A DNA stretch of 62,270 nucleotides, filler included. It is 10 parts of 10 records of this genome, joined end to end, with 100 filler letters (N's around TTAATTAATTAA, not from the genome) between each part and the next. Parts side by side here need not be neighbours in the genome. Positions count along the whole stretch, not along the records: positions 42,457 to 48,520 come from SRR7504441_14755; 9 more parts are not named here. One strand, 5' to 3'. The position numbers and the translations under genes were made by a program. Every line of letters starts with the position of its first letter. Positions within the stretch are counted from its first letter, which is position 1. The notes under the pieces were generated by a model. That model had not been told where the DNA came from, ran no database searches, and saw only the letters and a list, made by a program, of their open reading frames with translations. This document shows positions 1-62,270 of the stretch, piece after piece.

Positions 1-302
1 TCAAAACTCAACCGGCGAGACATTCAGATACCTCGGGTGGAATCCTGATGGCATACTCAACCGAATCGACGAGGGCGATGGTTTTCAAGAGCTGCTTGCT
101 GGAGGCTGGTGCTCGCCCTGATGGAACAGCACGAACTTGCCGGTCTCGGCGCCCTCGCGCAGGACGTAGGCCCCCGGGCTGCCGTCCAGGCACCGGGCCA
201 GCGGGTACCCCGTCAGGAAATGCATCCTGCCATTCGGCTCGGGTGCGGCACAGTAGCAGGCGAAGAGCCAGAGCACCCCCCGGTGAGCTGCCTCGGTGGC
301 AT
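1..302 (-). CDS. Pectin acetylesterase/NOTUM-family hydrolase, 5' part (runs off window start; start codon uncertain)
   Basis: ORF 85-276 has ARCLDGSPGAY...KFVLFHQG, the N-terminal signature of PAE/NOTUM. The nearest ATG (302) is out of frame (intron or homopolymer error). Confidence 0.6.
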
Positions 303-364
303 CCTAACGGAAGCCGTTGGATCACTCTGCGCCTCTCTTCTTGTCGAAGAAGCACTCGGTCGAC

Positions 365-1401
365 ATGAGCGGAGAGGAGCCAAAGCTGCCGCACGCAGAC
401 CTGCAGGCCGAACTGGACAAGATCCGGGCCGCGCGCGGCTTCGACGCCGCCGACTGGGTGAACAAGAAGGTGGACATGTTCAACGAATTCATGCGCAAGG
501 CCGGGCTCAAGGCCTGCTGCGTTTCCGTGTCGGGAGGGATCGACTCCAGCGTCACCCTGGCCCTGATGGTGGCCGCCTCCAAGCGGGAGGGCTCGCCGAT
601 CGAGCGGGTGCTCGGGATCGCTCAGCCGATCTGCTCCACCCCCGGGTGCCGGCCGGTCAGATGGCAGTTGAGCGGGGGGCAGGATCCAGAACCGGGCGTA
701 CGACGTGGCCACTGCGCTCGGGGCCGAGTGCATCACGGTGGATCAGACGGCGCTGCACGGCCAGCTTTCGAGCCTGGTGGAAGGCGCGCTCAAGATCGAC
801 GGCCAAGGGTTTGCCAAGGGGCAGCTGCGCTCGTACATGCGGACGCCCGTGGGCTACTACGTGGCGCAGCTGCTGAGCCAGAACGGCACCCCGTGCGTGG
901 TGATGGGCACCGGCAACTACGACGAGGACGGCTACCTGATGTACTACTGCAAGGCTGGGGACGGCGTGGTGGATGTGCAGCTAATCGCTGACCTGCACAA
1001 GTCGGAGGTCTTCAGGGCCGGCCAGGTGCTCGGCGTGCCCAACAGCGACTGGTGAGCATGCCGGCCCGGCCTGAGTGACCGTCCGGGGCAGGGCGCACTA
1101 CCCGCCGTCTGCCGACCTGTGGGAAGGCCAGACTGACGAGGAGGAGCTTGGTGCGTAGCCCGAGGACAACCAAGGGCTGAGCGCGGCTGCAGGTATGAGC
1201 TACGACTTTGTCGAACTGTACACCGAGTACCTCGGGATGGAGTCGCAGGCCCAGCAGGCGCTCAAGGCCGCTCTCACGCCGGAGGCACTAGCCTACTTTG
1301 ACGAGAAGGCTGCGGCTGCCGACCAGGTGCACCGGCGGAACCGGCACAAGGCCAACTCGCCGCTCAACCTGAACCTGATGTCGGTGCCGTTCACGGTTTA
1401 G
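365..1401 (+). CDS. nadE: NH3-dependent (single-domain) NAD+ synthetase; 3 introns (646-682, 1052-1091, 1151-1192)
   Basis: VSVSGGIDSS PP-loop, MGTGNYDE, KAGDGVVDVQLIADLHKSEV and PPSADLWEGQTDEEELG join in frame after removing 37-, 40- and 42-nt GT-AG introns. Confidence 0.9.
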
Positions 1402-1565
1402 CTGACATAGTGCGAGAGATACACACCCGATGGCTGATACCAACGGATCCTTCGCATTGTCGTTGTATACGGAATATTTAAATGAAGACTGGAGTGAAGC
1501 GAGAAATTGAACATTAATATTAATAATTTTGAATTTTGATTTACGAGTATAGACGCACGCAATGG

Positions 1566-2718
1566 TCACTTATCAATGGCTGTGATCGCAGCCATCATAC
1601 CTAATCCGACAAAGTAAGCAAGCAGCTTGTGCAGCTTCCAAAGCGAGCCGTGAGACATCTCTTTGGGCAGAATCTCGACCACGCCGATATACAAGAAAGT
1701 CCCAACCGCTAGCCCTTGGGTGACGCCTTGCACTAGAGCACTAGCTTTGATGGCCAGCCCGATCACAACTCCGAGCGGCGTCACTATGCTGGCGATCACC
1801 ACAGAGATCCAGAACTGGACTGACCCGACGTTCGACCTCAGAAGGGCTATCGCCAGCGCGAATGAGCCCACTGGGCCGTGCGCCGATATGGCCAGCAGGA
1901 CCACTCGGAAGATGTCCTGCTTGCACGTGGTCCCTAGGGCCAGCCCTTCGAATATGCCGTGAATAGACAGCGCTACCACGATCGCGTACGCCCCGACCCC
2001 AGACTGGGCCTTCATGCACATCGCCTCCGTCTCACAGCCGTTCTCCACCTGCAGCTGCAGCAGCGGCCGGCCCTCGTTCGGGCTGACTTTGGGCTTGTCG
2101 GTTGAGACCTTCGCTGCGACTTTCCCATCTCCGACCTCCAGATCCCCGCCCGACCCATAGTCCGCCGACACGACCCCGAGTCCGTGCGCCTCCCCGCAGT
2201 GCCGGTGCCCCTGCCCGTCCACCAGCAGCGTAGAGCGCGGACTGAGCGCCGCCATGATAGCCGCCTCGGTCCGGCTACGGGTGCGGGCGCAGCACTGATT
2301 CTCGGGCCCCTGCGCGGGCACCGGCGCGTAGTCCGGGCCGGGCGGCCGGTGCTGGCACCAGACTACAACCTCCTCCATAACGAGAACAGCGCTGAACCCT
2401 CCGATCGCCAGCAGGGCCGCCACGGGATAGCTGGTGCTGCTGGCGGCCTCGATCTGGGCGATGCACTCGGGCAGCAGGTCGAGCAGCCCACCCGCCAGAA
2501 AGACCCCGGCCGAGAACATGTTGGCCACCCCAAACCACTTCTGGCGCCCCGGGTGACCGGCCGGCCGGGGGCGGCCGCACCTTGATCAGCGGGTCGTCCT
2601 TGCCCAGGTGGTGCCGGATGCAGAACGGGAGCACCGCCCCGCACAGCTGCCACACGAACAGCCCCACCGCCCCCCCGAGCTTGCCCCCCACCAGGCAGCA
2701 GCCCGGGTCCGACCCCAT
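1566..2718 (-). CDS. ZIP (SLC39) zinc/iron transporter; intron 2541-2580
   Basis: NMFSAGVFLAGGLLDLLPE, ALSIHGIFEGLALG, AVGTFLYIGVVEILPKE. The first TM exon (MGSDPG...) joins via a 40-nt intron. Confidence 0.88.
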
Positions 2719-2770
2719 AGCGCGCACGGCAGCTCGCGGGCACGAGTGGTGGCGAGTGGCTCCCTCCGCC

Positions 2771-3844
2771 ATGATGGAGGAGCGGCCGCGGTCGTCGTCG
2801 GTGCCGGCGGTTCCGGGCGACGCGGTTCCGAGCAGCCCGCGGATGGTGCGCCGGGGCCGGGCGGCCACCATCGCCGGCTCGCTGGTCCCGGAGCTGCGCT
2901 CGCTGCTGACTGAGGAGCAGCTGGAGGAGCACAGTAAGCCGGAGCACCGGGTGTGCTGCTGCTGGATGAGCGGGACCGCGCTCTCGCTGCTCACGATGGC
3001 CGGGCTGTTCAGTCTGATCACGGCGGTCCAGTTCGTCTTCGGCACAATCGCCAACTCGATGGCGCTGCAGGCAGATTGCCTGTCCATGGGCATCGACGCG
3101 CTCACCTACTTGCTCTCGCTGCTGGTCGAGTGCTGGCCGACCACTGAGCCCGGTCGGAAGCAGGAGATCGAGCTGGGGATGGCCGGGCTTTCGTACTGCA
3201 TATTGCTCGGGCTGACGCTCTGGTTTATTTCTGAGGCGGCCGAGGCCTTTCAGAGCAACGACGACGAGGAGGAAGTCAACGGCTGGATCGTGTTCGGGTT
3301 CGCCGCGGGCGGGATCCTGTTCGACGCGGTGTCGCTTCTGGTTGCTGTCAAGTGCCAGGACCAAGCTGCAACCGACGAGCCTGCAGAGGAGAGCGGGGGG
3401 GGCTGCGGCATGAATGCAAACCTGTACGCCGCAGTGGGCCACGTGCTGTCGGACACGCTGCGCTCGTTCACCACGCTGGTGCTCTCGATCATGCTGCTGT
3501 GCTCGTCCGGCGAGGACGGGGGCAAGCTGGATTGTGTCGCGACTCTCATAGTTTGCTCTGTTATTGTGATCGGCACGCTCTGGGCAATGTATGGCTGGGC
3601 TGTCGCCGTGAGCGACGGCCGGTGTGCGGTGCAGAACTGTTTCAAGCCGGCGGTTGCGGGCGCCGATGTGGAGATGCCGAGTTCGGTGGAGCCTACCAAA
3701 GTGCCGACGAGTGAGACCTTGGACAAGCCTCCGGAGCGCGACGACACTGTCCAGACCGACTCGTCCGACGAAGACGTTGCGGAGGCCCCGGCGCGCATTG
3801 CTGACAAGGCTGGTTGTGAGGGCCCGGCCGCCGCGACGCAATAG
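2771..3844 (+). CDS. Cation diffusion facilitator (CDF/ZnT-like) metal transporter
   Basis: ANSMALQADCLSMGID (TM2) and NLYAAVGHVLSDTLRS (TM5 HxxxD); six hydrophobic segments. Confidence 0.8.
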   Translation: MMEERPRSSSVPAVPGDAVPSSPRMVRRGRAATIAGSLVPELRSLLTEEQLEEHSKPEHRVCCCWMSGTALSLLTMAGLFSLITAVQFVFGTIANSMALQADCLSMGIDALTYLLSLLVECWPTTEPGRKQEIELGMAGLSYCILLGLTLWFISEAAEAFQSNDDEEEVNGWIVFGFAAGGILFDAVSLLVAVKCQDQAATDEPAEESGGGCGMNANLYAAVGHVLSDTLRSFTTLVLSIMLLCSSGEDGGKLDCVATLIVCSVIVIGTLWAMYGWAVAVSDGRCAVQNCFKPAVAGADVEMPSSVEPTKVPTSETLDKPPERDDTVQTDSSDEDVAEAPARIADKAGCEGPAAATQ

Positions 3845-4025
3845 CGTTGATTGATTAGTGATTAACTCCTTATTGTAAATCCAACCTTAGACCCAATTTA
3901 GCCCTAATTTAGCCCCCCATCTAAACTCCGGCTTGATGAGCATAATAAGTATATACTTGCTCAACACAATTTAGATTAATCAGCATAATGCGCAAACTAT
4001 ATTATCTACTATAGTACCACCCGCA

Positions 4026-4715
4026 CTAGTGCTCTTTGGACTCCCCGAGTGTCGAGCGCAACCCCGGCTCAAACTCCCCGTCAATCAGCACAAACGCCAT
4101 CCGACACGGCTGGTCGAACGAGTTCTTCCAGGCGTGGTTGGTCCCGCGCTGCACCAGCACGTCCCCCGGCTCCATCAGCACCTCGCCCTCGTCCAGCACG
4201 CAATAGATACGGCCCTCCAGGCACAGCGCGTAGTCCAAAGTCTCCGACCTGTGCATCAGCGGATGCCGTGCAGCCGAGCCCACGTCTGTGAGCGGGAGCC
4301 AGTTGCCCGACGACCGGCCTATTTTGTCTATCCAGCTAGCTTCCGGCGAGAATTCGATTATCCGAAACGTTGTGCCTCCCCGCGGCGGCAGCAACGGCAC
4401 CGCCGCCCCAGCGGGGCATGGCTCGTCCTCGGCGGCCGGGATGGTCGGCCGGGGCCTGTGCGTTCGCCACAGGTTGTTGACTTGCACGCCGTCACGCCCG
4501 GGTGGCTCGAACGCGTTGGGTGCCGGCCGATCCTCGAGCACCACGGCTTTCCCGTGCCCGTCGTGCCCGGTGACGATCCGACGGACCGACTTGCCCCACA
4601 CCCGCCGCCGCTCGGCCGCCTCCTCTGAGCGTGCGGCCACCGACCCGCCCGCCACCGCCGCCGTGGCCGCCGCGGCAGCCCGAAACAAAGGCCTGCTCGG
4701 GAGCAAGGCCACCAT
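4026..4715 (-). CDS. Cupin-domain protein with Ala/Arg-rich N-terminal extension (possible mitochondrial presequence)
   Basis: RRIVTGHD...MHRSETLDYALCLEG...GDVLVQRGTNHAWKN cupin motifs. Confidence 0.82.
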   Translation of the reverse strand: MVALLPSRPLFRAAAAATAAVAGGSVAARSEEAAERRRVWGKSVRRIVTGHDGHGKAVVLEDRPAPNAFEPPGRDGVQVNNLWRTHRPRPTIPAAEDEPCPAGAAVPLLPPRGGTTFRIIEFSPEASWIDKIGRSSGNWLPLTDVGSAARHPLMHRSETLDYALCLEGRIYCVLDEGEVLMEPGDVLVQRGTNHAWKNSFDQPCRMAFVLIDGEFEPGLRSTLGESKEH

Positions 4716-4826
4716 GCCGTTACTAGGGCGTTGTGCCGTTACCGGCGCCACGTGTTCAACGGTGTTTGAAGCGTTCGAAGCTTAGCACACACTCGGCTGA
4801 CTACACGTGGCGCCGGCCTCCGTGAT

Positions 4827-5600
4827 ATGAGCATCTTGATCACTGGGGCCACCTCCGGGATCGGTCGGGCGGCGGCCCGGTTGTACGCCCAGCGGGGCGG
4901 GCCGGCCACCCGGATCGTTATCACTGGCCGCCGGCAGGCGCTGCTCGACGAGGTGCGCGCCGAGGTGGAGGAGGCCGGCGGCAAGGCGCTGCCGCTCTGC
5001 GTGGACGTGAGCGACAAGGAGGCGATGTTCGGGGCGGTGGAGGGGCTGCCGGCCGAGTTCGGCCAAGTGGATATCCTAGTGAACAACGCCGGGCTGGCGC
5101 TCGGAGTAGACCCGGTCAATGCGGGCGAGACCGACAATTGGGACAAGATGATCGACGTCAACTGCAAGGGGCTGCTGTACGCCACAAAGGCCGTGCTCCC
5201 GGGGATGCTCGAGCGCGGGACTGGGCATATCGTCAACGTCGGGAGCGTGGGCGGCAGCTACGCGCTCCCTGGCGGGAATGTGTACTCGGCTTCAAAGGCG
5301 TTTGTGAATCACCTGTCGCTGTCCATGCGGGCCGACCTGTACGGCAAGGGCGTCCGGGTGACCTGCGTGGAGCCCGGCAACACTGAGACAGAGTTCTCTG
5401 TGGTCCGTTTCGGGGGCGACGAGAAGAAGGCTGAGCGAGTGTATGAGGGCGCCAGTGCGAAGGTGGCGATGACGGGGGACGATGTAGCAGAGATTATTCA
5501 CTTCTGCACGTTGGGAGTGGGGAAGCACGTCAACATCAATAGGATCGAGATGATGCCCGAGCGCCAAGGCTTCTCTCCATTCGCTTTCGACCGGTCGTGA
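4827..5600 (+). CDS. Short-chain dehydrogenase/reductase, YdfG-like
   Basis: TGATSGIG, LVNNAGLALG, YSASK, VEPGNTETEFSVVRF, HVNINRIEMMP. Confidence 0.88.
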   Translation: MSILITGATSGIGRAAARLYAQRGGPATRIVITGRRQALLDEVRAEVEEAGGKALPLCVDVSDKEAMFGAVEGLPAEFGQVDILVNNAGLALGVDPVNAGETDNWDKMIDVNCKGLLYATKAVLPGMLERGTGHIVNVGSVGGSYALPGGNVYSASKAFVNHLSLSMRADLYGKGVRVTCVEPGNTETEFSVVRFGGDEKKAERVYEGASAKVAMTGDDVAEIIHFCTLGVGKHVNINRIEMMPERQGFSPFAFDRS

Positions 5601-5899
5601 CAAGGCAACAAGCCGTGTCACCACTGACCGGCTGGTGTGACCGGGCTGCCCGCAAGACCGAATCGCAGATTTGACATTCAACCTAACACGGCCCACCTGG
5701 CCGCGAGTCGGGCCTGAGGCTCGCCTTAAGCCATCCTCGAGCCTGTGCTTTGACCGGCTAGGCGCAAGATAAAAACAGTTCTAATTCTTAACTTTGACTT
5801 GATTTTATCAAAACCCTCGTGGCAACGACGGGACTGAATTGCGAGGTTCCAAAGTTTTGATCGTCGTGCGATTGTCGGTTTCCCTTGGCTAGCCCTAGC

Positions 5900-6636
5900 A
5901 TGAGCCGTATCATGAATATCATCAGGTCGAGGCGTCCGTTATTGGCCGTTGTCGCCGGGTACCCGCACTTGCCTCGGTCAGCGAGCATGTCGCGGAGCTT
6001 TGGGGCGAGCATGGGCTCCAATCCGCGGGTCGATGAGCCGGAGCGCTGCTCTGTGGACCTCGGATCGGCCAGCGCGGCGCACGACTCGGCCGACAACCAG
6101 CAGCTGTCCGGCTGGTCGCAGTGGAAGCTTGTGGCCGGCAAGACCTGCCGGCTGCTCTGGAGGGATACCTGCATGACCGGGTGCATCGTGCTGTCCCCGG
6201 CGCTGATCATCCTGCTGGTCTCCTGTCTGGTGCTGCTCGGTGGATCGGACAAGTACGACGCGTCGATGTACACCTCCTCCACTATGCGCGACGCCCAAAT
6301 GGCCACCGCGGTCAGCGACCACCGGGACGACAAGTTCGACGTGTTCAGACAGACCGACCAGTACATCGGCGACGTGCTGTTCGCCTCCGCCACCAGCACG
6401 GTGAGCTCTGCCCAGCTCGGGAGCCTGTGCACCTATGTGATGAACACGCACAGCGCCTACGCCGACGCGGTGGGGGTGGCCACCGGCAACCCACGGTGGG
6501 GCATCGACAGCTCGAATGTGATGCCCCAGACCTGCAGCGGCAGCTCGTGCGGCTGCGCGGTCGGGACTCAGATCTTCACCGACGTGGCCTCGCTCGACGC
6601 CAAGCTGCTCTCGCTGGCAGCTAACGGAGTGTATCG
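5900..6636 (+). CDS. Membrane protein, probably ABCA transporter N-terminus (truncated by contig end; start uncertain)
   Basis: WSQWKLVAGKTCRLLWRD...SPALIILLV resembles the ABCA N-terminal helix/TM1 followed by an exoplasmic domain. Confidence 0.45.
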
Positions 6637-6736
6637 NNNNNNNNNNNNNNNNNNNNNNNNNNNNNNNNNNNNNNNNNNNNTTAATTAATTAANNNNNNNN
6701 NNNNNNNNNNNNNNNNNNNNNNNNNNNNNNNNNNNN
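6637..6736. other. Artificial contig linker (N44-TTAATTAATTAA-N44). Identical linkers at 12178-12277, 16544-16643, 29098-29197, 35582-35681, 42357-42456, 48521-48620, 54916-55015, 59007-59106
   Basis: Identical 100-bp spacer with stops in all six frames. Confidence 0.98.
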
Positions 6737-8088
6737 GCCGATTTGCGGACCAAGTACTGCCCCAAAATGCCCAGCTGGTCCAAGTGCAAGGAGTATGAGG
6801 ACAAGCCGCAGCCTCCTGCAGGCGTGTTCACGCCGCTGAACTTCGTGGAAGGCGTCGAGGCTGCTTCGGCCAACCCACACGCCACGATGTGGTGCCTGAA
6901 TCTGCTCACGTTGTCTGAGGCAGATACGCTCAAGCAAGTCGATAGGTTGCTCGCCGACGGAGTGAAAGTGGGCCGGATTGAGATGGGCAACGAGTACTTC
7001 TTTAAGCAGTTCGACTGGAAGTATCCCACGGGCGAGTCCTATATGGAAAAGATCCAGGGAGTGATTGGAAAGGCGCGGGCTGCGTGGCCTGGAGTCAAGG
7101 TGGGTGTCGTGGCGCAAGGCGATGGAGGCCAGTGGGACAAGGGCGTCGCCAAACACCCGCATTTATTTGATGCTGTAACTGTGCACGCATATGGGCCTGA
7201 GAAAGACGAGGTTGCGAAGTACCCCAAATCACAGCAAGCCAGCGTTTTGAGCACCAGTGGCGAGGCAATTGTGGCGGGGATTGAGAATAAGCTCAGGGCC
7301 GTGTTTAGTGGCAAGCAGGTCTGGCGGACTGAATTCAATTATGGCCCGAGCTACGCCTCGACCTTGCCGGACGTGCCTGGCGCAGCGGATGGCGCGATAC
7401 ACGGCATGTTCTGGGCCTCGCATGTTCTGGCTTCCGTGCAGCGCTACGGTTATGCCGGCAACACTGGCGTATTCTTTCGAGCAAACTTCCTGCAGCGGTT
7501 CGGGCTGTACGCACGGATTCAAGGCGAATCTGGTCAAATCAACGGGGCCGGTGGGCGCCCTAGCATTTGTCACATCTGGATCCTGACTTGACCCGTTATG
7601 CAGGGCAAATCATATCCCATGTATCGACCGCTGCATTGGGAGGCGGTGCATTCAAGATGGCAATGAAACCTGTTTCCTTGGGATGCAACCCATCTGCCGA
7701 CTTTGTTGCCAATTATAAGTACGCCAACTCCGAGAGGCCCAAGTGTCTGCAAGCTGCCGCTTTTGTATCTAGTGACCGGAAGTCCCACGCATCGTTCGTG
7801 CTGCTGAATTCTTGTAAAAACATGCAAGTCTTTCTGGACTTCACACATAGCCTGTTGGTATCAGCTCTGGATGACAGTGTTTTTGACATTGTGCTCACAC
7901 AATACCAATCGACGGATCTGGGTGGTTGGGCAAATGTGCCTCCGAAGCCGTCTCAACACCCGTGGTCGACCGGTCCGCTCACTCCCATCGTGAAGCGGAA
8001 AACAGCCAGAGGAAGCGAACTCAAATCGGTCCAAGTATGGACGACGGATGCTGCGCTGACGGTTGCCACCGCAACATTGCGCGAGTAG
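6737..8088 (+). CDS. Clan GH-A glycoside hydrolase (GH79/GH51-like), 5'-truncated; intron 7551-7603
   Basis: IEMGNEY (acid/base), DAVTVHAY, WRTEFN (nucleophile), then a C-terminal beta-sandwich-like region. Confidence 0.65.
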
Positions 8089-8268
8089 TCACCTTTTTAT
8101 GTATACCAGTAAGCTTATGCTTTAACTGAATGAATTGACGTACAGCTAATAGCTGTACTGGTACTACAAAGTACTCGTTGATCTATACTTGTTCGTGGAA
8201 GCAGAAGCTTCATCGCCCAGCGGGCGGCAGTGGGCACGGTGGCGCAGTGCAGCCCAACTCGGCAGTCT

Positions 8269-9945
8269 ATGGCGCCCACCAACGAGGTGGCCTCGGCGCT
8301 GCAGCGACTGCTGCGGGGCCCTGACGGGGCTGCGCCGCTGCCGAGCGCGCGGGCGGCGGCGGAGGAGGCGGCGGCAGTCAGCTGCAGCCTGGCCGGCACC
8401 AGCGGTGCCAACCAGCGCCAGCGGGCCGTATCACTGTGGCTGCGACTCCAGTCTGCAGCCAGCCAGGAGCAGGCAGCCGGACAAGAGCGCGACCAGGCCG
8501 TGAAACGAGTCGACAGGCTGCGCTCCGAGCTCGCAACACAGGAGCAGGCCCGCCTGCAGGCTGAGAGCGCCTATGAGCAGGCCCGGCAGGCGGCGGCCAC
8601 GGCCCAGCTCCGTCTGGCCGTGTTTGCTGCTTGCTGCGCCGGGGCGGGAGTGCCGGCCAGCGGGTGGGCTGACGCTGTACCCGCGCCGCAGCGGACAGTC
8701 AAGCCGGAGCAGAGCTCAGGGCCCGAGCAGCCACCTGGATCGGAGGGGGGCAGCGACGACCGCCGACAGCCGCCCGACCCTAGGCCGGGCAAGCGGCCGC
8801 GACTGGCCGATCCGCCAGCTATCAATGGCCAACCAACGCATGCTGCTGCAGCTGACGAGCATGGCGGGAGGGTTGAGTGTGACCGGTCGGTGCCTGCTGC
8901 GGCTAGCGGGCGAGGGAAGGGAGTGAGCGGCCGACCGGTGACAGCTGGGGCTCGCCGGAGCTTGCTACCACTGGCCCGGAGCAGCGGGGCAGACCGGGCA
9001 ATGCTGGAGCGTGTGCTGCAGGGCCAGATGCCAGAGGCACCGAGCGCCCACCCGGCCCGCTCTCATCCGGCCAGCACGGCACCCATAGAGGTAAGCGCCG
9101 CCCCGATAGACGTGCGCGGTCCCATAGAGCAGCACGGCTTGACCGGGGGGGTGCTGGCTGCGCCCCCCAGCTTGTATCGGACTGGGGAGGTGGTGTCTGC
9201 GCCGGAGGGCAACGGTGGTAAACGGGCAGTGACCGCTTCCACGACTGGACAAGCGGTGGTTCGATGGCAGCATCCGGAGGCCAAGAAGGCGCTGGGCGAG
9301 GACTCGCCACAGCTGTTCAGCCAGCTTTCAAGTGAAGGGCTGCTCGATCAACTCACGGCGTGCAAAGTGCTCGGCCTGCGGCTGGTCGAGACTACTCTGG
9401 CGCGTGTCCCAAGCATGGACAGCGGCTCGTCCGGGCGGCGAGGCTCCGCAGCTGCTAGCCGTAGCTACGAAGCCGCTAGTCTAAGTGTGCTGCTCGAATT
9501 AGGCCGTAGCACATGCGCCTTGCCCTACTGGCACAGGACCATGCAAAGCTTCGTGTTTGTGTTCGTCCGTTGCTCTACAATCGTGCTCGAGTCGCCAAAC
9601 TACGGCAGGGCGACCTATCTGTTCCGAGCTAGTGGGTTGATGCCGATAGAGGAGCAGTTAGCTCAGTTGTCTAAGGTGATGGCTCGCCCAGAGGGGTTCC
9701 GCCAAGCGATCGTAGAAAACTGGAGTCTGGAGCGGCTGCAGCGGGAGCAGAATATTGACGAGCTGCTGACGAGCTTTGGAAACCCTCCGCTGACCACGGG
9801 ACTTGGGGGGCTGCTGCACTTTAAAGCTCGTGTCATGCACCACACCGGATGTGGAATATTCAAGAGAGACGAGTACAAGAAGCGAATGGTGGCTCAATTG
9901 TCTGAAGGGCTGCTCTCAGGCACGATTAGATCCGTCGAACGCTAG
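8269..9945 (+). CDS. Hypothetical protein (N-terminal coiled coil, low-complexity linker, globular C-terminus)
   Basis: Long ORF ending at an AT-rich 3' region; no recognised family. Confidence 0.55.
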   Translation: MAPTNEVASALQRLLRGPDGAAPLPSARAAAEEAAAVSCSLAGTSGANQRQRAVSLWLRLQSAASQEQAAGQERDQAVKRVDRLRSELATQEQARLQAESAYEQARQAAATAQLRLAVFAACCAGAGVPASGWADAVPAPQRTVKPEQSSGPEQPPGSEGGSDDRRQPPDPRPGKRPRLADPPAINGQPTHAAAADEHGGRVECDRSVPAAASGRGKGVSGRPVTAGARRSLLPLARSSGADRAMLERVLQGQMPEAPSAHPARSHPASTAPIEVSAAPIDVRGPIEQHGLTGGVLAAPPSLYRTGEVVSAPEGNGGKRAVTASTTGQAVVRWQHPEAKKALGEDSPQLFSQLSSEGLLDQLTACKVLGLRLVETTLARVPSMDSGSSGRRGSAAASRSYEAASLSVLLELGRSTCALPYWHRTMQSFVFVFVRCSTIVLESPNYGRATYLFRASGLMPIEEQLAQLSKVMARPEGFRQAIVENWSLERLQREQNIDELLTSFGNPPLTTGLGGLLHFKARVMHHTGCGIFKRDEYKKRMVAQLSEGLLSGTIRSVER

Positions 9946-9967
9946 CCAAGAATTCATGATAATTATT

Positions 9968-9993
9968 ATATTGTATTGTATTGTATTGTATTG
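9968..9993. repeat. (TATTG)n microsatellite in convergent intergenic region
   Basis: About five tandem TATTG units. Confidence 0.8.
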
Positions 9994-10022
9994 TTTGCTT
10001 TAAATAATAGTGCACTGGTCAA

Positions 10023-11989
10023 TTACATCTTTGAAGTCCCGCTGTCTTCGTCGTCATCCTCGTCATCATCATCAGTGCGATTGTTCAGAGCCCTCCAGTG
10101 CTCCTTTTTCAAAGTCTTCAGTCGCGATGCCACCTGCCAATGCCGTAAGTCACCCTTGAATCAAAGTAAGTTTGACTCAATATCACCTCGACTAAATGCC
10201 TTTGGAGGAACGACTGCTCAGCCAATCTCAATTGCCAGAGCAACCTGAACCAGGCGTTGACCCCAGCCAGCAGGCGGTCACCGTTCGGGCGAATCCTTGG
10301 CCATTAGCAGATGCCACGCAGGCACATTGGCTGCCGCGCAGTGGGTCCCAGACGGGCATGTCCCCTCTTCAAACGCGTTCGAGAGCAGCGTCTGCACCAG
10401 CTTGAGAGCCCCGATCTGCGCCAGGCTGGCATGTGCGGCCAGGCCCGGCACACCTCCTCGGGGACGGCCAAGAATCTCCGCTTGAGCCAGGTCGAGACTC
10501 CCAAGTCGCCGCCCTTGCTGTGCACCGCTTGAAGCTGGCTCGCCGGCATTCCTATCAGCCTTGCACACTGCAGCAAATGGTCCAGCGCCTGCCGCCCGCT
10601 CGCCATCTAATCGCGCACAGGACATACCGCCCATTCGGAAGGTCCGCCGTTGATGTATGCCGGAGCCTCGCAGGTGCGGTCACACATCCAAACGGTGTTG
10701 AACAGCCTGCCTTTGAGCGTACGGGGCTGGGTGTCAGACTTGCGCAGATAGTCGGAGACGGTGCTGAAGTTGAATCGGGGCGAGCTCGAGTGCGAGCCGA
10801 AGCCCCACACCACGAAATTGACCTCCATGCAGTGCCGGCCATACGAGGAGAAGACTTGGCCTCCGGAGGGCACGTGCTGGTGAGAGTGGAACCCGACGTA
10901 TTGGTGCGCCAGCAGCGATAGCTGGGGCGACGAAGCCGCTGGCTCAGCCTTGTCCGGGCCGCGCCGGCGCTGGACCCGGGCCGGGCGGGCCGGCTGGGAG
11001 TGCACCACGTTGTCTATGATCGGCCCGTCGTCGTGATGGTTGAGCATATCCAGGAACGGCGCCAGGCTGCCAGCCGGGCTAGCCGGCCAGTCGGCCCGGG
11101 GCGGCACCAGGTGGAGGTCTGCCCGGCCATCTGGAACTTCCAGCAGCGCGACTTGACCGTTGAGAACGCCCAGGCGCACAGGTCGGGCGTCACTCGGCCC
11201 TGTGCCAACCAAGCTCAGGCCTGCCGGCCGGGCGAGCCACCCCTTGCATGTAGGGCGGGAGCAGCTTCTCAAACTTCTGAGCAAACTTGCACAGCTCGTT
11301 CGAAGTCCTCACCATGCTCCGACGCACCTCGTCAAAACGTCGATGCACCAGAGTCCCATTCAGCACGCTCGCCGATACCCTGCCCCCCACTCAACCGCTC
11401 CCTTGCGCCGGCGCGCGCCCGTCGGTCATGTAGAGCGCCGGCTGGATCTCCTCCTGGCCCGGCCGCTCCCCGCTGGCCGGGTGAGCGACTCACCGGGAGC
11501 GCTTCGATGTAAGGCCGCCAGAAAGAGTCCGGCCGGAGCTTCTCAGATATGAGCTGGAAGGCGAGCAGCGACACCCCGTCCCGCTCGGTGTCCTTGGTGG
11601 GCAGTTTGAATGACGAGTTGACCCGGACGGCCAGCGAGAGCGGCGGCCCAAGCCCGTGATGGTCGCACCTGCCCAAGCTGGCCCGGGCAGGGGCGGGGGG
11701 CAACATGAGCAGAGTCTTGGGGATCGAGGCGACGTGATCGCCCACCGCCAGGGAGCGCCGGGTGGCCACGCCGCGGAGTTGCTCACACCGGCCGAGCGTG
11801 TTGCAATGCAGGAAGTCCTGGACCTGCATCCAATCCAGCCCGCGCGCCCCGTGGGCCCCCTGCCGCCCGGCTCGCCGAGGCGCAGGGGGGACGGACCAGC
11901 CAGTCATACAATCGGTTGACCACCCACTCCCGGTGCGGCGGGGCGCCGGCCACCAGTCCCGCCAGGACCAGCAATAGCCAATCCCGCAT
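10023..11989 (-). CDS. SET-domain lysine methyltransferase (Rubisco-LSMT/SETD3/SETD6-like), multi-intron, with hydrophobic N-terminus
   Basis: Exons carry RGVATRRSLAVGDHVASIP, SFWRPYIEALP, WAFSTVKSRCW, LAPFLDMLNH, GQVFSSYG. Linking the acidic C-terminal exon is less certain. Confidence 0.75.
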
Positions 11990-12952
11990 CTGGGACCTTG
12001 TGCGGATGGCACTCGATGGACAATCTCAACGCGAGTCTTGTCATAAAATCTGAGCGAGGACGTTGACGACGTCGACGCTGCGGTGAAGGTGCGGCGGCCT
12101 TGGTGGTCTAGGTGATGTGGGCGAGGCAACTCTATTTAGTGCCGGGGTATTTGGGCACTCGTGCCGGCCGATAGAATNNNNNNNNNNNNNNNNNNNNNNN
12201 NNNNNNNNNNNNNNNNNNNNNTTAATTAATTAANNNNNNNNNNNNNNNNNNNNNNNNNNNNNNNNNNNNNNNNNNNNAGCGGGCTTGTCGGGACTATCTG
12301 AGCGAGGCAGGCGAGACAGGTACGACCAAGCCTATTCAACAAGGCACGCCATCGAGTGTGGATCGAACTAGGGGCAGCCGGGCAGCGCCTGTCGCGCCGG
12401 AGAACGGCACGCCTTTGCCCAGCCAGGGTTTGTGGGATTGGCTACGGAAAGAAAAGAACAAAACCGGCCTGAACTGAGTCATCTGCAGTACTGGATTCCA
12501 AGTCTGATCTAAGCTTGACGGGAGTTGCCGAACGAACTTTAGTTCGAATTCTACATTGCTAATGTCATCACGAGCTCTACACGCGCTCCGCTTTACACAG
12601 TAGTGACAATGTTAATTAAGCTTCAGTTCAATAGCGCTCGGGCTCAATCAGGATACAATCATGATCAGGACTTCATAGTCATTACACTATAGGACTAGCC
12701 ACTTACTTGTCACCAGCTAGATAATCATAATAAAATGACCACGGGTCTGATACGATTTTTGATAAGATTTTAATAACTACTCAGGCAGCTTCATGTTGTA
12801 CGTACATGATTGTGTTTGTAAGTAAGTAAACACGATCGTACGAGTTAGTACGAGTACGGCAGTACATGTACAGTACTGTATCTAATTCTTGAGTTGTTTG
12901 ACCAATCAACCATAACCGTTCACAATCGTTGACTGATTGATCAGTTATCTAA

Positions 12953-13709
12953 TCACATCTCGGAAGAGATTAGCAGAGACATGTTCTCGATTACACGTTG
13001 GCATGAAGTCATCCACACCCACTGATTTACGCCATCTTTGAACTCCTGGCAATCAATCGACACGCTCCCATCCTTGTCTAGCGACTCAAATACTGCGGTG
13101 TTGTGTTGTTTCGTCTCCATTTCCGCAAGCTCCTTATCTATCCGGGCCTTAACATTGACCTCCTCGTGCTCCACTGCTTTCAGCCTCTCCCGCAGCTGCT
13201 CGCGGGCAGCAGAATCGCTGGGTGTGTGCCTCATCTTGGATCGAATCTATGCCAACACTCAGCCGCCAAGACGCACATCTCAATCTCACCGAGTCTAAGA
13301 TGTACTTAATGAACATCTCGACGAATACCTTTGACCACTTACCATATGCTTCAGCCAGGTCCTTACATAGTGCTGAAAACTCATCCGCTGTTAGGCTCCC
13401 ATCACTGTCGGTGTCATAGCGCTGGAATATGCCCGAGAGCCCCGCCCGAAACGACTCGTCCGCCTGCTCGGCGTGATGGTTGAGCTGGCTCCAGATATCT
13501 GGGTCCCCCACCTGCACTGCCTCGCGCTAAGGCCCGGGTTGCAGCTCGCCTGGTGACTCTGCCCACGAGCGTAACTCCACTCCTCGACGTCCTGTCGGGC
13601 CGCTGAGCGCGGCAGGCCAGGCAGGGACTACCAGAACCCCCCGAAGCCGCTCGTACTCAAGCTCGAAGCTTCTGTCAAACGACGGCTCGCTGCTACCCCG
13701 GCAACCCAT
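12953..13709 (-). CDS. EF-hand Ca2+-binding protein with N-terminal MGCxxS dual-acylation motif
   Basis: DTDSDGSLTADEF and DKDGSVSIDCQEF loops; N-terminus MGCRGS; short introns. Confidence 0.75.
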
Positions 13710-13767
13710 ACTATCAGCGTCCTCCCCCTGCAGGGGGCCACTCCCGGATCAGGAAGCCGTTGTCTCA

Positions 13768-14717
13768 ATGGAGCCGCCGAAGCGGTGGCGGTGTTGCGCG
13801 CCGGCTGGGCGCCGGGGGAGGCTCGGCAGGTGTCGGCTGTGCCACTCTTGGATTGAGGGGAACATCGACGAATGCGCCCGGCAGCCCGCGCCCCTGGGCC
13901 ACGAGCTCACCCGAGCGGCAGCTGCGAGCAGACCATCACAGGGGCCCCACCCAAGCTGCCCAGAGTGCCCCCGCCGCCGCGACACCCACCGCCAAAGCAA
14001 GCGGAGCCGGAGCAGCAGCCGGCTGTAAAGACCAGCATCACAAAGGCACCGCCCTGCTGACCGGGGGCTGAGCCTGCCGAGTGCAGTCGGTGCCCCAGAG
14101 CACAACAGCTGCACCAGGCTTCTACGCCTCTCTGGCCAGGAACCTAGCGCAGGCCGAATCCAACCTGCCCAAGGTGGCATGGCCCAGTCAGCCCTGGCTC
14201 AGGCCCGGGCCCAGGTCTGCAGGAGCTATGACGCTGGGGACGAAGTGGAAGTCTCGGACGATGACGAGATTCAGTTCAACTCTTGTGGGAACGTGTCGCT
14301 TAGATCGGTGCCCAGCAGGCACAGCACAGCCCGGTCAGTCTGGCCCGACAGGTGCGTGATCGCAGCGGAACGGACGGGCTCCGGGGCTCCGGGGCGTTAG
14401 TAGTGTCAGATGACGACGAGCCCACGCGACCGAGGCAGAACAGTAGCTCGAGATCAGGTCCCGCTTGGCTGGAGCTGCCGGGCAGCCGCGTTGGGGGTCA
14501 GGGGTGAATAGTGACGAGCTCGCCAGTTGGAGCGAAACGGCCGCCCAGCCGACTAGCTCGGCCGCAGAGAACTTCTTCTCTTGCAACCTGGACAGCACTT
14601 TGCTCTCAGCAGCCTATACCTCCGCGGGACAGGCGCAGGTGCTCGACCAGCCAGTGGCGTGCCAACCCGGGCTGCTGTAGGCACCTCCCGCTGACTTCTA
14701 CCAGTCACATTCAGTAA
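13768..14717 (+). CDS. Hypothetical multi-exon protein (boundaries uncertain)
   Basis: ATG divergent from the EF-hand gene; GC-rich fragments separated by intron-like segments. Confidence 0.3.
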
Positions 14718-15149
14718 GCGCCGCCCACAGTCAGAGTGAGGTGTTGGCCCTGAAATGATTAGTTGTGTTGACCCTCGGTCAGGTGAGGATCCCAATAAGC
14801 CCGCCGGCGCCCGGGACCAACTACATGGCGCCAAGCATCTCTCAAGTGCTTAACACACAGATAACGCAGCGCGTGAGCTCGGAGGACTCACCAACCCCAC
14901 CTGTCTTTCACGGAGGATTGTACAATGTTAATTGAATGTTCATTTGCATCATGATCACGCATTGGAGCTAAGTTTTGCATGACTTTTGCGCATGCACACA
15001 CTTACAATTCTAGTTATAGATTTGAACGCAATCAGAATTATGTGTTTGAGCCTATAATAAGCTTGTGATCAAGAGCTGATCATAAATCTAAGTTGAGTAT
15101 AATACATGTAAACGCAAGCGTGGCTGGCCGGTTGACGAAGGTAGTGTAC

Positions 15150-16170
15150 TAGGAGCAACACAATGCTGAGCGGTTGCTGTTAGGTTGCTGGGCCTGTTGT
15201 CAGTGCTTGCGAGGGTCATATGCTTGTGTCGACGAGATGTTCAGGATTTGCCAGTGGGAATCTCAGATATCAGCTCCATTATCGCCTGCAGCTTGGAGCA
15301 TACACTCAGCTGGGCCCGCCGCCCCACGTGCTGCTTGCACTCGGGGCACTTCCCAGTCTTGCCAACCCAGCCCTGCCAGCCACCCTCACCAGCACACACC
15401 GGGTGGCGTGCCTTCAGGCATTCTTCACAAAACGTGTGTCCACACGCAGTAGCTACCGGCGAGACCAGGCTTCCTAGGCAAACACTGCACTTGAGTTCTT
15501 CCCTGAGCTTCTCAGCCAGCATCCACGGCTCCTCACCCGCTGCTACCGTCGCAGGCCCCGATCGACGCACTGTAGGCTTCGACCGTTGTGGCGGGCTGCG
15601 CGCCGGCTCGGCTTGGCCGTTGGCGTAGATGGATGCGGTTACTGGGGTCAGTTTGCCGAACCCGGTGTGGGCCCATCTGCCCGCCGCTCGCCTCCCCCCG
15701 GGCTGCTAGCTAACGAACCCTGTGACACCGGTGGAGGTGGTGACATGGACCCAGACCCCGTCTAGAATGCGATCCACGCTCACCTGCCCGGCCGGGCCTC
15801 GGGCCGCTGCCGGCTGCCGGTCACTAAACCTTCTCGTTTGCCATAATGAGCCCAACGTGCTGCTCGTTGGTCAGCTCGGGGGCCCGGCGCACCCGCCATT
15901 CTCTATATCTACCAGCCTCGCGCTCACGGCTGTAACCGCCGGCGCGCACCCGTCGGCCTCCCCAAAATGATAGATGATCGGCGGACAGCATACTCGCACT
16001 CGGGGCCCCGGGGCGACGGCTGCAGTCTTGCGCTTGCGCTTGGGCGGCTCTGGAGGGGAGGCTGTGGGGCTGGGTTTGCGCTTGGAGGGAGGCTGCTTGG
16101 ACCGCCAGAACGCCTCCGGGTCTTGCAGCGCCTTCACGACCTCCAGCCGGATCGCCCGCTTGCCCGTCAT
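15150..16170 (-). CDS. C3HC4 RING finger protein (multi-exon; ends approximate)
   Basis: [27 protein letters not shown]...KCPECK; upstream basic NLS-like exon PKRKRK. Confidence 0.7.
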
Positions 16171-16312
16171 ACAGCACGCTCACATCTCATCTGACATGCC
16201 AGTCATGCCGTTAGCTTCCAGTTCCGTTGGTGCTGACGCTGTGAGTCTGCCTGCTCGCCAGCGGGGCCTTGCGCACCAGCGGGGGACCGAGGACACTCCC
16301 AACCCGAGGCCG

Positions 16313-16543
16313 ATGGAGGCCGATGCGCTGTCGTTGCTCCGGGATTTCGCCGCCGGGGTGCGTTGCGCGGGTGGGGGCCGGCCGACTGGCCTGCAGGCAA
16401 TCGCGGTCACCGAGGACGGGGCGGACCTGCTGCTCGGGGAGGCCCGGCTGGCCAAGGCCTCGACGGTCGAGCTCTCTGGCAAGAGCTTCCAGCTCGACCA
16501 GCTATGGTGCTTCCTCAACAACGGCCAGGTCCCCCCCCCCCCC
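16313..16543 (+). CDS. CDC73: Probable CDC73/parafibromin N-terminus (truncated)
   Basis: MEADALSLLRDF...LLLGEARLAK...FQLDQLWCFLNN resembles the CDC73 N-terminal domain. Confidence 0.5.
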
Positions 16544-16799
16544 NNNNNNNNNNNNNNNNNNNNNNNNNNNNNNNNNNNNNNNNNNNNTTAATTAATTAAN
16601 NNNNNNNNNNNNNNNNNNNNNNNNNNNNNNNNNNNNNNNNNNNGGGACAGGGTAGACACAAAGATAATCGGGGGTGGGACGGGGGTTATGTTTCGATGTT
16701 ACCGGGGGTGGGACATTATCTATTTTTATGGAGCACTCGTACGTGTACAAGTCTACGGTACGCAGTAGACTCAACACACAGTCAGCTGCATCATGATCA

Positions 16800-17915
16800 A
16801 GATGCAGCCGGTGCGGTGCAGCTGCAAAATTGCTCGCGGTATGAATTCGACACAGCAGTTTCACCATGGTGCGAAAGGAGGTGCCCGCGATAAAGGGGGA
16901 GGACTACACGTTCTTCGACATGGACTCGGACGTGGTCTGTCGCCCGAGCGACTTGCTGATCGGGAGCAACGTGGGGCACAATTTCAAGCACATCGAGAGC
17001 GACTTCACCCCGCTCCAGGTATAGCCGCCGACGCTGGCCGGCCTGAGCCCGGCGGCAGCAACGGGTGATGAACAAAGTTCTGGTGGCCAAGAAGAAGCGC
17101 AAGCAAGTCGAGACCTCCCGCGAGAAGATTGTGGTGCCGCGCCCCTCTGCCGGCGGCAGCGCGAGCCCGGCGCGCAGGCCCTCCAGGCGGCTGCGGCGGC
17201 GGCCACCACCGACGGCCAGAACATGATCACCAACGCGATGCGTAAGATGCGGGAGGAGCTCACTCGGGTCGAGGAGAACATGCGCTCCGAACTGGCTCGG
17301 ATCACTGCCATGAACGAGGGTGTGCCCGGGCGGCGGCCGGGGCTGAGCGCGCGGGCAGCCGCACTCAACCCGCAGTTGCAGCTGTGCGACAGCGTGTTGG
17401 CCGATCTGGACGAGGGCGTGTTCCTGGCCAAGGCACGCCAGCGGGCGGTCGACGGCTGAGTGTGAGGGGCCAGAACTATTTGGAATCTGATGATCCAGAC
17501 AGCAAGCCGCTCTCGGTGGTTCAGAGCATAGAGGTGCGCTCGCAGCCGGGCCGGGCCGAGCCCTGGGGCAGGTCGGGATCAACGAGATCGTCGAGACCCA
17601 CCTGGACCAGCCAGTCAAGCTCAAGAAGGTCCCTCCCGGCCCGGGCCCCGCTCAGCCTCAGGTCTGCAGGTGGGCAAGCTCGACCTGTCGTCCGCTTCGG
17701 CCAGGCTGACCAACCTCCGGCTGCCGGTGACCGAGCTGCCCGTGTCGGAGGGCGCGGTCAAGCCCAAGCCGGCCAAGGCATACGAGAGGCTGCACAACCT
17801 GTCTATCCGGCGGCGGGTGGAGGATGTCAACCTGCCGGCCCCGAGGACAACACCGTTCTCCTCTTTCCCGTCCTCCCCCCCGCACACCCGGGGCGCCGGC
17901 AACAGGCTGTTCTGA
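16800..17915 (+). CDS. Coiled-coil protein with degenerate B-box-like segment (5' end uncertain; several ~40-nt introns incl. GC-AG 17433-17473)
   Basis: Exons join in frame (…SDLLIGSNVGHNFKHI…MRKMREELTRVEENMRSEL…). Confidence 0.5.
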
Positions 17916-18112
17916 GCCGCTCGGTGGAGTGCGCACTGACAGAGGATCTGCTTGTGGCAAAGGTGTCGATTGCACAGTGCGGGCGAATGGCAGTCGGCGG
18001 AAGGGCAGTGCCCGGTCCCGGTAGGGTCCTGGGCCTATTTATTCAACGACAGGCAATGCTTGCAACCACTTAGTAATCAAATAAAAGCATGCCGCACAGG
18101 CTAAGCGCTCCG

Positions 18113-18745
18113 CTACGTGACTCGAGTATCCGCTTTCCGCCTCGGTTGAGGCTTTGGTGCATCGCCATCAGTTGGATCGGGCAAGATCCAGCGCTTAGTC
18201 GCCTCGTCGTAGCGCGCAGATCCGGGCGGATGGCGCAACATCAGATCCACGAACCCACGGCCGCGTGGAAGTGGGGGTTGTGCATGCTGCTGATGGATGG
18301 CTCGGGCTGTCACTCCGCCCACCACTGCTGCGAGCACGCTGAGCGAGCACACCAGTGGGTCCTGGGCAAGCCAATCGAACGAGGAGACAGTGGAGGCAGC
18401 CAGCACCAGCGCCGCCGGTACCAACCCCAGGGCTCGCCCGCAGCCCCAGGGCCACACCCAGAGCGCCCCCCCCATCAGCCCACAGGTGGCTACATGGCAC
18501 CAGCCCAGCAGCGCCGTGCCGTTCCAGACGACTCGGAGCACGCAGAGCGCGGCCTCGGCCAAGCCTGCCGCCCGGTGCACGAGCGGCGGCATCCCGAGGT
18601 CGCCCTCCACCTGCAGGACCCAGACCTTGGGCGACAGCGCCTGCAGGCTGGCGGTGCCGAAGATGACAGCCAGGAAGCCGTCGGCCAGAGGCACGCCCTG
18701 CCACAGCCAGGCAGCCGCAGCGCACGCGCACGGCCAGAGCAGCAT
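18113..18745 (-). CDS. Hypothetical multi-pass membrane protein
   Basis: Several hydrophobic helices; divergent from the PhyH-like gene. Confidence 0.5.
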   Translation of the reverse strand: MLLWPCACAAAAWLWQGVPLADGFLAVIFGTASLQALSPKVWVLQVEGDLGMPPLVHRAAGLAEAALCVLRVVWNGTALLGWCHVATCGLMGGALWVWPWGCGRALGLVPAALVLAASTVSSFDWLAQDPLVCSLSVLAAVVGGVTARAIHQQHAQPPLPRGRGFVDLMLRHPPGSARYDEATKRWILPDPTDGDAPKPQPRRKADTRVT

Positions 18746-18881
18746 GACCGACCAGAAATGTGGCCCGATCGGCGGGTTCGCCCGAGGCTCATCAGGACGG
18801 CGCTGTCGGCCCATTCCAACCCTAACGGCATTCTCTTGGTTGGTCAGTGGTGCCACATCCGGACAGCGGGTCACGCTGCCT

Positions 18882-19940
18882 ATGAGGCCCGAATGCGGGC
18901 TTGCTGCGCTGGTCGTCGGTTTAATCGTGGCGTGCTGCGGTTTACCAACTAGCACAGATCGTGAGCTGGTGGTGGCAGCTCTCAGGCGCTGTCAACCACA
19001 TCTAGCGATGGCCGAGGCCCGGTCAGGGCTTCCACTGCGCTCCACTGCAGCCAAGACTGCGGTGTCGGAGGATTGCATGCAAGACCTGCTGAACACGTCC
19101 TTCGCTGAGGACGAGCACTCGTTGTCGCACGGGGTCAGTGCGTGTGAAGGAACAAGGGTAATGCGCAGCGTACTTGGGGAGTGCCAACTAGAGCGCAGGC
19201 TCTCGAGCCTGTACGCAGGATTCAGCCGTGCAAGCACAGAGCGGCAGGTTTTGCAGGGGCTTATGGATGTCGGATTCGCGCGAGTGCGAGCCGACAGGTT
19301 GAGGGAATGCAGTGGCCTCCAACCTACACTTAACATTGACTTCGGGGGTCCCGACTTTAGCAACACCAACCCCGAAACCATCCTGCAGCTTCAGCAGATA
19401 GCATGCATGGTGCACCGTCTTCATGGGGGATTGCAGGGAACGTCGGTCATTCAGCAGAATCTCCGTTCTTGGCTGGGGGCTTGGTCGTCGGGAAGGCGGC
19501 CTCAAGTGATGGACTGGCACTGGGACTCCATTTTCCCCGTGTTTAAAGCGTGGTACTACAAACACGCAACCTGTGCTGAACACGGAGCTATAGTTGTAAA
19601 CACAGGATCCCATCGCCTCACGGCGAGCCGGCTTTGGTGGATCCACGATGGCGGACCGCGAGCAGCACTGTCTTTGAATGTCAGCAAGCTTGGGTTTAAC
19701 AGGAGAATGCTGACAAACAGAGGGAGGATGTCGCCCATGGCAGCGAAACTGAGTGCGCCGGCACCGCAGCAGCAGATATGCGGAAAGGCAGGAGATGTGG
19801 TATTCCTCGATGCACGAGCTCTGCACGCTCGCGGAAACATTAGTGTGGGACAGAGCCGCAACATGTTCTACATCTCTACGAATAGTATGAAGGGTGCAAA
19901 TGCGCGAGCGTTTCGTGCATTTGCATCAGAGTGGGGCTAG
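18882..19940 (+). CDS. PhyH-like Fe(II)/2-oxoglutarate dioxygenase with signal peptide
   Basis: WHWDS (HxD), VVNTGSHR, GKAGDVVFLDARALHARGN...SR. Confidence 0.75.
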   Translation: MRPECGLAALVVGLIVACCGLPTSTDRELVVAALRRCQPHLAMAEARSGLPLRSTAAKTAVSEDCMQDLLNTSFAEDEHSLSHGVSACEGTRVMRSVLGECQLERRLSSLYAGFSRASTERQVLQGLMDVGFARVRADRLRECSGLQPTLNIDFGGPDFSNTNPETILQLQQIACMVHRLHGGLQGTSVIQQNLRSWLGAWSSGRRPQVMDWHWDSIFPVFKAWYYKHATCAEHGAIVVNTGSHRLTASRLWWIHDGGPRAALSLNVSKLGFNRRMLTNRGRMSPMAAKLSAPAPQQQICGKAGDVVFLDARALHARGNISVGQSRNMFYISTNSMKGANARAFRAFASEWG

Positions 19941-20250
19941 CCCTGCATCGGGGTGGCTTAGGTTTCGCATAGAGGCAGCATAGAGTACAATGTCATGGAC
20001 CGATAGCCTCAAATTAGGGGTAGGAAGAGTTACATGTTTAATTACGCACAATCGCACGTGCCTACAATCATGGCCCCAGCGATGGCCTCGGAATCGAGAC
20101 GAACTAGTGCTAGATCTATTAAAGATCTATGTAGATCTATGACGCTTACCAAACAAACTTACTGTACAGTATACGCCGTACTCGTACTCAAACCACGAAT
20201 AAGACTCAGTCTAAGTTAAGCTCGACGTGAGTTGGACGTAGTGAGTATGA

Positions 20251-22306
20251 TCAAGCGTCAAGCTGATGTAAAGCTGATGGAGCTGGATTTCCGACCACGG
20301 CGATCACAAACAAGTACGGAACTGGTAACAAAGAGCCGTCTTGTGTAGGTGCCGGTGTGAGGAACGCACACTCACACTTTTCGATGCTCAGTATCCGGAA
20401 TCCTGCTTGGTTCAGAGTCTGTTCGAGAGCACTCGTGGTCGTTCCCCGTACATTCTGGTGGGCTGTTGGGTTGTTTCCATTTTGCTGATCCCATTGAAAG
20501 GACGCCCACAACTCCCCGTTCGGCTTTAGTACCCTCACTGCTTCCTGGAGCACGGCCCTCTGATCGAGCAGCTCCATAGCCCCTGCAGCAAAGAATGTCA
20601 GAGCCCAGCTCGCTATCATGATCTACTCACCAGTGCAGATGGCAATGTCTGCTGTATTGTCGCCCCATGGAAGCTGCTCATTGGCATTGGCCACTATCAC
20701 GTCGTCGTAACCGCCACGCTTGACCGCTCGCTCTACCATCTGCGGGCTGATATCACAGCCCATCATTCTTCCCTTGTAGCCACACAGCCTGAGCGTCTGG
20801 CCCGGCAGACCAATGCCGCAGGCAATGTCTGCAACCGCCAGCCCCGCAGCGCCGCCGACACAGCGAACTGCACAAGTCCGGCCCAGCCAGCCCTCTACGA
20901 CCGATCTGTTCCCAACGACCCAGTGATCGTATCTCGAGGCCAGCCGATCGAACTTGGCAGCGAGCTCCGATGGCCGCTTGCTCAATGCAGTCATATCAAA
21001 TCCGCCGCCAAATCGAGTCACGTTCCGCTGAAACCAGTTGTCTTCCCGTACGGCGGTGCCTAGTTCTTCTTGCAGGTCGCGCAGCTCGGCCAGCGCCGCA
21101 GCACTCAGACAGCCTTGCTCCCTTGCAGCCTCCAGCTGCTGCGGCAACGCAGTCAGAAGCAAGCCCAGCTGCACGTCTGCCCCGTAGTAGTGCTTTCCGC
21201 TCAGCAACTGGCGAGCCCGTTCGACTAGCGCCGAGCCTGTCTGGTCCTTGCCGCTGCTTAGCTGGACCACCATTGCATTCCCGGGCTCAAACCCCATCTT
21301 GAGGCACAGCTCCAGCCCGCTCTTTGAACAGAGCACAACGCCTTTGTTGCACTCAAGCTCCCGCCAGTGTGCAATGCAACAGTCCATCAGCGCTGTCCCA
21401 ATCCCTCGGTGTCGGACCGTCGGGCAGACGTAGAGACCCCAGCACGTCCCCATTTTGAGCACCTCCGGTTGCACGACAAGCGGCAGTGGCCCTGCCCAGA
21501 TGGAGCTGTTTACACTCCCAACTATCCTTCCATCCAGCCTGGCTGTGAAGGTGCGCCCCCCTCGCGTGGCGCGTGTCTCCTCTAAAAACTGCCGCAGCCG
21601 CTGCTGGCCCCGAGCGTCCAGCCTGCTCAGGCCGGCTTCCTGTCTGGCCAGCGAGGTATGTTCGAGAACAAGCTGCTCTGAGCCGATCTGCTCACCCAGA
21701 CTGACTCCGTCCGGAGCGCGGGCGCCATCAGAACGGCCGGCCGCTGCCAAGTCGAGCGTGATCATCTCGCCCGGTCCGAATCCGACCCTTTGATACACTC
21801 GGCGGCCGGGCTCGGAGGCATGCAGCAGCAGGCCTTTGGTGCAACCCATCGCCTCCCACACATCCTTGGCCCGCTGCATAAGCGCCCCGGCCACCCCGCG
21901 CCCCCGGTGCTCGGGCTGCACGTAGACGGCCCAGACCGACCCATACGCCGGGTCGTGATCGGCCAGTCCGGTTGGGGCCGGCCCAGCCCACACCTGGACA
22001 CACGCCGAGCCGATCACTGCCCCGCTGGCATTGTCCATTGCGACGAGCGTCCTATACCCGAGCTCTTCCCGGGCACGCCCGATAAACTGCTGGGTCTGCT
22101 CGGCCCAGTCTTCGGCCAGCCCGGCCACTCCGCAGTCGCGCCACATCCGGCCCTGAAAAACACCCTGAGTTTCCCACGCCCAGAGGACACGGCACCCAAT
22201 GATCCACCGCCAGTTTGTCCGCCTCCGGCCCGGCCTCCCGCACGCGGAAGCCTCGCGTCGCGCCCGGTGCTGGGGGGCTGAACAACCTCTCCAAAGTGCT
22301 CGCCAT
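20251..22306 (-). CDS. Tandem GNAT acetyltransferase x2 + class I SAM methyltransferase fusion (2 introns)
   Basis: VYVQPEHRGRGVA and LYVCPTVRHRGIG acetyl-CoA motifs; ADIACGIGLPG...GCDISPQMV...EAVRVLKPNG. Confidence 0.8.
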
Positions 22307-22468
22307 TGTGCTCGCCGAACAACACTGCTCGTCCTGAACCTCTTGCGCCACCACCTGGATCGATTTCTAATATTGGAGCCGCCGCCACTACTGTAAGTGC
22401 CGATCTCGCCAGGCGTCCGGCTGTTCCGCGCCTGTGTGGAGCGAAAGGACAGTGGGGTGACCTCCGTG

Positions 22469-23194
22469 ATGGGACCAGTGACCCCCCGCAGACCGGGCTT
22501 GGCGGTGCGGCTCTGGCTGGCGTTGTACAACCAGATGCTCGGGCTGGGCTGGCTGTACGTGCTGCTCCGGGTGGCGGTCGGGCAGCTGGGGCCCGGGTTT
22601 GGGGGCACCTGGCCCGAGCTGGGCGAGCTGGTGACCGGGCTGCAGCTGCTGGTGCTGCTCGACGTCCTGCACGCCGGGTGCGGGTTCTGGCCGCCCGATC
22701 CTGCGGTCGGGATCCTCCAGCGGCTCTGGTGCAAGGTGGGCCACCGATCGGAGATCTTTGTGACCATCCTGCTCATCGGGCCGGCCGCCAACATGTGGGC
22801 CACTGGGCCGCTGGTGCTCACCTGGGCGCTGGCCGATGTGTCACGGTACCAACTGTACTTCCTCCGGTCGATCGGCAAGGATCCGCCCCGCTGGCTGGCC
22901 TGGCTGCGCTACAGCGACTTCATAGTGCAGTACCCGTTGAACGTGGTCGCTGAAGCTTACTTTGTGCTGTGCGCGCTGCCACATCTGACGGCCGGCGGGA
23001 GTTGGCTGGGCAGCTACGCGCCGGTGGCTGTCGCGTTCCAGGTCTACGAGTGGGTCATTTTTGTTCCGGCTTACCGGACCCTTTGGCTCATTCGCAAGCG
23101 CCGATTGTCCACGATGAAGACGTCGGATGCTATTAGCATGCCGGATCGGACCTGTCTTACTCGATTCGAGCGTACCGCTTCCGCCGCCGGATGA
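22469..23194 (+). CDS. 3-hydroxyacyl-CoA dehydratase (HACD/PHS1/PTPLA family)
   Basis: LALYN...GW, TWALADVSRY, WLRYSDFIVQYPLNVVAE (catalytic Tyr/Glu), C-terminal RKRRL. Confidence 0.82.
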   Translation: MGPVTPRRPGLAVRLWLALYNQMLGLGWLYVLLRVAVGQLGPGFGGTWPELGELVTGLQLLVLLDVLHAGCGFWPPDPAVGILQRLWCKVGHRSEIFVTILLIGPAANMWATGPLVLTWALADVSRYQLYFLRSIGKDPPRWLAWLRYSDFIVQYPLNVVAEAYFVLCALPHLTAGGSWLGSYAPVAVAFQVYEWVIFVPAYRTLWLIRKRRLSTMKTSDAISMPDRTCLTRFERTASAAG

Positions 23195-23426
23195 GTTCAT
23201 GGAAAGCCGACCAAGCCGATGATCAGTCAGTGCAATCAAGCTCTCGGTTAATACGAGTAATTGGACTTTAGTGAGTTGCTACTTGTAAGTTGTACATGTA
23301 CATAGCTACACATACAATGTTAATACAATGTCATGATGTCCATACAATGTCATGACATATATGGTTCATTGGCATGCATTAGGCATGCATGCCATTTAAT
23401 TAAGTACTTCTTGACCGGTCGGCCTC

Positions 23427-26128
23427 TTATTGGCATGGTACACCAGTGGTGTTCTTGAGTGTCAGTACAACTGTGGCATTTGGCGTACTAAACTGCCACC
23501 TAGTACGTCCTATCTCCGGGTCAGTTGCACCGCCAGCTGGGTGGGACGAGACAACCTCGGCGTCTTCAGTCCACGGCTGCACAACCAGCTTACTGAACGG
23601 ATTGGATTCGACAGTCACAGTCTTAACCACAGTGCTTCCACGGCACTCGCGCTCCGCTCGGACCTTCACCCAGCTCACGCCCTCGCCAGGCCTCTGCACT
23701 GGCACTTGGTACTCCATGAACGTCCAATTAAACGGCAGCGCGTCCGAGAATGTGAAGCTGTCGTCATGCGCCGAGTAGCTCAGGCCCCCAATCCCCTCGA
23801 GCACGATCAGGATCATGCCAGCGTTGAAGTTGCTGTACTGATCACCGTGCAGTTGGAAGTTCATCCGGCGGGTCTCGGGCGCCACAGGTATCCCCCACTC
23901 CATGTTGTACCGCTTGAGGTGGTTGAGAGCAAACTTGTTGGCGAGCATGTTGACATTCTGCACATACAGCCCCCGGAGCATGAACCAGTTGGCATCCGGG
24001 ACCACCATGAAGTTGTACGTGGCCGAATTCGGGTCCGCATCTGGCGGCCAGTCCTGCTTGGCCACACAGGTGAGTGGGATCTCTCCATTGAAGCCCTTGA
24101 CTGAGTCATCCAACCAGGTGTTGGCCATCGACATAGTCCAGTTACGAGGGAACATGCTCATCCCTGTCGGAGCAATCGCGCTCCAACTCACACCATGGTC
24201 CGTATTGCCATAGATCTGCTTGCTTTCATCCCACTCGGCCCTCAGCATCTCATCCAGTCTTGCCATCCCAATTGTTTGGTTCCAGTGCTCGGCGTCCTCT
24301 GGCATCCCAAGGATTTCCGCCATCCTATTCAGGCAGAGCACAGAGTCGTATGCGTACAGGAATACTTTGTCGCCGATCCCACCCCAGAACATCGCCTTGT
24401 AGAACTGATACGCCTGCGCCAGGAAGGTCCTGTTGCCCGAGTGGTCGTAGACTTGGCACGCCCCGATCACATGAGCGATCGTCTCACCACCATAGCAGCC
24501 GGATACCCAGTCTATACCAAAATTGTCTGGCAGCTGCAGCGTGCCGCTTGAATTCATCCGGTAGCCAAAAGTCAGGTTCCATGCGAGCACGTTACCTGCC
24601 AGAGGGGTCAAGCTGGGTGTTAGGGCCAGGGTCAAACCGTTGGCGTAGTATGAGTGCTGGGATGGATTAGCCCACGAGCCTACTCTAATCTGGAACATCG
24701 AGTCGTATCTGTGCAGCCCGAGAAAATTGTTGACAGCGGTTTGCGTGTGCGGTAGTCGCTGCATCCCGCGGTCGCCTTGCGTCATGTACATCAGATACAG
24801 ACTCCATAAATAGTAGTATACCTTGACAATATCCGGATCGCTGCCAGCAGGCTCAAGCCGGAGTTAGGGTTAAGGTCAGACCTACACCGGAAGTAAGGCA
24901 CCACTTGGTTCAGCTCGGCGTTCACGTGGTCGGTCTTGGCCGCCATTTCGGCTGCCGGCTGGGCGAGCGCTCGCTGCACCTTGGCCTCCGCCAGCTGGTA
25001 ACTGTCGTCCATAGTCCAGGCGAGTGTTGTACCGTTGCTGTCGAGTGGTAGGTAGAACGAGTACTCACACACACCGGGGCTCGGCTCGGTAAAGCTCACG
25101 TTCTTCATGTCGCGCGAGGCTGAGAGCACGCCACTCATGCCGTCGTACATCAGCTTGGCATCAATGTACACATCTCCGGGCGCCCCCTGGTGCACATGCT
25201 CTTTGACCGTGCCTCCCTCGAGCACACGAATCGAGTTTGAGGCAACATCCACCGAGCACTCCCCGTGCAGTGACACTACCTGCCCAGACCCGCCGCCGCC
25301 GCCAAAGCTCTGCCCAGTCACGTGAAGCAGAACCGATCGGTCGGCCGTGATCGTGCTCATCACCACATCGCTCCCAGTAATGAACTTGCGCTCCGACACG
25401 CGCACAGGCTGCACCGGCTCCCCGGGCGCGAAGCAACGATCCGCACAGCCCGGGCCGCATCCGTCCCGGTTTCCAGTCGGCTTATCATCCACAGCCATTT
25501 TGTTGAGCCCAATCCAGCACTGGGATCGGTCCGGTGAGCCGCCGTCCTCGTAGTTTGCCTGCTGGCAGCTGGTGTCGTTGGTGCAATGGGCCCAGCACTG
25601 CTTCTCGGTGAGGTTGACCCAGAATGAGAGCCCGAGCCTGGTGCCCCGGGATGAGCCTTCCTGCCAGTTATGGCACCAGCCCTCGAGGGTTTGCCCGCTC
25701 AGCCAGCCGTCCGACAGCTCATACACAGTCTCTAGCCGGTCCGGCCGCCAATGCATCCGCGTGGGCGGAGGGTTGTCCCAGCGCATCTGATCGGTCACCA
25801 CTGAGCCGTACGCGACCTTAGTGGCCCGGTAGTACTCCCAACCATCGAAGTCGTTTCCTGAGCCCACGCCTGGATACGAACCCACCCCAGTGCCGCGGGA
25901 GCGAAGGTCGTGGAAGAAAGGGTGGGTGAGCCCGATCGTCTCGTTCTCGGCGATCTGCTGGACCAGGGCGGTGCCTCCGACGTAGTACACCTTGTTTCCG
26001 GCTAGGAATCCGTGCTTCTTGCCCTGGATGTCGTCCGCGCCCAGCATGGCGCAATAGTCCGTGAATGGAGGGCTGGCCGCCGCCGCCGCCATAAGCAAAC
26101 CACACACCGTCAGGAGGGCTCGCCACAT
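23427..26128 (-). CDS. Secreted six-hairpin glycoside hydrolase (GH63/GH37-like) with Cys-rich PAN/apple-like insertion; one ~41-nt intron near 24841-24881
   Basis: Signal peptide; PYFRCSDPDIVKVYYYLWSLY after splicing; (alpha/alpha)6-type C-terminal region. Confidence 0.6.
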
Positions 26129-26354
26129 GCTGAAGTGCCTTTCGCCCGTCGAGACCCGGCCGTGTTCGAGCACTAGGGTCCCTACCTACTTGGTAACTAT
26201 TTTTCAACCAGTGTGAGTTAACTCGAAAGAGCTCTCAAGCAAGACACTAGCTGTAAGCTTCTACTAAGCTTCTTTTAATGCGGTATTCAGTGTGACGGCT
26301 AGGATGCATAGAGACGGCAGCCATTGGCACTGCTCTTGATTGATCAATACCGCA

Positions 26355-26404
26355 GATGATGATAAGATGATGATAAGATGATGATAAATTAATGATAAGA
26401 TGAT
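26355..26404. repeat. Imperfect (GATGATGATAA)n tandem repeat
   Basis: Visible directly in sequence. Confidence 0.7.
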
Positions 26405-26508
26405 TCACGAGGAGCTGACTTGTAGAGAAGTTGTCAAACACAGCACAGTGTACGCGTGCAGAGCTCAAGAGAAGTTTCATGGCACAGACCCGAGATTAGC
26501 CCTCAGAA

Positions 26509-28938
26509 TTAGAGCTTGGAGGCGTCCTTGAAGGCTGCAGCTGGGTTGGCTTGCAGTTGGGGCTGATCCGAAGCGAAAATGGACGGCGTGTCAGGCTTGC
26601 CAAACTTCTTCTCGAGTTTGGCCAGATCCCAGTCTGTGACCTTGTCGTGGTGGCAAGGCTCGGAGCCCTCCCAGCAGGCGTTCCACGCAGCCCCAGGGGC
26701 ATCGACGCTGGCTGCTTGCATGGCCGCCCACATGCCTGGGGCCCAGGAGGATGCTTCGATCATCTCCTCCTTGAGTGGAGTGAACGGCTCTCCGGTCTCA
26801 CCTGCACAGCTCAACAGTCAGTTGTGCATCACCCAATCAGGCTACCGCGGCCAAAGAAGCGGCGGGAGCCTGCCCGCTCGAGCAGGATGTCCACCATCCG
26901 GGGAACGTTCATGTAGGTGTCGTAGTAAGTCTCGTCACCGTTGCCATAGACAGCGTGCTGCAGCCCAGCGAGGGGCTTGCTAGGGTTCTCAGAGGCTTGC
27001 TTGAGATGGAAGTAAAACTCCCAAAAGTTCTTTGGCGGATTGCCGTACATCGACGATGTGCAAACAACCAGGAACTTAGTTTGCTTCAGACTGTTGAAGT
27101 CGAACGAATTGCCCTCAATCGCCTCAGCTGGCGCACTCATGCCACACTCCTTGGGGAAGCATCCAAGAATCTCGGCAGAATCCCGCTTCGAGTCGCCCAT
27201 GAAAAAGGATCCATACACTACCGCAACATCGGTAGCCTCAGCCTTTGAGACCGGGGCCAGGCTGGGTGCAGCGGTCGCTGCTGGGGCGGCTGGTTTGGCA
27301 GCGGCTGATGGAGCCTTGAGCTTGGTAGTCACCTCCTCATCGAATTGAGTGATCTCGATCTTGTCGCCCAGCTGCTGCTGCTGCGATGGCGAGGTAGTCG
27401 TGATGACGATTGGGTCGGCGCCGTTGGTCTGTGGGATGGAGATGGTGGTCGTGATGCCCGAGCCGGCTTGAGCGACTGGGCGGGGCGACGCCATGTACTC
27501 GAGTGCGCTGGTGCCAGCAACTCTGCCCAGAATCACTGCCTCAGCAAGCCCAGAGCCGCCGAGTCTGTTGCGCCCGTGCACTCCGCCAGTGACCTCACCG
27601 GCGGCGTACAGGCCGGGCACTCCACGGCTGGAGGCCTCGTCTACACACTCTGCCTTGGGGCTGATGGCCAGACCGCCCATGGTGTAGTGCACGACTGGTG
27701 TGACCTGCGCAACGTAATATTCCTCGTCCATCTCGAACGGCGTGTTGTGGTAGTAGATCTTACCAAACGGGTCCTCGCCGCCAGCTGCCGCGTATTTGTT
27801 GTACTGGTCCAGAGAAGCCTTGAGCTTCTCTTCAGGGATGCCCATCTCTTTGGCCACTCCGGCGGCGTTCTTGAAGTGCTTCATCACCCGACGAGAGGTG
27901 TAGTGCTTGCAGTGCCAGTCCATCTGCGAGGCGGCCTTGGAGTTCATGAGCAGCCTGTACGGAGGCTTGTTGTGGTCCCACATCCGGCCGGTCACGTAGT
28001 CCCTCTTGCCGATGTCGTTGGCGAACCGGTTGCCTTCGCAATCGACCAGGATCCCACCTTCGCCTCGCAAGGCCTCGGCTGCCAGCAGCTTGGTCTTGTT
28101 ATCCGGATCGCCAGGATTGACGAGTCCCGTAGGGTGCACTTGCACGTGCTGCAGCCCGACGGCTTGCGCACCAATGTCGAGCGCAACAGAGATACCCTCG
28201 CCTTGAGAATGATCGCCGTTGGTGGTGGGCAGCTCGCACAGATCTGGCCTGACTCGGTGCAGCATTGAGCCCGGGACTGCGCCCCCGGCCCCGTAGCCAC
28301 CGGTCGCCAAGACCACTGCATCGGCCATCAGCTCCTGCATCTGGCCGTCGGCGTCTTGGTACTTGATGCCGATCACCCGTCCGGCCTGGTCCTTGATCAG
28401 CTCCTTGAGCACGCTGTTGATCAGAAGGTCGCAGTTCTGGCTGCTGTCTGCCAGCTGCTCGTATTTCTTCATCAGAGCCGAGGTGATCTCCATCCCAGGG
28501 AACTTGCCGCCGCTCTTGGTGCGGTGGGTGCGTTGGTGCGAGTGGCCGCCCATCCGGCTGACCACATCCAGCGCGAGCCCGAACTCGTCCTGGAGCCATG
28601 CGATTGCCCCACTCGAGTTTTGAACGAACATGCTGGCGATCGGGTAGGGCTCGGGCATGGGACCGGTCTTCTTGCCGGTGGCGGACCGGACCATGTCTTC
28701 GAGGAAGGTCGTGTCGGTGATCCCCATGCTGGCCTGGGTGCGGCTGGGCGCCCCATTGATCCCAGAGGTGGCCTTGGTCGAGTTGCCCCCGAGGAAAGGA
28801 TTCCGCTCCACCAGCGTCACTTGGGCGCCGCCCTGCGTTGCTGTCAATTAGGGAGGCGCCGGCCCGACCCACCTGAAGCATGGTGTGCGCCGCCGAGAGC
28901 CCCGAGAGTCCGCCGCCGATCACGATTGCAGAAGGCAT
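26509..28938 (-). CDS. Soluble flavin fumarate reductase (Osm1/Frd1-like) fused to a flavodoxin-like domain, C-terminal SKL; 2 introns
   Basis: GGGLSGL, GGNSTKATSGIN, VQVHPTG, EALRGEGG, HYTMGG, HGRNRLGG; then VVYGS...VCTSSMYGNPP...AVYGNGDETY; ends DASKL*. Confidence 0.88.
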
Positions 28939-29382
28939 GCTGTCCGTGGCGGTGCTGAACGGGTTACGAGGATTGCTGGTCCCCCGAGTTCGTTAACTTT
29001 CCGTTGGCAACGTGGGATCCCCACGTTTTTTTATTGTTTTCTGCGAGTCTGTTTATTCTACTGCGTACGTATTTTGATTGTGTCTTCAGAACTGTGCNNN
29101 NNNNNNNNNNNNNNNNNNNNNNNNNNNNNNNNNNNNNNNNNTTAATTAATTAANNNNNNNNNNNNNNNNNNNNNNNNNNNNNNNNNNNNNNNNNNNNTAA
29201 AGCAATTAACTGCTATCAAGTTTAGTGTCTGTCTGATGAGCTCTGTCGCGCCACACGTGAGACGACGACAACAACAACACCAGCGGTGGCCGGGGTTCGG
29301 TCCGAAGTGCAGCTCGTGGTTCCGGGGCAAGGCGGCGGCGGCGGCGGCGGCGGCGGCAGGTGCACGCGGGGGGCTTGCGGGT

Positions 29383-32165
29383 ATGTTCGTCCCGGGGGCG
29401 GCGGCGGCGGTGGAGGAGGAGGAGGACCTCTCGTGCCGCTCACCGCCCGAGAAGAACCGGCGGCTGGAGCACGGGCGCGAGAACCGGCGGTCTAGCAGCC
29501 AGGACCCGCCGGGCGGGATGGATCTCTCGGAGGAGCAAGCGCACGAGTGGGTGGATCAGCAGATGGAGGACCAGATGGGCAGCATAGAGGACGATCGCGA
29601 GTACTTTGTGCTCAGTAGCAGGTGGTGGCAGCTGTGGCAGCAGTCCGGCTCCCCGGGCCCGATCGACAACACAGTCCTGCTCCAGGAGCCGCACGAGGCC
29701 GGGCAGCTCAACCGGCAGATGCAGGCCGAGCTGCATTACAAGATCGTCCCGCTCTCGGTCTGGGAGTTCCTGGCAGCCCGCTACGGCGGTGGACCGGCCC
29801 TGCCGCGCCGGGCAATCACCGAGAGCCACAGCATCTTTTGCAAGGTGGAGGTGCACCTGCAGAGGCTGCTGGTGCGGGCCGGCCACTCCAGCGCTGAGCC
29901 GGGCGCAGGTGCACAAGTCGTCTGCGCCCGACGAGGAGCCGGCGCTGGTGCACCTGAGCAAGCGGGCCAGCGTGCAAGAGTGCCTCAACCAGTGCGCTGA
30001 GGCGGTCGGGCTGGATCCTGCGGGCAGCCTCAGGTTTTGGGATTACTACCAGAAGAAAAAGTACACCCGGCTGGAGGAGAACCTGGAGCAGACGATAGAC
30101 GATGCCAAGCTGTATGACGAGCAGGATGTGTTATTCGAGGAGCCGTTGGCGGACGGCAGCTTTGCGCCGGATCTAGAGGAAGTCCCGGAATCGTCCGGCT
30201 GGTGGAACAGCAGCCCGACTCTGGGGAGCAGCTTGGCCGACAAGACTGATCAGATACAGTACGGAGAAGGCCCGATCGTGCGAGGCGTGACTGGGCTGCA
30301 GAACCTTGGCAACACCTGCTTCATGAACTCTGCGCTCTCGTGCCTGTTCAATGTGCCGCCGCTGGTCAAGAGCTTTGGGTCGGGAGAGTTCGAGCTAGAG
30401 CTGAACGAACTCAACCCGCTGGGGTGCAAAGGCGAGATGGCAAAAGCCTTTGGGTCGCTGGTAAGGCTCTGGCCTTGGTCCAGGGCTGACTGTGTGGCTC
30501 GTGCAGGTGCAGAAAGTGTGGCAGGACTGCGCGGCTGTGGTGGTCCCCAGGGCATTCAAGTGGACACTAGGGCAGTACGCGCCGCAGTTCCAGGGGTACG
30601 AACAGCACGACTCGCAGGAGCTGCTCTACTTCCTGCTCGATGGGCTACACGAGGACTTGAATAGAGTGGTCGACAAGCCAGCCACAGAGAAGCTGGTGGT
30701 CGGCAGCGAAGGCGACCCGGAGGAGGTTGCGGCCGAGGCCTGGAAGCGGCACAAGCTTCGGAATGACTCACTCATTGTTGACCACTTGCAAGGCCAGTAC
30801 AAGTCGACGATCGTTTGCCCCAAATGTCAGAGGGTCTCCATCACTTTTGACCCTTACATGTGTCTCACTGTCCCGCTTGTGGCTGAGGAGCGCAAAGCCA
30901 TCGATCTGGTGCTGGTGCTGAGGGATCAGAGTCAACACTCACTCTCACTCAGTCTGGAGAAGGCCGCCACGATTGCAGGCCTGCTCGAGGAAGTGTGCAG
31001 CAAGATGGCTCCTAGTCCGATGGATCCGTCTCAGCTGGTGGTCACAGAGATCTATCATAGCAAGCTGCACAAGGTGTTTTTGACCACAGATGAAGTGGCA
31101 GATGATATCAGCGCTGGCGATCAGATAGTAGTTTATCAAGTAGATGCAGCTGCAATCTTTGCCCCTTCACGGAGATATTGGGGCGACGACGCTTATGAAC
31201 CTGGACAGCACTGTGGTGTGGTGCTAACTCGGACGAGGCAAGCCAGCAGCATGTATGACCAGCGTCCTTTTGGTGTGCCGGGTCTGCTGCTGTTTGGATT
31301 GCCTGGAACAAACGCTGGGTTTCATGCCGCTGTGCGCGAGTATCTCGAGCTTGAGGATGAAGAAGAGCTCACGCTGTTCTATGAGTCCTGGAGAGTGAAC
31401 GACCGCGAGTATGTCCTAGACGACGACCAGCCTTTTGACACCAAGCGGGAGCATGTGGTGAAACTGAGTGTACTAAGCGTCGAGGAGAGCGCTGAAAGCT
31501 CTTGTGCGAGCCCTGCAGCCCCGGAGGCGGCCCAGTCCACTGATGTGAAGAATCTGTACGACTGCTTGCAGCTGGCGAGCGAACCAGAGCAGCTCACATC
31601 CGACAACGCGTTCTACTGTGGCGAGTGCAAGGAGCATGTGGAGGCCACCAAGCAACTGCAAGTGTGGAGCTTGCCCAATGTGCTTGTGGTACACCTGAAG
31701 CGGTTCTCCTACACCAAGTGGTCCAGGGATAAACTAGAAGAGCTTGTGGATTTTCCATTGAATGGACTGGACATGTCCCAGTACTGCCTATCCCAGCTGG
31801 AGGACAAGGAAGATGCCGTCTATGACTGTATCGGCGTCTCGTGCCATCATGGTGGGCTGTACGGAGGCCACTACACTGCATATGTGCGATCTATGATTGA
31901 TGGCAAGTGGTACGAAGTGGATGATAGCCACACCTCGTCTGTGGCTGATGAGCGTCAGCTCAAGACATCTGCCGCGTATCTCCTTGTCTATGCTAAACAG
32001 AGCTTGTTAGAAAAGCGCGATCTAATGGTCCCTGACCTCGAGCCAGTATCATCACGAGCTGACCGACAGCTGATCGATAATTTCGCAAGGGAACCGGACA
32101 CCGGGGAATTCACATCTGTGTTTCAGGGGGTTGAAGAGGCTTCTACAATGGACAGCCCCCTTTAA
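29383..32165 (+). CDS. Ubiquitin-specific protease, USP4/11/15-like (DUSP-UBL-UCH); 2 introns; start uncertain
   Basis: PGPIDN (DUSP), GLQNLGNTCFMNS, QHDSQE, HLKRF, HHGGLYGGHYTAY, AAYLLVY. Confidence 0.9.
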
Positions 32166-32620
32166 GCGCCTCAAAAAGGCCCTTAGTCTAAACAGCCCAA
32201 AAGTGGGCAAAGCTGCCTTTTGGGCACGTTTAGAGGTGGAAGGTGTGCAAGTAGTAGAATGTGTACATGTACTGTAGTCACTAGCCTACGTAGGTAAAGA
32301 CGGCACGATTTGCGTTTACTACGGATCAGATCACCGAATGCACACTCGTGAGAAGCGCACGTGGTGGTAGTATTGGGAGACTATTAGGAGACGACGGCCG
32401 CTTGCTTCCCGAGAAGTTTTAAGAGACTTTTGGTTTACTTTTGATAGTACTAATCTTAGAGGAATCATGATTACTCGTACGACGACAACGACATAAAGTC
32501 CTCAACCTTTAATTAAGATACATTGGATTGGAGAACATTCCGCGCTGGCTGGCAATCGGGCCCGCAATAGTTTGTGAGGTCGAGTGAAGACCGACTAGAG
32601 TTATGACCAGCCGAACGAGA

Positions 32621-34314
32621 TCAAAAGGGCATTTTGGGCACCACTGTCGGCTCCTTCTTGCCTGCAGCCCGGCGTCAGTCATGCTCAGCTCGACCGGCCG
32701 ACAACCTCCAAGTGCGACCGGAAGGTTGAGCAGGTACTGCTCTTGCGACTGCTCGTCGGTCCGCTGGTGCGGCCGACGCAAGCCGGTCCGATTGAGGGTG
32801 CATCCGAACCCGGGCCGGTCAGGAAGGTCAATAAACCCGTCCTGTCGGAGGCTCAGTGCAGGCCAGCCAGTCCGGTGCCTTGGGCAGCGGCTCATCCTCG
32901 AACAAACTGCCAAAGTACGGCACGATCTTGTCGGACTTGGGAGACAGATTGAGGAACTCGGCGATCGGGCAGTTGCGGAACGCGTACTGCAGGTGGTAGG
33001 AGTAGATAGACGAGCCATGTGGGATCACTAGCACATCGTACGCCGCAGCCAGAGCCACCTGCCTCAAGCTGCAGCTAAATCGGGGCAGGCGCACCACGCG
33101 GCGGGCTTCAGTCATCCCTCCTAGCCAGGTGATGTCGGGCTGCACGATGTCCAGGCACTTGCTCTCGATCAGCTGCCGGAAACCGTACCTAATCGCACGA
33201 TCGTCACCACCGGCCGCTTCCACACGACTCACCGCGTGTACTCGTGCTCTGCGGAGGTGAGCATCACGCCGCTCGACCTGAGCGCGTCCTTGACTTGCTT
33301 GTAGCCGTCGTAGTCGTCGGGCGGCAGGAACTCCTCCATCCACTTGAGCCCGTGAGGAGCGAGTGCGTTCGCGAGCTTGATGGCATACGGCACGGTGAGC
33401 GCCATGTAGCAATCAAGCATCAGAGGGAACTCCGGCCCGACCTCGGCCCGCCACTTTTTATGGATCTCGACGTTCTTACGCAGCCCTGCCCTGCCGTCCG
33501 CCAGCCTGGCCAGCACAGCCACCCTCGTCGCCGTCGGCAGGGCCGTACGCGCATGGGTACTTGCCGCCCACAAACCCAAGCCGCTTGGCGTTGGCCGGGT
33601 TGCCGGAGGTGCTGTAGCAGGCCAGTCGGTCCCGCACCTTGCCCCCGAGCATAGCGTACCTGACCACCGCTCGGCCAGGCCGGCTCGGCAGCTGTTACAC
33701 AGGCTCGTTCCTGATCTTGCCAAGCAGGTCCCAGAGGGCCAGATCGACCGCAGAGATGCACTGGACCGGCAGCCCCTTCCGCCCGTAGTTGGTGGTGGCC
33801 CGCCACATCATGTCCCACATCACTTCCACGTCGCGAGGGTCTTGCCCCTCAACGAAACGCGACAAGTGGTGCTCCACAATGTAGCAGCCTGCCCGCCCGC
33901 TCCGGCCCGCCCGCTTTAGGTCGTGCGCCTGGGTCTCCCCCGATGGTGATCCCGACCCCGCAGGTGCCGTCCTCGGCCTCGACCTCCACCACCATTGTCC
34001 CGAGCGCGTTGATCCCCCACGACTTGCGGGTGCCGGTATACTGGGCGTAGCCCGACATAGGGTTGGCGATCGGAGTGGGGTAGCCACTGCCGCCCGATCA
34101 GCCCCCGCCCTGCCCAGCCGGCCACTTGATCCAGTGCTCGTCCTCCACGTCGTGACAGTCGGCGCCTTGGTCGGCCTCGGAGGCTTCGACCACGTAGGCC
34201 CGCAGCTGCTTGATCCGGGGAAATACCTACCCGTCCGGTCAGCCGGCCCAGCCACCCGGCCACCCGGCAGCCCTCGCTCGAGTTCTTGCTTCGCTTCGCT
34301 TGTGGCTCTGACAT
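32621..34314 (-). CDS. rhmD: L-rhamnonate dehydratase (enolase superfamily), roughly ten short introns
   Basis: IANPMSGY...RKSWGINALG, YGRKGLP..ISAVDLALWDLLGK, MLDCYMAL, WMEEFLPPDDY, EHEYTRYGF, PHGSSIYSYH. Confidence 0.88.
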
Positions 34315-34395
34315 GCTCGGGGTTCTGTCTCGCGGCCTCGCGGGTCTCGACGCCAACGGAAAATAACGCCAATCTCGCACCCACGCTTGTCTCTG

Positions 34396-35466
34396 ATGGA
34401 GGAGTCGCCGCTGCTGCGGCTGCTGTTCAACCCGTCGTCGGGCAGCGCGGACCCGGAGCAAGCCGAGGTCCTGCGGCAGCTCGAGGCCGACACCCCGGGC
34501 CTGGCCGTGGTAGACATGACCCAATCAGCAGCGCTGGCCGAGGCCGTGCGCGAGATCCAGGCCGCCAGCCCGCCGCCGCGGGTTCTGGTCGTCGGCGGTG
34601 ACGGCACCGTCGGCTGGGCGCTCGGACTGCTGTACCCGGAGTGCCCGGCCAGCAGCCCGGTGCCTGTGGCAATCTGCCCCGGGGGGACGGGCAACGATCT
34701 GAGCCGGTCACTCGGCTGGGGCAAAGGCGTCACCAAGTGGAAGCTCGAGTCGATGAAGAGCCGGGCGCGCAAACTGGCCCAGGCGGACCCGATTCTGCTC
34801 GATCGGTGGCGGCTCGGTTCAGGGGAGGAGGCTGGGAGGGTCTTCTACAACTACCTGAGCTTCGGGCTAGACGCGGCGATCGCGCTGCGCTTCCACTTGG
34901 AGCGCCAGCAGGCCGAGCACAAGCCGAGCTCGGGCTCGGCGAACAAGCTCAAGTACCTGCAGGCCGGGCTCAAGTCGGCCGGCAAGAAGCAGCATCCGCC
35001 GCTGGGCACGGTGGCGGAGCTGACGGTTGATGGGGTCGCAGTGCCGCTGGACAACGTGGTGGCAGTGGTGGTGCTTAATATCAACAGCTACAGTGCTGGC
35101 GCCGACGTCTGGCCTCGAGCATCGAATCGGAGGGAGTCCGGCTTCTCGCAGCAAAGCGTATCGGACGGTGTGTTCGAGGTGTTCGGGATCCGAAAGTTCT
35201 CAGAGCTGGGGTACCTCCAGCTCGGTCAAACCGCTGGAGTGCAGCTCGCACAAGGCACCACTCTGCGCGTTGTGACTACGGCCGAGTTGGCATGGCAGTG
35301 CGACGGGGAGCCTTGGACGCAGCCGGCCTGGGATGCGACAGTGACAGGCCTATCGCCGGTTCAGATGTTGAGCGGCCGCAAGCCGGTCGGGGTAGACATG
35401 CCGGAACGGGTGCCAGGGCTGCCCTTTGACGAGCTAGACAGCAAAGGGAGCTGCAAGCAGCAATGA
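34396..35466 (+). CDS. Diacylglycerol kinase (catalytic + accessory domains)
   Basis: NPSSG, VGGDGTVGW, PGGTGNDLSRSLGWG, NYLSFGLDA, LNINSYSAG, QCDGEPW. Confidence 0.9.
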   Translation: MEESPLLRLLFNPSSGSADPEQAEVLRQLEADTPGLAVVDMTQSAALAEAVREIQAASPPPRVLVVGGDGTVGWALGLLYPECPASSPVPVAICPGGTGNDLSRSLGWGKGVTKWKLESMKSRARKLAQADPILLDRWRLGSGEEAGRVFYNYLSFGLDAAIALRFHLERQQAEHKPSSGSANKLKYLQAGLKSAGKKQHPPLGTVAELTVDGVAVPLDNVVAVVVLNINSYSAGADVWPRASNRRESGFSQQSVSDGVFEVFGIRKFSELGYLQLGQTAGVQLAQGTTLRVVTTAELAWQCDGEPWTQPAWDATVTGLSPVQMLSGRKPVGVDMPERVPGLPFDELDSKGSCKQQ

Positions 35467-35681
35467 GATTTTAAGCCAGTTTAATGCGTGAATAAAACCC
35501 AGCTATACCAGCCCATTGGATATGATAAACAATGATAAAGCCCTGCCCAAAAACTAGTTCCGCATCAGGGAGCGGGTGTGANNNNNNNNNNNNNNNNNNN
35601 NNNNNNNNNNNNNNNNNNNNNNNNNTTAATTAATTAANNNNNNNNNNNNNNNNNNNNNNNNNNNNNNNNNNNNNNNNNNNN

Positions 35682-36487
35682 ATGTCTCGTTCCCGCTGCA
35701 GACGCTGGCCATACACGTAAATTCTATAGACGCGTATGCGGCCGATCCAAAGGTGGAGAGTGCGTTTGAAGTGACAACATTTGCCCGTGTGTGCGTATCC
35801 AGCGCAGTAGTTGTCCGAAACCAAGTTCACGACATCATTCGGCCGGAGCGAAAGGTAAATCCTCGCAGACTTTCCACAGACTAAAGTACCGATCCTGGAG
35901 CAGCTTGACACTTTTGTCTGGGAGCAGCAGCCGCAGCTTGGACCAGAGCTCCGGGTCGGCGCCATACAATATTAGCCCTTCTTCGAAGACCATTTGATCT
36001 TGCCAGCTCCATTCCATCGACAGTCCCTGCCCTGCCTCGCCCCGACCCGACACCCCGACGCACATCCCGCGCCGACAGCTTCATTAGGTACTGCATCGCC
36101 GCCTGCTTACAAGAGCCCTCCTCCCGCCCGGTAGCCTGGGCCATCTCCTGCGCCCCCGGCTGACACCGCGGCCGTCACGCGGCTCGCCTCCCAAAAAGCT
36201 GGTTGGTCCGGCAGCTTGCCGGCCTGCAGGGTGGAGTCGAGCAGCTGGATCATCGCGAGCAGCTGCGGGACCCGCCACCGGTCCTGCCCCCGGCTCCCGC
36301 CGCCGGCTACCTCCCTCCACCTGCAGCAGCGATTTCTCGTCCTGGTCAGCCTGCCCCCGGGCTTAGCCGCGCCCGCCGGGTTAGGGATGGCCTCGAGCTG
36401 GGAGAGCCGCTCTATGGTACGGCTGTTGGTCTGGATCCGGTGACTCCAGTCCAGCAGCTCGTCCCACTCCGGCGGCAGCTCCTCCAT
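35682..36487 (-). CDS. SANT/Myb-domain protein (multi-exon; 3' end uncertain)
   Basis: WSWQDQMVFEEGLILYG...WSKLRLLLPDKSVKLLQDRYF SANT repeat. Confidence 0.65.
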
Positions 36488-36557
36488 CTGTCCACCACCA
36501 GTCCTCACCGGTCTCTCATCAACCGACAACGGCACGACCGCGGCGGTCCGGGGAGCG

Positions 36558-37439
36558 ATGTATGTGATGAGCCTTCTCTTGCTGCCGCTCCGGACGGCCG
36601 GGCACCTGTGCTGCGTGCTGGTGCTGCTCACCGGGGCCGCCTGGTGCTGGCTGTTTGACCGCTCCTTTCGGCTGCTGGCCCGGATCATCCAGCGGCTCAC
36701 CTTGGCCAGCCTGGACATCGACGGCGTGGTCCTCCACTCGCCTCGCCAGGCCCAGCCACCGGTATACGTCAAGGGCAGCCACATCGTCGGGCTGCCCGAG
36801 AGCGGCGACCAGCTAGTCGACGCACCGGCCACTCTGGCTGCCGCCGGCCGATCGGGCGAAGACTTGCTCGTGGCCACACGCCGGCTGATCGAAAGCGAGT
36901 TCGGGGCGCGGCAGCCGGACCTCCTGGCCCCGGATTTCCAGTTCGTGTTCCCGGTGGTCGGCCCGCTGGACAAGCGGCAGTTCTTGGAGGCCTTTACCGG
37001 GTTTGACTTGCGAGAAGCCTTCCCTAGCGCCAGGGGCAACTTCTTCGGGCTGACAATCGATCCGCTGGAGCCCAACCGGGTGTGGTTCTTCTCGCGGGCC
37101 TGGATGCGGCACACCGGCACGCTCAAATTCGGGCCGATTCAGTGCCCTGCCTCCGGGTTGGAGCTGGAGACCGCCCCACAGGTGCTGAGTTGCAGCTTTG
37201 ATGAGCATGGACTGGTTTACAAGCTCACCGGTGGCTATTGCGTGGATCGGACCACAGGGGACACCGACGGGCTCGGCGGGGTGTTTGGACTTATCCACGC
37301 GCTCGGGTACAGCCTACCGTTCCCGGAGGGTCGGCCGTGGCGCCCGTCTCTTGAGTGGGAGGCGCTGGTGAAGCATCTGCCGCAGATCGGACTGGACTGG
37401 CGCAAGGCTGGGCTAGCTGCCGACCCCAAGACAGCCTGA
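36558..37439 (+). CDS. SnoaL/NTF2-like fold protein with N-terminal hydrophobic segment
   Basis: LAPDFQFVFPVVGPL...AFP...IDPLEPNRVWF...HTG...KLTGGYCVDR pattern. Confidence 0.55.
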   Translation: MYVMSLLLLPLRTAGHLCCVLVLLTGAAWCWLFDRSFRLLARIIQRLTLASLDIDGVVLHSPRQAQPPVYVKGSHIVGLPESGDQLVDAPATLAAAGRSGEDLLVATRRLIESEFGARQPDLLAPDFQFVFPVVGPLDKRQFLEAFTGFDLREAFPSARGNFFGLTIDPLEPNRVWFFSRAWMRHTGTLKFGPIQCPASGLELETAPQVLSCSFDEHGLVYKLTGGYCVDRTTGDTDGLGGVFGLIHALGYSLPFPEGRPWRPSLEWEALVKHLPQIGLDWRKAGLAADPKTA

Positions 37440-37622
37440 TGCGGCGGCAAGCGTGCATGTAAGGCGTACTGATTTGATAGTTTCATTTTGTCCCGAGTAC
37501 TGATACTTGGAGTTTCCATCAAGTTCAATTAATTTATTCTTACTCGTATGAGTCATCGTACACCATTGAATGAGGCTCCGCCGATACAAAGAATCGAAGC
37601 GGCGGTTCAGGCAAGCAATTGA

Positions 37623-38789
37623 TTAAACGGCTGATGTCCACCAGGCGGCGATCAGGTGGCCGATCATCACTCCACCCCAGCACAATATCTTGTCGGGCTT
37701 AGACCTCCAAACCCCGAGCGGCTTGTACACGTCATACAGCACCCCCGGGTCCCACTGATTCGTCATGAACCTGCACCGCCCAGTCAATCCCCGAGCCCGC
37801 TGGTGTGTCGGGCACCAGCAATACGTCACATGCCAATATCCTGTGAAGCAGCCGGCCCACAGCCGAGAAAGCCCGTCCGGTGAGCCGCCGGCGTCCCAGC
37901 CGTACCCGTACCCCACACCTAGAACGGCGACAGCATAAGGGATAAAGTGCAGCAGGACGTCGCCACAGTAGAGCACCCAAACTGGCACTTTGCGCCTGCT
38001 CACAAGCCGGGTTGTGTATACCAGCTGATTCAACAGCCACTCGCTCATAAATTCGCGGCACATCCGGTCGCCGGTTTCTTCCAGATCGCCGTAATATAGC
38101 CCGATTACGTCGTTAGCGAGTTCGATGTCTGTTATCATATAGAAGAGATGAATCCCGATCCACAGCCCGAGGGCATTCACCAGTGCCAGCCTCCGGGCAA
38201 TCGGGAAGAACGGGAACAGCGGGAGCAGGAAGAGCGTCTGCAGCCAGACCCAGTGCGTGTAACGATCTCTTCGGCTGCCACCGCCGTACCCCGGAATCGG
38301 GGGGTGCCATTGGGAGCCCTCTTCGGCGTGCCAGAAGTACGCATGCCCAAACTCTCTATCGAAGTGCTTCTCCCAGCCGGCTGGCAACGGCCGATCCCCC
38401 CGGTTCCCCTCGTAATACGAATGGAGGCTCGCCTGGTTGGGTGGCTGCTGCGGGACCGCTTCCTGCGCCCACTGCAAAGCCAGGCTGTACGCAACGAAGA
38501 ACGACCCGAACGTGAGGACAGCCCCGGATATCAGCCGGTGCCCGTCTGGGTAGTGAACATACCCGCGGCGTTCTATCGCCTCGGCGACGGCCGCCCAGGC
38601 CAGCACCAGGGCCAGCCGACGGACGACCCTGCTTTGTGTGAGTCCGGCCCAGGAGGGCAGCCCCGGGCTCAGTTGCCGGACCCAGCCGGCCAAGCTGCTC
38701 AGCGGCTGTTCCACCGGGGGCGGCATGGGCCGCTCCACCTGGACCGCCCGCTTGGAGCCGCCCGAGCGCGCCCGGCCACGTCTAGACAT
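37623..38789 (-). CDS. WW-domain multi-pass membrane protein
   Basis: LPAGWEKHFDREFGHAYFWH...SQWHPP WW domain between TM helices. Confidence 0.7.
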   Translation of the reverse strand: MSRRGRARSGGSKRAVQVERPMPPPVEQPLSSLAGWVRQLSPGLPSWAGLTQSRVVRRLALVLAWAAVAEAIERRGYVHYPDGHRLISGAVLTFGSFFVAYSLALQWAQEAVPQQPPNQASLHSYYEGNRGDRPLPAGWEKHFDREFGHAYFWHAEEGSQWHPPIPGYGGGSRRDRYTHWVWLQTLFLLPLFPFFPIARRLALVNALGLWIGIHLFYMITDIELANDVIGLYYGDLEETGDRMCREFMSEWLLNQLVYTTRLVSRRKVPVWVLYCGDVLLHFIPYAVAVLGVGYGYGWDAGGSPDGLSRLWAGCFTGYWHVTYCWCPTHQRARGLTGRCRFMTNQWDPGVLYDVYKPLGVWRSKPDKILCWGGVMIGHLIAAWWTSAV

Positions 38790-38859
38790 CAGTGCAGACT
38801 GGAGTGAGGAGTGATCCCAACCGGCACACCGTGGTAACGGAAGCCTTCATCTCGCTCAA

Positions 38860-40323
38860 ATGCCAGCGCCACTCAAGGTCTTGTTGACCCTGCTCGCGGC
38901 AGTCCTTCCGCCCGCCGCCAGCCGGATCTGCTCGCAGCAGTTCAGCGCCCACGCCCACGGAGCGGCCGGTGACGGGCTGACGGTGGACACTGATGCCATC
39001 CAGCGGGCGCTGGACGCGGCAGCCGGGGCCGCCCCGGCCTGTGCGGTGCTCCGAGGAGGTGTGTTCGTCTCGGGCACGCTCCGCCTGCCGGCCCGGGTCA
39101 CGCTGTACATAGACAGCACCGCCGTGCTCAAAGCCTCGCTGGACGCCGCGGACTTCCAACGCGACTCTGCCGACTGGCCGGGGCAAGCTGTACTCGTGTC
39201 AGGCAGCTTCGCCGACGGAGCTGCGGTGGCCGGCGGCGGGGCGATCGACGGGCAGGCGCCAATGTTCGTTACATCGCTCGACGGACCGAGCGACCAGCTC
39301 AGATTTGGAGTGGACGATGTGGCGTATCCGGGCATTGATCGGGTGCGGCTGGTCGAGTTCAAACACAGCAAGTCAGTGAGTGTACGGGACGTCACTCTAC
39401 AAGACAGCACTGGATTCCACCTGCATTTCCTCAACTGCAGCGGGGTGCTAGTGGACGGCGTGACCGTAAATGGCGATTTGCGATGGCCGAACAATGATGG
39501 GATCGATGTGACTTCTTGCAACGACACGACCATCCGGAATTGTTTCGTCCAGACAGGCGACGACGCCTTCTCGCCCAAGACATGGCAGGGATACGGCCCG
39601 CTGCACAACCTGACGATCGAGAATTGCCGTTTCAGGGCTCGCAGCGGCGGGATCCACTTTGGGGCTTCGGCATGGTACGACTATGTGAACGTACGCATCA
39701 ACAATGTCGTGGTGATCGATGCGCACAGCGGGCTGCTGGCCCAGGTCCGCGGCCCGGGCTCAATCCGCAACCTGACAGTGACCAACTTTCTTGTCTCCAA
39801 GGCGCTGTTCAATGCTCCATGCAAGCCTTGGATGGGGAATGCAAACCCGATTGCAATCTCTGCAGACCGCTGGTGCGGAGGGCCAGCGCCGTGCGACAAG
39901 CCGGGCACAATCACTGGACTGGTATTTGAGAACGTGACCGCTCAAGCGGAGAACGGTATCTTCATCAGCGGCCGCGCCGGGGGTGTGAGCCACTTGCAAA
40001 TGAAGAGCATCCAACTCGTGCTGCAGCAGCGTCCGCCTAACAACGGCTCGTTCGGACCATGCCCAACTCGTCAATACTGGCCTACTTCTGACCCACCCGG
40101 CTGGTACAACGAGACTGATCTAAGTGTATCGGGCGTGTTTGTGGAGCACGCTACCGACGTTCTGTTTGACGGGTTGAGCGTTAGCTTCGTGGGCTCGCCC
40201 AAGCCCGGGAATGACTTTGGCGAGTGCCTCGCAATAGACGAGCGTACCACCCGAAGTGTGACTGTGGCTCCGGGGACACTGCGTTGTCTTCGGGGTGGGG
40301 GTGCCAAACAACGGCTATTTTGA
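38860..40323 (+). CDS. Secreted GH28 polygalacturonase-like hydrolase
   Basis: Signal peptide, GAAGDGLTVDTDAIQRALD, GGGAIDGQA, NNDGID, TGDDA. Confidence 0.85.
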   Translation: MPAPLKVLLTLLAAVLPPAASRICSQQFSAHAHGAAGDGLTVDTDAIQRALDAAAGAAPACAVLRGGVFVSGTLRLPARVTLYIDSTAVLKASLDAADFQRDSADWPGQAVLVSGSFADGAAVAGGGAIDGQAPMFVTSLDGPSDQLRFGVDDVAYPGIDRVRLVEFKHSKSVSVRDVTLQDSTGFHLHFLNCSGVLVDGVTVNGDLRWPNNDGIDVTSCNDTTIRNCFVQTGDDAFSPKTWQGYGPLHNLTIENCRFRARSGGIHFGASAWYDYVNVRINNVVVIDAHSGLLAQVRGPGSIRNLTVTNFLVSKALFNAPCKPWMGNANPIAISADRWCGGPAPCDKPGTITGLVFENVTAQAENGIFISGRAGGVSHLQMKSIQLVLQQRPPNNGSFGPCPTRQYWPTSDPPGWYNETDLSVSGVFVEHATDVLFDGLSVSFVGSPKPGNDFGECLAIDERTTRSVTVAPGTLRCLRGGGAKQRLF

Positions 40324-41063
40324 TGAATAGACTAGGGCGACAGGCGTCTGGTAGAAATGAACCTTCAATCATAGTGTATTACAAGTTTTACAATGGTTAT
40401 CATGATTTTCATTGATCACCAACTTAGTTTCACGAGACCGTTATATACGTTACGTATGAGTACACTCAATCCTGTTCCGGTAAATTCTTCGATTCTTTTT
40501 CCTACATGGATCAATATTGTTCAAGCTAGGCTCATCCAAACTGAGGTTTGCCCGGGGATCTCATTGCAGTTGGAGGTCCAAGACCATCTACCACCCGAAG
40601 GATAGCCCTGTCTGAAGCAACCATAGCTCCGCTTGACAGTTTGGCACTCGGTCGGCTGGCAGATCTGTTCGTGTGTGCGTCGTGGGCGGCCACCTGCAGC
40701 ATGGCACCATACCCCAAGAAAAAGCTTTGCAAATCAAAAACTCACATCCAGCCCAACGGCAAGAAGGTCAAGAAGTATGAAAATGCCGGCGAGTGGAGGG
40801 ATGGTTCGTGTGACAGTGCTGGTGGCAATTCTGGTCAAGCAAAAGTGACTTCCGAGTGTGCGACCAGTCGCTTGGTCCTAGGTTGCTGGCAGCGGACCGC
40901 AAAATGGGACCGCAAAAGCCGCATCAAGTTTGGGCCATGTGCAGGGAAGATGAGCGCAGCTATGTTGTTTTGATTTATTTCGACGCCGTGATAACGAGTA
41001 GGTGACTAGATCTGCCCCTCAATTTCATGAACTCAAATATCCTATATTTTTATGCTTGAAACC

Positions 41064-42329
41064 TTACATGCGAATCTCTTGTACTAGCGTGAACGAGTGG
41101 AAATACATGGTCACGTTAAAACTTGCGCCGTTGAAGATGAATCGCCTGCCATTAGACTCAAACAAAGTCGGCCGTTGTCGTGAGCTCAGTCTCAATCGAG
41201 CACCAGAGGGCTGCATCGCCAACCAGCACTGCTCATCGGCTGTCCCATCGCCATAGACATTCTCCCCGAAATACCAAGTCCGCATATCAGCCGAAAACAA
41301 ATGCCCACCACCACAAAATTCGTTCCCCACTTTGCATGGCGAGAAGCAAGCCCCGGAGGCCAGCACACACTGCGCAGGGCACGGGCTGGCACCGGCTTGA
41401 TCGGCCACCGCCCGGCGCGTGATTATATGCCAGCCGCGATCGGTCCTGTACAAGAACGGCTGCCCCCCCTCAGTAACCGAGCTGCATGCAGTAGACTAAG
41501 CACTCACGTCCTCCTCATAGATGCTCGGGCTCCCTGCAGCCGTTGGCAGCACTGTCGCTTTCGTGAGAGCATACGGCCCGGCCGGGCGATCCACGTGCCC
41601 GCGATAGATCAGCTGGACCGCGGTTCTGTCTCTCCGGACTGCAACCCACAGCGTTCCGTCTGGTTCAACCCACGGCGCAGGGTTCGTCGGGGCATCCTCC
41701 CCGAAAATGTAATCATGCCTGGTGAACGGCCCTGCTGGTCCGGGCGCCACGGCCACGCTCACCGCATGCGACAGCCGGGAGGGGCAGCCGGCCGGCCTCG
41801 GGCGTGCGGGGTGCGGGTCGGACCCCTCTGCTGACGTCCCGCTGCAATTCAGTAGACACCCCGGAGGGAGTTCTGAGCCAATATGGAACAGCAGCACCGA
41901 CCCATTGGGCGCCAGGACGGCCTGGGGGTTATGCGCGAACCCGGCGAGTGCCACAGCCCGCCGGGTCCACGGACCGAGCGGGTGTGCGGCGGTCAGGTGG
42001 ATAACTTGGCTTGCCTGGTCATACTCAGCCAGCATGCAGTGGTGCGCGATCTCAGTGGCGTACCCGTGATACACCCCGTCCACCGGCCCGACCACGCTCA
42101 TCCCCCACGTGGCGTTGGCTCGCCCGTTGTCCTGCGCAGTGGCTGTCGCCGCGGTCACCTGCTGCCCGAGCCCCGGGGCCGGGAGTAGATCCAGCTGCCC
42201 GCATTGGTGCCCGCGCCAGCCGGGGTCGCACTGGCAGCCAGTTCGGCCCGCTGCACCGTTCAATGAGCAGGCCGGCCCCGCCGCCGAGGCGCAGCCGAGC
42301 AGCACAGCTGTGGCCAGCGGTGCCCACAT
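41064..42329 (-). CDS. Secreted EGF-like + beta-propeller (GH43-like) protein; at least 1 intron
   Basis: Signal peptide, CSLNG...CQCDPGWRG..C, TWGMSVV, AHNPQ, TNPAP, RQRP. Confidence 0.6.
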
Positions 42330-42456
42330 GTTCAACCTGTGAAAGCCAACCCACGCNNNNNNNNNNNNNNNNNNNNNNNNNNNNNNNNNNNNNNNNNNNN
42401 TTAATTAATTAANNNNNNNNNNNNNNNNNNNNNNNNNNNNNNNNNNNNNNNNNNNN

Positions 42457-45400
42457 CCCCCCCCGGGCCCAGGCCGAGAAGGCCGCGCGGGTGGGTCCGG
42501 CCGTTGGTTTGTCCGTTGACGCCGGAGGGCAGCCGCCGCTGCAGACCATCGGACAATCGTCGCCGCTCAAGCAGAGCCGGGCGCTGCTGGCCGAGAAGAA
42601 GGTAACGGACTGTGCTATAAATAGAATGACAACGGACGGCAGGCGCTGGATATGCAGCTGCGAGAGCGCGAGAGCTCCGACCGAGCGCTGAGCCGGTGAT
42701 TTATGCTGATTTATGATTTCTCACGGGTCGGCCAGCGAGCGCGATCGGCTCCAGAAGTCGTTCAACGAGCTGGAAGAGGTGGCGGTTGGGATTTAACGGC
42801 GTTCCAACGGAAACGGCCAGGTTTGGGCGCCGATCGGAGATTTCAAGTACGCGGCGTGTGAAATCGTCTCGGTTGATCCTCATCAAATCGTGCTCATCCG
42901 GAAGGATACCAAGGCGGCTATTAATAGATGTCCGTTGGGAGTAACGGAATAACGGCAGGAGTGCCTGGAGCGCAGCCTGGATGAGCTGCTGCCGGAGGAT
43001 CCGGGCGCGCGCGAGCCACCTGCAAACCTGGTCGAACTGCACAGGATTCAGGAGACACAGCTGCTCGAGGCCACCCGCTACAAGGCGGCCGTTGGGATAT
43101 ATATATAGCCATATGACCGTTGGGACAGGCCAATCAGAACCAATTCTCCACGCTTTGTGGCCCGAACGCGATCGCTCTCTGCAAAGGAGGTGACAGAGAG
43201 GGCGCCATTATTATAATTATTGTTATGATCACCACCCGCTCTAAATTAACGGAATACGGGCAGGCCCGGGGCTGTTGGACGATACAGACACCCACCCGAG
43301 CCGGCTGGAAGCTTTGCTCGACCTTGTCAGGCAGACCAGACGGCGGGCCGTGACGGACGGCCGGGTAGTAGCATCACGGCAGGAGCGGATTCTAACGGAA
43401 TTTCCAGGTGAGGACGTTCGTTTGTTTGGGGGTCTCGGGCTCTGGGAAGAGCCTGGCGTCGCGGGCGATCACACAGGTGTGCATAGTTGTTTGATTTATT
43501 GATTTATTGATTAATCCGGTGGTCAGGCGATAATCCAGCCCGACCCCGCCACCGGCCACCTTCCCAACGATCGAGTGCTTACTCTGAGCGCCGCCATGAC
43601 CACTGTGCTCGATGCCTTCGGGTGCGATTATGACTGATTTATTGATTATTAATTCATCCGGGCAGCTGCTGTGCAAGCGGGCAGACACGTAACTCTTCAA
43701 GGTTCGGCGCTTTGTATGAGCTACAACTATCCAAGTGCCGCGCGCCCGACCCGGCGTCGCCCCCAGACGAGAAATGGCTGATGGACGGCTCCGAGGTGTG
43801 ACTGATTTTAATTCAATTTCGATTTAATCCGGTGGCAGGTGTCTGGAATCTCTCTAAGCACTTTCGGGCTGGAGACACACACGGTGATTCGAATCAATCC
43901 CCAACCGCTTTTTTAACGGCAACGGCAGGTTGTGGAGCAGCTGCCTGGTCAGAGCAACTTCAACGTCTTTTACCTGCTCTGCCACTCGTGTCAAGAGGAA
44001 GGTGGCCCGATCTGGCTTAATAAGCGAATTAATCCGCCGGCCCAGGCGCCGGGCTAGAAGCTCTAAAGCTCCGAGCTTCGGCCAACTTTAACTTCCTCAA
44101 AAACGCCGCCCCGCCCGGCAAACCGACCGAGGCAGTGTCGCAGTTCATCGCGCTCCAGGCCAGCTGGGTGGTCGGGTGGGATTGAAGGTTGGAGCAGGGA
44201 GCGATGGAGGAGATGCTGTTCGACGTGGTCGAAATCGAGGTCCCAACCGCATTTCCAACGGCTTTTAACGGAATTTCAGGCCGCCTGGTGTGTGCTCGCG
44301 GCCATTCTGCACCTGGGGCAACTCGAGTTCGGTGCGCTGTGCTAAAAATAGCCGGAAATTCCGAACTGAATCCCAACTGACAGTGCTCGGGACCGACGGC
44401 GTGACAGCCCAGCCGATCTCCACTGTCAAGACAGGTGCTTCTGTGCTATAAATAGCCGGATTCTAACTGCATCCAACGGACAGTGGCCATGCTGCTGAAG
44501 ATTGACGCGGTCAAGGCCCACACCGAGCTGTGCTCGCTCGGAGACAAGTGGGACAAGGTATCCCAACGGCTTTTAACGGCATTTACAACGGCATTCAGGT
44601 GATGGGTGCCCGGTACGCGCGTCCGGAGCTGGCGGCGTGCGCCAGCCGCGACGCGCTGTGCCGCATTCTGTACCAGCGGCTGTTCAACTTCATCGTGCAG
44701 CGAGTGAACGACACGCTGTGCGCCGAGCAATCGGACGGTTTTCTAACGGCATTTAACGACATCTAACGGCATTCAGGTATCCTGGCGGTGCTGGATCCTC
44801 CGGGCGGGCTGGCCCAGAGCGGAGCGGGTGGGCTCGGGTCGATGCAGGTGGTTTATTTATAGATTTAATTCTAATTGAATCTGTGCAGCTGCTGCTGAGG
44901 AACTTCTCACACGAGCGAATGCAGCAGCACTTTTGTCAGCAGGCAACCGACACTTAACTGCATTTTAACGGCATTGCTAAGCAGTGTAAGGTGTAGTTTG
45001 CCGCCATTGCTGAATCCCCAACCGCCTTGATTAACTGCTTTCGGTTGCAGATGTTCGTGCTACAGAAGAATCGGATGAAGGAAGAGGGCATCGTCTCCCT
45101 CAACGATCTCGAGTTCCCAGACAACGACCAGGCGGCTCGATCTAAAAATAGAACAATCTCAACGGTTTCCGTTGCCAGGTGCTCGAACTGCTCGAGAGAA
45201 GGAGCAGCGGAATGCTCGGGATAATCGAAGAGGTCGAGGGCCTTCCGCAGGTGCAACAATCTATAAATAACCCAGTCCCAACGGACTTTTGTGCAGTCGC
45301 GGCCAGAGGCGCTGTTCCAGAAGCTTCAATCTCTGTTCACAGGGCACCCGAACTTTGTGTCCAGCCAGCCGGAGCGTGGCACTCGGCTGTGCACGGTCGA

Positions 45401-48400
45401 ACATTCGTTCGGCGCTTGCACGTACAGCGTCAGCTCATTCCTGGACATTGAAGGCGACGACTCGTTCACTCCGGCACTCAAGCTGTTAGAGGGCACCCAG
45501 TCGGAGCTGCTGAATTCGCTATTTCCGGCGCTGGTGCAGTTGTAGTGTTAACACTGGCTGATTAATCCCAACCGCAGACTCTCGGGGACGATTCGTATGG
45601 GCTGGCAAGCTCCATCTCCAAAGCCAGTTATCTCAAGTCACAGCTCGCTTCGGTCAAGCAGCTGGTCGGGTGACTGTTAAGCGCACCTGCCCGATTAGGA
45701 AACAGCTGTTAACTAACTGCTCTTAACACAGGCCTTCGCTCAGCATCTTTGTGCACTGCCTCGCTACAACTGCCGACGGCGAAGGCCCCCGCCAGCCAGA
45801 AGCGCGATATCCTTTCGACCCGGTGAGTGCAGCGCCGGCTAGTTGTGGCTGAGCATGGCGCAGGCGCACGTGCAACAGCAGCTGCGGCATGGGGCGGTGC
45901 TGGCTTCGCTCCAGTGGCAGCGGTTTGGTTATCCGATCTCGATGCCGGTCGACGACTTCTGGGATCGGTAAATACCAATAATAATAATAATTGCTAGTAA
46001 TAATAAGAACATAAGCAATGCCTGTAAGCCTATACATAGCATAGCATAGCTCTCTCCAGGATCTGGTACGGACACTGAACTCAAAACGTCTGTTGTGTAC
46101 AGTTACTACCATCTAGGCAACATGCGCCCGCTGTCTGAGACCCACCCTCTACCCAACGGGAGCAAGAAAGAAGCCGTTGCTGTCATCCTGGGCAAATGCC
46201 CCTTCGACCAGCACCACTGGAGGATCGGCACCCACTCTGTCTTCCTTAGACCGAAACCTCTCCATGTTCTGGAGGAGCTTCGGAAGGTTAACAACAGTTA
46301 GTGTCACACTAATCCCCAACCGCAGGCCATCGAGTGGAGCGCCGCCTCCTGCATCGCCGCCCGGATCAAGAAGCAGCGCATGTGACTGTCACAGCTTAAC
46401 ACTGTTTAATCAATCCCAACCGACAGGTACCGGTTCTTCCACGCGCGCAAGCAGGCTTTGCGGATGCTCCAGGTTTCCGTTAAAAGCCGTTAGAAAGCCG
46501 GCGAGCTGTGTGGCAGCCGTTTGTGCGGGGGGTGCTCACCAGGCAGCTGTACCAACGGGCGCTCGAAGGCGCATTTATGACTTTCTCCGACCGAGAATCG
46601 TCCAGTAACTGCTCGTACAGTTGTATAGTAGTGTACAGTGTATGGTGTAAGCACTTGGGTGGCACTAGGAGCCCTAGCCCTAGCCCTGGGCCTCTAGCAA
46701 GCGAGGCTGGTGCAGCATACAACCACGCAAAGCGGCTGGAGTCCGACAACGAGGCTCGTGAGCTGGCGGCGATGGCAGCTGAGGAGGAGCAATCCAAGGC
46801 ACCCGGGCGGTGCTATTGTTAGATCAGCCCGGGGTGCAGGTGGCCTGGGTGAAGATCGAAGCCGCGGAGTTACAGGAAGCGGCAAATATCGTGGCAATGT
46901 ACGATGCCAAGGTATTAATCCTCGCTAATAATAATAATAATACTCGTGGTGATTGTGCGGCGGTGTGTGACGTGGGTGGTGCAGGTGGAAGGTGAGGCGC
47001 TCAACGCTGTCTGGCGGCTGGAGCGGCTCACTGATGACATGGACGAGAACTCGCGCTGCTACTTCACGGTATGATAAACAGCTATAGCTAGTACGGGGGC
47101 TGAGTGCGGCTCAGGACCCTGCAGTGGAGCCGATGACAGTAGCGCCAGGATGCGAAGTGTACGGCCCTGCTGACCATACACACCAGCATCCGTGACAAAC
47201 ACCAAACCGATAGTCAACTGACACGGCCGCAGATACTCAGATTTCCACGAGATTGCAGCGCTGGCTGTGGACGCTGTGCGGTCGATTACAACTGACGTGA
47301 CCGAACGGGTGATCACGAGGGCGGAGGCGGAGCTCGAAAGGTTAACAGCGCATTCCCGATTAGGAAGGTGACGCGTGTTAACTCAGGACGCACCGGGAGG
47401 AGAACACGGCTGCGGCGACCATCCAGCACATGGAGAATGAGGACAAGTACATCAAGGCGGTCGAGGCGGCGCTCGCGGCCCGTGTGGTGTTAACGCCACC
47501 TTCCCGATTGGGCGTGATCGGTTAACAGGTGCTCACGCCCGGCCAAGAGCTTAACATGATGATTCAAGCCGAGTACGGGATGCGATTCAGGCAGCCTCCT
47601 GTGCTATTTATAGACAGTTCCAACGGCATTTGCAGGCAGCTGATCGAGGGCAACCGGAAGGCGATGGAGGAGATGGAGAAGCTCCGGCCTCCGGCGGTAT
47701 GTTAACACGTGTTCCCGATTAGGAAGGTAACACTGACGCAGGACGAGATCGCGTTCGAGCCGGATGCCGTTGACGGGCACAAGACGGTTAGGTTGAATGG
47801 TTATAACGGACTGAGTAGCTGCAGGCGGGCGGAGACTTGTTTGAAATGCTCAAGAAGGAGTGCGACAAGGCGATCGACATGGTATGTTAACAGCCGCTTC
47901 CTAATTAGGAAGGTAACACCGGCCGGCAGGTGGCTAGTGAGGCCGAGATCCACAAGAATCAGGAGATCAACCAAGCATCCAAAGAGCTCGGGCAGCGGCA
48001 GGTGTTAAGAGCACCTTCCTAATCCGGAAGTGGTGTTAAGCTATGTCACGGCAGAGCGGGCTGATTGTGGACGAGATTGTGGACGCGATTGTCCAACTGG
48101 CCGAGCAGCAGGTGTTAAGAGCACCTTCCTAATTAGGAAGCTGACACTTAACAGGGCGAATATAACAAAATGGTCAAGAAATCCATCGAAATCAAAGAAC
48201 GTCGAAAGCGCGAGATCGACACCCTCAAAACAGCCCAGACGCTCCAGATGCAGGTGTTAACAGCGCTTGCCTAATCAGGAAGGTAACCCGTTAACACAGG
48301 AGGAGATGGTCCAGCAAGACAAAGACCGGGCCCAGCGGCGCGCCGACCGTCGCGCTCGGCAGGTAGTGTCGCCAGCCCTGAGCTGTGTGGTGGCTGAGCG

Positions 48401-48520
48401 GAGCACAGGAGGCTGAGGCAGCCAAGGCGGCCAAGAAGGCGGCCGACAAGGAGGCAGCTCGGGCGGCCAAGGCTGCCGCGGATGCCGAGGAGGAGGAGGA
48501 AGTGAAGGTGTCGGTTGGGG
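42457..48520 (+). CDS. Divergent myosin (SH3-like N-terminus, motor domain, IQ motifs, helical tail), both ends truncated, ~45 introns
   Basis: Manual splicing gives one open frame with GVSGSGKS (P-loop), LDAFG...NSSRFG (switch I), SNFNVFYLL, LAAILHLG, RDALCRILYQRLF, NFSHERMQQHF, FGYP, IGTHSVFLR, LQPFVRGVLTR (IQ). Confidence 0.88.
42602..42642 (+). repeat. Motif intron, family B/C (TGTGCTATAAATAG + AACGG)
   Basis: 41-nt GT-AG intron restoring frame; shares core with 44332-44383, 44435-44483, 45132-45178, 45251-45296, 47591-47635. Confidence 0.65.
43477..43838 (+). repeat. Three adjacent family D introns (TGATTT...TAATCC/CATCC-GG): 43477-43526, 43622-43665, 43796-43838; also 42696-42735
   Basis: Shared TGATTT(A/T) repeats and ATCCGG(TGG)..CAG 3' ends. 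Confidence 0.65.
44240..44776 (+). repeat. Family C introns built of tandem YAACGGCWTT units: 44240-44279, 44558-44598, 44738-44776
   Basis: e.g. GTATCCCAACGGCTTTTAACGGCATTTACAACGGCATTCAG; a reverse-complement copy lies in intron 46473-46516. Confidence 0.7.
44332..44483 (+). repeat. Two highly similar adjacent family B introns (44332-44383, 44435-44483)
   Basis: Both read GTGC..CTGTGCTAWAAATAGCCGGA..TTC..AACTG.ATCC.AAC.GACAG. Confidence 0.75.
45670..45731 (+). mobile_element. Introner-like family A intron (GTTAA...CCCGATTAGGAA...TTAAC.CAG)
   Basis: 62-nt intron sharing core and ends with the 47341-48299 cluster. Mobility is inferred. Confidence 0.5.
47341..48299 (+). mobile_element. Cluster of seven introner-like family A introns: 47341-47386, 47487-47528, 47697-47741, 47882-47929, 48002-48054, 48112-48154, 48254-48299
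   Basis: Consensus GT(A/G)(T)GTTAA(C/G)-N6-8-TTCCYRATTAGGAAG-N-(GT)TAAC-CAG; quasi-palindromic. 48002 and 48112 share their first 22 nt exactly. Confidence 0.6.
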
Positions 48521-48620
48521 NNNNNNNNNNNNNNNNNNNNNNNNNNNNNNNNNNNNNNNNNNNNTTAATTAATTAANNNNNNNNNNNNNNNNNNNNNNNN
48601 NNNNNNNNNNNNNNNNNNNN

Positions 48621-49442
48621 GCCATGGCGCCCTGGCTTCGCTCTGTGCCTGGAGAGCCCAACGCTCACCGACTTCCGTTGCCAGTTGTTGTTGTCGCGAT
48701 CTGCCTGTGTGCTCCTTCAATGTTGGCCAAGGTTGGCTCTCGACTAACTCTCAGCTCGACCAGGCTGCGTGCCCAGGGTTTATGCTTTCACCCCAGGTGG
48801 ATGTTGAAAAAGCTTCTGGTGTCCTTCTTCGGCTGCTGACCGCTGCTCCTCCACTTGTTGCTCCTTGGGTCGCAACGACCAGAGCGCGCTGCGAGCCTTT
48901 GCTTGAGCTCGCTGACTTAGACCAGTTTCTCCCATTGCTGTGAGTCTCGAGACATCCTGCTGGAGTATGGCAAAGGGCTTGTTAACTACTGCCTTCAGCA
49001 CATTCTGGACCAAAAGTAGGGCGGAGGCAACCCTATGTAAATTGCGCCCGGGAGCCAGCGGCCGGAGCCCCGGGCGGGCTGCTCGACACGCTCGACCTCT
49101 CGCAGAACCTGCTCAGCGAGCTGCCAGAGACCGTGGGGTACATGCGTGCACTCTCGCACCTGGACCTAGGATACAACAAGCTCGGCGCGCTGCCCGGCTC
49201 GATCGGGAGCAACGTCAACCTCAAGACGTGACTGGCCCGGCCGGGTGGGGCGAGTGGAGTGCAGGCTCTACCTGAATGACAACCAGCTGCCGTTCTTGCC
49301 AGCGAGCGTCGTCCAGCTGCTGCCGCGGCTAGCCAGCTTCCGGATAGAGCCAAACCTGTTCGAGCTGCCCGAGGAGGCCCGCAAAGGCGGGATCAAGGCA
49401 GTGTGCACCCAGCTCAAGGCCATTTGCAGAGACCAAAATTGA
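48621..49442 (+). CDS. Leucine-rich repeat protein (5' part uncertain/truncated)
   Basis: LDTLDLSQNLLSELPETVG...LDLGYNKLGALPGSIG...LYLNDNQLPFLP. Confidence 0.7.
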
Positions 49443-50307
49443 CTTACCAATATTGACAGTCCGCGCACGTGAGCTTCGTATATCGGTGCCAAGCCTTATA
49501 CTCGTACGTATACATTACTGTACGACAAGTACGAGATTTCATGGCACGGCTTTATACAATCAAATTTTAATCAATTATGGGTTGCAATGCGGTATTATAA
49601 AGGTATGGTATCAGAACACTACGTACAAGTAGCGAGCTTTATAATTGAACTGCGCGAAGTGGTAATACTCGGAGCCTTAACCGTTACCCGCCAGGACCTT
49701 GCGCTAGCTGCTCGCATTGGGCGGTGGCATCGCTTGGTCCGGCGAATCCGCGGCCGGCCGCTCCTGGTCGCCCGCCACTGGTGCAGCCGCCAGCACTGGC
49801 CCATCGCGCCCTGCATCGCGTCCGTCCTGCTCCTGCTGCAGCTCCTGCTCTGTCGCCCCCTCCAGCTCCTGCGCGCCCTCCTCCCCCGCGCTCGCGTCGG
49901 CCCCAGTCGCGCCCTCCTCCGTAGCGAGCGGCTCCGGTTGCCTGCGGTCTGGCTGGGCGGGCGGCGGGCGGGGCCTCACCGGGGCTCCGGGAGCAAGTTG
50001 CCCTCCCGGTCGGTCGGCAGCTCCTCCTGCCCGGCCGTCCGCCCGCGCCCGGGTCGGGGCGCACCGCCGGCATCCCGGGCCGGATCCGGAACAGCCGGCG
50101 GAGCTCGGTGCAGCTGGGCCGGCCGGAGACCGGGTCCGGGTAGCACTTGTACTGGCGGAGCCGGAACAGCCGGCCCTCCGGCTCGCTCCACGCCACACGC
50201 CCCGCCAGCCAGCCCGCGCACCCCGCGGCCCCCCATACCGCCCGTCGCATCACTGGGAGGTGGGGAAAGTGGAGAGGTGGCGGCCGTTGCGTTCCAGTGC
50301 TCCAGTC

Positions 50308-51692
50308 ATGGCTGCGTACGATGAGGTGCTGCCTCGTGGCGGGGTGTGGGCTGACTGGGCGAGGGCAGACGTTCCCCGATCGGAGCCGGCGGATGTACAG
50401 CTCGGGCCTCCCCCCGGACTACTGCTACGTCCCGCCCACCCCCAACAACTTCGCCCCGACTGGCTCGATCTACGACGGCTACGAGGCAGCCGCCCGCCCG
50501 CCACTCGCGGCCAGCCCAGGGCCGCAGGCGTTCAAGGCCAAGAACACCCCGTCGCTGTACCGGTTCTCCACCACCTTCCAGGAGCGGAAGGCCCCAGAGT
50601 ACCCTTCGAGCCTCGAGACGCACGAGGAGACCCTGCGGCAGCTGCAGGCAGGCCCGCCTCGGCGGCCGGGCGAGCCTGGGGCCAGAGCGAGTTCAACGCG
50701 GTGACGGGCAAGTCGGTCCACCAGATGGAGCACGACCTCCGGATGGCCCACTTCGCCCCGCTCGACGTGGCCACGTGCCCGGCCCCTCCCGCCCCGCTGA
50801 CCGGCTCGCAGCATCGGAGCGCCCGACGCTATCCCGCCGCTGTGGAACGGGCGGGACGCGATGGAGACGGCCGCGCGGCGGGCCGGATACGACCTGTGGC
50901 AGCCGGGCACCAAGTCGTACATCGACAGGTGTGTTTGGCTGGCTGTCTCACGCTGAAGCCCAGGGCAGGCCTGTCAACCCTTACTTCAGGCGGTGCGTCG
51001 AGAACCGATTCGCGCCGTACCCGGAGCAGTCGTTCGAGCCGACCCCGCACTGGTGGGGGCTGGTGCCCGACCTGCCGGAGGCGCGCCCGGAGTCTGTCCC
51101 GCAGGTGGCGTTTGGGCTCGCGCGCGCTGAGCTGGGCCAGGTGCATCACGCGCTGGTGGTGACGGAGGAGCGCAAGCTGTTCGGCGAAGGGCTGCCCTGG
51201 TGGCACTGGGAGACGGTCACCGACACCGAGCTCCCGACCAAGGTGGTGTTTGACGTGCGCGACGAGATCATGGGTGGGATGGCCTTCTTCAAGGGATCCC
51301 TCCGGAACAACTTGCCCATGTCCAACATGGACTCGTGGGCCGCCGTCCGCTCGGCCGACACCTGGCTCGACCTGAGCGCCCTCGGCGGGATCGAGATCGC
51401 CGTCCGCGGCGACGGCAAGACCTACAGGTTTATCATTCGGACCCGCGACACGCGAGGCACGATCGAGTACACGGCGGTGATCCCGGCGAAGTCGTCGGCG
51501 CACCAGTGGCGCCTGGTGCGGCTGAACTGGTCCGACTTCCGGCCGTGCTACAAGGCAGGGATGATTGCGGGCGTGGAGGTGGCCCAAGTGGCACCGATCA
51601 ACCCAGCCAACATCAAGAACTTTGGGTTCGGGGTAGGCGACCGGCAGTGGGGCCCATTCCACCTCGAGATCAAGTACATCAAAGCGGTCTAA
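50308..51692 (+). CDS. CIA30/NDUFAF1-domain protein (multi-exon)
   Basis: DEIMGG...WAAVRS...LDLS..GGIEIAVRGDGKTY...GPFHLEIKYIKAV. Confidence 0.75.
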
Positions 51693-51949
51693 CTGATCTC
51701 CAGCGCACGCACTAGCGGGTTGCTCTATTTAGCTTTAGCTCAAGCTTCAATAAATCTATTATACCATATTGCTACAGTTGGCCGCAACCACTATTTTTTT
51801 TTACTGCAACGTCCAGAAGCCTTGGAAGCTTGCGGCCAAGTACCCTGGAAGATTAGATAACTAGTCATAGCCTGATCCTTGGCAGGAGTACTCCAGGCGA
51901 TACCGTACGTAAAGTAAATATATTACAATATTAGTGTACAAGCTGTCAT

Positions 51950-53830
51950 TTGCCTCATCATCAAGTCATGCGGCACATGCTGAGCCAGCTGAGGCATTCG
52001 AGAAGTCATGGCATAGTGGGTGCGTCCGTTGGCAGTTGTTGAGCGAGTATCGCCTCGATCCCGGCTTTGAGTTTTTCGATCGCCTCCGGAGCTGTAGATT
52101 CTGTCCTCCTGGGCTCAGCGGTTGGCTGGCCGCTCGGCACCGGCTGCAGTGCCAAACATCTCAAGCAGCTCAAGCCTGCTCTGCTGCGCCCGGAATAGCC
52201 GCTCGAGCCTCTCGCGCACTGAGCCGAGCTCTTGCTCTGCCGGGGCTCAGCCGGGCTGCAGAGGCACCCACCCAGCCCACTGCTCACGCTGTGCATCCCG
52301 TTGGTCTGTGGGCGCTCGGTCTCGATCACGGCTCGGGTGCAAGCGATTGTCTCATCCAGCTGGGAGTGCTTGCTCAGCAGGATGGCCTGCCGCCCACTAG
52401 CAGGCCGCCCACAGCACCGGTCCGCACCACGGTCTTGCTGTCCGCCTCGATTCCCTTCTCACACCCACTCACAAAGCTCTCCTCCGCACTGCTCCGTCGT
52501 GCAGCCAGCTGCTGCCTGCAAGCCGGGTCACACCCGGCGGTGGCGGCGCTCACATGAGCTCGAGCCTGCTGGCCTTGGCGGCCTCGCTGAGCAACCTGTT
52601 GAGCTCGGCCGCGGCTTGGGCGCAGTCGAGTCCGGCTTGCCAGCCGAGCAGTTGAGCCTGCTCGGCTGCCTGCCCAGCGTACAGCGGCTCGGCCACTTCC
52701 GGCCACGACTGGTGCTCCTTCACCCTCTCGGCGTGCAGCTCGGCCAGCCCGGCGTCCAGGCTCCGGCTCTGCTCCGGCCCATCGGCCGGCTGGTCGAGCA
52801 GCCGCCTCTCCTTCTCGAGCAGCTCAAGCAGCTTGGCCACCCGCGTCCGCTGCGCAGAGAGCAACTCGCTGCCAAACTGCTCGCGCCCGGTGGCAGCGGC
52901 ATCGAGCTCTTTGGCCAGCTGCTGCCGGATCCCTTCCAGCGTGGTCATCCCGGCCTCCAGTCGCGCCTCTGCCCCGGGCAGCCCCGGCAGCAGCTCGTCC
53001 AGTCGGGATATCAGATCCGAAGCCTGTCCTGCTAGGCTGGCTGAGAGTGCGCCCTGCTCGAGCAGCAGCTCCACCGCCGGGCCCGGGCTGGACCGGACCA
53101 CCACCGCCGCCCGGTCCGCCAGGTGCTCCAGCGCCTGCTCTGCCCTGAGCGCCGCCTTCTCCAGAGCGCGCTGCCCCGCTGGCACCGCCACTGCGCCGAC
53201 CATGCTTGCAGTCAGCCGCTGGATGGCCTTGCGCGTGTCTTGCCGGGCTTCGGGAAGCTGGTGGAGCAGTCCGGCCAGCTCCATCAGCCGCTCAGCCACC
53301 CGGTCCCCGTCCAGCCCGGCGGGTGCCTCCCGCTCTAGCCGGTTGGCCAGCGCCTCCCGCTCCAGCCCAGCCAACTCGGCGCCCAGCGCAGCCAGGCCCT
53401 CCTCTGTGGGAACAGGCGGCCGGTCAAGCGCAGCGGAGACCACTTGTTCCAGGCAGTCCGGCGCCTGGGACTCCGGCTGGGCCGGCGGGACCGGCTGGGT
53501 CGGCTCGGGCGGCGGCTCGACGTATCCATAGTCTGCGCCCCCGGCGGCCAGACTGGCCTTCTGGATAAGATCGGCCTTCTCGATGAGGCCGGCGCACGAG
53601 GCTCCGTTGCGGGCGCAGAACTCGCGCAGCTGGCGGACGGTCATCTCGTTGAAGGGCCGCGGCCGGCGGGAAGACTCGTAGAAAGCGTTCACGCTGCTCT
53701 CGATGGAGCCGTGGGCCGCCAACAGGTCCTTGGCCTGGCCCAGTGTGCAGCTGCACAGACCGCTCACCTCTGAGGCCTCCGCAGACCCGGCTGCAGTAGC
53801 AGTTGAGGGCACCTGACGCTGTGAAACCAT
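51950..53830 (-). CDS. UBA-like + coiled-coil hypothetical protein (3' end uncertain)
   Basis: QAKDLLAAHGSIESSVNAFY (UBA-like), MTVRQLREFC...GLIEKADLI, long helical region. Confidence 0.55.
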
Positions 53831-53944
53831 TTCGTCAGCCGGCGCTGCCCCAGCCGCACTTTGAGTCAAAAAGTCACTCCTGCTCGAATAAAATCGCGCC
53901 AAAGTGCGCCGAGACCAGGGGTTGCCAATAGCAAGCCTCTCGGC

Positions 53945-54763
53945 ATGGAGGACTCCTCGGCCGAGTGCTACGCCGCTCCGCTGTCCACCGCAGCACACAC
54001 CGGTGCCGGCAGCGCTGGATCGGCAGCGCGGGCCTCGCCGGATAGGTGGGCGCTGGCCGCGGGGCTCACTCCGGTGCTGGTGTTTGCCGTCACCTACCCG
54101 ATCGCCTGGGCCGGCGGCCACCTGAGCTGGGCCGGTGGCCTCACGCTCTCCCAGTCGATCGCGCTCCCCCCCGAGCGATTCATAGGCAGCTTTGGGCTGG
54201 CGGCTGCCTGTGGACTGGTGATGGTGGCGGCGGCACTCCGGCTGCTGTTCTGCCTGCAGCTGCTCGGGCCGGATTGCCCGGTGCACCACAAGTGCAGCTT
54301 CGGACTGGCCTGCCTCGGCACCGCCGGTACTCTGGGGGTTGCGTCGGTCCAGTGCGGGGGCGGCACGCCACAGTGGCACGCCCAGGTGCGCCCGGCGCCG
54401 GCCTGGGCCCACCGCTCGGGGCAGACCGACTATCAGTGCACGATCCACTTTGTAGCGGCTTACATGTGCTTTGTGGCCTTCTGCGTGTACGTGCTGCACC
54501 AGACTTTTGTGGTGGAGCGGCGGCTGGCTGCCTCGCTCGACGGCTACCGGACGCCGCGGTGGAAGCAGGGGCTGGCACTGCTGCCGGTGCTCTGCTTGGT
54601 GATGATGATGAGCGGGGTGCCGCGGGGCGACCTGTGGGAAGTGGCCATGATCCTGCTCGCGCTGGTCTGGCTGGCCAGCCTTTACGGCACATTCGGCGGG
54701 ATGCAGCTCGAGCTCAAGTTCGTTCCGTGCCTGACAGCTCACCGACCCGACCTTGCGCTATAA
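53945..54763 (+). CDS. Frag1/DRAM/Sfk1 (TMEM150-like) membrane protein
   Basis: LSQSIALPPERFIGSFGL, GTLGVASVQ, IHFVAAYMCF, WE in last TM. Confidence 0.65.
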   Translation: MEDSSAECYAAPLSTAAHTGAGSAGSAARASPDRWALAAGLTPVLVFAVTYPIAWAGGHLSWAGGLTLSQSIALPPERFIGSFGLAAACGLVMVAAALRLLFCLQLLGPDCPVHHKCSFGLACLGTAGTLGVASVQCGGGTPQWHAQVRPAPAWAHRSGQTDYQCTIHFVAAYMCFVAFCVYVLHQTFVVERRLAASLDGYRTPRWKQGLALLPVLCLVMMMSGVPRGDLWEVAMILLALVWLASLYGTFGGMQLELKFVPCLTAHRPDLAL

Positions 54764-55343
54764 CTAGCATATGCGCAGCACTGGCAAGCCACTCACGTTA
54801 ACCCCCCTGGGCTCCCGGACTCCTATGCAATAATAACTGCTTTTAACTAGTATCAAGCCCTAGGCATTACATGATTGTACGCCTGATGTGTAGTGGGTAG
54901 TGCCCACACCCTCCTNNNNNNNNNNNNNNNNNNNNNNNNNNNNNNNNNNNNNNNNNNNNTTAATTAATTAANNNNNNNNNNNNNNNNNNNNNNNNNNNNN
55001 NNNNNNNNNNNNNNNGCCAAGGCCCATGCAACGGAACTTCTCCTCACAAGTATTATAATTGATACGTATTGCTGTACAATAAAAGATTGGAATTGATTCG
55101 AATGCCGGGAGTATACTCCGGGCGCCGGCCTGATCCGATCCGTGTGGACTTATTCATTATTGAAGTACGTGTCATTTTATTCGCACGCTTCATACTCATA
55201 ATCACAACACCATCGTCGGGATGTAATAATCATACCGTACGTTCTTGTACTATACCTGCACATCAGATCACGTACGTGATGTGCAGTGTAACGATCCATG
55301 CCCGCGAGCATCCAACCTAGCCATAACCGACCAGCAATAGTCC

Positions 55344-55895
55344 TCACCGGCCCTTTTGACCCATCTGACCCTTCATCCAGGCGCTCCCGTGTTCCAGCCC
55401 AGCTCTCACGTCTTCCGCCACCACCCGGTCCGGCTTGCCGCCCACTGCATCCGCCATCGCCTTGGCCGCATCCCCCTGCAACCCTCCCGTGCCCGCCTTG
55501 TCGGTCAGAAAGCCCTTCACGTCCTTTCGGGCCGCTTTGACCCCAGCTTTCACGTCTTCGGCCACCACAGCGTCCGTCGCCCCGTTCAAAGAATCGAGCA
55601 GCGCTTGGGCCGCGGCGCCGCGGGGGCCGCCGGCGTTCACCTTGCTCTGGAGCCAGTTGGTTAGCTTTTGCTTGGCGTCGCCCGCCTGCTGCTGTACGTC
55701 GCCCGCCTGCTGCCGGCTGAACTCGTCGAAGGGTAATGCGGCTGAGTGCGGATTTGGATCAGCTTCGACGAGCTCAGCCGGCGCTCCGAGCACCGCGGCC
55801 AGACCGAGCCCGGCCAGGCAGAGGGCCAGCGCGGCCGAGAACCGGGGCTGCCGACACGCTGGTTAGAGGGTGCGCGGGGAGCGGCGGGGCACCAT
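55344..55895 (-). CDS. Small secreted hypothetical protein with internal repeat; intron directly after ATG
   Basis: ATG|45-nt GT-AG intron|PRFSAALALCLAGLGLAA signal peptide; VVAEDV(K/R)AG occurs twice. Confidence 0.55.
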
Positions 55896-56297
55896 GAGAG
55901 AATTCGTATCGAATTCCACAACCGCCGGTTTTTTAGGTTTTGTCGTTTTGAGGAAACTGATCGCGTCTCCTCGCATCTGACTTCCTGATGTCCTGTCGCA
56001 CTCGCCAGCTAGTGTTTAGCTGGTTTGTACGCTCGTTGTGCCGCGTCCAGGTGCTCAAGGAGGAGACGGCCTACGCCGGGGTGCTTTTCATGCTTGCGGC
56101 TGCTGCGAGGTGGATGCTCGGACGGCTCGGAGTGAGCCTCCCGTCAACGCTCCGAACATAGCTGCGGCTCGATGAGGCGGACATGAGGCGGATGAGGTTT
56201 CTATAATAATCTTGAAGAAACGCGCACAGTTCTCATCAATGATTTTAATTAATAACACGCAATCTAAACGAACTCGGTTCGAACCAGAATCTCGAGA

Positions 56298-57323
56298 TCA
56301 ATCCAGCGCGCGCAAGGCGGCTAGCAGCTCCAGTCCACCGTCACACACATTGTTCAATTCCACCATATTCACCTGACCCGTCGGGATCCGGCCTTCTCTG
56401 ATCAGCTGGGTCACCATTCCGTTGAGACCCGACCGTTGCTCGTCTTCTATCAGCGACGAGCCGTGCAGCTCGCCCACCACCACGCTGTCCGCCGACTCCT
56501 GCCACAGCGCCTGCACCGCATACATCTGACCGCCCGGCGACGGCCCAGCCTGGAGCGTCCTATTGATGTAGCTCAGCATCCGGTCCAACGGCTCTTGTCG
56601 GCTGCTCGAGTCTTTGTAACAGCTATACGTTAAACCGCCTGAGTCCAGTTCGGACCAGCCATCCCGTGACCTAGCCACCGCCGCCTCCAGCTCCGCAGTG
56701 CTGAGCGAGCCGGACAATTCGCTCCACTCAAACGGGTTGAGCGACCCCATCCCGGCGCAAGTGATGCTAGGGTCCCAATTAGAGGCCCAGCAGTCGCTGA
56801 CAGCCAGCACCGCCCCGCCGCCCGGCAGCCTGGCCTTGGCGGACGCTTCGGCGACGGTGAGACTGTCCAGCTGGGAGCATTCCGTTACATACTCAATCCC
56901 GTGCTTCCCGAACAGCCCAGCCACCGCCGCAGCGCACCCGTCCCCGCTGCAGTGGCTCACCGCGAGCACGACCAGTTCATCCGGGCCGGTCCCGTCGGCC
57001 CCGGCCCAGGCCACCACCTCGGCCAGCGCGTCGGCCAACAGCACCGGCACTGTCATGTCTCCGTGGTGCATCTGCAGCCGCCCGGCCGCCAGGCTCGGCC
57101 GCAGGTCCAGCGCCCGGGCCCCGCACGTCAGCTGCCGCCCCAGCCCGCCCGCCTGGGTCTTCGCCCAGTTGTTGATCGGGTGGAGCGTCCCACCCGGCAG
57201 GTATCCGGTGGCCGCGTCATGCGCCATCACCATCGGCCACCGGTTGAGCACGGTGCTCCTCGGATCCCGGCCGGCCGCGGCCAGACCGGCCAGCCCCAGC
57301 AGCCAGATCATCAGCCCATGCAT
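56298..57323 (-). CDS. Secreted PI-PLC X-domain (PLCXD-like) phosphodiesterase
   Basis: MAHDAATGY, WAKTQ...QLTCGARALDLRP, MHHG. Confidence 0.78.
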   Translation of the reverse strand: MHGLMIWLLGLAGLAAAGRDPRSTVLNRWPMVMAHDAATGYLPGGTLHPINNWAKTQAGGLGRQLTCGARALDLRPSLAAGRLQMHHGDMTVPVLLADALAEVVAWAGADGTGPDELVVLAVSHCSGDGCAAAVAGLFGKHGIEYVTECSQLDSLTVAEASAKARLPGGGAVLAVSDCWASNWDPSITCAGMGSLNPFEWSELSGSLSTAELEAAVARSRDGWSELDSGGLTYSCYKDSSSRQEPLDRMLSYINRTLQAGPSPGGQMYAVQALWQESADSVVVGELHGSSLIEDEQRSGLNGMVTQLIREGRIPTGQVNMVELNNVCDGGLELLAALRALD

Positions 57324-57406
57324 GCGACTGAGATATAACGGCGAACCGTGTCAATCTCGAGGATGATGTCACTCGGCACGTCGGAGCGGGCGAACAAAGA
57401 CACCAC

Positions 57407-58797
57407 ATGCGGCTGTGGCTAGCCGGACTGGCCCTGACAGGACTGGCCCTGGCCGGGCTCCCGCGCCTCGAGTGCCCCGCCGGGTGCCGGGAGATCTTCA
57501 CGATCGGTGACTTGCACGCCGACGCCCAATGCGCCCGCCGATGGCTGGAGCGCACCGGGCTGGTCCACCTAGATCCGTTATCAGGCGAGCCGACCTGGAC
57601 CGGCGGGAACAGTAGCGGGATCGTGCTGATGGGCGACTATATTGACAAGGGCTTGGCCGGCCGGTCAGTCCTCGAGCTGATCAGAGGGGTCCACCGGGCG
57701 GCCCCGCCGGGGAGCGTGCTGCCTCTGCTGGGCAAGTGAGCGCCCGGGGCCGGCAGCGGGTGAGCCTGGGGCAGCCACGACTTCTACACCCTGCTGGACA
57801 CGTACCTGAAGCCGGGGACTGACCGCCCGATGGGGGTGGAAGTCTCCGAATATTTGCATGCGTTCACCCAGCCGCTCGAGATGTTGAATTGGGCCACAAA
57901 TCAGACCGAGCAGGACCTGCGCGAGGTGATCCCGGCGGTGTACCGGGCGTTGGAGTGGGCGTACGATCGAGGGGCCGAGCGGTCTTTGACTATGTCTCGA
58001 GGGCCACGCAGCCTGCTGGCTGTGGCGCCCGAATTTGCTGCGAACCAGTCGCTGCGGCGGCTTGTGGGTGAGCGCCTGGCGAGCTTGCGGGGCGAGATGG
58101 GCGCGGCGCTGGAGCGGTCTGGGCTGGGCGGCTGGCTCCGGGGGCTGCCGGTGCTGGCGCTGGCGGGAGACGCGCTGGTGGTTCACGGAGGTGATTGCCT
58201 TATTAGGAAAGATGTTAAGCTATGCCATTGCCTTATTCGGACGGGGCAGGGCTGCCGCCCGGCGAGCTGGCCGGCGAGCCGTTAGAGGAGACGTTGCAGC
58301 GGCGGAGCAATAGCGGGCTGTGGGCCGGCTGGGCCGAGGGCGCTGTCGAACCTCTTAGCCTAGGAGGATTCCGGGAGCTGGCTGGGGATGCCGCAGGGCT
58401 TGTCCCGAAGCTGGTGACGCACCGGGGCTATTTTGGGCCGGGCGGGTGCGCCCAAGTGAACCGTGTCGTCGAGAGGCTTGCCGGTGTAGGCGTGAGGCGA
58501 GTGGTCGTCGGCCACACTCCCACTGATACAGACACAGTGCAGCTCCGTTGCGGAGGTCGGCTCGTGGCAACCGACGCGGCGCTTAGCCGTTACTTTAGGG
58601 CGCACGGTAACCGTTACTGCCATCCGGATCGGAAGCCAACAGGGTGGTTCCGAGGGCTTTTGAGCCGGCGACGAGCCTGCGAGCAGAGGGTTAGCCCAGA
58701 GTGCGGAGGCCAGATCGCGAGGATGCACCGGGCGGGCGAGGACGGGCCGTGGACGGTAGAGCGGCTGGAGCTAGAGCGTGGGTCTGACGAGGTTTGA
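57407..58797 (+). CDS. Secreted calcineurin-like metallophosphoesterase (Shewanella-like phosphatase type); introns 57736-57774, 58191-58249
   Basis: GDLHAD, MGDYIDKG, LGNHD (spliced), VHGG, VVGHTP. Confidence 0.82.
58191..58249 (+). mobile_element. Family A-related intron in another contig
   Basis: TTGCCTTATTAGGAAA core plus TGTTAAGCTATG shared with myosin intron 48002-48054. Confidence 0.5.
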
Positions 58798-59399
58798 TAC
58801 AAGGAGCCCTACTGATACAAGGCTACTGTAGTGTAAGCTTAGTTGTTTATGGGTTTATTGAATAGTTAGTCAGTACTACTGACATTGTTTCATTGTGCAT
58901 GTTGGGGTCATAACCTGTCGATCAGCCTGGCCCGCACCACTTCCCCGTCGCTCAGCCACTTTTGCTGCCAGCTCAGCACCTGCCCCCCCCCCCCCCCCCC
59001 CCCCCCNNNNNNNNNNNNNNNNNNNNNNNNNNNNNNNNNNNNNNNNNNNNTTAATTAATTAANNNNNNNNNNNNNNNNNNNNNNNNNNNNNNNNNNNNNN
59101 NNNNNNCGGAGGTCGGCGAGTAAGCGGGAATGACGCCGAGTTCTGATGCGCTCCTATGGCGGTTAGTAGGCGGTCAGAGGTCAGATGAAGAGGCTTAGTG
59201 ATCGGATAGTGATCGGATTGATAGTTATGTTGATTTCAACTAAACTTCGACCTCGATAATCTATGACAATTTCTACTCAAGAGAAGCTGGCAACCAGCAA
59301 CTACCAAAATCACACCAGCCGCATCGACCAAAGCTCGCGATCAGAACTCGAGATCGTTCGGATCAAGCCCACTGGCAGTCAGCCCACTGGCAGCTAGCT

Positions 59400-60686
59400 C
59401 GTCCTGGTCCTCCCTCAGCGACATCATCTCCGCCATAGCCAGCTTGCCTACCCCCCCTACTCAGCAACAGCCTATGACCACAGCCACCTTGGAGCAGCCA
59501 CGGCCCAGTCGGTCGCCGCCTGAGCGGCCCGCCGCCCCACCAGACTTGCTGCTGCCTCCTGGGACTCCTCCGCCTTCTCGGGCTCTTGCTCCTCGACAAG
59601 CTCAGCTGCTGCTGCACCTTCAACACAGTCACACCCGGCAGCCATCTAGGCCGTCACCTGCGCGCTCGCTCTCCTGGCCTGTTCTACGCGCCTCTCTGCT
59701 GAAGCTACTCGCTCAGCCGCTCGCCGCCCGGCTGCAATCTGTGTCGCTTCCGCCGCCTGTCGAGTGCTGGCTGCTAGCTGCCGCCACCCCCTGAAGCTCT
59801 CGGATACCAGCCGGGTCTGCACCATCCACTGCACCCCTTCGCTCACAGACTCCAAATGCCCTTCCCTTGACCATTCGTGGGCCTGGGCAGCCGCCGCCCG
59901 CCTCGCCAGCATCGCGCCGCGCTCCGCCCTCGCCACCCGTGCCGCCGCCCGCCGCGCCTCGATCAGCCGCTCCGCCTCCCTGCTCGCCATCGCCGCCCGC
60001 CTGGCCCTGGCCTCGGCCTCGGCCTCAGCCGCTGATTTGGCCGCGGCCTCCGCCAGCCAGGAGCTCTCGCTCATCTGCACTTGCCTCCCTACTTCTTCCA
60101 TCCATCTGCGCGCGTCCGCCGTCTCCGCCAGATACGCCGCCGCCTGCTCGGCCCCCGTCGTCCGCCTGGCCGTCGCCGGGCGCGCCGGGGCCTCTATTTC
60201 CCGCCACTCCAGTTCAAACCCCTGCGCCGGAGCCGGAGGCAGCGGGGGGCGCGGTGAGGCGGTGGGTGCGGTGAGGGCCACAGCGGACCACTTGGTGGCC
60301 TCGGCCGCCCGTTGCTTCTTCTGCTGGATCCAGGCATCATAACCTGCCTCCCGACCGGCCGCTCGAGCCGCCAGCTTGGCCTCAGCCGCCTCCTGCTCCG
60401 CCCGCTCCATCCGCGCCTTGGCCGCGTCTAGTGCCGGGCCGGACGGGGGCTCTGGGGCGGGCTGGCTGTTCAAGGCCACCCAGCTCCGGGCCTCGGCCGC
60501 GATCGCGCCGCCCAGATCTGCCGGGCGCTGGGCCCATTCTCGCTTGACGGGTCGCTCCTCCGCCAACTGGCGCGGCCCCGCCCGCCCGCCGGCCGCCCGG
60601 GCCAGAAACCTCACCCGGGCCTCCCCGCGGTTCGGGCTCGGCCGCGGATCGGCCCACCGCCGGTGTGCACCCTCCGCGCCGTCCAT
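59400..60686 (-). CDS. Ala/Glu/Arg-rich coiled-coil hypothetical protein (3' end uncertain)
   Basis: Long helical ORF divergent from truA. Confidence 0.45.
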
Positions 60687-60746
60687 GACTCGCGCGACGC
60701 TCCGTGCTCGTGGCGCCAACCCGCACGATCCAACTGCCGCTCGAGG

Positions 60747-61973
60747 ATGGACAGCGAGGGGTCTGGTGGTGGGAAGAGGGACGCTGAGGCGGCGGGGCTG
60801 CTGGCCCGGGCCGAGGCGACGGCAGCGGGGCGGGCTGGGGCTGAGGGTGGGGGGCAGGTGGACCCGGCCAAGTGGGGCGCCATGTCCCAGAACGCCAAGA
60901 AGCGGCTGATCTCAAAGCTGCGCCGGGTGGCCTCCTGGTGCACCCAGGGCTGAGCTGGGCTGCAGATGGAGGAGCGGGCGGCCCCGCCCCCGGCCCCACC
61001 GAGCTGCGCCTGGCGGCTGGTGCGGCTGCTGGTCGAGTACGATGGGGGCGGGTTCAAGGGGTCCCAGCTGCAGGCCGGGGAGGTCCGTACCATACAGGGC
61101 GCCATCGAGCAGGCGGCCGGCCTAGGGTGCTGGGGCGTGAGCTGGGGGCAGGCGGTGTGCCACCTGACCCACCACCCGGACCCGCGAGAGCTCAACTACC
61201 AGGTATTCAGGCAGCCCTGTGTGGCAGCGCGGCTCACTGTGGCTGCAGGCGGCCTCACGGACCGACGCGGGGGTGCACGCGCTGGGCCAGGCGGGCGGTG
61301 GGCTGCTCCGGGCGGAGCGGGCGCAGGTGGCGGTGCTCAGGGTCCGGTGCGAGCAGTCAGCCGGCCAGCTGCAGCACCAGCTCAACTCAAGACTCCCCGA
61401 AGACCTGGTTATTTATAGCAATTGCACTGTGACCGAAGCCTAATGCTGGGCTGCAGGTGGTAAGAAAGGTAGATTTCCCGGAGGCCGAGTTCAACCCGCG
61501 CAAGGCCAAGCGCAAGTGGTGTGTGAGCTGCTTTCTGGCCCGCTGCAGCGCGGGGTAGGTATCAGTATCAGCTGCACAGAGGCGACACTCGAAGCGCCGT
61601 GCACCGGGGATACTGCTGGAGCGTCGGCAAGCCGTTGGATTTGGAGGCGCTTAAGGCGGCGGCTAGTCACATGGTGGGCCGTCACGATTTTACTTCGTTC
61701 TGTGACCCGAAGGCTGAGGGCGACAGTGGGAGTGAGTGTGACTTGGAGAGCATAGAGGTGCAAGAGCGAGGCGAGATGGTGTTGCTCGATTTCAGAGGGA
61801 ACCGGTTCTTGTATAAGATGATTCGTATCATCGTGGGGACGCTCGTAGAGGTGGCGAGGGGCAAGGTGCAGCCCGAGCAGATTAATAGTATCTTAGAAGC
61901 TAAGGACCGCCAGGGAGCAGGTCCAGCGGCGCCAGGACGAGGCCTCACGCTAATGGAAGTGTCGTACCAATAA
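60747..61973 (+). CDS. truA: tRNA pseudouridine synthase, TruA family (several introns)
   Basis: VEYDGGGFKGSQLQ, ASRTDAGVHALGQ, LNSRLPEDL, GRHDFTSF, GNRFLYKMIRIIVGTL, APGRGLTL. Confidence 0.9.
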
Positions 61974-62270
61974 TCCAATACAACTAATTTTGAAACAGAG
62001 TACTTGCTAGGTGTGTCGCATATCGCACGCCACCCAAGGCTCGGCTACCCTCACTCTGCCGCCTGAGCCTGCGCCCGTCGCTCCTCAGCTTGCAGCTCTT
62101 GCCCTCGTCTTATGAGAGCGTACATCTTCTCTTGGCCCGGGATCACCTGTATTCAGATTACTGGCCAGTCGCCAGCTCCGCTATTACCTTGAAAGACGGC
62201 TTGTCTGCTGCCGGCTTCCCACTGTCTTTGCCAGAGATGAGATCACGCGCAGCGTCCATTTCTGCTGCTG

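What the first reader, a model, noticed from the sequence alone, without database searches (positions are those of the whole stretch)
42457..48520. One gene split by ~45 family-structured mini-introns: candidate new introner-like intron-gain system
Seen: manual splicing needs ~45 introns (mostly 38-53 nt) in ~6 kb to give one myosin frame, whereas other genes here have 0 to about 10. Ordinary introns in the window are GC-rich and unrelated to each other. These are AT-richer and form recurrent families: A, GTTAA..TTCCYRATTAGGAAG..TAAC; B, TGTGCTAWAAATAG; C, tandem YAACGG; D, TGATTTAT/TAATCCGG; plus a shared ATCCC(C)AACCGCAG-type 3' end. Established: introners (e.g. in Micromonas, Aureococcus) create introns by copying similar sequences to new sites. 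Inference: these are unusually small, modular introner-like elements.
Basis: partly seen in the sequence, partly recalled or inferred. Interest (0 to 1): 0.9.

Follow-up and report, generated by a model that had tools for sequence, protein, structure and literature searches.

The report
Myosin gene crowded with related mini-introns
One partial myosin gene of an unidentified GC-rich microbial eukaryote is cut by about 44 tiny introns, most of them copies of a few founder introns that spread to neighbouring sites in the same gene, a rare view of intron gain by copying.

Summary
The finding is one whole contig (42457-48520) among ten joined in the window. It carries about 1,280 codons of an orphan-class myosin, cut by 44 GT/GC..AG introns (45 if one 108-nt intron is really two abutting ones). 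Of these, 38 of 44 are 36-54 nt. Intron GC is 0.48 against 0.62 for exons. There was no RNA evidence, but 33 of 44 junctions align without gaps to uninterrupted orthologue ORFs.

The introns share far more sequence than shuffles (shared 10-mers: 103 against 2.2). 31 of 44 fall into clusters. The similarity stops at the exon borders and the exons are unrelated. An intron's closest relative tends to be a neighbour in the gene (0 of 5000 permutations as close).

The introner reading is only partly supported:
- No copy was detected in the other 56 kb of the window.
- There are no target-site duplications beyond the AG|G consensus.
- Only family A has terminal inverted repeats.
- The recurrent YAAC..CAG 3' end looks like a branch-site signal.
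- Tiny introns are normal for this organism; a neighbouring gene has introns of 40 and 44 nt.

Best reading: short-range, seamless copying of a few founder mini-introns within one gene. This is a new variant of known intron-copying phenomena. Whether the families spread genome-wide and how recent the gains are remain untested.

The parts
42458..48520 (+). Partial gene (open at both contig ends) for an orphan-class myosin: N-terminal coiled coil, SH3-like VWAPIGDF.., motor with P-loop GVSGSGKS and switch I NSSRFG, IQ-like region, coiled-coil tail. 1280 codons after removing 44 introns.
   Evidence: Model. Pfam Myosin_head on exons 44599-44736 and 45297-45533. Colinear alignment to P0156 (390/627 identical), P0160 and P0164.
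42602..42642 (+). Intron 1, 41 nt, GT-AG, family B (TGTGCTATAAATAG module plus CAACGG)
   Evidence: junction supported
42696..42735 (+). Intron 2, 40 nt, family D (TGATTTAT repeats)
   Evidence: junction supported
42779..42820 (+). Intron 3, 42 nt, family C (YAACGG units)
   Evidence: start set by orthologues
42914..42958 (+). Intron 4, 45 nt, GC-AG (GCGGCT donor), CTATTAATAG and TAACGG modules; resembles B/C at motif level only
   Evidence: junction supported
43085..43128 (+). Intron 5, 44 nt, GC-AG (GCGGCC donor), GTTGGGA module shared with intron 3; below the clustering threshold
   Evidence: junction supported
43190..43263 (+). Intron 6, 74 nt, AT-rich core, TTAACGG near the 3' end
   Evidence: junction supported
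43365..43407 (+). Intron 7, 43 nt, family C; lies just before the P-loop exon
   Evidence: junction supported
43477..43526 (+). Intron 8, 50 nt, family D (TTGATTTA x2.8, TAATCCGG)
   Evidence: junction supported
43622..43665 (+). Intron 9, 44 nt, family D; closest relative is its neighbour, intron 8 (37/44 aligned)
   Evidence: junction supported
43796..43838 (+). Intron 10, 43 nt, family D. The ORFs of relatives P0150 and P0155 start at the codon homologous to the first codon after this intron.
   Evidence: junction not scored as supported because of a nearby gap
43884..43928 (+). Intron 11, 45 nt, family C (AATCCCCAACCG, TAACGG, CAACGG)
   Evidence: junction supported
44002..44045 (+). Intron 12, 44 nt, singleton
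   Evidence: junction supported
44159..44197 (+). Intron 13, 39 nt, GC-AG, GC-rich (0.64), singleton of the ordinary type
   Evidence: placed by orthologue alignment
44240..44279 (+). Intron 14, 40 nt, family C
   Evidence: junction supported
44332..44383 (+). Intron 15, 52 nt, family B; 43/48 aligned positions identical to its neighbour, intron 16
   Evidence: junction supported
44435..44483 (+). Intron 16, 49 nt, family B
   Evidence: junction supported
44558..44598 (+). Intron 17, 41 nt, family C (about three CAACGGCATTT units)
   Evidence: junction supported
44738..44776 (+). Intron 18, 39 nt, family C (TCTAACGGCA x3.1); 33/39 identical to its neighbour, intron 17
   Evidence: junction supported
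44848..44888 (+). Intron 19, 41 nt, GC 0.27, family D, hairpin z -2.7
   Evidence: junction supported
44943..45050 (+). Intron 20, 108 nt, GC-AG. Probably two abutting introns (44943-44990, 48 nt, and 44991-45050, 60 nt), with C-type modules.
   Evidence: Orthologues read QQ|MF straight across. The split into two is my reading of the sequence.
45132..45178 (+). Intron 21, 47 nt, GC-AG (GCGGCT donor), CTAAAAATAG and CAACGG modules
   Evidence: junction supported, 12/12 positives
45251..45296 (+). Intron 22, 46 nt, CTATAAATAA and CCCAACGG modules; below the clustering threshold
   Evidence: junction supported
45534..45577 (+). Intron 23, 44 nt, family C subgroup (GTTAAC.., TTAATCCCAACCGCAG)
   Evidence: junction supported
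45670..45731 (+). Intron 24, 62 nt, family A outlier; the only family A copy outside the tail
   Evidence: junction not supported (gaps)
45823..45863 (+). Intron 25, 41 nt, GC 0.66, singleton of the ordinary type (GTGAGT donor, CTGAG)
   Evidence: junction supported
45968..46102 (+). Intron 26, 135 nt, AT-rich with AAT and CATAG microsatellites; pairs with intron 32
   Evidence: orthologues read FWDR|YY straight across
46287..46325 (+). Intron 27, 39 nt, family C subgroup (GTTAAC.., AATCCCCAACCGCAG)
   Evidence: junction supported
46382..46426 (+). Intron 28, 45 nt, family C subgroup (AATCCCAACCGACAG)
   Evidence: junction supported
46473..46516 (+). Intron 29, 44 nt, singleton (CCGTTAGAAAG x2.3)
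   Evidence: junction supported
46615..46668 (+). Intron 30, 54 nt, borders uncertain (unconserved region; length a multiple of three; no in-frame stop)
   Evidence: not supported
46799..46839 (+). Intron 31, 41 nt, GC-AG, GC 0.66, strong hairpin (z -4.3), singleton
   Evidence: junction supported
46912..46984 (+). Intron 32, 73 nt, TAA microsatellite
   Evidence: not supported
47069..47142 (+). Intron 33, 74 nt, singleton, borders uncertain
   Evidence: not supported
47192..47240 (+). Intron 34, 49 nt, singleton, borders uncertain
   Evidence: not supported
47341..47386 (+). Intron 35, 46 nt, family A foldback (GTTAAC..TTCCCGATTAGGAAG..GTTAAC), hairpin z -2.6
   Evidence: junction supported
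47487..47528 (+). Intron 36, 42 nt, family A
   Evidence: not supported
47591..47635 (+). Intron 37, 45 nt, GC-AG, family B (TGTGCTATTTATAG, CCAACGG). Called from the motif. Its length is a multiple of three and it has no in-frame stop, so retention cannot be excluded.
   Evidence: not supported
47697..47741 (+). Intron 38, 45 nt, family A; 39/44 aligned positions identical to intron 40
   Evidence: junction supported
47769..47818 (+). Intron 39, 50 nt, singleton, borders uncertain (leaves a 27-nt exon)
   Evidence: not supported
47882..47929 (+). Intron 40, 48 nt, family A
   Evidence: not supported
48002..48054 (+). Intron 41, 53 nt, family A
   Evidence: 92% over 37 nt to intron 42; junction supported
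48112..48154 (+). Intron 42, 43 nt, family A, near-perfect foldback (8-bp GTGTTAAG/CTTAACAC arms and a 16-nt central palindrome), z -4.1
   Evidence: not supported
48254..48299 (+). Intron 43, 46 nt, family A, foldback with GTGTTAAC/GTTAACAC arms, z -3.4
   Evidence: junction supported
48363..48408 (+). Intron 44, 46 nt, GC 0.65, singleton of the ordinary type (CTGAG)
   Evidence: junction supported

Best explanation
The contig carries part of an orphan-class myosin gene interrupted by 44-45 spliceosomal mini-introns, about 11.5 per kb of coding sequence. About ten are like the organism's ordinary GC-rich mini-introns. About 31-34 belong to a few sequence families: A, a foldback GTGTTAAC..TTCCYRATTAGGAAG..GTTAACAC; B, with a TGTGCTATAAATAG module; C, built of 10-12-nt YAACGG units; and D, with TGATTTAT repeats.

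The best-supported reading is a burst of intron gain by repeated short-range copying of a few founder mini-introns into AG|G sites of the same gene. The insertions are seamless, with no target-site duplication. The outcome is introner-like, but this is same-gene intron proliferation, with no evidence so far of a dispersed transposon.

Shown here: the intron-exon structure, the family relationships, the unrelated exons, the clustering of relatives as neighbours, the absence of target-site duplications, and the absence of copies in the other 56 kb of the window.

Inferred: that the similarity reflects copying; that the gains are lineage-specific; and the mechanism. I rate two mechanisms about equally. 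One is reverse splicing of an excised intron into its own pre-mRNA, followed by reverse transcription and recombination. The other is local hopping of a non-autonomous foldback DNA element, which is plausible mainly for family A. Templated repair of DNA breaks that copies nearby intron sequence is a weaker third option.
For: - Structure: 44 GT/GC..AG introns restore one frame that is colinear with orthologues over 1,280 codons. 33 of 44 junctions are gap-free against uninterrupted orthologue ORFs: 27 of 29 through the motor and IQ-like region and 6 of 15 in the tail.
- Retention would be harmful: 30 of 44 introns carry an in-frame stop, and 12 of the other 14 shift the frame.
- Families: shared 10-mers number 103 against 2.2 in shuffles. 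50 of 946 intron pairs score 24 or more, against 0 of 400 shuffled pairs. The best pairs are 39/44, 43/48 and 33/39 identical over aligned positions. The repeat finder and TRF show the same repeats.
- Not segmental duplication: exon-exon scores are at background, with 6 of 990 pairs at 24 or more where the null fraction of 0.004 predicts about 4. The flanks of family A introns are unrelated.
- Short range: the mean rank distance to the best partner is 6.8 against 15.0 when permuted, and 0 of 5000 permutations are as low. The best partner lies within two introns for 10 of 34, against 3.1 expected.
- Seamless insertion: direct repeats across the junctions equal those from random pairing (mean 3.11 against 2.99).
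- Protosplice sites: 26 of 44 junctions have AG| upstream, 30 of 44 have |G downstream, and 30 of 44 are phase 0. 6 of the 10 AGGT tetramers in the mRNA are exon junctions.
- Same organism as its neighbours: GC3 is 0.773 here and 0.767 in the flavocytochrome gene, and both genes have introns of about 40-45 nt.
- Hint of lineage-specific gain: relatives P0150 and P0155, on ENA contigs of about 4 kb, have one 364-371-aa ORF running across the positions of introns 11-22. That ORF starts at the codon after intron 10 and ends in an intron that L001 also carries. AG| at homologous sites is rarer in the orthologues: 10 of 22 and 12 of 42, against 16 of 22 and 26 of 42 here.
- Precedents: same-gene intron duplications in fungi (Collemare 2013, passages) and symmetrical introns that proliferate without flanking duplications (Fekete 2021, abstract).
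Against: - No RNA data were available, so splicing is inferred from orthologues and from the reading frame. The model allowed only GT/GC..AG borders.
- 11 of 44 junctions, mostly in the unconserved tail, lack orthologue support. Introns 30, 33, 34, 37 and 39 are uncertain.
- Part of the similarity is signal rather than ancestry. YAAC within 2-22 nt of the 3' end occurs in 27 of 44 introns, and 41 of 44 end in CAG. Family C is internally repetitive, with a median pairwise identity of only 0.36.
- Only one gene of this kind is visible. 56 kb is a small sample, and the other nine contigs may not all come from the same genome. 'Gene-local' could therefore be a keyhole effect.
- The absence of introns in relatives rests on ORF boundaries in protein records. 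Their DNA could not be fetched. L001 and L002 look like transcripts and say nothing about the relatives' introns.
- Identities of 65-90% mean the copies are not very recent. No reverse transcriptase, transposase or autonomous element was seen.
Confidence: 0.55

Rival explanations
1. These are true Introners: dispersed, non-autonomous DNA transposons (MITE-like, about 45 nt) that create introns genome-wide. This gene is simply a heavily hit target seen through a 6-kb keyhole.
For: - Family A has 8-nt terminal inverted repeats and a central palindrome. 3 of 8 copies fold with z below -2.
- Similarity starts and stops at the intron borders.
- The introns are less GC-rich than the exons, as reported for introners (Gozashti 2022, passages).
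- Published introner families have median lengths as low as 30 nt.
- BLAST-based pipelines would miss 45-nt families at about 75% identity. This last point is my inference.
Against: - No significant copy was found in the other nine contigs, on either strand, genic or intergenic (nhmmer best E 0.11; blastn-short no better than shuffled queries).
- There are no target-site duplications beyond the consensus.
- Families B, C and D have no inverted repeats, and their fold z-scores are near zero.
- Relatives sit next to each other in the gene. That is not expected from genome-wide transposition unless hopping is local.
- The family A pattern gave 0 hits in viral contigs and 3 chance-like hits in prokaryote genomes.
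Confidence: 0.25
2. These are old, small, AT-richer introns of a special genome compartment, comparable to the BOC1 introns of Mamiellophyceae. On this view they are not recent copies. Their likeness comes from shared splice signals, low-complexity repeats and local homogenisation.
For: - BOC1 genes are split by many 40-65-bp AT-rich introns, while other genes have few introns (Moreau 2012 and Verhelst 2013, passages). The contrast in this window is similar: 44 introns here against 2 in the flavocytochrome gene.
- The YAAC..CAG signal is widespread.
- The position of intron 10 may be shared with a relative.
Against: - Only 7 of 44 introns are below 43% GC, which is the BOC1 criterion.
- Exon GC3 equals that of other genes, so there is no low-GC compartment.
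- BOC1 introns are described as singletons without mutual similarity. Here 12-16-nt non-signal modules recur: shared 12-mers number 51 against 0.1 in shuffles.
- No sequenced species, Mamiellophyceae included, appeared among named hits to the myosin.
- The ordinary introns here are themselves tiny, unlike the published canonical introns of Mamiellophyceae.
Confidence: 0.12
3. The interruptions are not spliceosomal introns. They would instead be DNA-level eliminated sequences, an assembly artefact of repeats, or a decaying pseudogene.
For: There is no RNA evidence (no RNA holder was listed). The sequences are short, AT-richer and repetitive.
Against: - All 44 interruptions can be removed using GT/GC..AG borders to give a stop-free 1280-codon frame colinear with orthologues.
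- 41 of 44 end in CAG, and a branch-like motif is enriched.
- The exon borders follow the AG|G consensus.
- A neighbouring gene has introns of the same kind at homology-defined positions.
Confidence: 0.03

Closest known systems
Introners / introner elements (Micromonas, Aureococcus and many other lineages; Worden 2009 and Huff 2016 recalled; Verhelst 2013 and Gozashti 2022 read in passages)
   Same: Families of spliceosomal introns whose similarity begins and ends at the splice sites. They sit at positions with unrelated exons, are less GC-rich than the exons, and include some GC donors. Family A has short terminal inverted repeats.
   Different: Known introners are dispersed over many genes, with 5 to more than 2000 copies per genome. 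Many show target-site duplications that supply a splice site. Here all detectable copies lie in one gene and their relatives are neighbours. No target-site duplication is seen, and three of the four families lack inverted repeats.
Same-gene intron duplications (SGD) in fungi (Collemare et al. 2013, passages read)
   Same: Similar introns confined to one gene. Half of the fungal cases have unduplicated exons and were attributed to possible transposition within one transcript.
   Different: The fungal cases are few: 82 in 24 species and at most 16 per species. They are near-identical. Here about 30 related introns in four families fill one gene, at 65-90% identity.
Internally symmetrical sister (stw)introns of Hypoxylaceae (Fekete et al. 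2021, abstract read)
   Same: Proliferating introns with terminal inverted repeats that can fold on themselves. They integrate seamlessly, without flanking duplications, which argues against classical DNA transposition.
   Different: The fungal elements have inverted repeats of 45-55 nt and are spread over many genes. Family A is only 42-62 nt in all, with 8-nt arms and a 14-16-nt central palindrome.
BOC1 introns of Mamiellophyceae (Moreau 2012 and Verhelst 2013, passages)
   Same: Many small (40-65 bp) introns, less GC-rich than the exons, packed into some genes of an otherwise intron-poor genome. Most are GT-AG.
   Different: BOC1 introns are defined as below 43% GC, lying in a low-GC chromosome region, and without mutual similarity. 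Here 7 of 44 are below 43% GC, exon GC3 is normal, and the introns form families.
Hairpin introner elements of Amoebophrya (Farhat et al. 2021, passages read)
   Same: Repeated introns with 8-20-nt inverted repeats joining the 5' and 3' ends in a hairpin.
   Different: The Amoebophrya elements are mostly non-canonical at their splice sites, carry 3-5-nt direct repeats and are genome-wide. Here the borders are GT/GC..AG and no direct repeats are seen.

Membership tests
Introners (intron-generating mobile elements) | Spliceosomal introns similar to each other from border to border, not explained by duplicated exons or paralogues | tested here: met
   Searches show the similarity. One search shows that exons and flanks are unrelated.
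Introners (intron-generating mobile elements) | Copies dispersed over many unrelated genes of the genome | tested here: inconclusive
   No significant copy in the other nine contigs (about 56 kb): nhmmer best E 0.11, and blastn-short no better than shuffles. No genome is held.
Introners (intron-generating mobile elements) | Transposon hallmarks: terminal inverted repeats of 6 nt or more | tested here: inconclusive
   Met for family A (8-nt arms). Not seen in families B, C and D, whose mean fold z-scores are -0.16, +0.21 and -0.89.
Introners (intron-generating mobile elements) | Target-site duplication flanking each insertion | tested here: not met
   Direct repeats across the junctions equal those from random pairing of 5' and 3' junctions: mean 3.11 against 2.99, and 6 against 7.0 introns with 5 nt or more. 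A fixed AG or G duplication cannot be told apart from the splice consensus.
Introners (intron-generating mobile elements) | Intron positions are lineage-specific (recent gains) | tested here: inconclusive
   Relatives P0150 and P0155 have one ORF across the positions of introns 11-22. Their DNA could not be fetched. L001 and L002 look like transcripts. Exon-flank comparison is only suggestive.
Spliceosomal (U2-type) introns | GT/GC..AG borders, a branch-site motif, and removal restoring the reading frame; excision seen in RNA | tested here: inconclusive
   Borders and frame are met. YAAC is enriched near the 3' end. 33 of 44 junctions match uninterrupted orthologues. RNA evidence was not obtainable: none was listed.
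BOC1 introns of Mamiellophyceae | Short (below 75 nt) and AT-rich (below 43% GC) | tested here: not met
   42 of 44 are below 75 nt, but only 7 of 44 are below 43% GC. Mean intron GC is 0.477.
BOC1 introns of Mamiellophyceae | Located in the low-GC region of the big outlier chromosome of a mamiellophycean alga | not testable with these tools
   The organism is unidentified. Exon GC3 (0.773) equals that of other genes in the window, which argues against a low-GC compartment.
Same-gene intron duplication (SGD) | Similar introns found only within one gene, with flanking exons not duplicated | tested here: met
   This holds within the limits of the 62-kb window.
Myosin superfamily | Myosin_head motor domain with P-loop and switch I | tested here: met
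   2 of 10 exons hit PF00063 colinearly, each below the gathering score on its own. GSGKS and NSSRFG are read from the model. Orthologues P0152 and P0164 carry PF00063. The switch II region reads LDPPGG, which by my recollection is atypical. Class: orphan, since the next-best named myosins are about 26% identical.

The most novel reading that the evidence does not exclude
This would be a gene-local, self-propagating intron amplification. Tiny introns copy themselves seamlessly into neighbouring AG|G sites of their own transcript, by reverse splicing in cis followed by reverse transcription and recombination. This drives one gene of an intron-poor genome to about 11.5 introns per kb. It would be the clearest natural footprint yet of reverse-splicing-mediated intron gain. 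It would also point to a class of mini-intron families too short for the BLAST-based introner screens used so far.
Probability: 0.2. Interest if true: 0.85.

Novelty: new variant of a known kind. Interest (0 to 1): 0.62.

Why it matters
How new spliceosomal introns arise is a long-standing question. The documented route is dispersed transposon-like introners. Reverse splicing has been proposed for decades with little natural evidence.

This gene has about 30 related 40-50-nt introns. Each one's nearest relative is a neighbour, there are no target-site duplications, and the exons are unrelated. It offers a compact test case in which the two routes make different predictions about orientation, intergenic copies, copies in other genes, and presence/absence polymorphism.

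It also shows that intron families this short can be found with k-mer and profile methods. Genome-wide BLAST screens would probably pass over them, so similar cases may be hidden in other organisms with tiny introns. If the families turn out to be dispersed, this is simply one more, very small, introner family, and the interest falls.

Tried and rejected
- A minimum-intron-number model and a minimum-intron-length model gave biologically wrong structures and were replaced by a codon-aware model.
- The search for homologous proteins with the 79-aa exon and 'longer' lengths found nothing.
- The look-up of sequencing runs: none was listed and no RNA holder was listed.
- No whole genome is held.
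- Rfam over the whole window gave 0 matches.
- Taxonomy: cluster look-up gave no organism names. The Atlas gave only leads: bacterial-type flavocytochromes, and for the UCH protein a first cluster whose few labelled members are Oomycota. The organism stays unidentified.
- The single metagenome scan returned only the two orthologue contigs, L001 and L002. Its peptide patterns do not fit the window's own sequence, so no further contig of this organism was retrieved.
- The family A pattern gave 0 hits in viral contigs. It gave 3 hits in prokaryote genomes that lie in AT-rich bacterial sequence and fit chance.
- An AT-rich candidate intron at about 58192-58250 resembles intron 41, but not significantly (nhmmer E 0.64).
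- 11-mer sharing with other contigs is at chance level: 62 hits, against about 59 expected by my arithmetic.
- Target-site duplication tests were negative.
- Earlier findings of this scan: nothing returned.
- Literature: no description of mini-intron families clustered within one gene was found in four searches. Their terms were: introner + palindromic + short introns + hairpin; intron duplication + within the same gene + intron transposition + neighboring introns; similar introns + same gene + reverse splicing + intron gain; and Oikopleura + reverse splicing + new introns + same gene.
- My recollection that Denoeud et al. 2010 reported similar intron pairs within single Oikopleura genes could not be checked in the held library.
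- Supplements of Gozashti 2022, which list the shortest introner families, are closed and may bear on the size comparison.

Full report
WHAT THE REGION IS
The window is not one molecule. It is ten contigs joined by N44-TTAATTAATTAA-N44 spacers, and the finding is exactly one of them: 42457-48520, 6064 nt. No whole genome is held for it. No public sequencing run could be listed, so everything below rests on the sequence and on comparison.

GENE MODEL
Simple parsimony models failed. A codon-aware dynamic-programming model with GT/GC..AG introns was corrected at six borders against orthologue alignments. It gives one stop-free frame of 1280 codons on the + strand, open at both contig ends.
- There are 44 introns: 37 GT-AG and 7 GC-AG. 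Three of the GC-AG donors begin GCGGCY.
- 38 of 44 are 36-54 nt, with a median of 45. The exceptions are 62, 73, 74, 74, 108 and 135 nt.
- Intron GC is 0.477 against 0.617 for exons.
- Density is 11.5 introns per kb of coding sequence. Internal exons average 83 nt and are more even in length than random placement: CV 0.47, with 0.7% of simulations as low even when a 27-nt minimum exon is imposed.
- The 108-nt intron 20 reads like two abutting introns of 48 and 60 nt.

IS IT A MYOSIN, AND ARE THE JUNCTIONS REAL?
Of ten exons scanned, two hit Pfam Myosin_head at colinear profile positions (328-359 and 457-529). Each is below the gathering score on its own. The model contains a P-loop (GVSGSGKS) and switch I (NSSRFG).

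A full-library phmmer search with the longest exon found only five proteins among 1.84 billion representatives. Three are true relatives, and their clusters hold longer members:
- P0156: 658 aa on a 2344-nt contig.
- P0160: 1400 aa on a 4376-nt contig.
- P0164: found later.

The spliced model aligns colinearly with all three, for example 390 of 627 identical to P0156. Named myosins of classes V and XI are only about 26% identical to P0160. This is therefore an orphan myosin class from a lineage without a sequenced, named genome.

For each junction I asked whether the alignment is gap-free over +/-6 residues, with at least 6 of 12 positive scores, to at least one uninterrupted orthologue. 33 of 44 pass: 27 of the first 29 (through the motor and IQ-like region) and 6 of 15 in the poorly conserved tail.

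If retained, 30 of 44 introns bring an in-frame stop, and 12 of the other 14 shift the frame. 41 of 44 end in CAG. A YAAC motif lies 2-22 nt from the 3' end in 27 of 44, against 7.7 +/- 2.4 in shuffles. I conclude that these are spliceosomal introns, but this is inferred and not seen in RNA.

ARE THEY FAMILIES?
Yes.
- Distinct 10-mers shared between different introns number 103, against 2.2 +/- 1.9 in 300 dinucleotide-preserving shuffles. For 12-mers the figures are 51 against 0.1.
- Local alignment scores of 24 or more occur in 50 of 946 intron pairs and in 0 of 400 shuffled pairs. This gives clusters of 14, 8, 5, 2 and 2 introns, with 13 singletons.

The families are as follows.
- Family A has 8 members. 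It is a foldback: GT(AT)GTTAAS, then TTCCYRATTAGGAAG, then GTTAAC(AC)AG. Arms of 8 nt pair the 5' splice site with the 3' region around a 14-16-nt central palindrome. 3 of 8 members fold with z below -2.
- Family B carries the TGTGCTATAAATAG module.
- Family C is built of two or three 10-12-nt units containing YAACGG.
- Family D has TGATTTAT repeats and TAATCCGG.
- The best pairs are 39/44, 43/48 and 33/39 identical over aligned positions.

The 3'-end motif alone is not above chance.

WHAT KIND OF COPYING?
Exons are not similar to each other beyond background, and the 30-nt flanks of family A introns are unrelated. This rules out duplicated exon-intron units.

After trimming the splice-site ends, 34 of 44 introns have a partner scoring 22 or more. 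The mean distance to that partner, counted in introns, is 6.8 against 15.0 under permutation, and 0 of 5000 permutations are as low. For 10 of the 34 the best partner is within two introns, against 3.1 expected. Family D lies at 42696-44888. Seven of the eight family A members lie at 47341-48299.

No intron-specific direct repeats flank the introns. The total repeat across the junction averages 3.11 nt, against 2.99 for random pairings. The insertion sites follow the protosplice consensus: AG| in 26 of 44, |G in 30 of 44, and phase 0 in 30 of 44. 6 of the 10 AGGT tetramers in the mRNA are junctions.

ARE THERE COPIES ELSEWHERE?
Within reach, no.
- nhmmer profiles of the families find every member in the contig. 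Nothing in the other nine contigs scores better than E 0.11.
- blastn-short with each intron gives no hit above what shuffled introns give: 26.3 bits against shuffled maxima of 24.3-32.2.
- The family A pattern has no match in the viral collection and three chance-like matches in prokaryote genomes.
It returned only L001 and L002.

HOW DOES THE GENE COMPARE WITH ITS NEIGHBOURS?
The flavocytochrome-flavodoxin gene in contig 4 has two introns at homology-defined positions. They are 40 nt (28833-28872, about 0.68 GC by my count) and 44 nt (26802-26845, 0.52 GC). Tiny introns are therefore the norm in this organism. What is special here is the number of introns, their lower GC and their family structure.

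Exon GC3 is the same (0.773 against 0.767). The contig's lower GC is thus due to its introns alone, and the contigs plausibly share one genome.

Four introns of the myosin gene (13, 25, 31, 44) have GC of 0.64-0.66 and look like the ordinary kind.

RECENT GAINS?
This is open.
- L002 looks like a full-length mRNA with untranslated ends. L001 reads straight through the positions of introns 1-22 but runs into an unspliced GTGCGT intron after LQG. Both are probably transcripts and say nothing about the relatives' introns.
- Proteins P0150 and P0155 come from ENA contigs of about 4 kb. They start at the codon homologous to the first codon after intron 10. They run 364-371 residues across the positions of introns 11-22 and end in the same LQG intron.
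- If those contigs are genomic, the relative shares the position of intron 10 and lacks twelve of the introns seen here. I could not fetch their DNA.
- At homologous sites the orthologue mRNAs have AG| less often: 10 of 22 and 12 of 42, against 16 of 22 and 26 of 42 here. This is suggestive only.

COMPARISON WITH WHAT IS KNOWN
- Introners. These are repeated introns dispersed over many genes, often with inverted repeats and target-site duplications. Published families have median lengths of 30-654 nt (Gozashti 2022, passages; Verhelst 2013, passages). This case shares border-to-border similarity and lower GC. It fails the target-site-duplication test, and dispersal is unshown.
- BOC1 introns of Mamiellophyceae. 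These are 40-65 bp and numerous per gene, but they are defined as below 43% GC, lying in a low-GC compartment, and singletons. Only 7 of 44 introns here are below 43% GC.
- Same-gene intron duplications in fungi. These are few, and half are segmental duplications (Collemare 2013, passages).
- Symmetrical sister introns of Hypoxylaceae. These proliferate seamlessly, without flanking duplications (Fekete 2021, abstract). Together with the same-gene duplications they are the closest analogues.
- Amoebophrya hairpin introners. These share the end-pairing idea but are non-canonical at their splice sites and genome-wide.

VERDICT
Part of the apparent family structure (family C and the shared 3' end) is probably splice signal. 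I rate this as a new variant of a known kind. Its interest depends on whether the families prove to be gene-local or dispersed.

Noticed in passing
window 6637-6736, 12178-12277, 16544-16643, 29098-29197, 35582-35681, 42357-42456, 48521-48620, 54916-55015, 59007-59106: The window is ten separate contigs joined by N44-TTAATTAATTAA-N44 spacers. Neighbourhood arguments across these points are therefore not valid.
   Followed up: yes
window 26563-28938 (- strand): Flavocytochrome c / fumarate-reductase-like gene fused to a flavodoxin domain. It is 75% identical to metatranscriptome proteins. It has two homology-defined mini-introns, 28833-28872 (40 nt) and 26802-26845 (44 nt), with CAAC/TGAC motifs near the 3' end.
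   Followed up: partly
window 42458-48520; proteins P0150, P0152, P0156, P0160, P0164: The myosin is an orphan class. Only 3 true relatives appear among 1.84 billion representative proteins, and named myosins are about 26% identical. The P-loop reads G(V/T)(S/T)GSGKS and the switch II region reads LD(P/I)PGG in all members. By my recollection these depart from the usual motifs, so ATPase activity may be altered.
   Followed up: no
L001 2188-2344: The relative's contig runs from the coding sequence into an unspliced, pyrimidine-rich intron beginning AAG|GTGCGT, 13 codons upstream of the position of intron 23 in the window. A frameshift also lies near L001 300-335 relative to the window's N-terminal exon.
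   Followed up: partly
window 44943-45050 and 45968-46102: The two long introns each look like two intron-like units. In intron 20 the units are abutting (48 + 60 nt). In intron 26 they are separated by 6 nt (GATCTG). The orthologues show no extra residues at either place. This may be an intron inserted at or beside an older intron.
   Followed up: partly
window 42914, 43085, 45132 (intron starts): Three GC-AG introns begin with the same GCGGCY hexamer after AAG or CAG. In all, 7 of 44 donors are GC.
   Followed up: no
window 42611-42624, 44338-44351, 44442-44455, 47600-47613 and similar sites in introns 4, 5, 19, 21, 22: The recurrent CTAWWWATAG module resembles a TATA box (my recollection of the consensus). 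It also supplies TAA and TAG stops in two frames. Whether it acts as a stop cassette, a protein-binding site or neither is unknown.
   Followed up: no
window 58192-58250 (+ strand): A GT..AG stretch of 59 nt, AT-richer than its surroundings, with an internal direct repeat (ATTGCCTTATT). It partly resembles intron 41 (TGTTAAGCTATG), but not significantly.
   Followed up: partly
window 38860-40323 (+), 20623-22878 (-), 30492-32165 (+), 52550-54742 (-): The other contigs carry long, intron-poor ORFs: a GH28 polygalacturonase-like protein, a GNAT acetyltransferase fused to a methyltransferase, a UCH ubiquitin hydrolase, and a SAP-domain protein. For the UCH, the few labelled members of its nearest Atlas cluster are Oomycota. 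This is a lead only.
   Followed up: no
window 9935-10037, 26334-26418, 12587-12993: AT-rich stretches of 85-407 nt lie outside the long ORFs listed. They contain simple repeats (TGTAT x5, GATGATAA repeats). They are unlike the mini-introns.
   Followed up: no

What the first reader, a model, noticed from the sequence alone, without database searches (positions are those of the whole stretch)
42696..48299. Intron families are spatially zoned along the gene
Family D concentrates at 42696-44045, B/C at 42602-45296, the ATCCCAACCG-ended type at 45534-46426, and A at 47341-48299. Neighbouring introns are often each other's closest match (44332/44435; 44558/44738; 48002/48112). Random transposition would not predict this. 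It suggests local copying (reverse splicing into the same transcript, local hopping, gene conversion) or position-specific selection.
Basis: partly seen in the sequence, partly recalled or inferred. Interest (0 to 1): 0.72.

Follow-up and report, generated by a model that had tools for sequence, protein, structure and literature searches.

The report
Tiny introns copied locally within gene
One myosin-like gene of an uncultured microbial eukaryote is cut up by about 44 very short introns whose sequence families each occupy their own stretch of the gene, which is best explained by introns being copied to nearby sites and bears on how new introns arise.

Summary
The stretch is one 6,064-base contig (42457-48520). 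It carries a fragment of a divergent myosin-like gene, which my gene model splits with 44 GT/GC-AG introns (median 44 nt).

- **Similarity falls with distance.** Mantel r = -0.22, reached by 0 of 5000 permutations. The result survives dropping any one family, dropping 7 uncertain introns, a 7-mer measure and a composition control.
- **Related pairs are close.** They make up 31 of 276 pairs at 1 kb or less, and 0 of 267 pairs beyond 3 kb.
- **The families are confined to this contig.** None appears in the other nine contigs (56 kb) or in the public collections scanned.
- **Segmental duplication is not supported.** Exon flanks of same-family introns are unrelated.
- **Pure reverse splicing does not fit everything.** One clear inverted copy and several mosaic introns argue against it.
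- **Transposition is unproven.** There is no target-site duplication beyond the splice consensus.
- **A repeat-specific transposase alone fits poorly.** Family A and intron 44943 have palindromic MITE-like ends. Families D and AACGG lack terminal inverted repeats, and the B/C core word is nearly its own reverse complement.

My reading: short-range DNA-level copying of intron sequence, most likely repair- or replication-templated, kept because the copy can be spliced out. Splicing was not observed, and no relatives or whole genome were available. Earlier unchecked notes of this scan describe similar local intron copying elsewhere in this genome. Verdict: new variant of a known kind.

The parts
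42457..48520 (+). Contig with a fragment of a divergent myosin-like gene, open at both ends. My model has 45 exon pieces and 44 introns.
   Evidence: The linkers define the contig. A DP gene model with hand fixes gives a 1305-aa open frame. Exons 44599-44736 and 45297-45533 hit Pfam Myosin_head at profile positions 328-359 and 457-529, in order along the profile, with E = 1e-6 and 1e-5.
42696..44045 (+). Family D zone. Introns 42696-42735, 43477-43526, 43622-43665 and 43796-43838, with 44002-44045 as a weaker member. They carry TGATTTA repeats and a TTAATCC-GG tail.
   Evidence: Score graph, alignment A2, 8-10-nt tandem arrays.
43365..45050 (+). AACGG-repeat family zone. Introns 43365, 43884, 44240, 44558, 44738 and 44943-45050 are arrays of a 10-12-nt unit containing TAACGG, a branch-site-like word.
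   Evidence: These introns are unstructured (mean MFE z = +0.85).
46473..46516 (+). Intron holding an inverted copy of the AACGG-family interior. 21 of 22 bases match intron 44240 and 21 of 23 match intron 44738, on the opposite strand.
   Evidence: reverse-complement scores 39, 33 and 30 against a null maximum of 24.
44332..44483 (+). B/C pair. Introns 44332-44383 and 44435-44483 are adjacent, reciprocal best matches, and homologous end to end. Other B/C-core introns are 42602, 45135 and 45251, with the core reversed in 47601 and 44851.
45534..46426 (+). CCAACCG-ended type. Introns 45534-45577, 46287-46325 and 46382-46426 are mosaics with a GTTAAC-type 5' part and an AATCCCAACCG 3' part.
   Evidence: Module map, alignment.
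47341..48299 (+). Family A zone. Seven palindromic introns of 42-53 nt: 47341, 47487, 47697, 47882, 48002, 48112 and 48254. They have GTTAAC/GTTAAG arms around a CCTAATTAGG-type core. The zone is interleaved with the unrelated introns 47601 and 47787.
   Evidence: Alignment A1, scores. Hairpin MFE z reaches -4.37, with 0 of 200 shuffles as stable.
45670..45731 (+). Outlying family-A-like intron of 62 nt, 1.6 kb upstream of the A zone.
   Evidence: Scores of 26-33 to seven of the other A members and 24 to 48002, alignment A1.
44943..45050 (+). A 108-nt GC-AG intron with an 8-nt terminal inverted repeat followed by AG. It is a composite of AACGG, CCAACCG and GTTAAC modules.
   Evidence: Fold, module map. 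It must be removed whole to keep a junction that matches a myosin motif I recall from memory.

Best explanation
The introns of this gene multiplied in place. Short intron sequences of about 40-50 nt were copied repeatedly, at the DNA level, into new AG|G sites mostly within about 1 kb of their source. Each lineage of copies therefore occupies its own zone of the gene.

The copying step I favour does not depend on the sequence copied. A break or stalled fork in an exon is repaired with filler synthesised from a nearby template. Only fillers that copy an intron, and so bring a 5' site, a branch-site-like TAAC word and a CAG end, can be spliced out and survive in coding sequence. The same short-range copying also acts inside introns, giving the 8-12-nt tandem arrays.

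Shown: the zoning, the confinement of repeats to introns, the absence of exon duplication, at least one inverted partial copy, and the mosaics.

Inferred: that the segments are spliced, that the copies are gains rather than homogenised old introns, and the repair enzymology.

I put some form of local copying at about 0.8. The confidence given below is for the repair- or replication-templated version.
For: - Distance decay of similarity, with all controls passed.
- 53 of 66 repeated 12-mers lie wholly in introns, and only 6 repeated 12-mers remain in the spliced sequence.
- Exon flanks of 62 same-family pairs are no more alike than those of 884 other pairs (Mann-Whitney p = 0.22 and 0.55).
- At least five sequence-unrelated families show the same local behaviour. 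D and AACGG lack terminal inverted repeats. This fits a mechanism that does not recognise the sequence it copies.
- Partial and mosaic copies exist: introns 43884, 44332/44435, 44943, 45534, 46287 and 46382 combine modules of neighbouring zones.
- An inverted interior copy (21 of 22 bases) sits in intron 46473, and core words occur reversed in introns 44851, 47601 and 42779-43128.
- Seven introns hold 8-12-nt tandem arrays.
- The families are absent from the other nine contigs. Family A is absent from three public collections: 13 + 2 + 0 hits, none element-like.
- Mosaic new introns made by break repair are described in Daphnia (PMC4202315, passages read).
Against: - There is no flanking direct repeat or microhomology beyond the splice consensus. 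The mean is 2.68 nt against 2.70 nt for mismatched donor-acceptor pairs, and 3 of 44 introns reach 5 nt or more against 5.35 expected. The Daphnia-type footprint is therefore not seen.
- Non-palindromic modules are strongly biased to one strand (TAACGG 13:3, D words 5:0). RNA-level copying would also give this, although selection for spliceability would too.
- The strong inverted pairs lie 0.4-5 kb apart (median about 2.3 kb). They do not show the short-range clustering of direct pairs.
- Family A and intron 44943 do have transposon-like terminal inverted repeats.
- The within-family stepping-stone pattern is only a trend (245 of 3000).
- Splicing was not observed, no relatives were found, and only one gene was examined.
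Confidence: 0.4

Rival explanations
1. Transposase-driven local hopping. The introns are miniature inverted-repeat elements (introners) moved by a transposase encoded elsewhere, which reinserts mostly near the donor site.
For: - Family A members are 42-53-nt palindromes with GTTAAC/GTTAAG arms.
- Intron 44943 has an 8-nt terminal inverted repeat followed by AG.
- The layout AG|element|AG fits a 2-3-nt duplication that supplies the 3' splice site.
- Hairpin introners with inverted and direct repeats are described in Amoebophrya (PMC7789003, passages read). Introners in many eukaryotes are described in PMC9860276 (passages read).
Against: - A 2-4-nt duplication cannot be told apart from the splice consensus.
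- Families D and AACGG lack terminal inverted repeats, yet are zoned in the same way. The B/C core word is nearly its own reverse complement, and as a word it is not significantly clustered.
- The distance between the arms and the splice sites varies by 0-5 nt at the 5' end and 0-14 nt at the 3' end.
- There are no copies in the other 56 kb or in the collections scanned.
- No paper in the library holds both 'introners' and 'local hopping'.
Confidence: 0.2
2. Reverse splicing in cis. An excised intron reinserts into the same pre-mRNA near its origin, and the product is reverse-transcribed and recombined into the gene.
For: - It explains confinement to one transcript, the insertion at AG|G sites, the absence of a duplication, the strong same-strand bias, and the end-to-end homology of pairs such as 44332/44435 and 47697/47882.
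- It has been proposed for same-gene duplicates in fungi (PMC3609843, passages read).
- It has been proposed for Oikopleura (cited within PMC4202315; the original paper was not read).
Against: - It cannot make the inverted copy in intron 46473 or the reversed core words.
- Mosaic and partial copies exist.
- Palindromic structure has no role in this model.
- Recombination with cDNA should also delete neighbouring introns, yet intron density is even along the 6 kb (exon-length CV 0.45). This last point is an inference.
- An unchecked note of this scan (e1-7377949) reports the same intron in two neighbouring, unrelated genes.
Confidence: 0.12
3. Homogenisation. The introns are old, and short-range gene conversion between neighbours has made them alike.
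For: It is a local process that does not depend on sequence and would give distance decay. The identical 5' halves with diverged 3' halves in 48002/48112 look like a conversion tract.
Against: - Conversion needs pre-existing homology, but the flanking exons are unrelated and the introns are only about 44 nt long.
- One intron per 89 nt of coding sequence, with 31 of 44 in phase 0, is unlike an inherited intron set. This is an inference.
Confidence: 0.07
4. Segmental tandem duplication of exon-plus-intron units inside the gene.
For: Half of the same-gene intron duplicates in fungi arise this way (PMC3609843, passages read). The tail of this gene is a repetitive coiled-coil-like region.
Against: The 40-nt exon flanks of same-family introns are no more alike than those of other pairs (p = 0.22 and 0.55). 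Only 6 repeated 12-mers remain in the spliced sequence.
Confidence: 0.02
5. No copying. The likeness reflects shared splicing signals or position-specific selection, or it is an artefact of my gene model.
For: In a 44-nt intron the 5' site, a TAAC-type branch word (27 of 44 introns have one 5-30 nt from the 3' end) and the CAG end take up much of the length. The intron boundaries were predicted, not observed.
Against: - Matches reach 21-37 aligned bases, far above shuffled controls.
- The zoning survives a measure that needs no alignment, and it survives dropping the uncertain introns.
- The excess of repeated 12-mers in this contig does not depend on the gene model: 109 pairs against 2-46 in the other contigs.
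- Functional words would be equally useful anywhere in the gene.
Confidence: 0.04

Closest known systems
Same-gene intron duplications (SGD) and low-copy near-identical introns of fungi (van der Burgt et al. 2012, as summarised in Collemare et al. 2013, PMC3609843; passages read)
   Same: Near-identical spliceosomal introns are restricted to one gene. Half of the fungal cases lack exon duplication and were attributed to transposition within the transcript.
   Different: Fungal cases are few (at most 16 members per species, 82 in 24 species) and have ordinary length. Here 27 of 44 introns of one gene fall into six families (including a low-complexity AT-rich one), with a zonal layout, inverted and mosaic copies, and a length of about 44 nt.
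Introners / introner elements (Micromonas, Aureococcus, dinoflagellates and others; Gozashti et al. 2022 PMC9860276 and 2025 PMC12130899, passages read; Huff et al. 2016 recalled, not read)
   Same: Repeated intron sequences at non-homologous sites. Some have terminal inverted repeats, no coding capacity, and splice sites at or next to the element ends.
   Different: Introners are defined by many copies dispersed over unrelated genes. These families were found only in this gene. No duplication is demonstrable. The elements are several times shorter. Neither paper's searched passages mention within-gene zoning: 'local', 'nearby' and 'same gene' gave nothing relevant.
Hairpin introner elements of Amoebophrya (Farhat et al. 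2021, PMC7789003; passages read)
   Same: Introns whose two ends are inverted repeats of 8-20 nt that form a hairpin. They resemble MITEs, and no matching transposase is evident.
   Different: Amoebophrya elements mostly have non-canonical splice sites and 3-5-nt direct repeats, and they are spread over the genome. Here the splice sites are GT/GC-AG, and only family A and a few other introns are palindromic.
New introns from double-strand-break repair in Daphnia (Li et al. 2014, PMC4202315; passages read)
   Same: Inserted filler DNA becomes an intron. The introns show internal direct repeats and mosaic make-up.
   Different: Daphnia neointrons carry short flanking direct repeats, and their source is usually unknown. 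Here no such repeats exceed chance, and the apparent source is a neighbouring intron.

Membership tests
Introners / introner elements | Many similar copies in unrelated genes across the genome | tested here: not met
   All family motifs are confined to contig 7. There are 0 element-like copies in the other 56 kb and none in the metagenome, genome or viral collections for family A. No whole genome is held, so the test covers little sequence.
Introners / introner elements | Transposon hallmarks: terminal inverted repeats and a target-site duplication | tested here: inconclusive
   Inverted ends are present in family A and intron 44943. Families D and AACGG have none. The B/C core word is nearly its own reverse complement. 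Duplication is no greater than in mismatched donor-acceptor controls.
Introners / introner elements | The element is removed as a spliceosomal intron | not testable with these tools
   GT (40) or GC (4) donors, AG acceptors with C at -3 in 43 of 44 introns, and an open frame only after removal. No RNA run was listed.
Introners / introner elements | Presence/absence of copies between close relatives | not testable with these tools
   No relative of the gene was found.
Same-gene intron duplication (SGD) | Similar introns found only within one gene | tested here: met
   43 related pairs, all within this gene. There are none elsewhere in the window.
Same-gene intron duplication (SGD) | Segmental type: the flanking exon sequence is duplicated too | tested here: not met
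   Flank scores of same-family pairs equal those of other pairs.
Break-repair neointrons (Daphnia type) | Short direct repeats flanking the insert | tested here: not met
   3 of 44 introns have 5 nt or more, against 5.35 expected.
Break-repair neointrons (Daphnia type) | Internal direct repeats and mosaic composition | tested here: met
   Seven introns hold 8-12-nt tandem arrays. Mosaic introns are shown.
Myosin (host gene) | Myosin head domain (Pfam PF00063) | tested here: inconclusive
   2 of 25 single exons tested match, in order along the profile, at E = 1e-6 and 1e-5. Both score below the gathering cut-off (27.8 and 24.5 bits against 33.3), as expected for fragments. P-loop-like and switch-I-like words are seen in the translation and recognised from memory. 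The spliced protein was not sent to any search tool.

The most novel reading that the evidence does not exclude
A cis-acting intron-copying process that does not depend on the sequence copied. Breaks in exons are patched with DNA synthesised from the nearest intron, and selection keeps only patches that can be spliced out. Genes that already hold many tiny introns would then become self-amplifying hot spots of intron gain, with families laid down in zones. This would be a route to massive intron gain that needs neither a transposase nor reverse transcription.
Probability: 0.3. Interest if true: 0.8.

Novelty: new variant of a known kind. Interest (0 to 1): 0.6.

Why it matters
How introns multiply is a long-standing question. 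The two documented routes are dispersed introner transposons and rare break-repair insertions.

This gene has about one 44-nt intron per 89 coding bases. 27 of the 44 introns belong to families that are confined to zones of about 1-2.5 kb. Most of its introns would then have arisen by short-range copying from their neighbours. That predicts uneven, runaway intron density between genes.

It also gives a directly testable signature: intron similarity should decay with distance, within and across neighbouring genes. That test can be run on any intron-rich protist genome.

Tried and rejected
- **RNA evidence.** No RNA or DNA sequencing run was listed for the contig.
- **Whole genome.** None is held.
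- **Relatives of the gene.** The metagenome scan with the 79-aa exon matched 374 pattern stretches, but none was confirmed by tblastn. The search for longer homologous proteins scored 47 candidates and found none. Look-alike stretches in other scan windows: none.
- **Family A elsewhere.** The pattern gave 13 metagenome loci, all single matches in 34-50% GC DNA without the second arm. It gave 2 bacterial MAG loci, both unrelated, and 0 viral loci.
- **Gene models discarded.** The minimum-intron and minimum-length DP models merged neighbouring introns or chose wrong frames. The model used comes with hand fixes.
- **Uncertain boundaries.** They remain uncertain for introns 44168, 46600, 46799, 47069 and 47192. 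These five, together with 45823 and 48363, were dropped in the robustness test.
- **Pfam on short exons.** 19 further exons gave no hits.
- **Segmental duplication.** Rejected on the flank test.
- **Target-site duplication.** No excess was found.
- **Within-family stepping-stone test.** Not significant.
- **Literature.** The searches found no paper on within-gene zoning of intron families. 'introners' plus 'local hopping' gave 0 papers. The library lacks many subscription papers. Huff et al. 2016 and Denoeud et al. 2010 were not read.


Full report
**What the stretch is**

The window is ten contigs joined by N-runs around a TTAATTAATTAA linker. The finding lies in contig 7 (42457-48520, 6,064 bases). 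It is the only contig in which no reading frame stays open for more than 163 codons; every other contig has one of at least 190.

I built the gene model with a dynamic-programming model, using codon usage trained on long open frames from other contigs and an iteratively trained intron composition. Hand fixes followed.

- The + strand model has 44 introns of 29-135 nt. The median is 44 nt, and 36 of 44 lie between 36 and 53 nt.
- There are 40 GT and 4 GC donors. All acceptors are AG, with C at -3 in 43 of 44.
- 31 introns are in phase 0, 5 in phase 1 and 8 in phase 2.
- Removing the introns gives a 1305-codon frame without stops that runs off both contig ends.

Sent singly to Pfam, 2 of 25 exons match the myosin head domain in the right order: profile positions 328-359 and 457-529, with E = 1e-6 and 1e-5. 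Both score below the gathering cut-off, as expected for fragments. The translation also shows P-loop-like and switch-I-like words that I recognise from memory.

Splicing itself was not observed. No sequencing run was listed. Boundaries remain uncertain for five introns (44168, 46600, 46799, 47069 and 47192); the robustness test dropped these together with 45823 and 48363.

**Is the zoning real?**

Yes.

- Local-alignment similarity of intron interiors, with splice dinucleotides trimmed, falls with distance. Mantel r = -0.222 on ranks, and 0 of 5000 label permutations reach it. Reverse-complement similarity gives r = -0.166, also 0 of 5000.
- Counting shared 7-mers gives the same result (r = -0.22, 0 of 3000). 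Dropping the seven uncertain introns strengthens it (r = -0.292, 0 of 3000).
- Shuffling each intron in place, which keeps any regional composition trend, leaves r = -0.02 +/- 0.03. None of 100 shuffles reaches the observed value.

Pairs scoring 26 or more define the families; the highest of 2838 shuffled pairs scored 24.

| Family | Members | Note |
|---|---|---|
| B/C | 3 | |
| D | 4 | |
| AACGG-repeat | 7 | one member inverted |
| CCAACCG-ended | 2 | |
| A | 8 | |
| AT-rich | 3 | low-complexity |

- Same-family introns lie on average 7.56 introns apart, against 15.0 +/- 1.5 for shuffled labels (0 of 20000 permutations).
- There are 8 adjacent same-family pairs against 2.86 expected (78 of 20000).
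- For 10 of 44 introns the best match is an immediate neighbour, against 1.96 expected (5 of 5000).
- The signal is not due to one family. It persists after dropping any one family, and after dropping A and D together (r = -0.175, 2 of 2000). It weakens to r = -0.123 (73 of 2000) without A, D and AACGG.
- Related pairs make up 31 of 276 pairs at 1 kb or less, 12 of 403 pairs between 1 and 3 kb, and 0 of 267 pairs beyond 3 kb. The median separation is 665 bp for related pairs against 1842 bp for all pairs.

Points against a neat picture:

- The B/C core word by itself is not significantly clustered (899 of 5000).
- Family A has an outlier at 45670, and the AACGG family has one at 46473.
- Within families, closer copies are only weakly more alike (combined 245 of 3000).
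- No second intron-dense gene was available to repeat the test.

**What the repeats are**

Repeats belong to introns, not exons.

- Of 66 repeated 12-mers in the contig, 53 lie wholly inside predicted introns and 7 of the others straddle a splice junction. The spliced sequence keeps 6.
- The 40-nt exon flanks of 62 same-family pairs are no more alike than those of 884 other pairs (p = 0.22 upstream, 0.55 downstream). Duplication of exon-plus-intron units is therefore not the source.

The families differ in structure.

- Family A introns are small palindromes, with GTTAAC or GTTAAG arms around a CCTAATTAGG-type core (alignment A1). Three of eight fold far better than shuffles (z = -4.37, -2.97 and -2.42). 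The family mean is -1.54.
- Intron 44943-45050 (108 nt, GC donor) has an 8-nt terminal inverted repeat followed by AG.
- The AACGG family has no such structure (mean z = +0.85). It consists of 2-3 tandem copies of a 10-12-nt unit.
- Family D holds 8-10-nt arrays.
- The unit word TAACGG resembles a branch site, as does the TTAAC of family A. 27 of 44 introns have such a word 5-30 nt from the 3' end. Part of the likeness is therefore functional, but that does not explain why variants are zoned.

A module map shows a gradient along the gene.

- TAACGG sits in the 5' half: 10 of its 11 carriers lie at or before 44943.
- CCAACCG sits in the middle.
- GTTAAC-type arms sit from 44943 onward.
- Introns at the borders are mosaics. 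43884, 44332/44435 and 44943 combine modules. 45534, 46287 and 46382 join a GTTAAC-type 5' part to a CCAACCG tail.

Orientation is mostly the same as transcription, but not always.

- Intron 46473 holds an inverted copy of the interior of 44240 (21 of 22 bases) and of 44738 (21 of 23 bases).
- The B/C core is reversed in 44851 and 47601.
- CCAACSG-type words are reversed in 42779, 42917 and 43091.
- These strong inverted pairs lie 0.4-5 kb apart, farther than the direct pairs.

**Transposon footprints**

The direct repeat spanning each intron's two ends averages 2.68 nt. When donors are paired with the acceptors of other introns it averages 2.70 nt. Repeats of 5 nt or more occur in 3 of 44 introns against 5.35 expected. 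A 2-3-nt duplication of AG or CAG would be invisible against the AG|GT...CAG|G consensus. Transposition is therefore neither shown nor excluded.

**Distribution outside the gene**

- The family words occur essentially only in contig 7.
- Contig 7 holds 109 repeated 12-mer pairs. The other contigs hold 2-46, and theirs are GC-rich chance or low-complexity words.
- Contig 7 has 6.1 short AT-rich islands per kb against 1.3-2.0 elsewhere.
- A family A pattern found 13 metagenome loci, 2 bacterial MAG loci and 0 viral loci, none element-like.
- The gene itself has no relative in the metagenome scan or the protein search.
- No whole genome is held, so low copy number is inferred from little sequence.

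**Mechanism**

Local copying of some kind is well supported. I put it at about 0.8.

Several sequence-unrelated families behave alike. D and AACGG lack inverted ends. Copies can be partial, mosaic or inverted, and the same introns hold short tandem arrays. For these reasons I favour copying that does not depend on the sequence copied and is templated by replication or repair, filtered by the need to be spliced out (0.4).

| Explanation | My odds | Main point |
|---|---|---|
| Repair- or replication-templated local copying | 0.4 | fits unrelated families, mosaics, inverted copy and tandem arrays |
| Transposase-driven local hopping of MITE-like elements | 0.2 | fits family A best |
| Reverse splicing into the same transcript | 0.12 | explains the same-strand bias and lack of duplication, but not the inverted or mosaic copies |
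| Gene conversion among old introns | 0.07 | |
| Selection or gene-model artefact | 0.04 | |
| Segmental duplication | 0.02 | |

The expected repair footprint, flanking microduplications as in Daphnia (PMC4202315, passages read), is not seen. That counts against my preferred reading.

**Comparison with what is known**

- Same-gene intron duplicates are described in fungi. They are few, and half are segmental (PMC3609843, passages read).
- Introners are by definition dispersed over many genes (PMC9860276 and PMC12130899, passages read).
- Hairpin introners are known in Amoebophrya (PMC7789003, passages read).
- Searches found no description of within-gene zoning of intron families. 'introners' plus 'local hopping' gave 0 papers. 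The library lacks many subscription papers, and Huff et al. 2016 and Denoeud et al. 2010 were not read.
- Earlier unchecked notes of this scan report similar things elsewhere in this genome. They describe palindromic mini-introns clustered in one gene, neighbouring introns sharing words, the same intron in two neighbouring genes, and AACGG-repeat mini-introns. I used them as leads only. My two sequence look-ups of family A and D introns found no look-alikes among noted stretches.

**Verdict**

This is a new variant of known intron-duplication phenomena, notable for its scale within one gene and for its zonal layout.

Noticed in passing
window 1-62270: The window is ten separate contigs joined by runs of N around a TTAATTAATTAA linker. 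Neighbouring 'genes' across a linker are therefore not physically linked.
   Followed up: yes
window 42457-48520 versus the other nine contigs: This contig is an outlier in mini-intron density. It has 6.1 short AT-rich islands per kb against 1.3-2.0 elsewhere, and it is the only contig with no open frame longer than 163 codons. Other genes in the window have long exons.
   Followed up: partly
window 42602-48408 (all 44 introns): 31 of 44 introns are in phase 0, and 43 of 44 have C at -3. Internal exon lengths (42-237 nt, CV 0.45) are more even than random placement would give. This suggests a minimum spacing or a site preference.
   Followed up: partly
window 44943-45050: A 108-nt GC-AG intron with an 8-nt terminal inverted repeat and an inner hairpin. 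It combines words of three families and looks like a nested or composite insertion.
   Followed up: partly
window 48508-48520: The contig ends, just after an AAG, in what looks like the start of a 45th intron (GT followed by a reversed CCAACCG-type word). The assembly may have broken at a repeated intron word.
   Followed up: no
window 48063-48092: A 12-nt unit repeated 2.5 times inside an exon, coding a short peptide repeat in the tail.
   Followed up: no
window 45968-46102 and 46912-46984: Two longer introns (135 and 73 nt) are built around AAT/TAA and CATAG microsatellites. Their mutual score of 30 is probably due to low complexity rather than homology.
   Followed up: partly
window 44777-44850: Where myosins carry the switch II motif (recalled from memory), this protein reads differently (a Pro-Pro-Gly stretch). 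The motor may be divergent or inactive.
   Followed up: no
window 44240-47601 (inverted pairs): Strong inverted intron pairs outside family A lie 0.4-5 kb apart (median about 2.3 kb). Direct related pairs lie closer (median 0.66 kb). I have no explanation for this.
   Followed up: partly

Follow-up and report, generated by a model that had tools for sequence, protein, structure and literature searches.

The window, 62,270 nucleotides in all, consists of ten contigs separated by identical 100-base spacers (N44, TTAATTAATTAA, N44), and because the contigs are joined by such linkers we read it as a binned metagenome-assembled genome (MAG), in which individual contigs could be mis-binned. One of the contigs is occupied from end to end by the gene that carries the introns described here:

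42457..48520, + strand: host gene, a divergent myosin that fills the entire contig (6,064 nt) and is cut off at both ends.

The myosin is laid out as an N-terminal coiled coil, an SH3-like domain, the motor, IQ and a coiled-coil tail; two of its exons matched Pfam Myosin_head at collinear profile positions, with scores under the gathering score. Its gene model was obtained by dynamic programming, with one in-frame GC-AG intron placed by hand, and gives a stop-free spliced product of 1303 aa with about 45 introns, a count that is approximate because alignment with the orthologues P0163 and P0159 reveals about five spurious mini-exons in the model. End-to-end alignment of the product gave 35% identity to P0163, a protein of 1400 aa from a contig of 4.4 kb; identity to P0159 was 58%. 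The median intron is 44.5 nt long, the density is about 11 to 11.5 introns per kb of coding sequence, and intron GC content is 0.48, compared with 0.61 for exons, where GC3 reaches 0.77. Among 45 introns, 37 use GT donors and 8 use GC, 42 end in a CAG acceptor and 30 lie in codon phase 0. Intron flanks are protosplice-like, with G at position -1 in 38/45 and at +1 in 31/45.

The remaining contigs differ from this one. Their genes are cellular and eukaryotic, encoding a ZIP transporter, a diacylglycerol (DAG) kinase and CIA30, together with a ubiquitin hydrolase (USP), a GNAT/methyltransferase, a fumarate-reductase-like flavoprotein and a GH28 enzyme. A viral origin (compare the intron-rich mirusvirus, PMC12768974) was dropped in view of the ZIP, DAG kinase, CIA30, USP and fumarate-reductase-like genes. 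The GC content of the myosin contig is 0.566 vs 0.59 to 0.66 for the nine others, which over 56 kb have only about one-quarter to one-third as many low-GC islands per kb and contain just two credible short-intron candidates. Based on GC content, intron poverty and a share of 18% GC-AG donors, set against a preprint (bioRxiv 10.1101/2024.10.30.620910), our guess is a pelagophyte-like or Mamiellales-like host. An Rfam search of the whole window matched no family.

The preliminary description held that seven of nine consecutive introns share one layout at lengths of 42 to 53 nt. Both the sequence and the gene model bear this out: nine introns were modelled in 47341-48299, and seven belong to what we call family A. 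The parts that its members have in common are GTGTTAAS, a centre of the TTCC-TAATTA-GGAA type, GGTRAC and, often, a second STTAAC. The same gene holds an eighth copy, at 45670-45731. The family-A copies, the two non-family introns between them and one partial relative on a different contig are as follows:

45670..45731, + strand: family A copy 8, 62 nt; lies apart, 1.6 kb upstream of the other seven, with pairing GTTAAG/CTTAAC arms.
47341..47386, + strand: family A copy, 46 nt; full hairpin, -15.5 kcal/mol.
47487..47528, + strand: family A copy, 42 nt; centre degraded, outer GTTAAC/GTTAAC stem retained.
47591..47635, + strand: non-family intron of the CTATTTATAG family; GC-AG, 45 nt, in frame and with no stop codon.
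47697..47741, + strand: family A copy, 45 nt; no second GTTAAC arm and no end-to-end hairpin.
47787..47824, + strand: non-family intron, 38 nt, from the gene model.
47882..47929, + strand: family A copy, 48 nt; exact centre palindrome, second arm absent.
48002..48054, + strand: family A copy, 53 nt; its second GTGTTAAG lies in direct instead of inverted orientation.
48112..48154, + strand: family A copy, 43 nt; exact centre, near-perfect palindrome, z -4.2.
48254..48299, + strand: family A copy, 46 nt; full hairpin, 8-nt arms GTGTTAAC/GTTAACAC.
58191..58249, + strand: probable intron and partial relative, 59 nt, on a different contig; shares modules with copy 48002.

The copies at 48002 and 48112 are identical over GTGTTAAGAGCACCTTCCTAAT, as had been reported. 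The 15 codons of intron 47591-47635 are without counterpart in the orthologue P0163. Copy 48002-48054 bears the module GTTAAGCTATGTCA, which is also present in intron 58191-58249; the two have in common the centre-like TGCCTTATTAGGAA and 14 of the 15 positions of TGTTAAGCTATGCCA (TGTTAAGCTATGYCA). The similarity score of 58191-58249 was 25, against a null maximum of 21, and its length of 59 nt agrees with the frame shift between the two ORFs that flank it.

Family A probably consists of genuine, very short spliceosomal introns, with splicing predicted from the reading frame and from protein alignment. All eight copies would introduce an in-frame stop codon if retained, five have a length that is not a multiple of three, and excision at the GT and AG borders brings the frame back in every one. 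The tail spliced in this way is collinear with the tail of P0163 over all seven junctions, where the alignment scored 138, whereas 300 composition-preserving shuffles averaged 74 and never exceeded 117 (z = 6).

According to the preliminary description, the (GT)TAAC/TTAAG near the acceptor could double as the branch point; we read the evidence as pointing elsewhere. Elsewhere in the gene, introns have their last xxAAC or CTGAC 6 to 16 nt before the 3' end. The terminal TTAAC of family A sits 3 to 5 nt from the 3' splice site, while GGTRAC or CTGAC is found at 10 to 15 nt in five of the eight copies. The acceptor-side TTAAC is nearer to the 3' splice site than any branch-like motif in the other introns, and we consider the internal GGTRAC/CTGAC the likelier candidate branch site.

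The central palindrome was described as present, exactly or as a variant, in each of the seven introns. This stood for six of them: the exact centre, TTCCTAATTAGGAA, is a perfect palindrome found in only two of the eight copies, four others in the cluster are two positions off, and copy 47487 is degraded, with five differences. The centre is nonetheless specific, as a search of the window allowing up to 3 mismatches gave 8 matches where 0.70 were expected, a number reached in 0 of 100 shuffles. GTTAA followed after 6 to 7 nt by the centre was matched seven times vs zero expected, and GTTAAC was matched 15 times vs 4.7 expected, 11 of the 15 being on the myosin contig.

The dyad layout claimed for the family was likewise upheld in part. 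Complementary terminal arms of 6 to 8 nt were identified in five of the eight copies, and the pairing arm is missing from the other three, the second arm being absent in two and, in 48002, direct instead of inverted. End-to-end folding is predicted for four copies (47341, 47487, 48112 and 48254; z from -1.2 to -4.2, -12 to -16 kcal/mol), and the hairpin is absent from the remaining four. Mean fold z was -1.56 for family A vs -0.28 for the rest of the gene's introns, and a profile built from the + strand copies matched the minus strand of seven of the eight at E<1e-3. Among the paired arms, 47341, 47487 and 48254 have GTTAAC/GTTAAC, and 48112 and 45670 have GTTAAG/CTTAAC, which amounts to a compensatory swap; T-to-G changes in the centre stem are uncompensated. 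Because the 5' splice site would be hidden within a stable stem, we regard the palindrome as a probable mark of DNA-level inverted-repeat copying rather than a help to splicing.

Resemblance among the copies stops at the exon borders. Pairs of family-A introns had a mean similarity score of 27, whereas their 30-nt exon flanks, at 11 and 10.4, were close to the null of 10.5. Since the flanks are no more alike than expected by chance, tandem duplication of exon-plus-intron units is excluded. Across the gene, 1035 intron pairs were compared, of which 70 in forward and 43 in reverse orientation reached the 99.9th percentile of the shuffled null. Clustering of the introns placed all eight family-A copies together in one cluster, and at least four families were recognized in the myosin gene:

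Intron family A: 8 copies, myosin gene.
Intron family B, with tandem units TCCCAACGG/TTTAACGG: 6 copies, myosin gene.
Intron family CTATAAATAG: 4 copies, myosin gene.
Intron family GATTTATTGATT...AATCCGG: 4 copies, myosin gene.

Similar introns also lie nearer to each other within the gene, with a mean rank distance of 9.3 vs 15.3, a value as low being obtained in 0 of 5000 permutations. In intron 46473-46516 the family-B module is reversed (score 39 vs a null maximum of 21), a sign that copying took place at the DNA level at least once in the gene. Family A itself is in the sense orientation in 8/8 copies and has none outside the gene in the 62 kb; a single orientation is compatible with RNA-level and DNA-level copying alike.

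The introners of Micromonas pusilla that Huff et al. described in 2016 are said to obtain one of their splice sites from a 3-nt target-site duplication. No such signal emerged here: the boundary repeat averaged 2.71 nt vs 2.67 nt in mismatched junction pairs, a mean as high being reached in 1809 of 5000 permutations, in a test that is blind to a duplication identical with the splice consensus G|G. For family A the mean was 3.5 nt (n=8). The earlier proposal of a minimal MITE whose repeat supplies a splice signal is accordingly retained as far as related copies and inverted-repeat arms go, and lacks a detected target-site duplication.

Beyond the gene, the family-A profile found no copies in the other 56 kb, where the best remaining match (E=0.09) is not a member. 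A pattern scan of JGI metagenome contigs gave at least 11 matches; among those listed all are unrelated and none is family A, a judgement made because the matching DNA has 34 to 50% GC and lacks the second arm and an intron context. Stricter patterns gave 0 matches in IMG/VR and 0 in GTDB genomes. A first degenerate pattern was too loose for use on IMG/VR, with at least 120 single matches at chance level. No match was returned by a protein-guided locus search of IMG/VR and GTDB with an 82-aa motor exon. With the neck/tail ORF 46484-46819 as query, no relatives came up either, so that no close orthologue over the family-A sites was recovered.

Other parts of the gene could be compared with relatives. 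P0154 (371 aa) and P0158 (364 aa), which are ORFs on 4-kb contigs, run unbroken over 12 myosin intron positions; in this protein-level comparison, the 12 positions spanned by P0154 are other than the family-A sites. P0154 is 68% identical across the matched 69-residue stretch of the query exon. Both ORFs start exactly at the position of intron 43796-43838 and end where P0159 and P0001 too enter non-homologous sequence. Intron 45534-45577 is missing from P0001, in which an in-frame insert of 22 aa has no counterpart in the myosin gene. Judging from where the ORFs end, we take those of P0154, P0158 and P0001 to be genomic, with partly spliced transcripts as the alternative. Given the uninterrupted P0154 and P0158 and the differences in P0001, intron positions of this gene vary among relatives.

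Together, we consider it somewhat better than an even bet (about 55%) that family A is introner-like, that is, composed of locally spread copies that go back to a single palindromic ancestor of about 45 nt. We infer both the recency of its gain and the route of its copying. Each copy would bring its own splice signals, with the donor GT within GT(AT)GTTAAS and the acceptor as CAG, and would supply a branch-like GGTRAC or CTGAC 10 to 15 nt before its end. With each half repeating the other in inverted form, a copy contains hardly more than a pair of terminal repeats set back to back. Further copies would land close to existing ones within the gene, at G|G sites and mainly in codon phase 0. Local copying at the DNA level is favored by the way the element is built from inverted repeats, by the compensatory change in its arms and by the reversed copy in family B; it might proceed as a foldback or MITE-like element or through templated repair in which a neighboring intron served as filler.

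We regard as rather unlikely, though it is the likeliest of the alternatives, an RNA-level route: a family-A intron, once excised, would reverse-splice into the transcript it came from or a neighboring one at a site resembling joined exons and then enter the gene by reverse transcription and recombination. The lack of a target-site duplication, the sense orientation of all 8 copies, the protosplice-like flanks with their G at -1 and +1 and preference for phase 0, and the grouping of copies in a single transcript all speak for it. Such copying could not, however, yield the inverted family-B copy in the same gene, and it leaves the palindrome without a role; recombination with cDNA should also remove neighboring introns, yet this gene is packed with them. 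The missing duplication, single orientation, protosplice-like flanks and confinement to one transcript fit reverse splicing equally well.

Less probable again, in our estimation, is that these are old introns at fixed positions, homogenized by gene conversion between neighbors or by a protein-binding or structural need shared by very short introns. Similarity declines with distance, as gene conversion predicts, and a branch-like xxAAC recurs in many introns of the gene. The central palindrome, however, is missing from about 37 other introns that presumably use the same splicing machinery, many of the gene's introns seem to be absent or shifted in relatives, and conversion tracts of about 45 nt that end exactly at exon borders would be unusual. 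We give almost no credence to the view that the copies are not spliceosomal at all, being instead either insertions in a dead gene or segments eliminated from DNA by cutting at TTAA, in the manner of piggyBac: although six of the eight copies have TTAA in both arms and the other two have one TTAA, removal from TTAA to TTAA leaves the frame broken in five of the six copies to which it applies, whereas GT-AG removal is frame-true in 8/8 and gives a product collinear with orthologues.

A bolder form of the introner-like reading is speculative, and we would not expect it to hold in full. It proposes that a palindromic mini-intron of about 45 nt, complete in itself and smaller than any introner-like unit so far, buds copies within a few hundred bases without leaving a target-site duplication and, with at least three other local families, fills this gene (about 45 introns), the genome being otherwise intron-poor. 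If it were true, intron gain would be cis-acting and gene-local rather than a matter of genome-wide transposition.

The origin of new spliceosomal introns is an old open question, to which introners are the best-documented answer so far, and the locus may show intron gain at its smallest scale, in palindromic elements barely above the minimum needs of an intron, which apparently spread from site to neighboring site in one gene. Should genome and RNA data confirm it, the locus could separate DNA-level from RNA-level copying; confirmation would also mean that standard introner pipelines miss very short, gene-local families, and would provide a natural test case for the minimal sequence of a functional intron. 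The published pipeline, as outlined by Gozashti et al., requires BLAST E<1e-5 and at least four unrelated host genes, and for that reason would not report family A, which in the 62 kb is represented by 8 copies in a single gene plus 1 partial relative in another. In the literature searched, no account was found of palindromic intron families as short as about 45 nt or of intron families clustering within a gene.

As far as the cited accounts describe them, introners are intron families that arose from non-autonomous transposons, and many of them bear inverted repeats and draw a splice site from a duplication (PMC9860276, PMC12130899, PMC11282704); the same reports place them in Micromonas pusilla, Aureococcus and many marine protists. 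Family A resembles them in being alike up to the exon borders and not beyond (PMC9860276, PMC12130899), and further in its non-autonomous character, inverted-repeat ends and occurrence in the kind of GC-rich genome described for marine plankton; the lineage-specific gains of introners may have a parallel in family A. It departs from these descriptions in size, since the TARA-MAG introners cited measure 67 to 109 nt compared with 42 to 53 nt for the family-A cluster; in having no detectable duplication, where 3 nt are given for M. pusilla and 4 to 8 nt for other introner families; and in distribution, with 8 copies in one gene within 62 kb as opposed to dispersal over many genes.

Among hairpin-forming introns, the introners of Amoebophrya are described with end repeats whose pairing can draw the exon borders together and with no internal transposase (PMC7789003), as in family A, and tens of them may occur in one gene according to the survey that treats them (PMC12130899). 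The elements in that account are 120 to 240 nt long, with mostly non-canonical borders and direct repeats of 3 to 5 nt at the junctions (PMC7789003), whereas family A is GT-AG and has none. Euglenid nonconventional and intermediate introns also have ends that pair, and a MITE-like origin has been proposed for them; as portrayed in these sources, they have non-canonical borders and leave as circles by a route that is unknown (PMC11282704, PMC3935182, PMC4770533), in contrast to the canonical GT/GC-AG borders in the myosin gene. The internally symmetrical sister (stw)introns of Hypoxylaceae are, in the published description, similar in proliferating, in near-symmetry, in the lack of flanking duplications and in seamless insertion, and unlike family A they are fungal, carry repeats of 45 to 55 nt per side, derive from nested twin introns and are spread genome-wide (PMC8469720).

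A parallel for the gene as a whole is offered by the BOC1 introns of Mamiellales, which the cited accounts place in a low-GC region of one chromosome at lengths below 75 nt (PMC3491373, PMC3879977). Like the introns studied here, they measure 40 to 65 nt, are AT-rich against GC-rich exons and occur many per gene in an otherwise intron-poor genome; they are characterized in those accounts as singletons without conserved motifs or a common fold (PMC3491373, PMC3879977), while the introns of the myosin gene form sequence families. Compared directly, length and composition agree (44.5 nt; GC 0.48 vs 0.61; contig 0.566), and motifs are present in the introns of the myosin gene. Overall, judged by its sequence, family A would be distinguished from known introners by being smaller than the cited examples, almost wholly palindromic, without a detected duplication and, so far, a family of one gene.

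Nine identical linkers of 100 bases each (N44, TTAATTAATTAA, N44) separate the ten contigs of the window, which is therefore a concatenated bin and not a single molecule. The linkers lie at the following window positions:

6637-6736, linker
12178-12277, linker
16544-16643, linker
29098-29197, linker
35582-35681, linker
42357-42456, linker
48521-48620, linker
54916-55015, linker
59007-59106, linker

Within contig 42457-48520, 8 of the 45 modelled introns of the myosin gene (18%; the intron count is approximate) have GC donors, and three of these donors (near 42914, 43088, and 45132) are backed by alignment with the orthologous protein P0159. At -24 kcal/mol and with a z-score of -4.2, the hairpin that GCACCCGGGC and GCCCGGGGTGC form at the two ends of a GC-AG intron, 46799-46839, is the strongest of this gene. 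Beyond the palindromic introns, three further families were distinguished in this gene:

43365, 43884, 44240, 44558, 44738, and 44943 (span 43365-44996), and 46473-46516, second family
42602-42642, 44332-44383, 44435-44483, and 47591-47635, third family
42696-42735, 43486-43526, 43622-43701, and 43796-43838, fourth family

Introns of the second family consist of tandem ~12-nt units with the pattern (T/C)(T/C)AACGGCWTTT; at 46473-46516 one copy of this module is reversed in orientation and lies directly at the donor site. Third-family introns have CTATAAATAG or CTATTTATAG at their center; grouped with them was 61408-61456, a probable intron from a different contig, which begins with GTTATTTATAG. 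The fourth family combines GATTTATTGATT repeats with AATCCGG(T)GGCAG at the end, and three of its four copies are consecutive introns. Two longer introns, 45968-46028 and 46912-46984, have an (AAT)n microsatellite in common (pair score 30). Because the 45-nt intron 47591-47635 is in frame and free of stop codons, its retention would add 15 residues, which have no counterpart in the orthologue P0163.

Judged from its motifs at window positions 43411-43470 and 44777-44850, the myosin itself looks catalytically unusual: its P-loop has the sequence G(V/L)SGSGKS, and in the switch-II region LDPPGG takes the place of the usual DIxGFE. Since its relatives P0159 and P0163 display the same P-loop and switch-II peculiarities, the three proteins may represent a conserved divergent myosin class.
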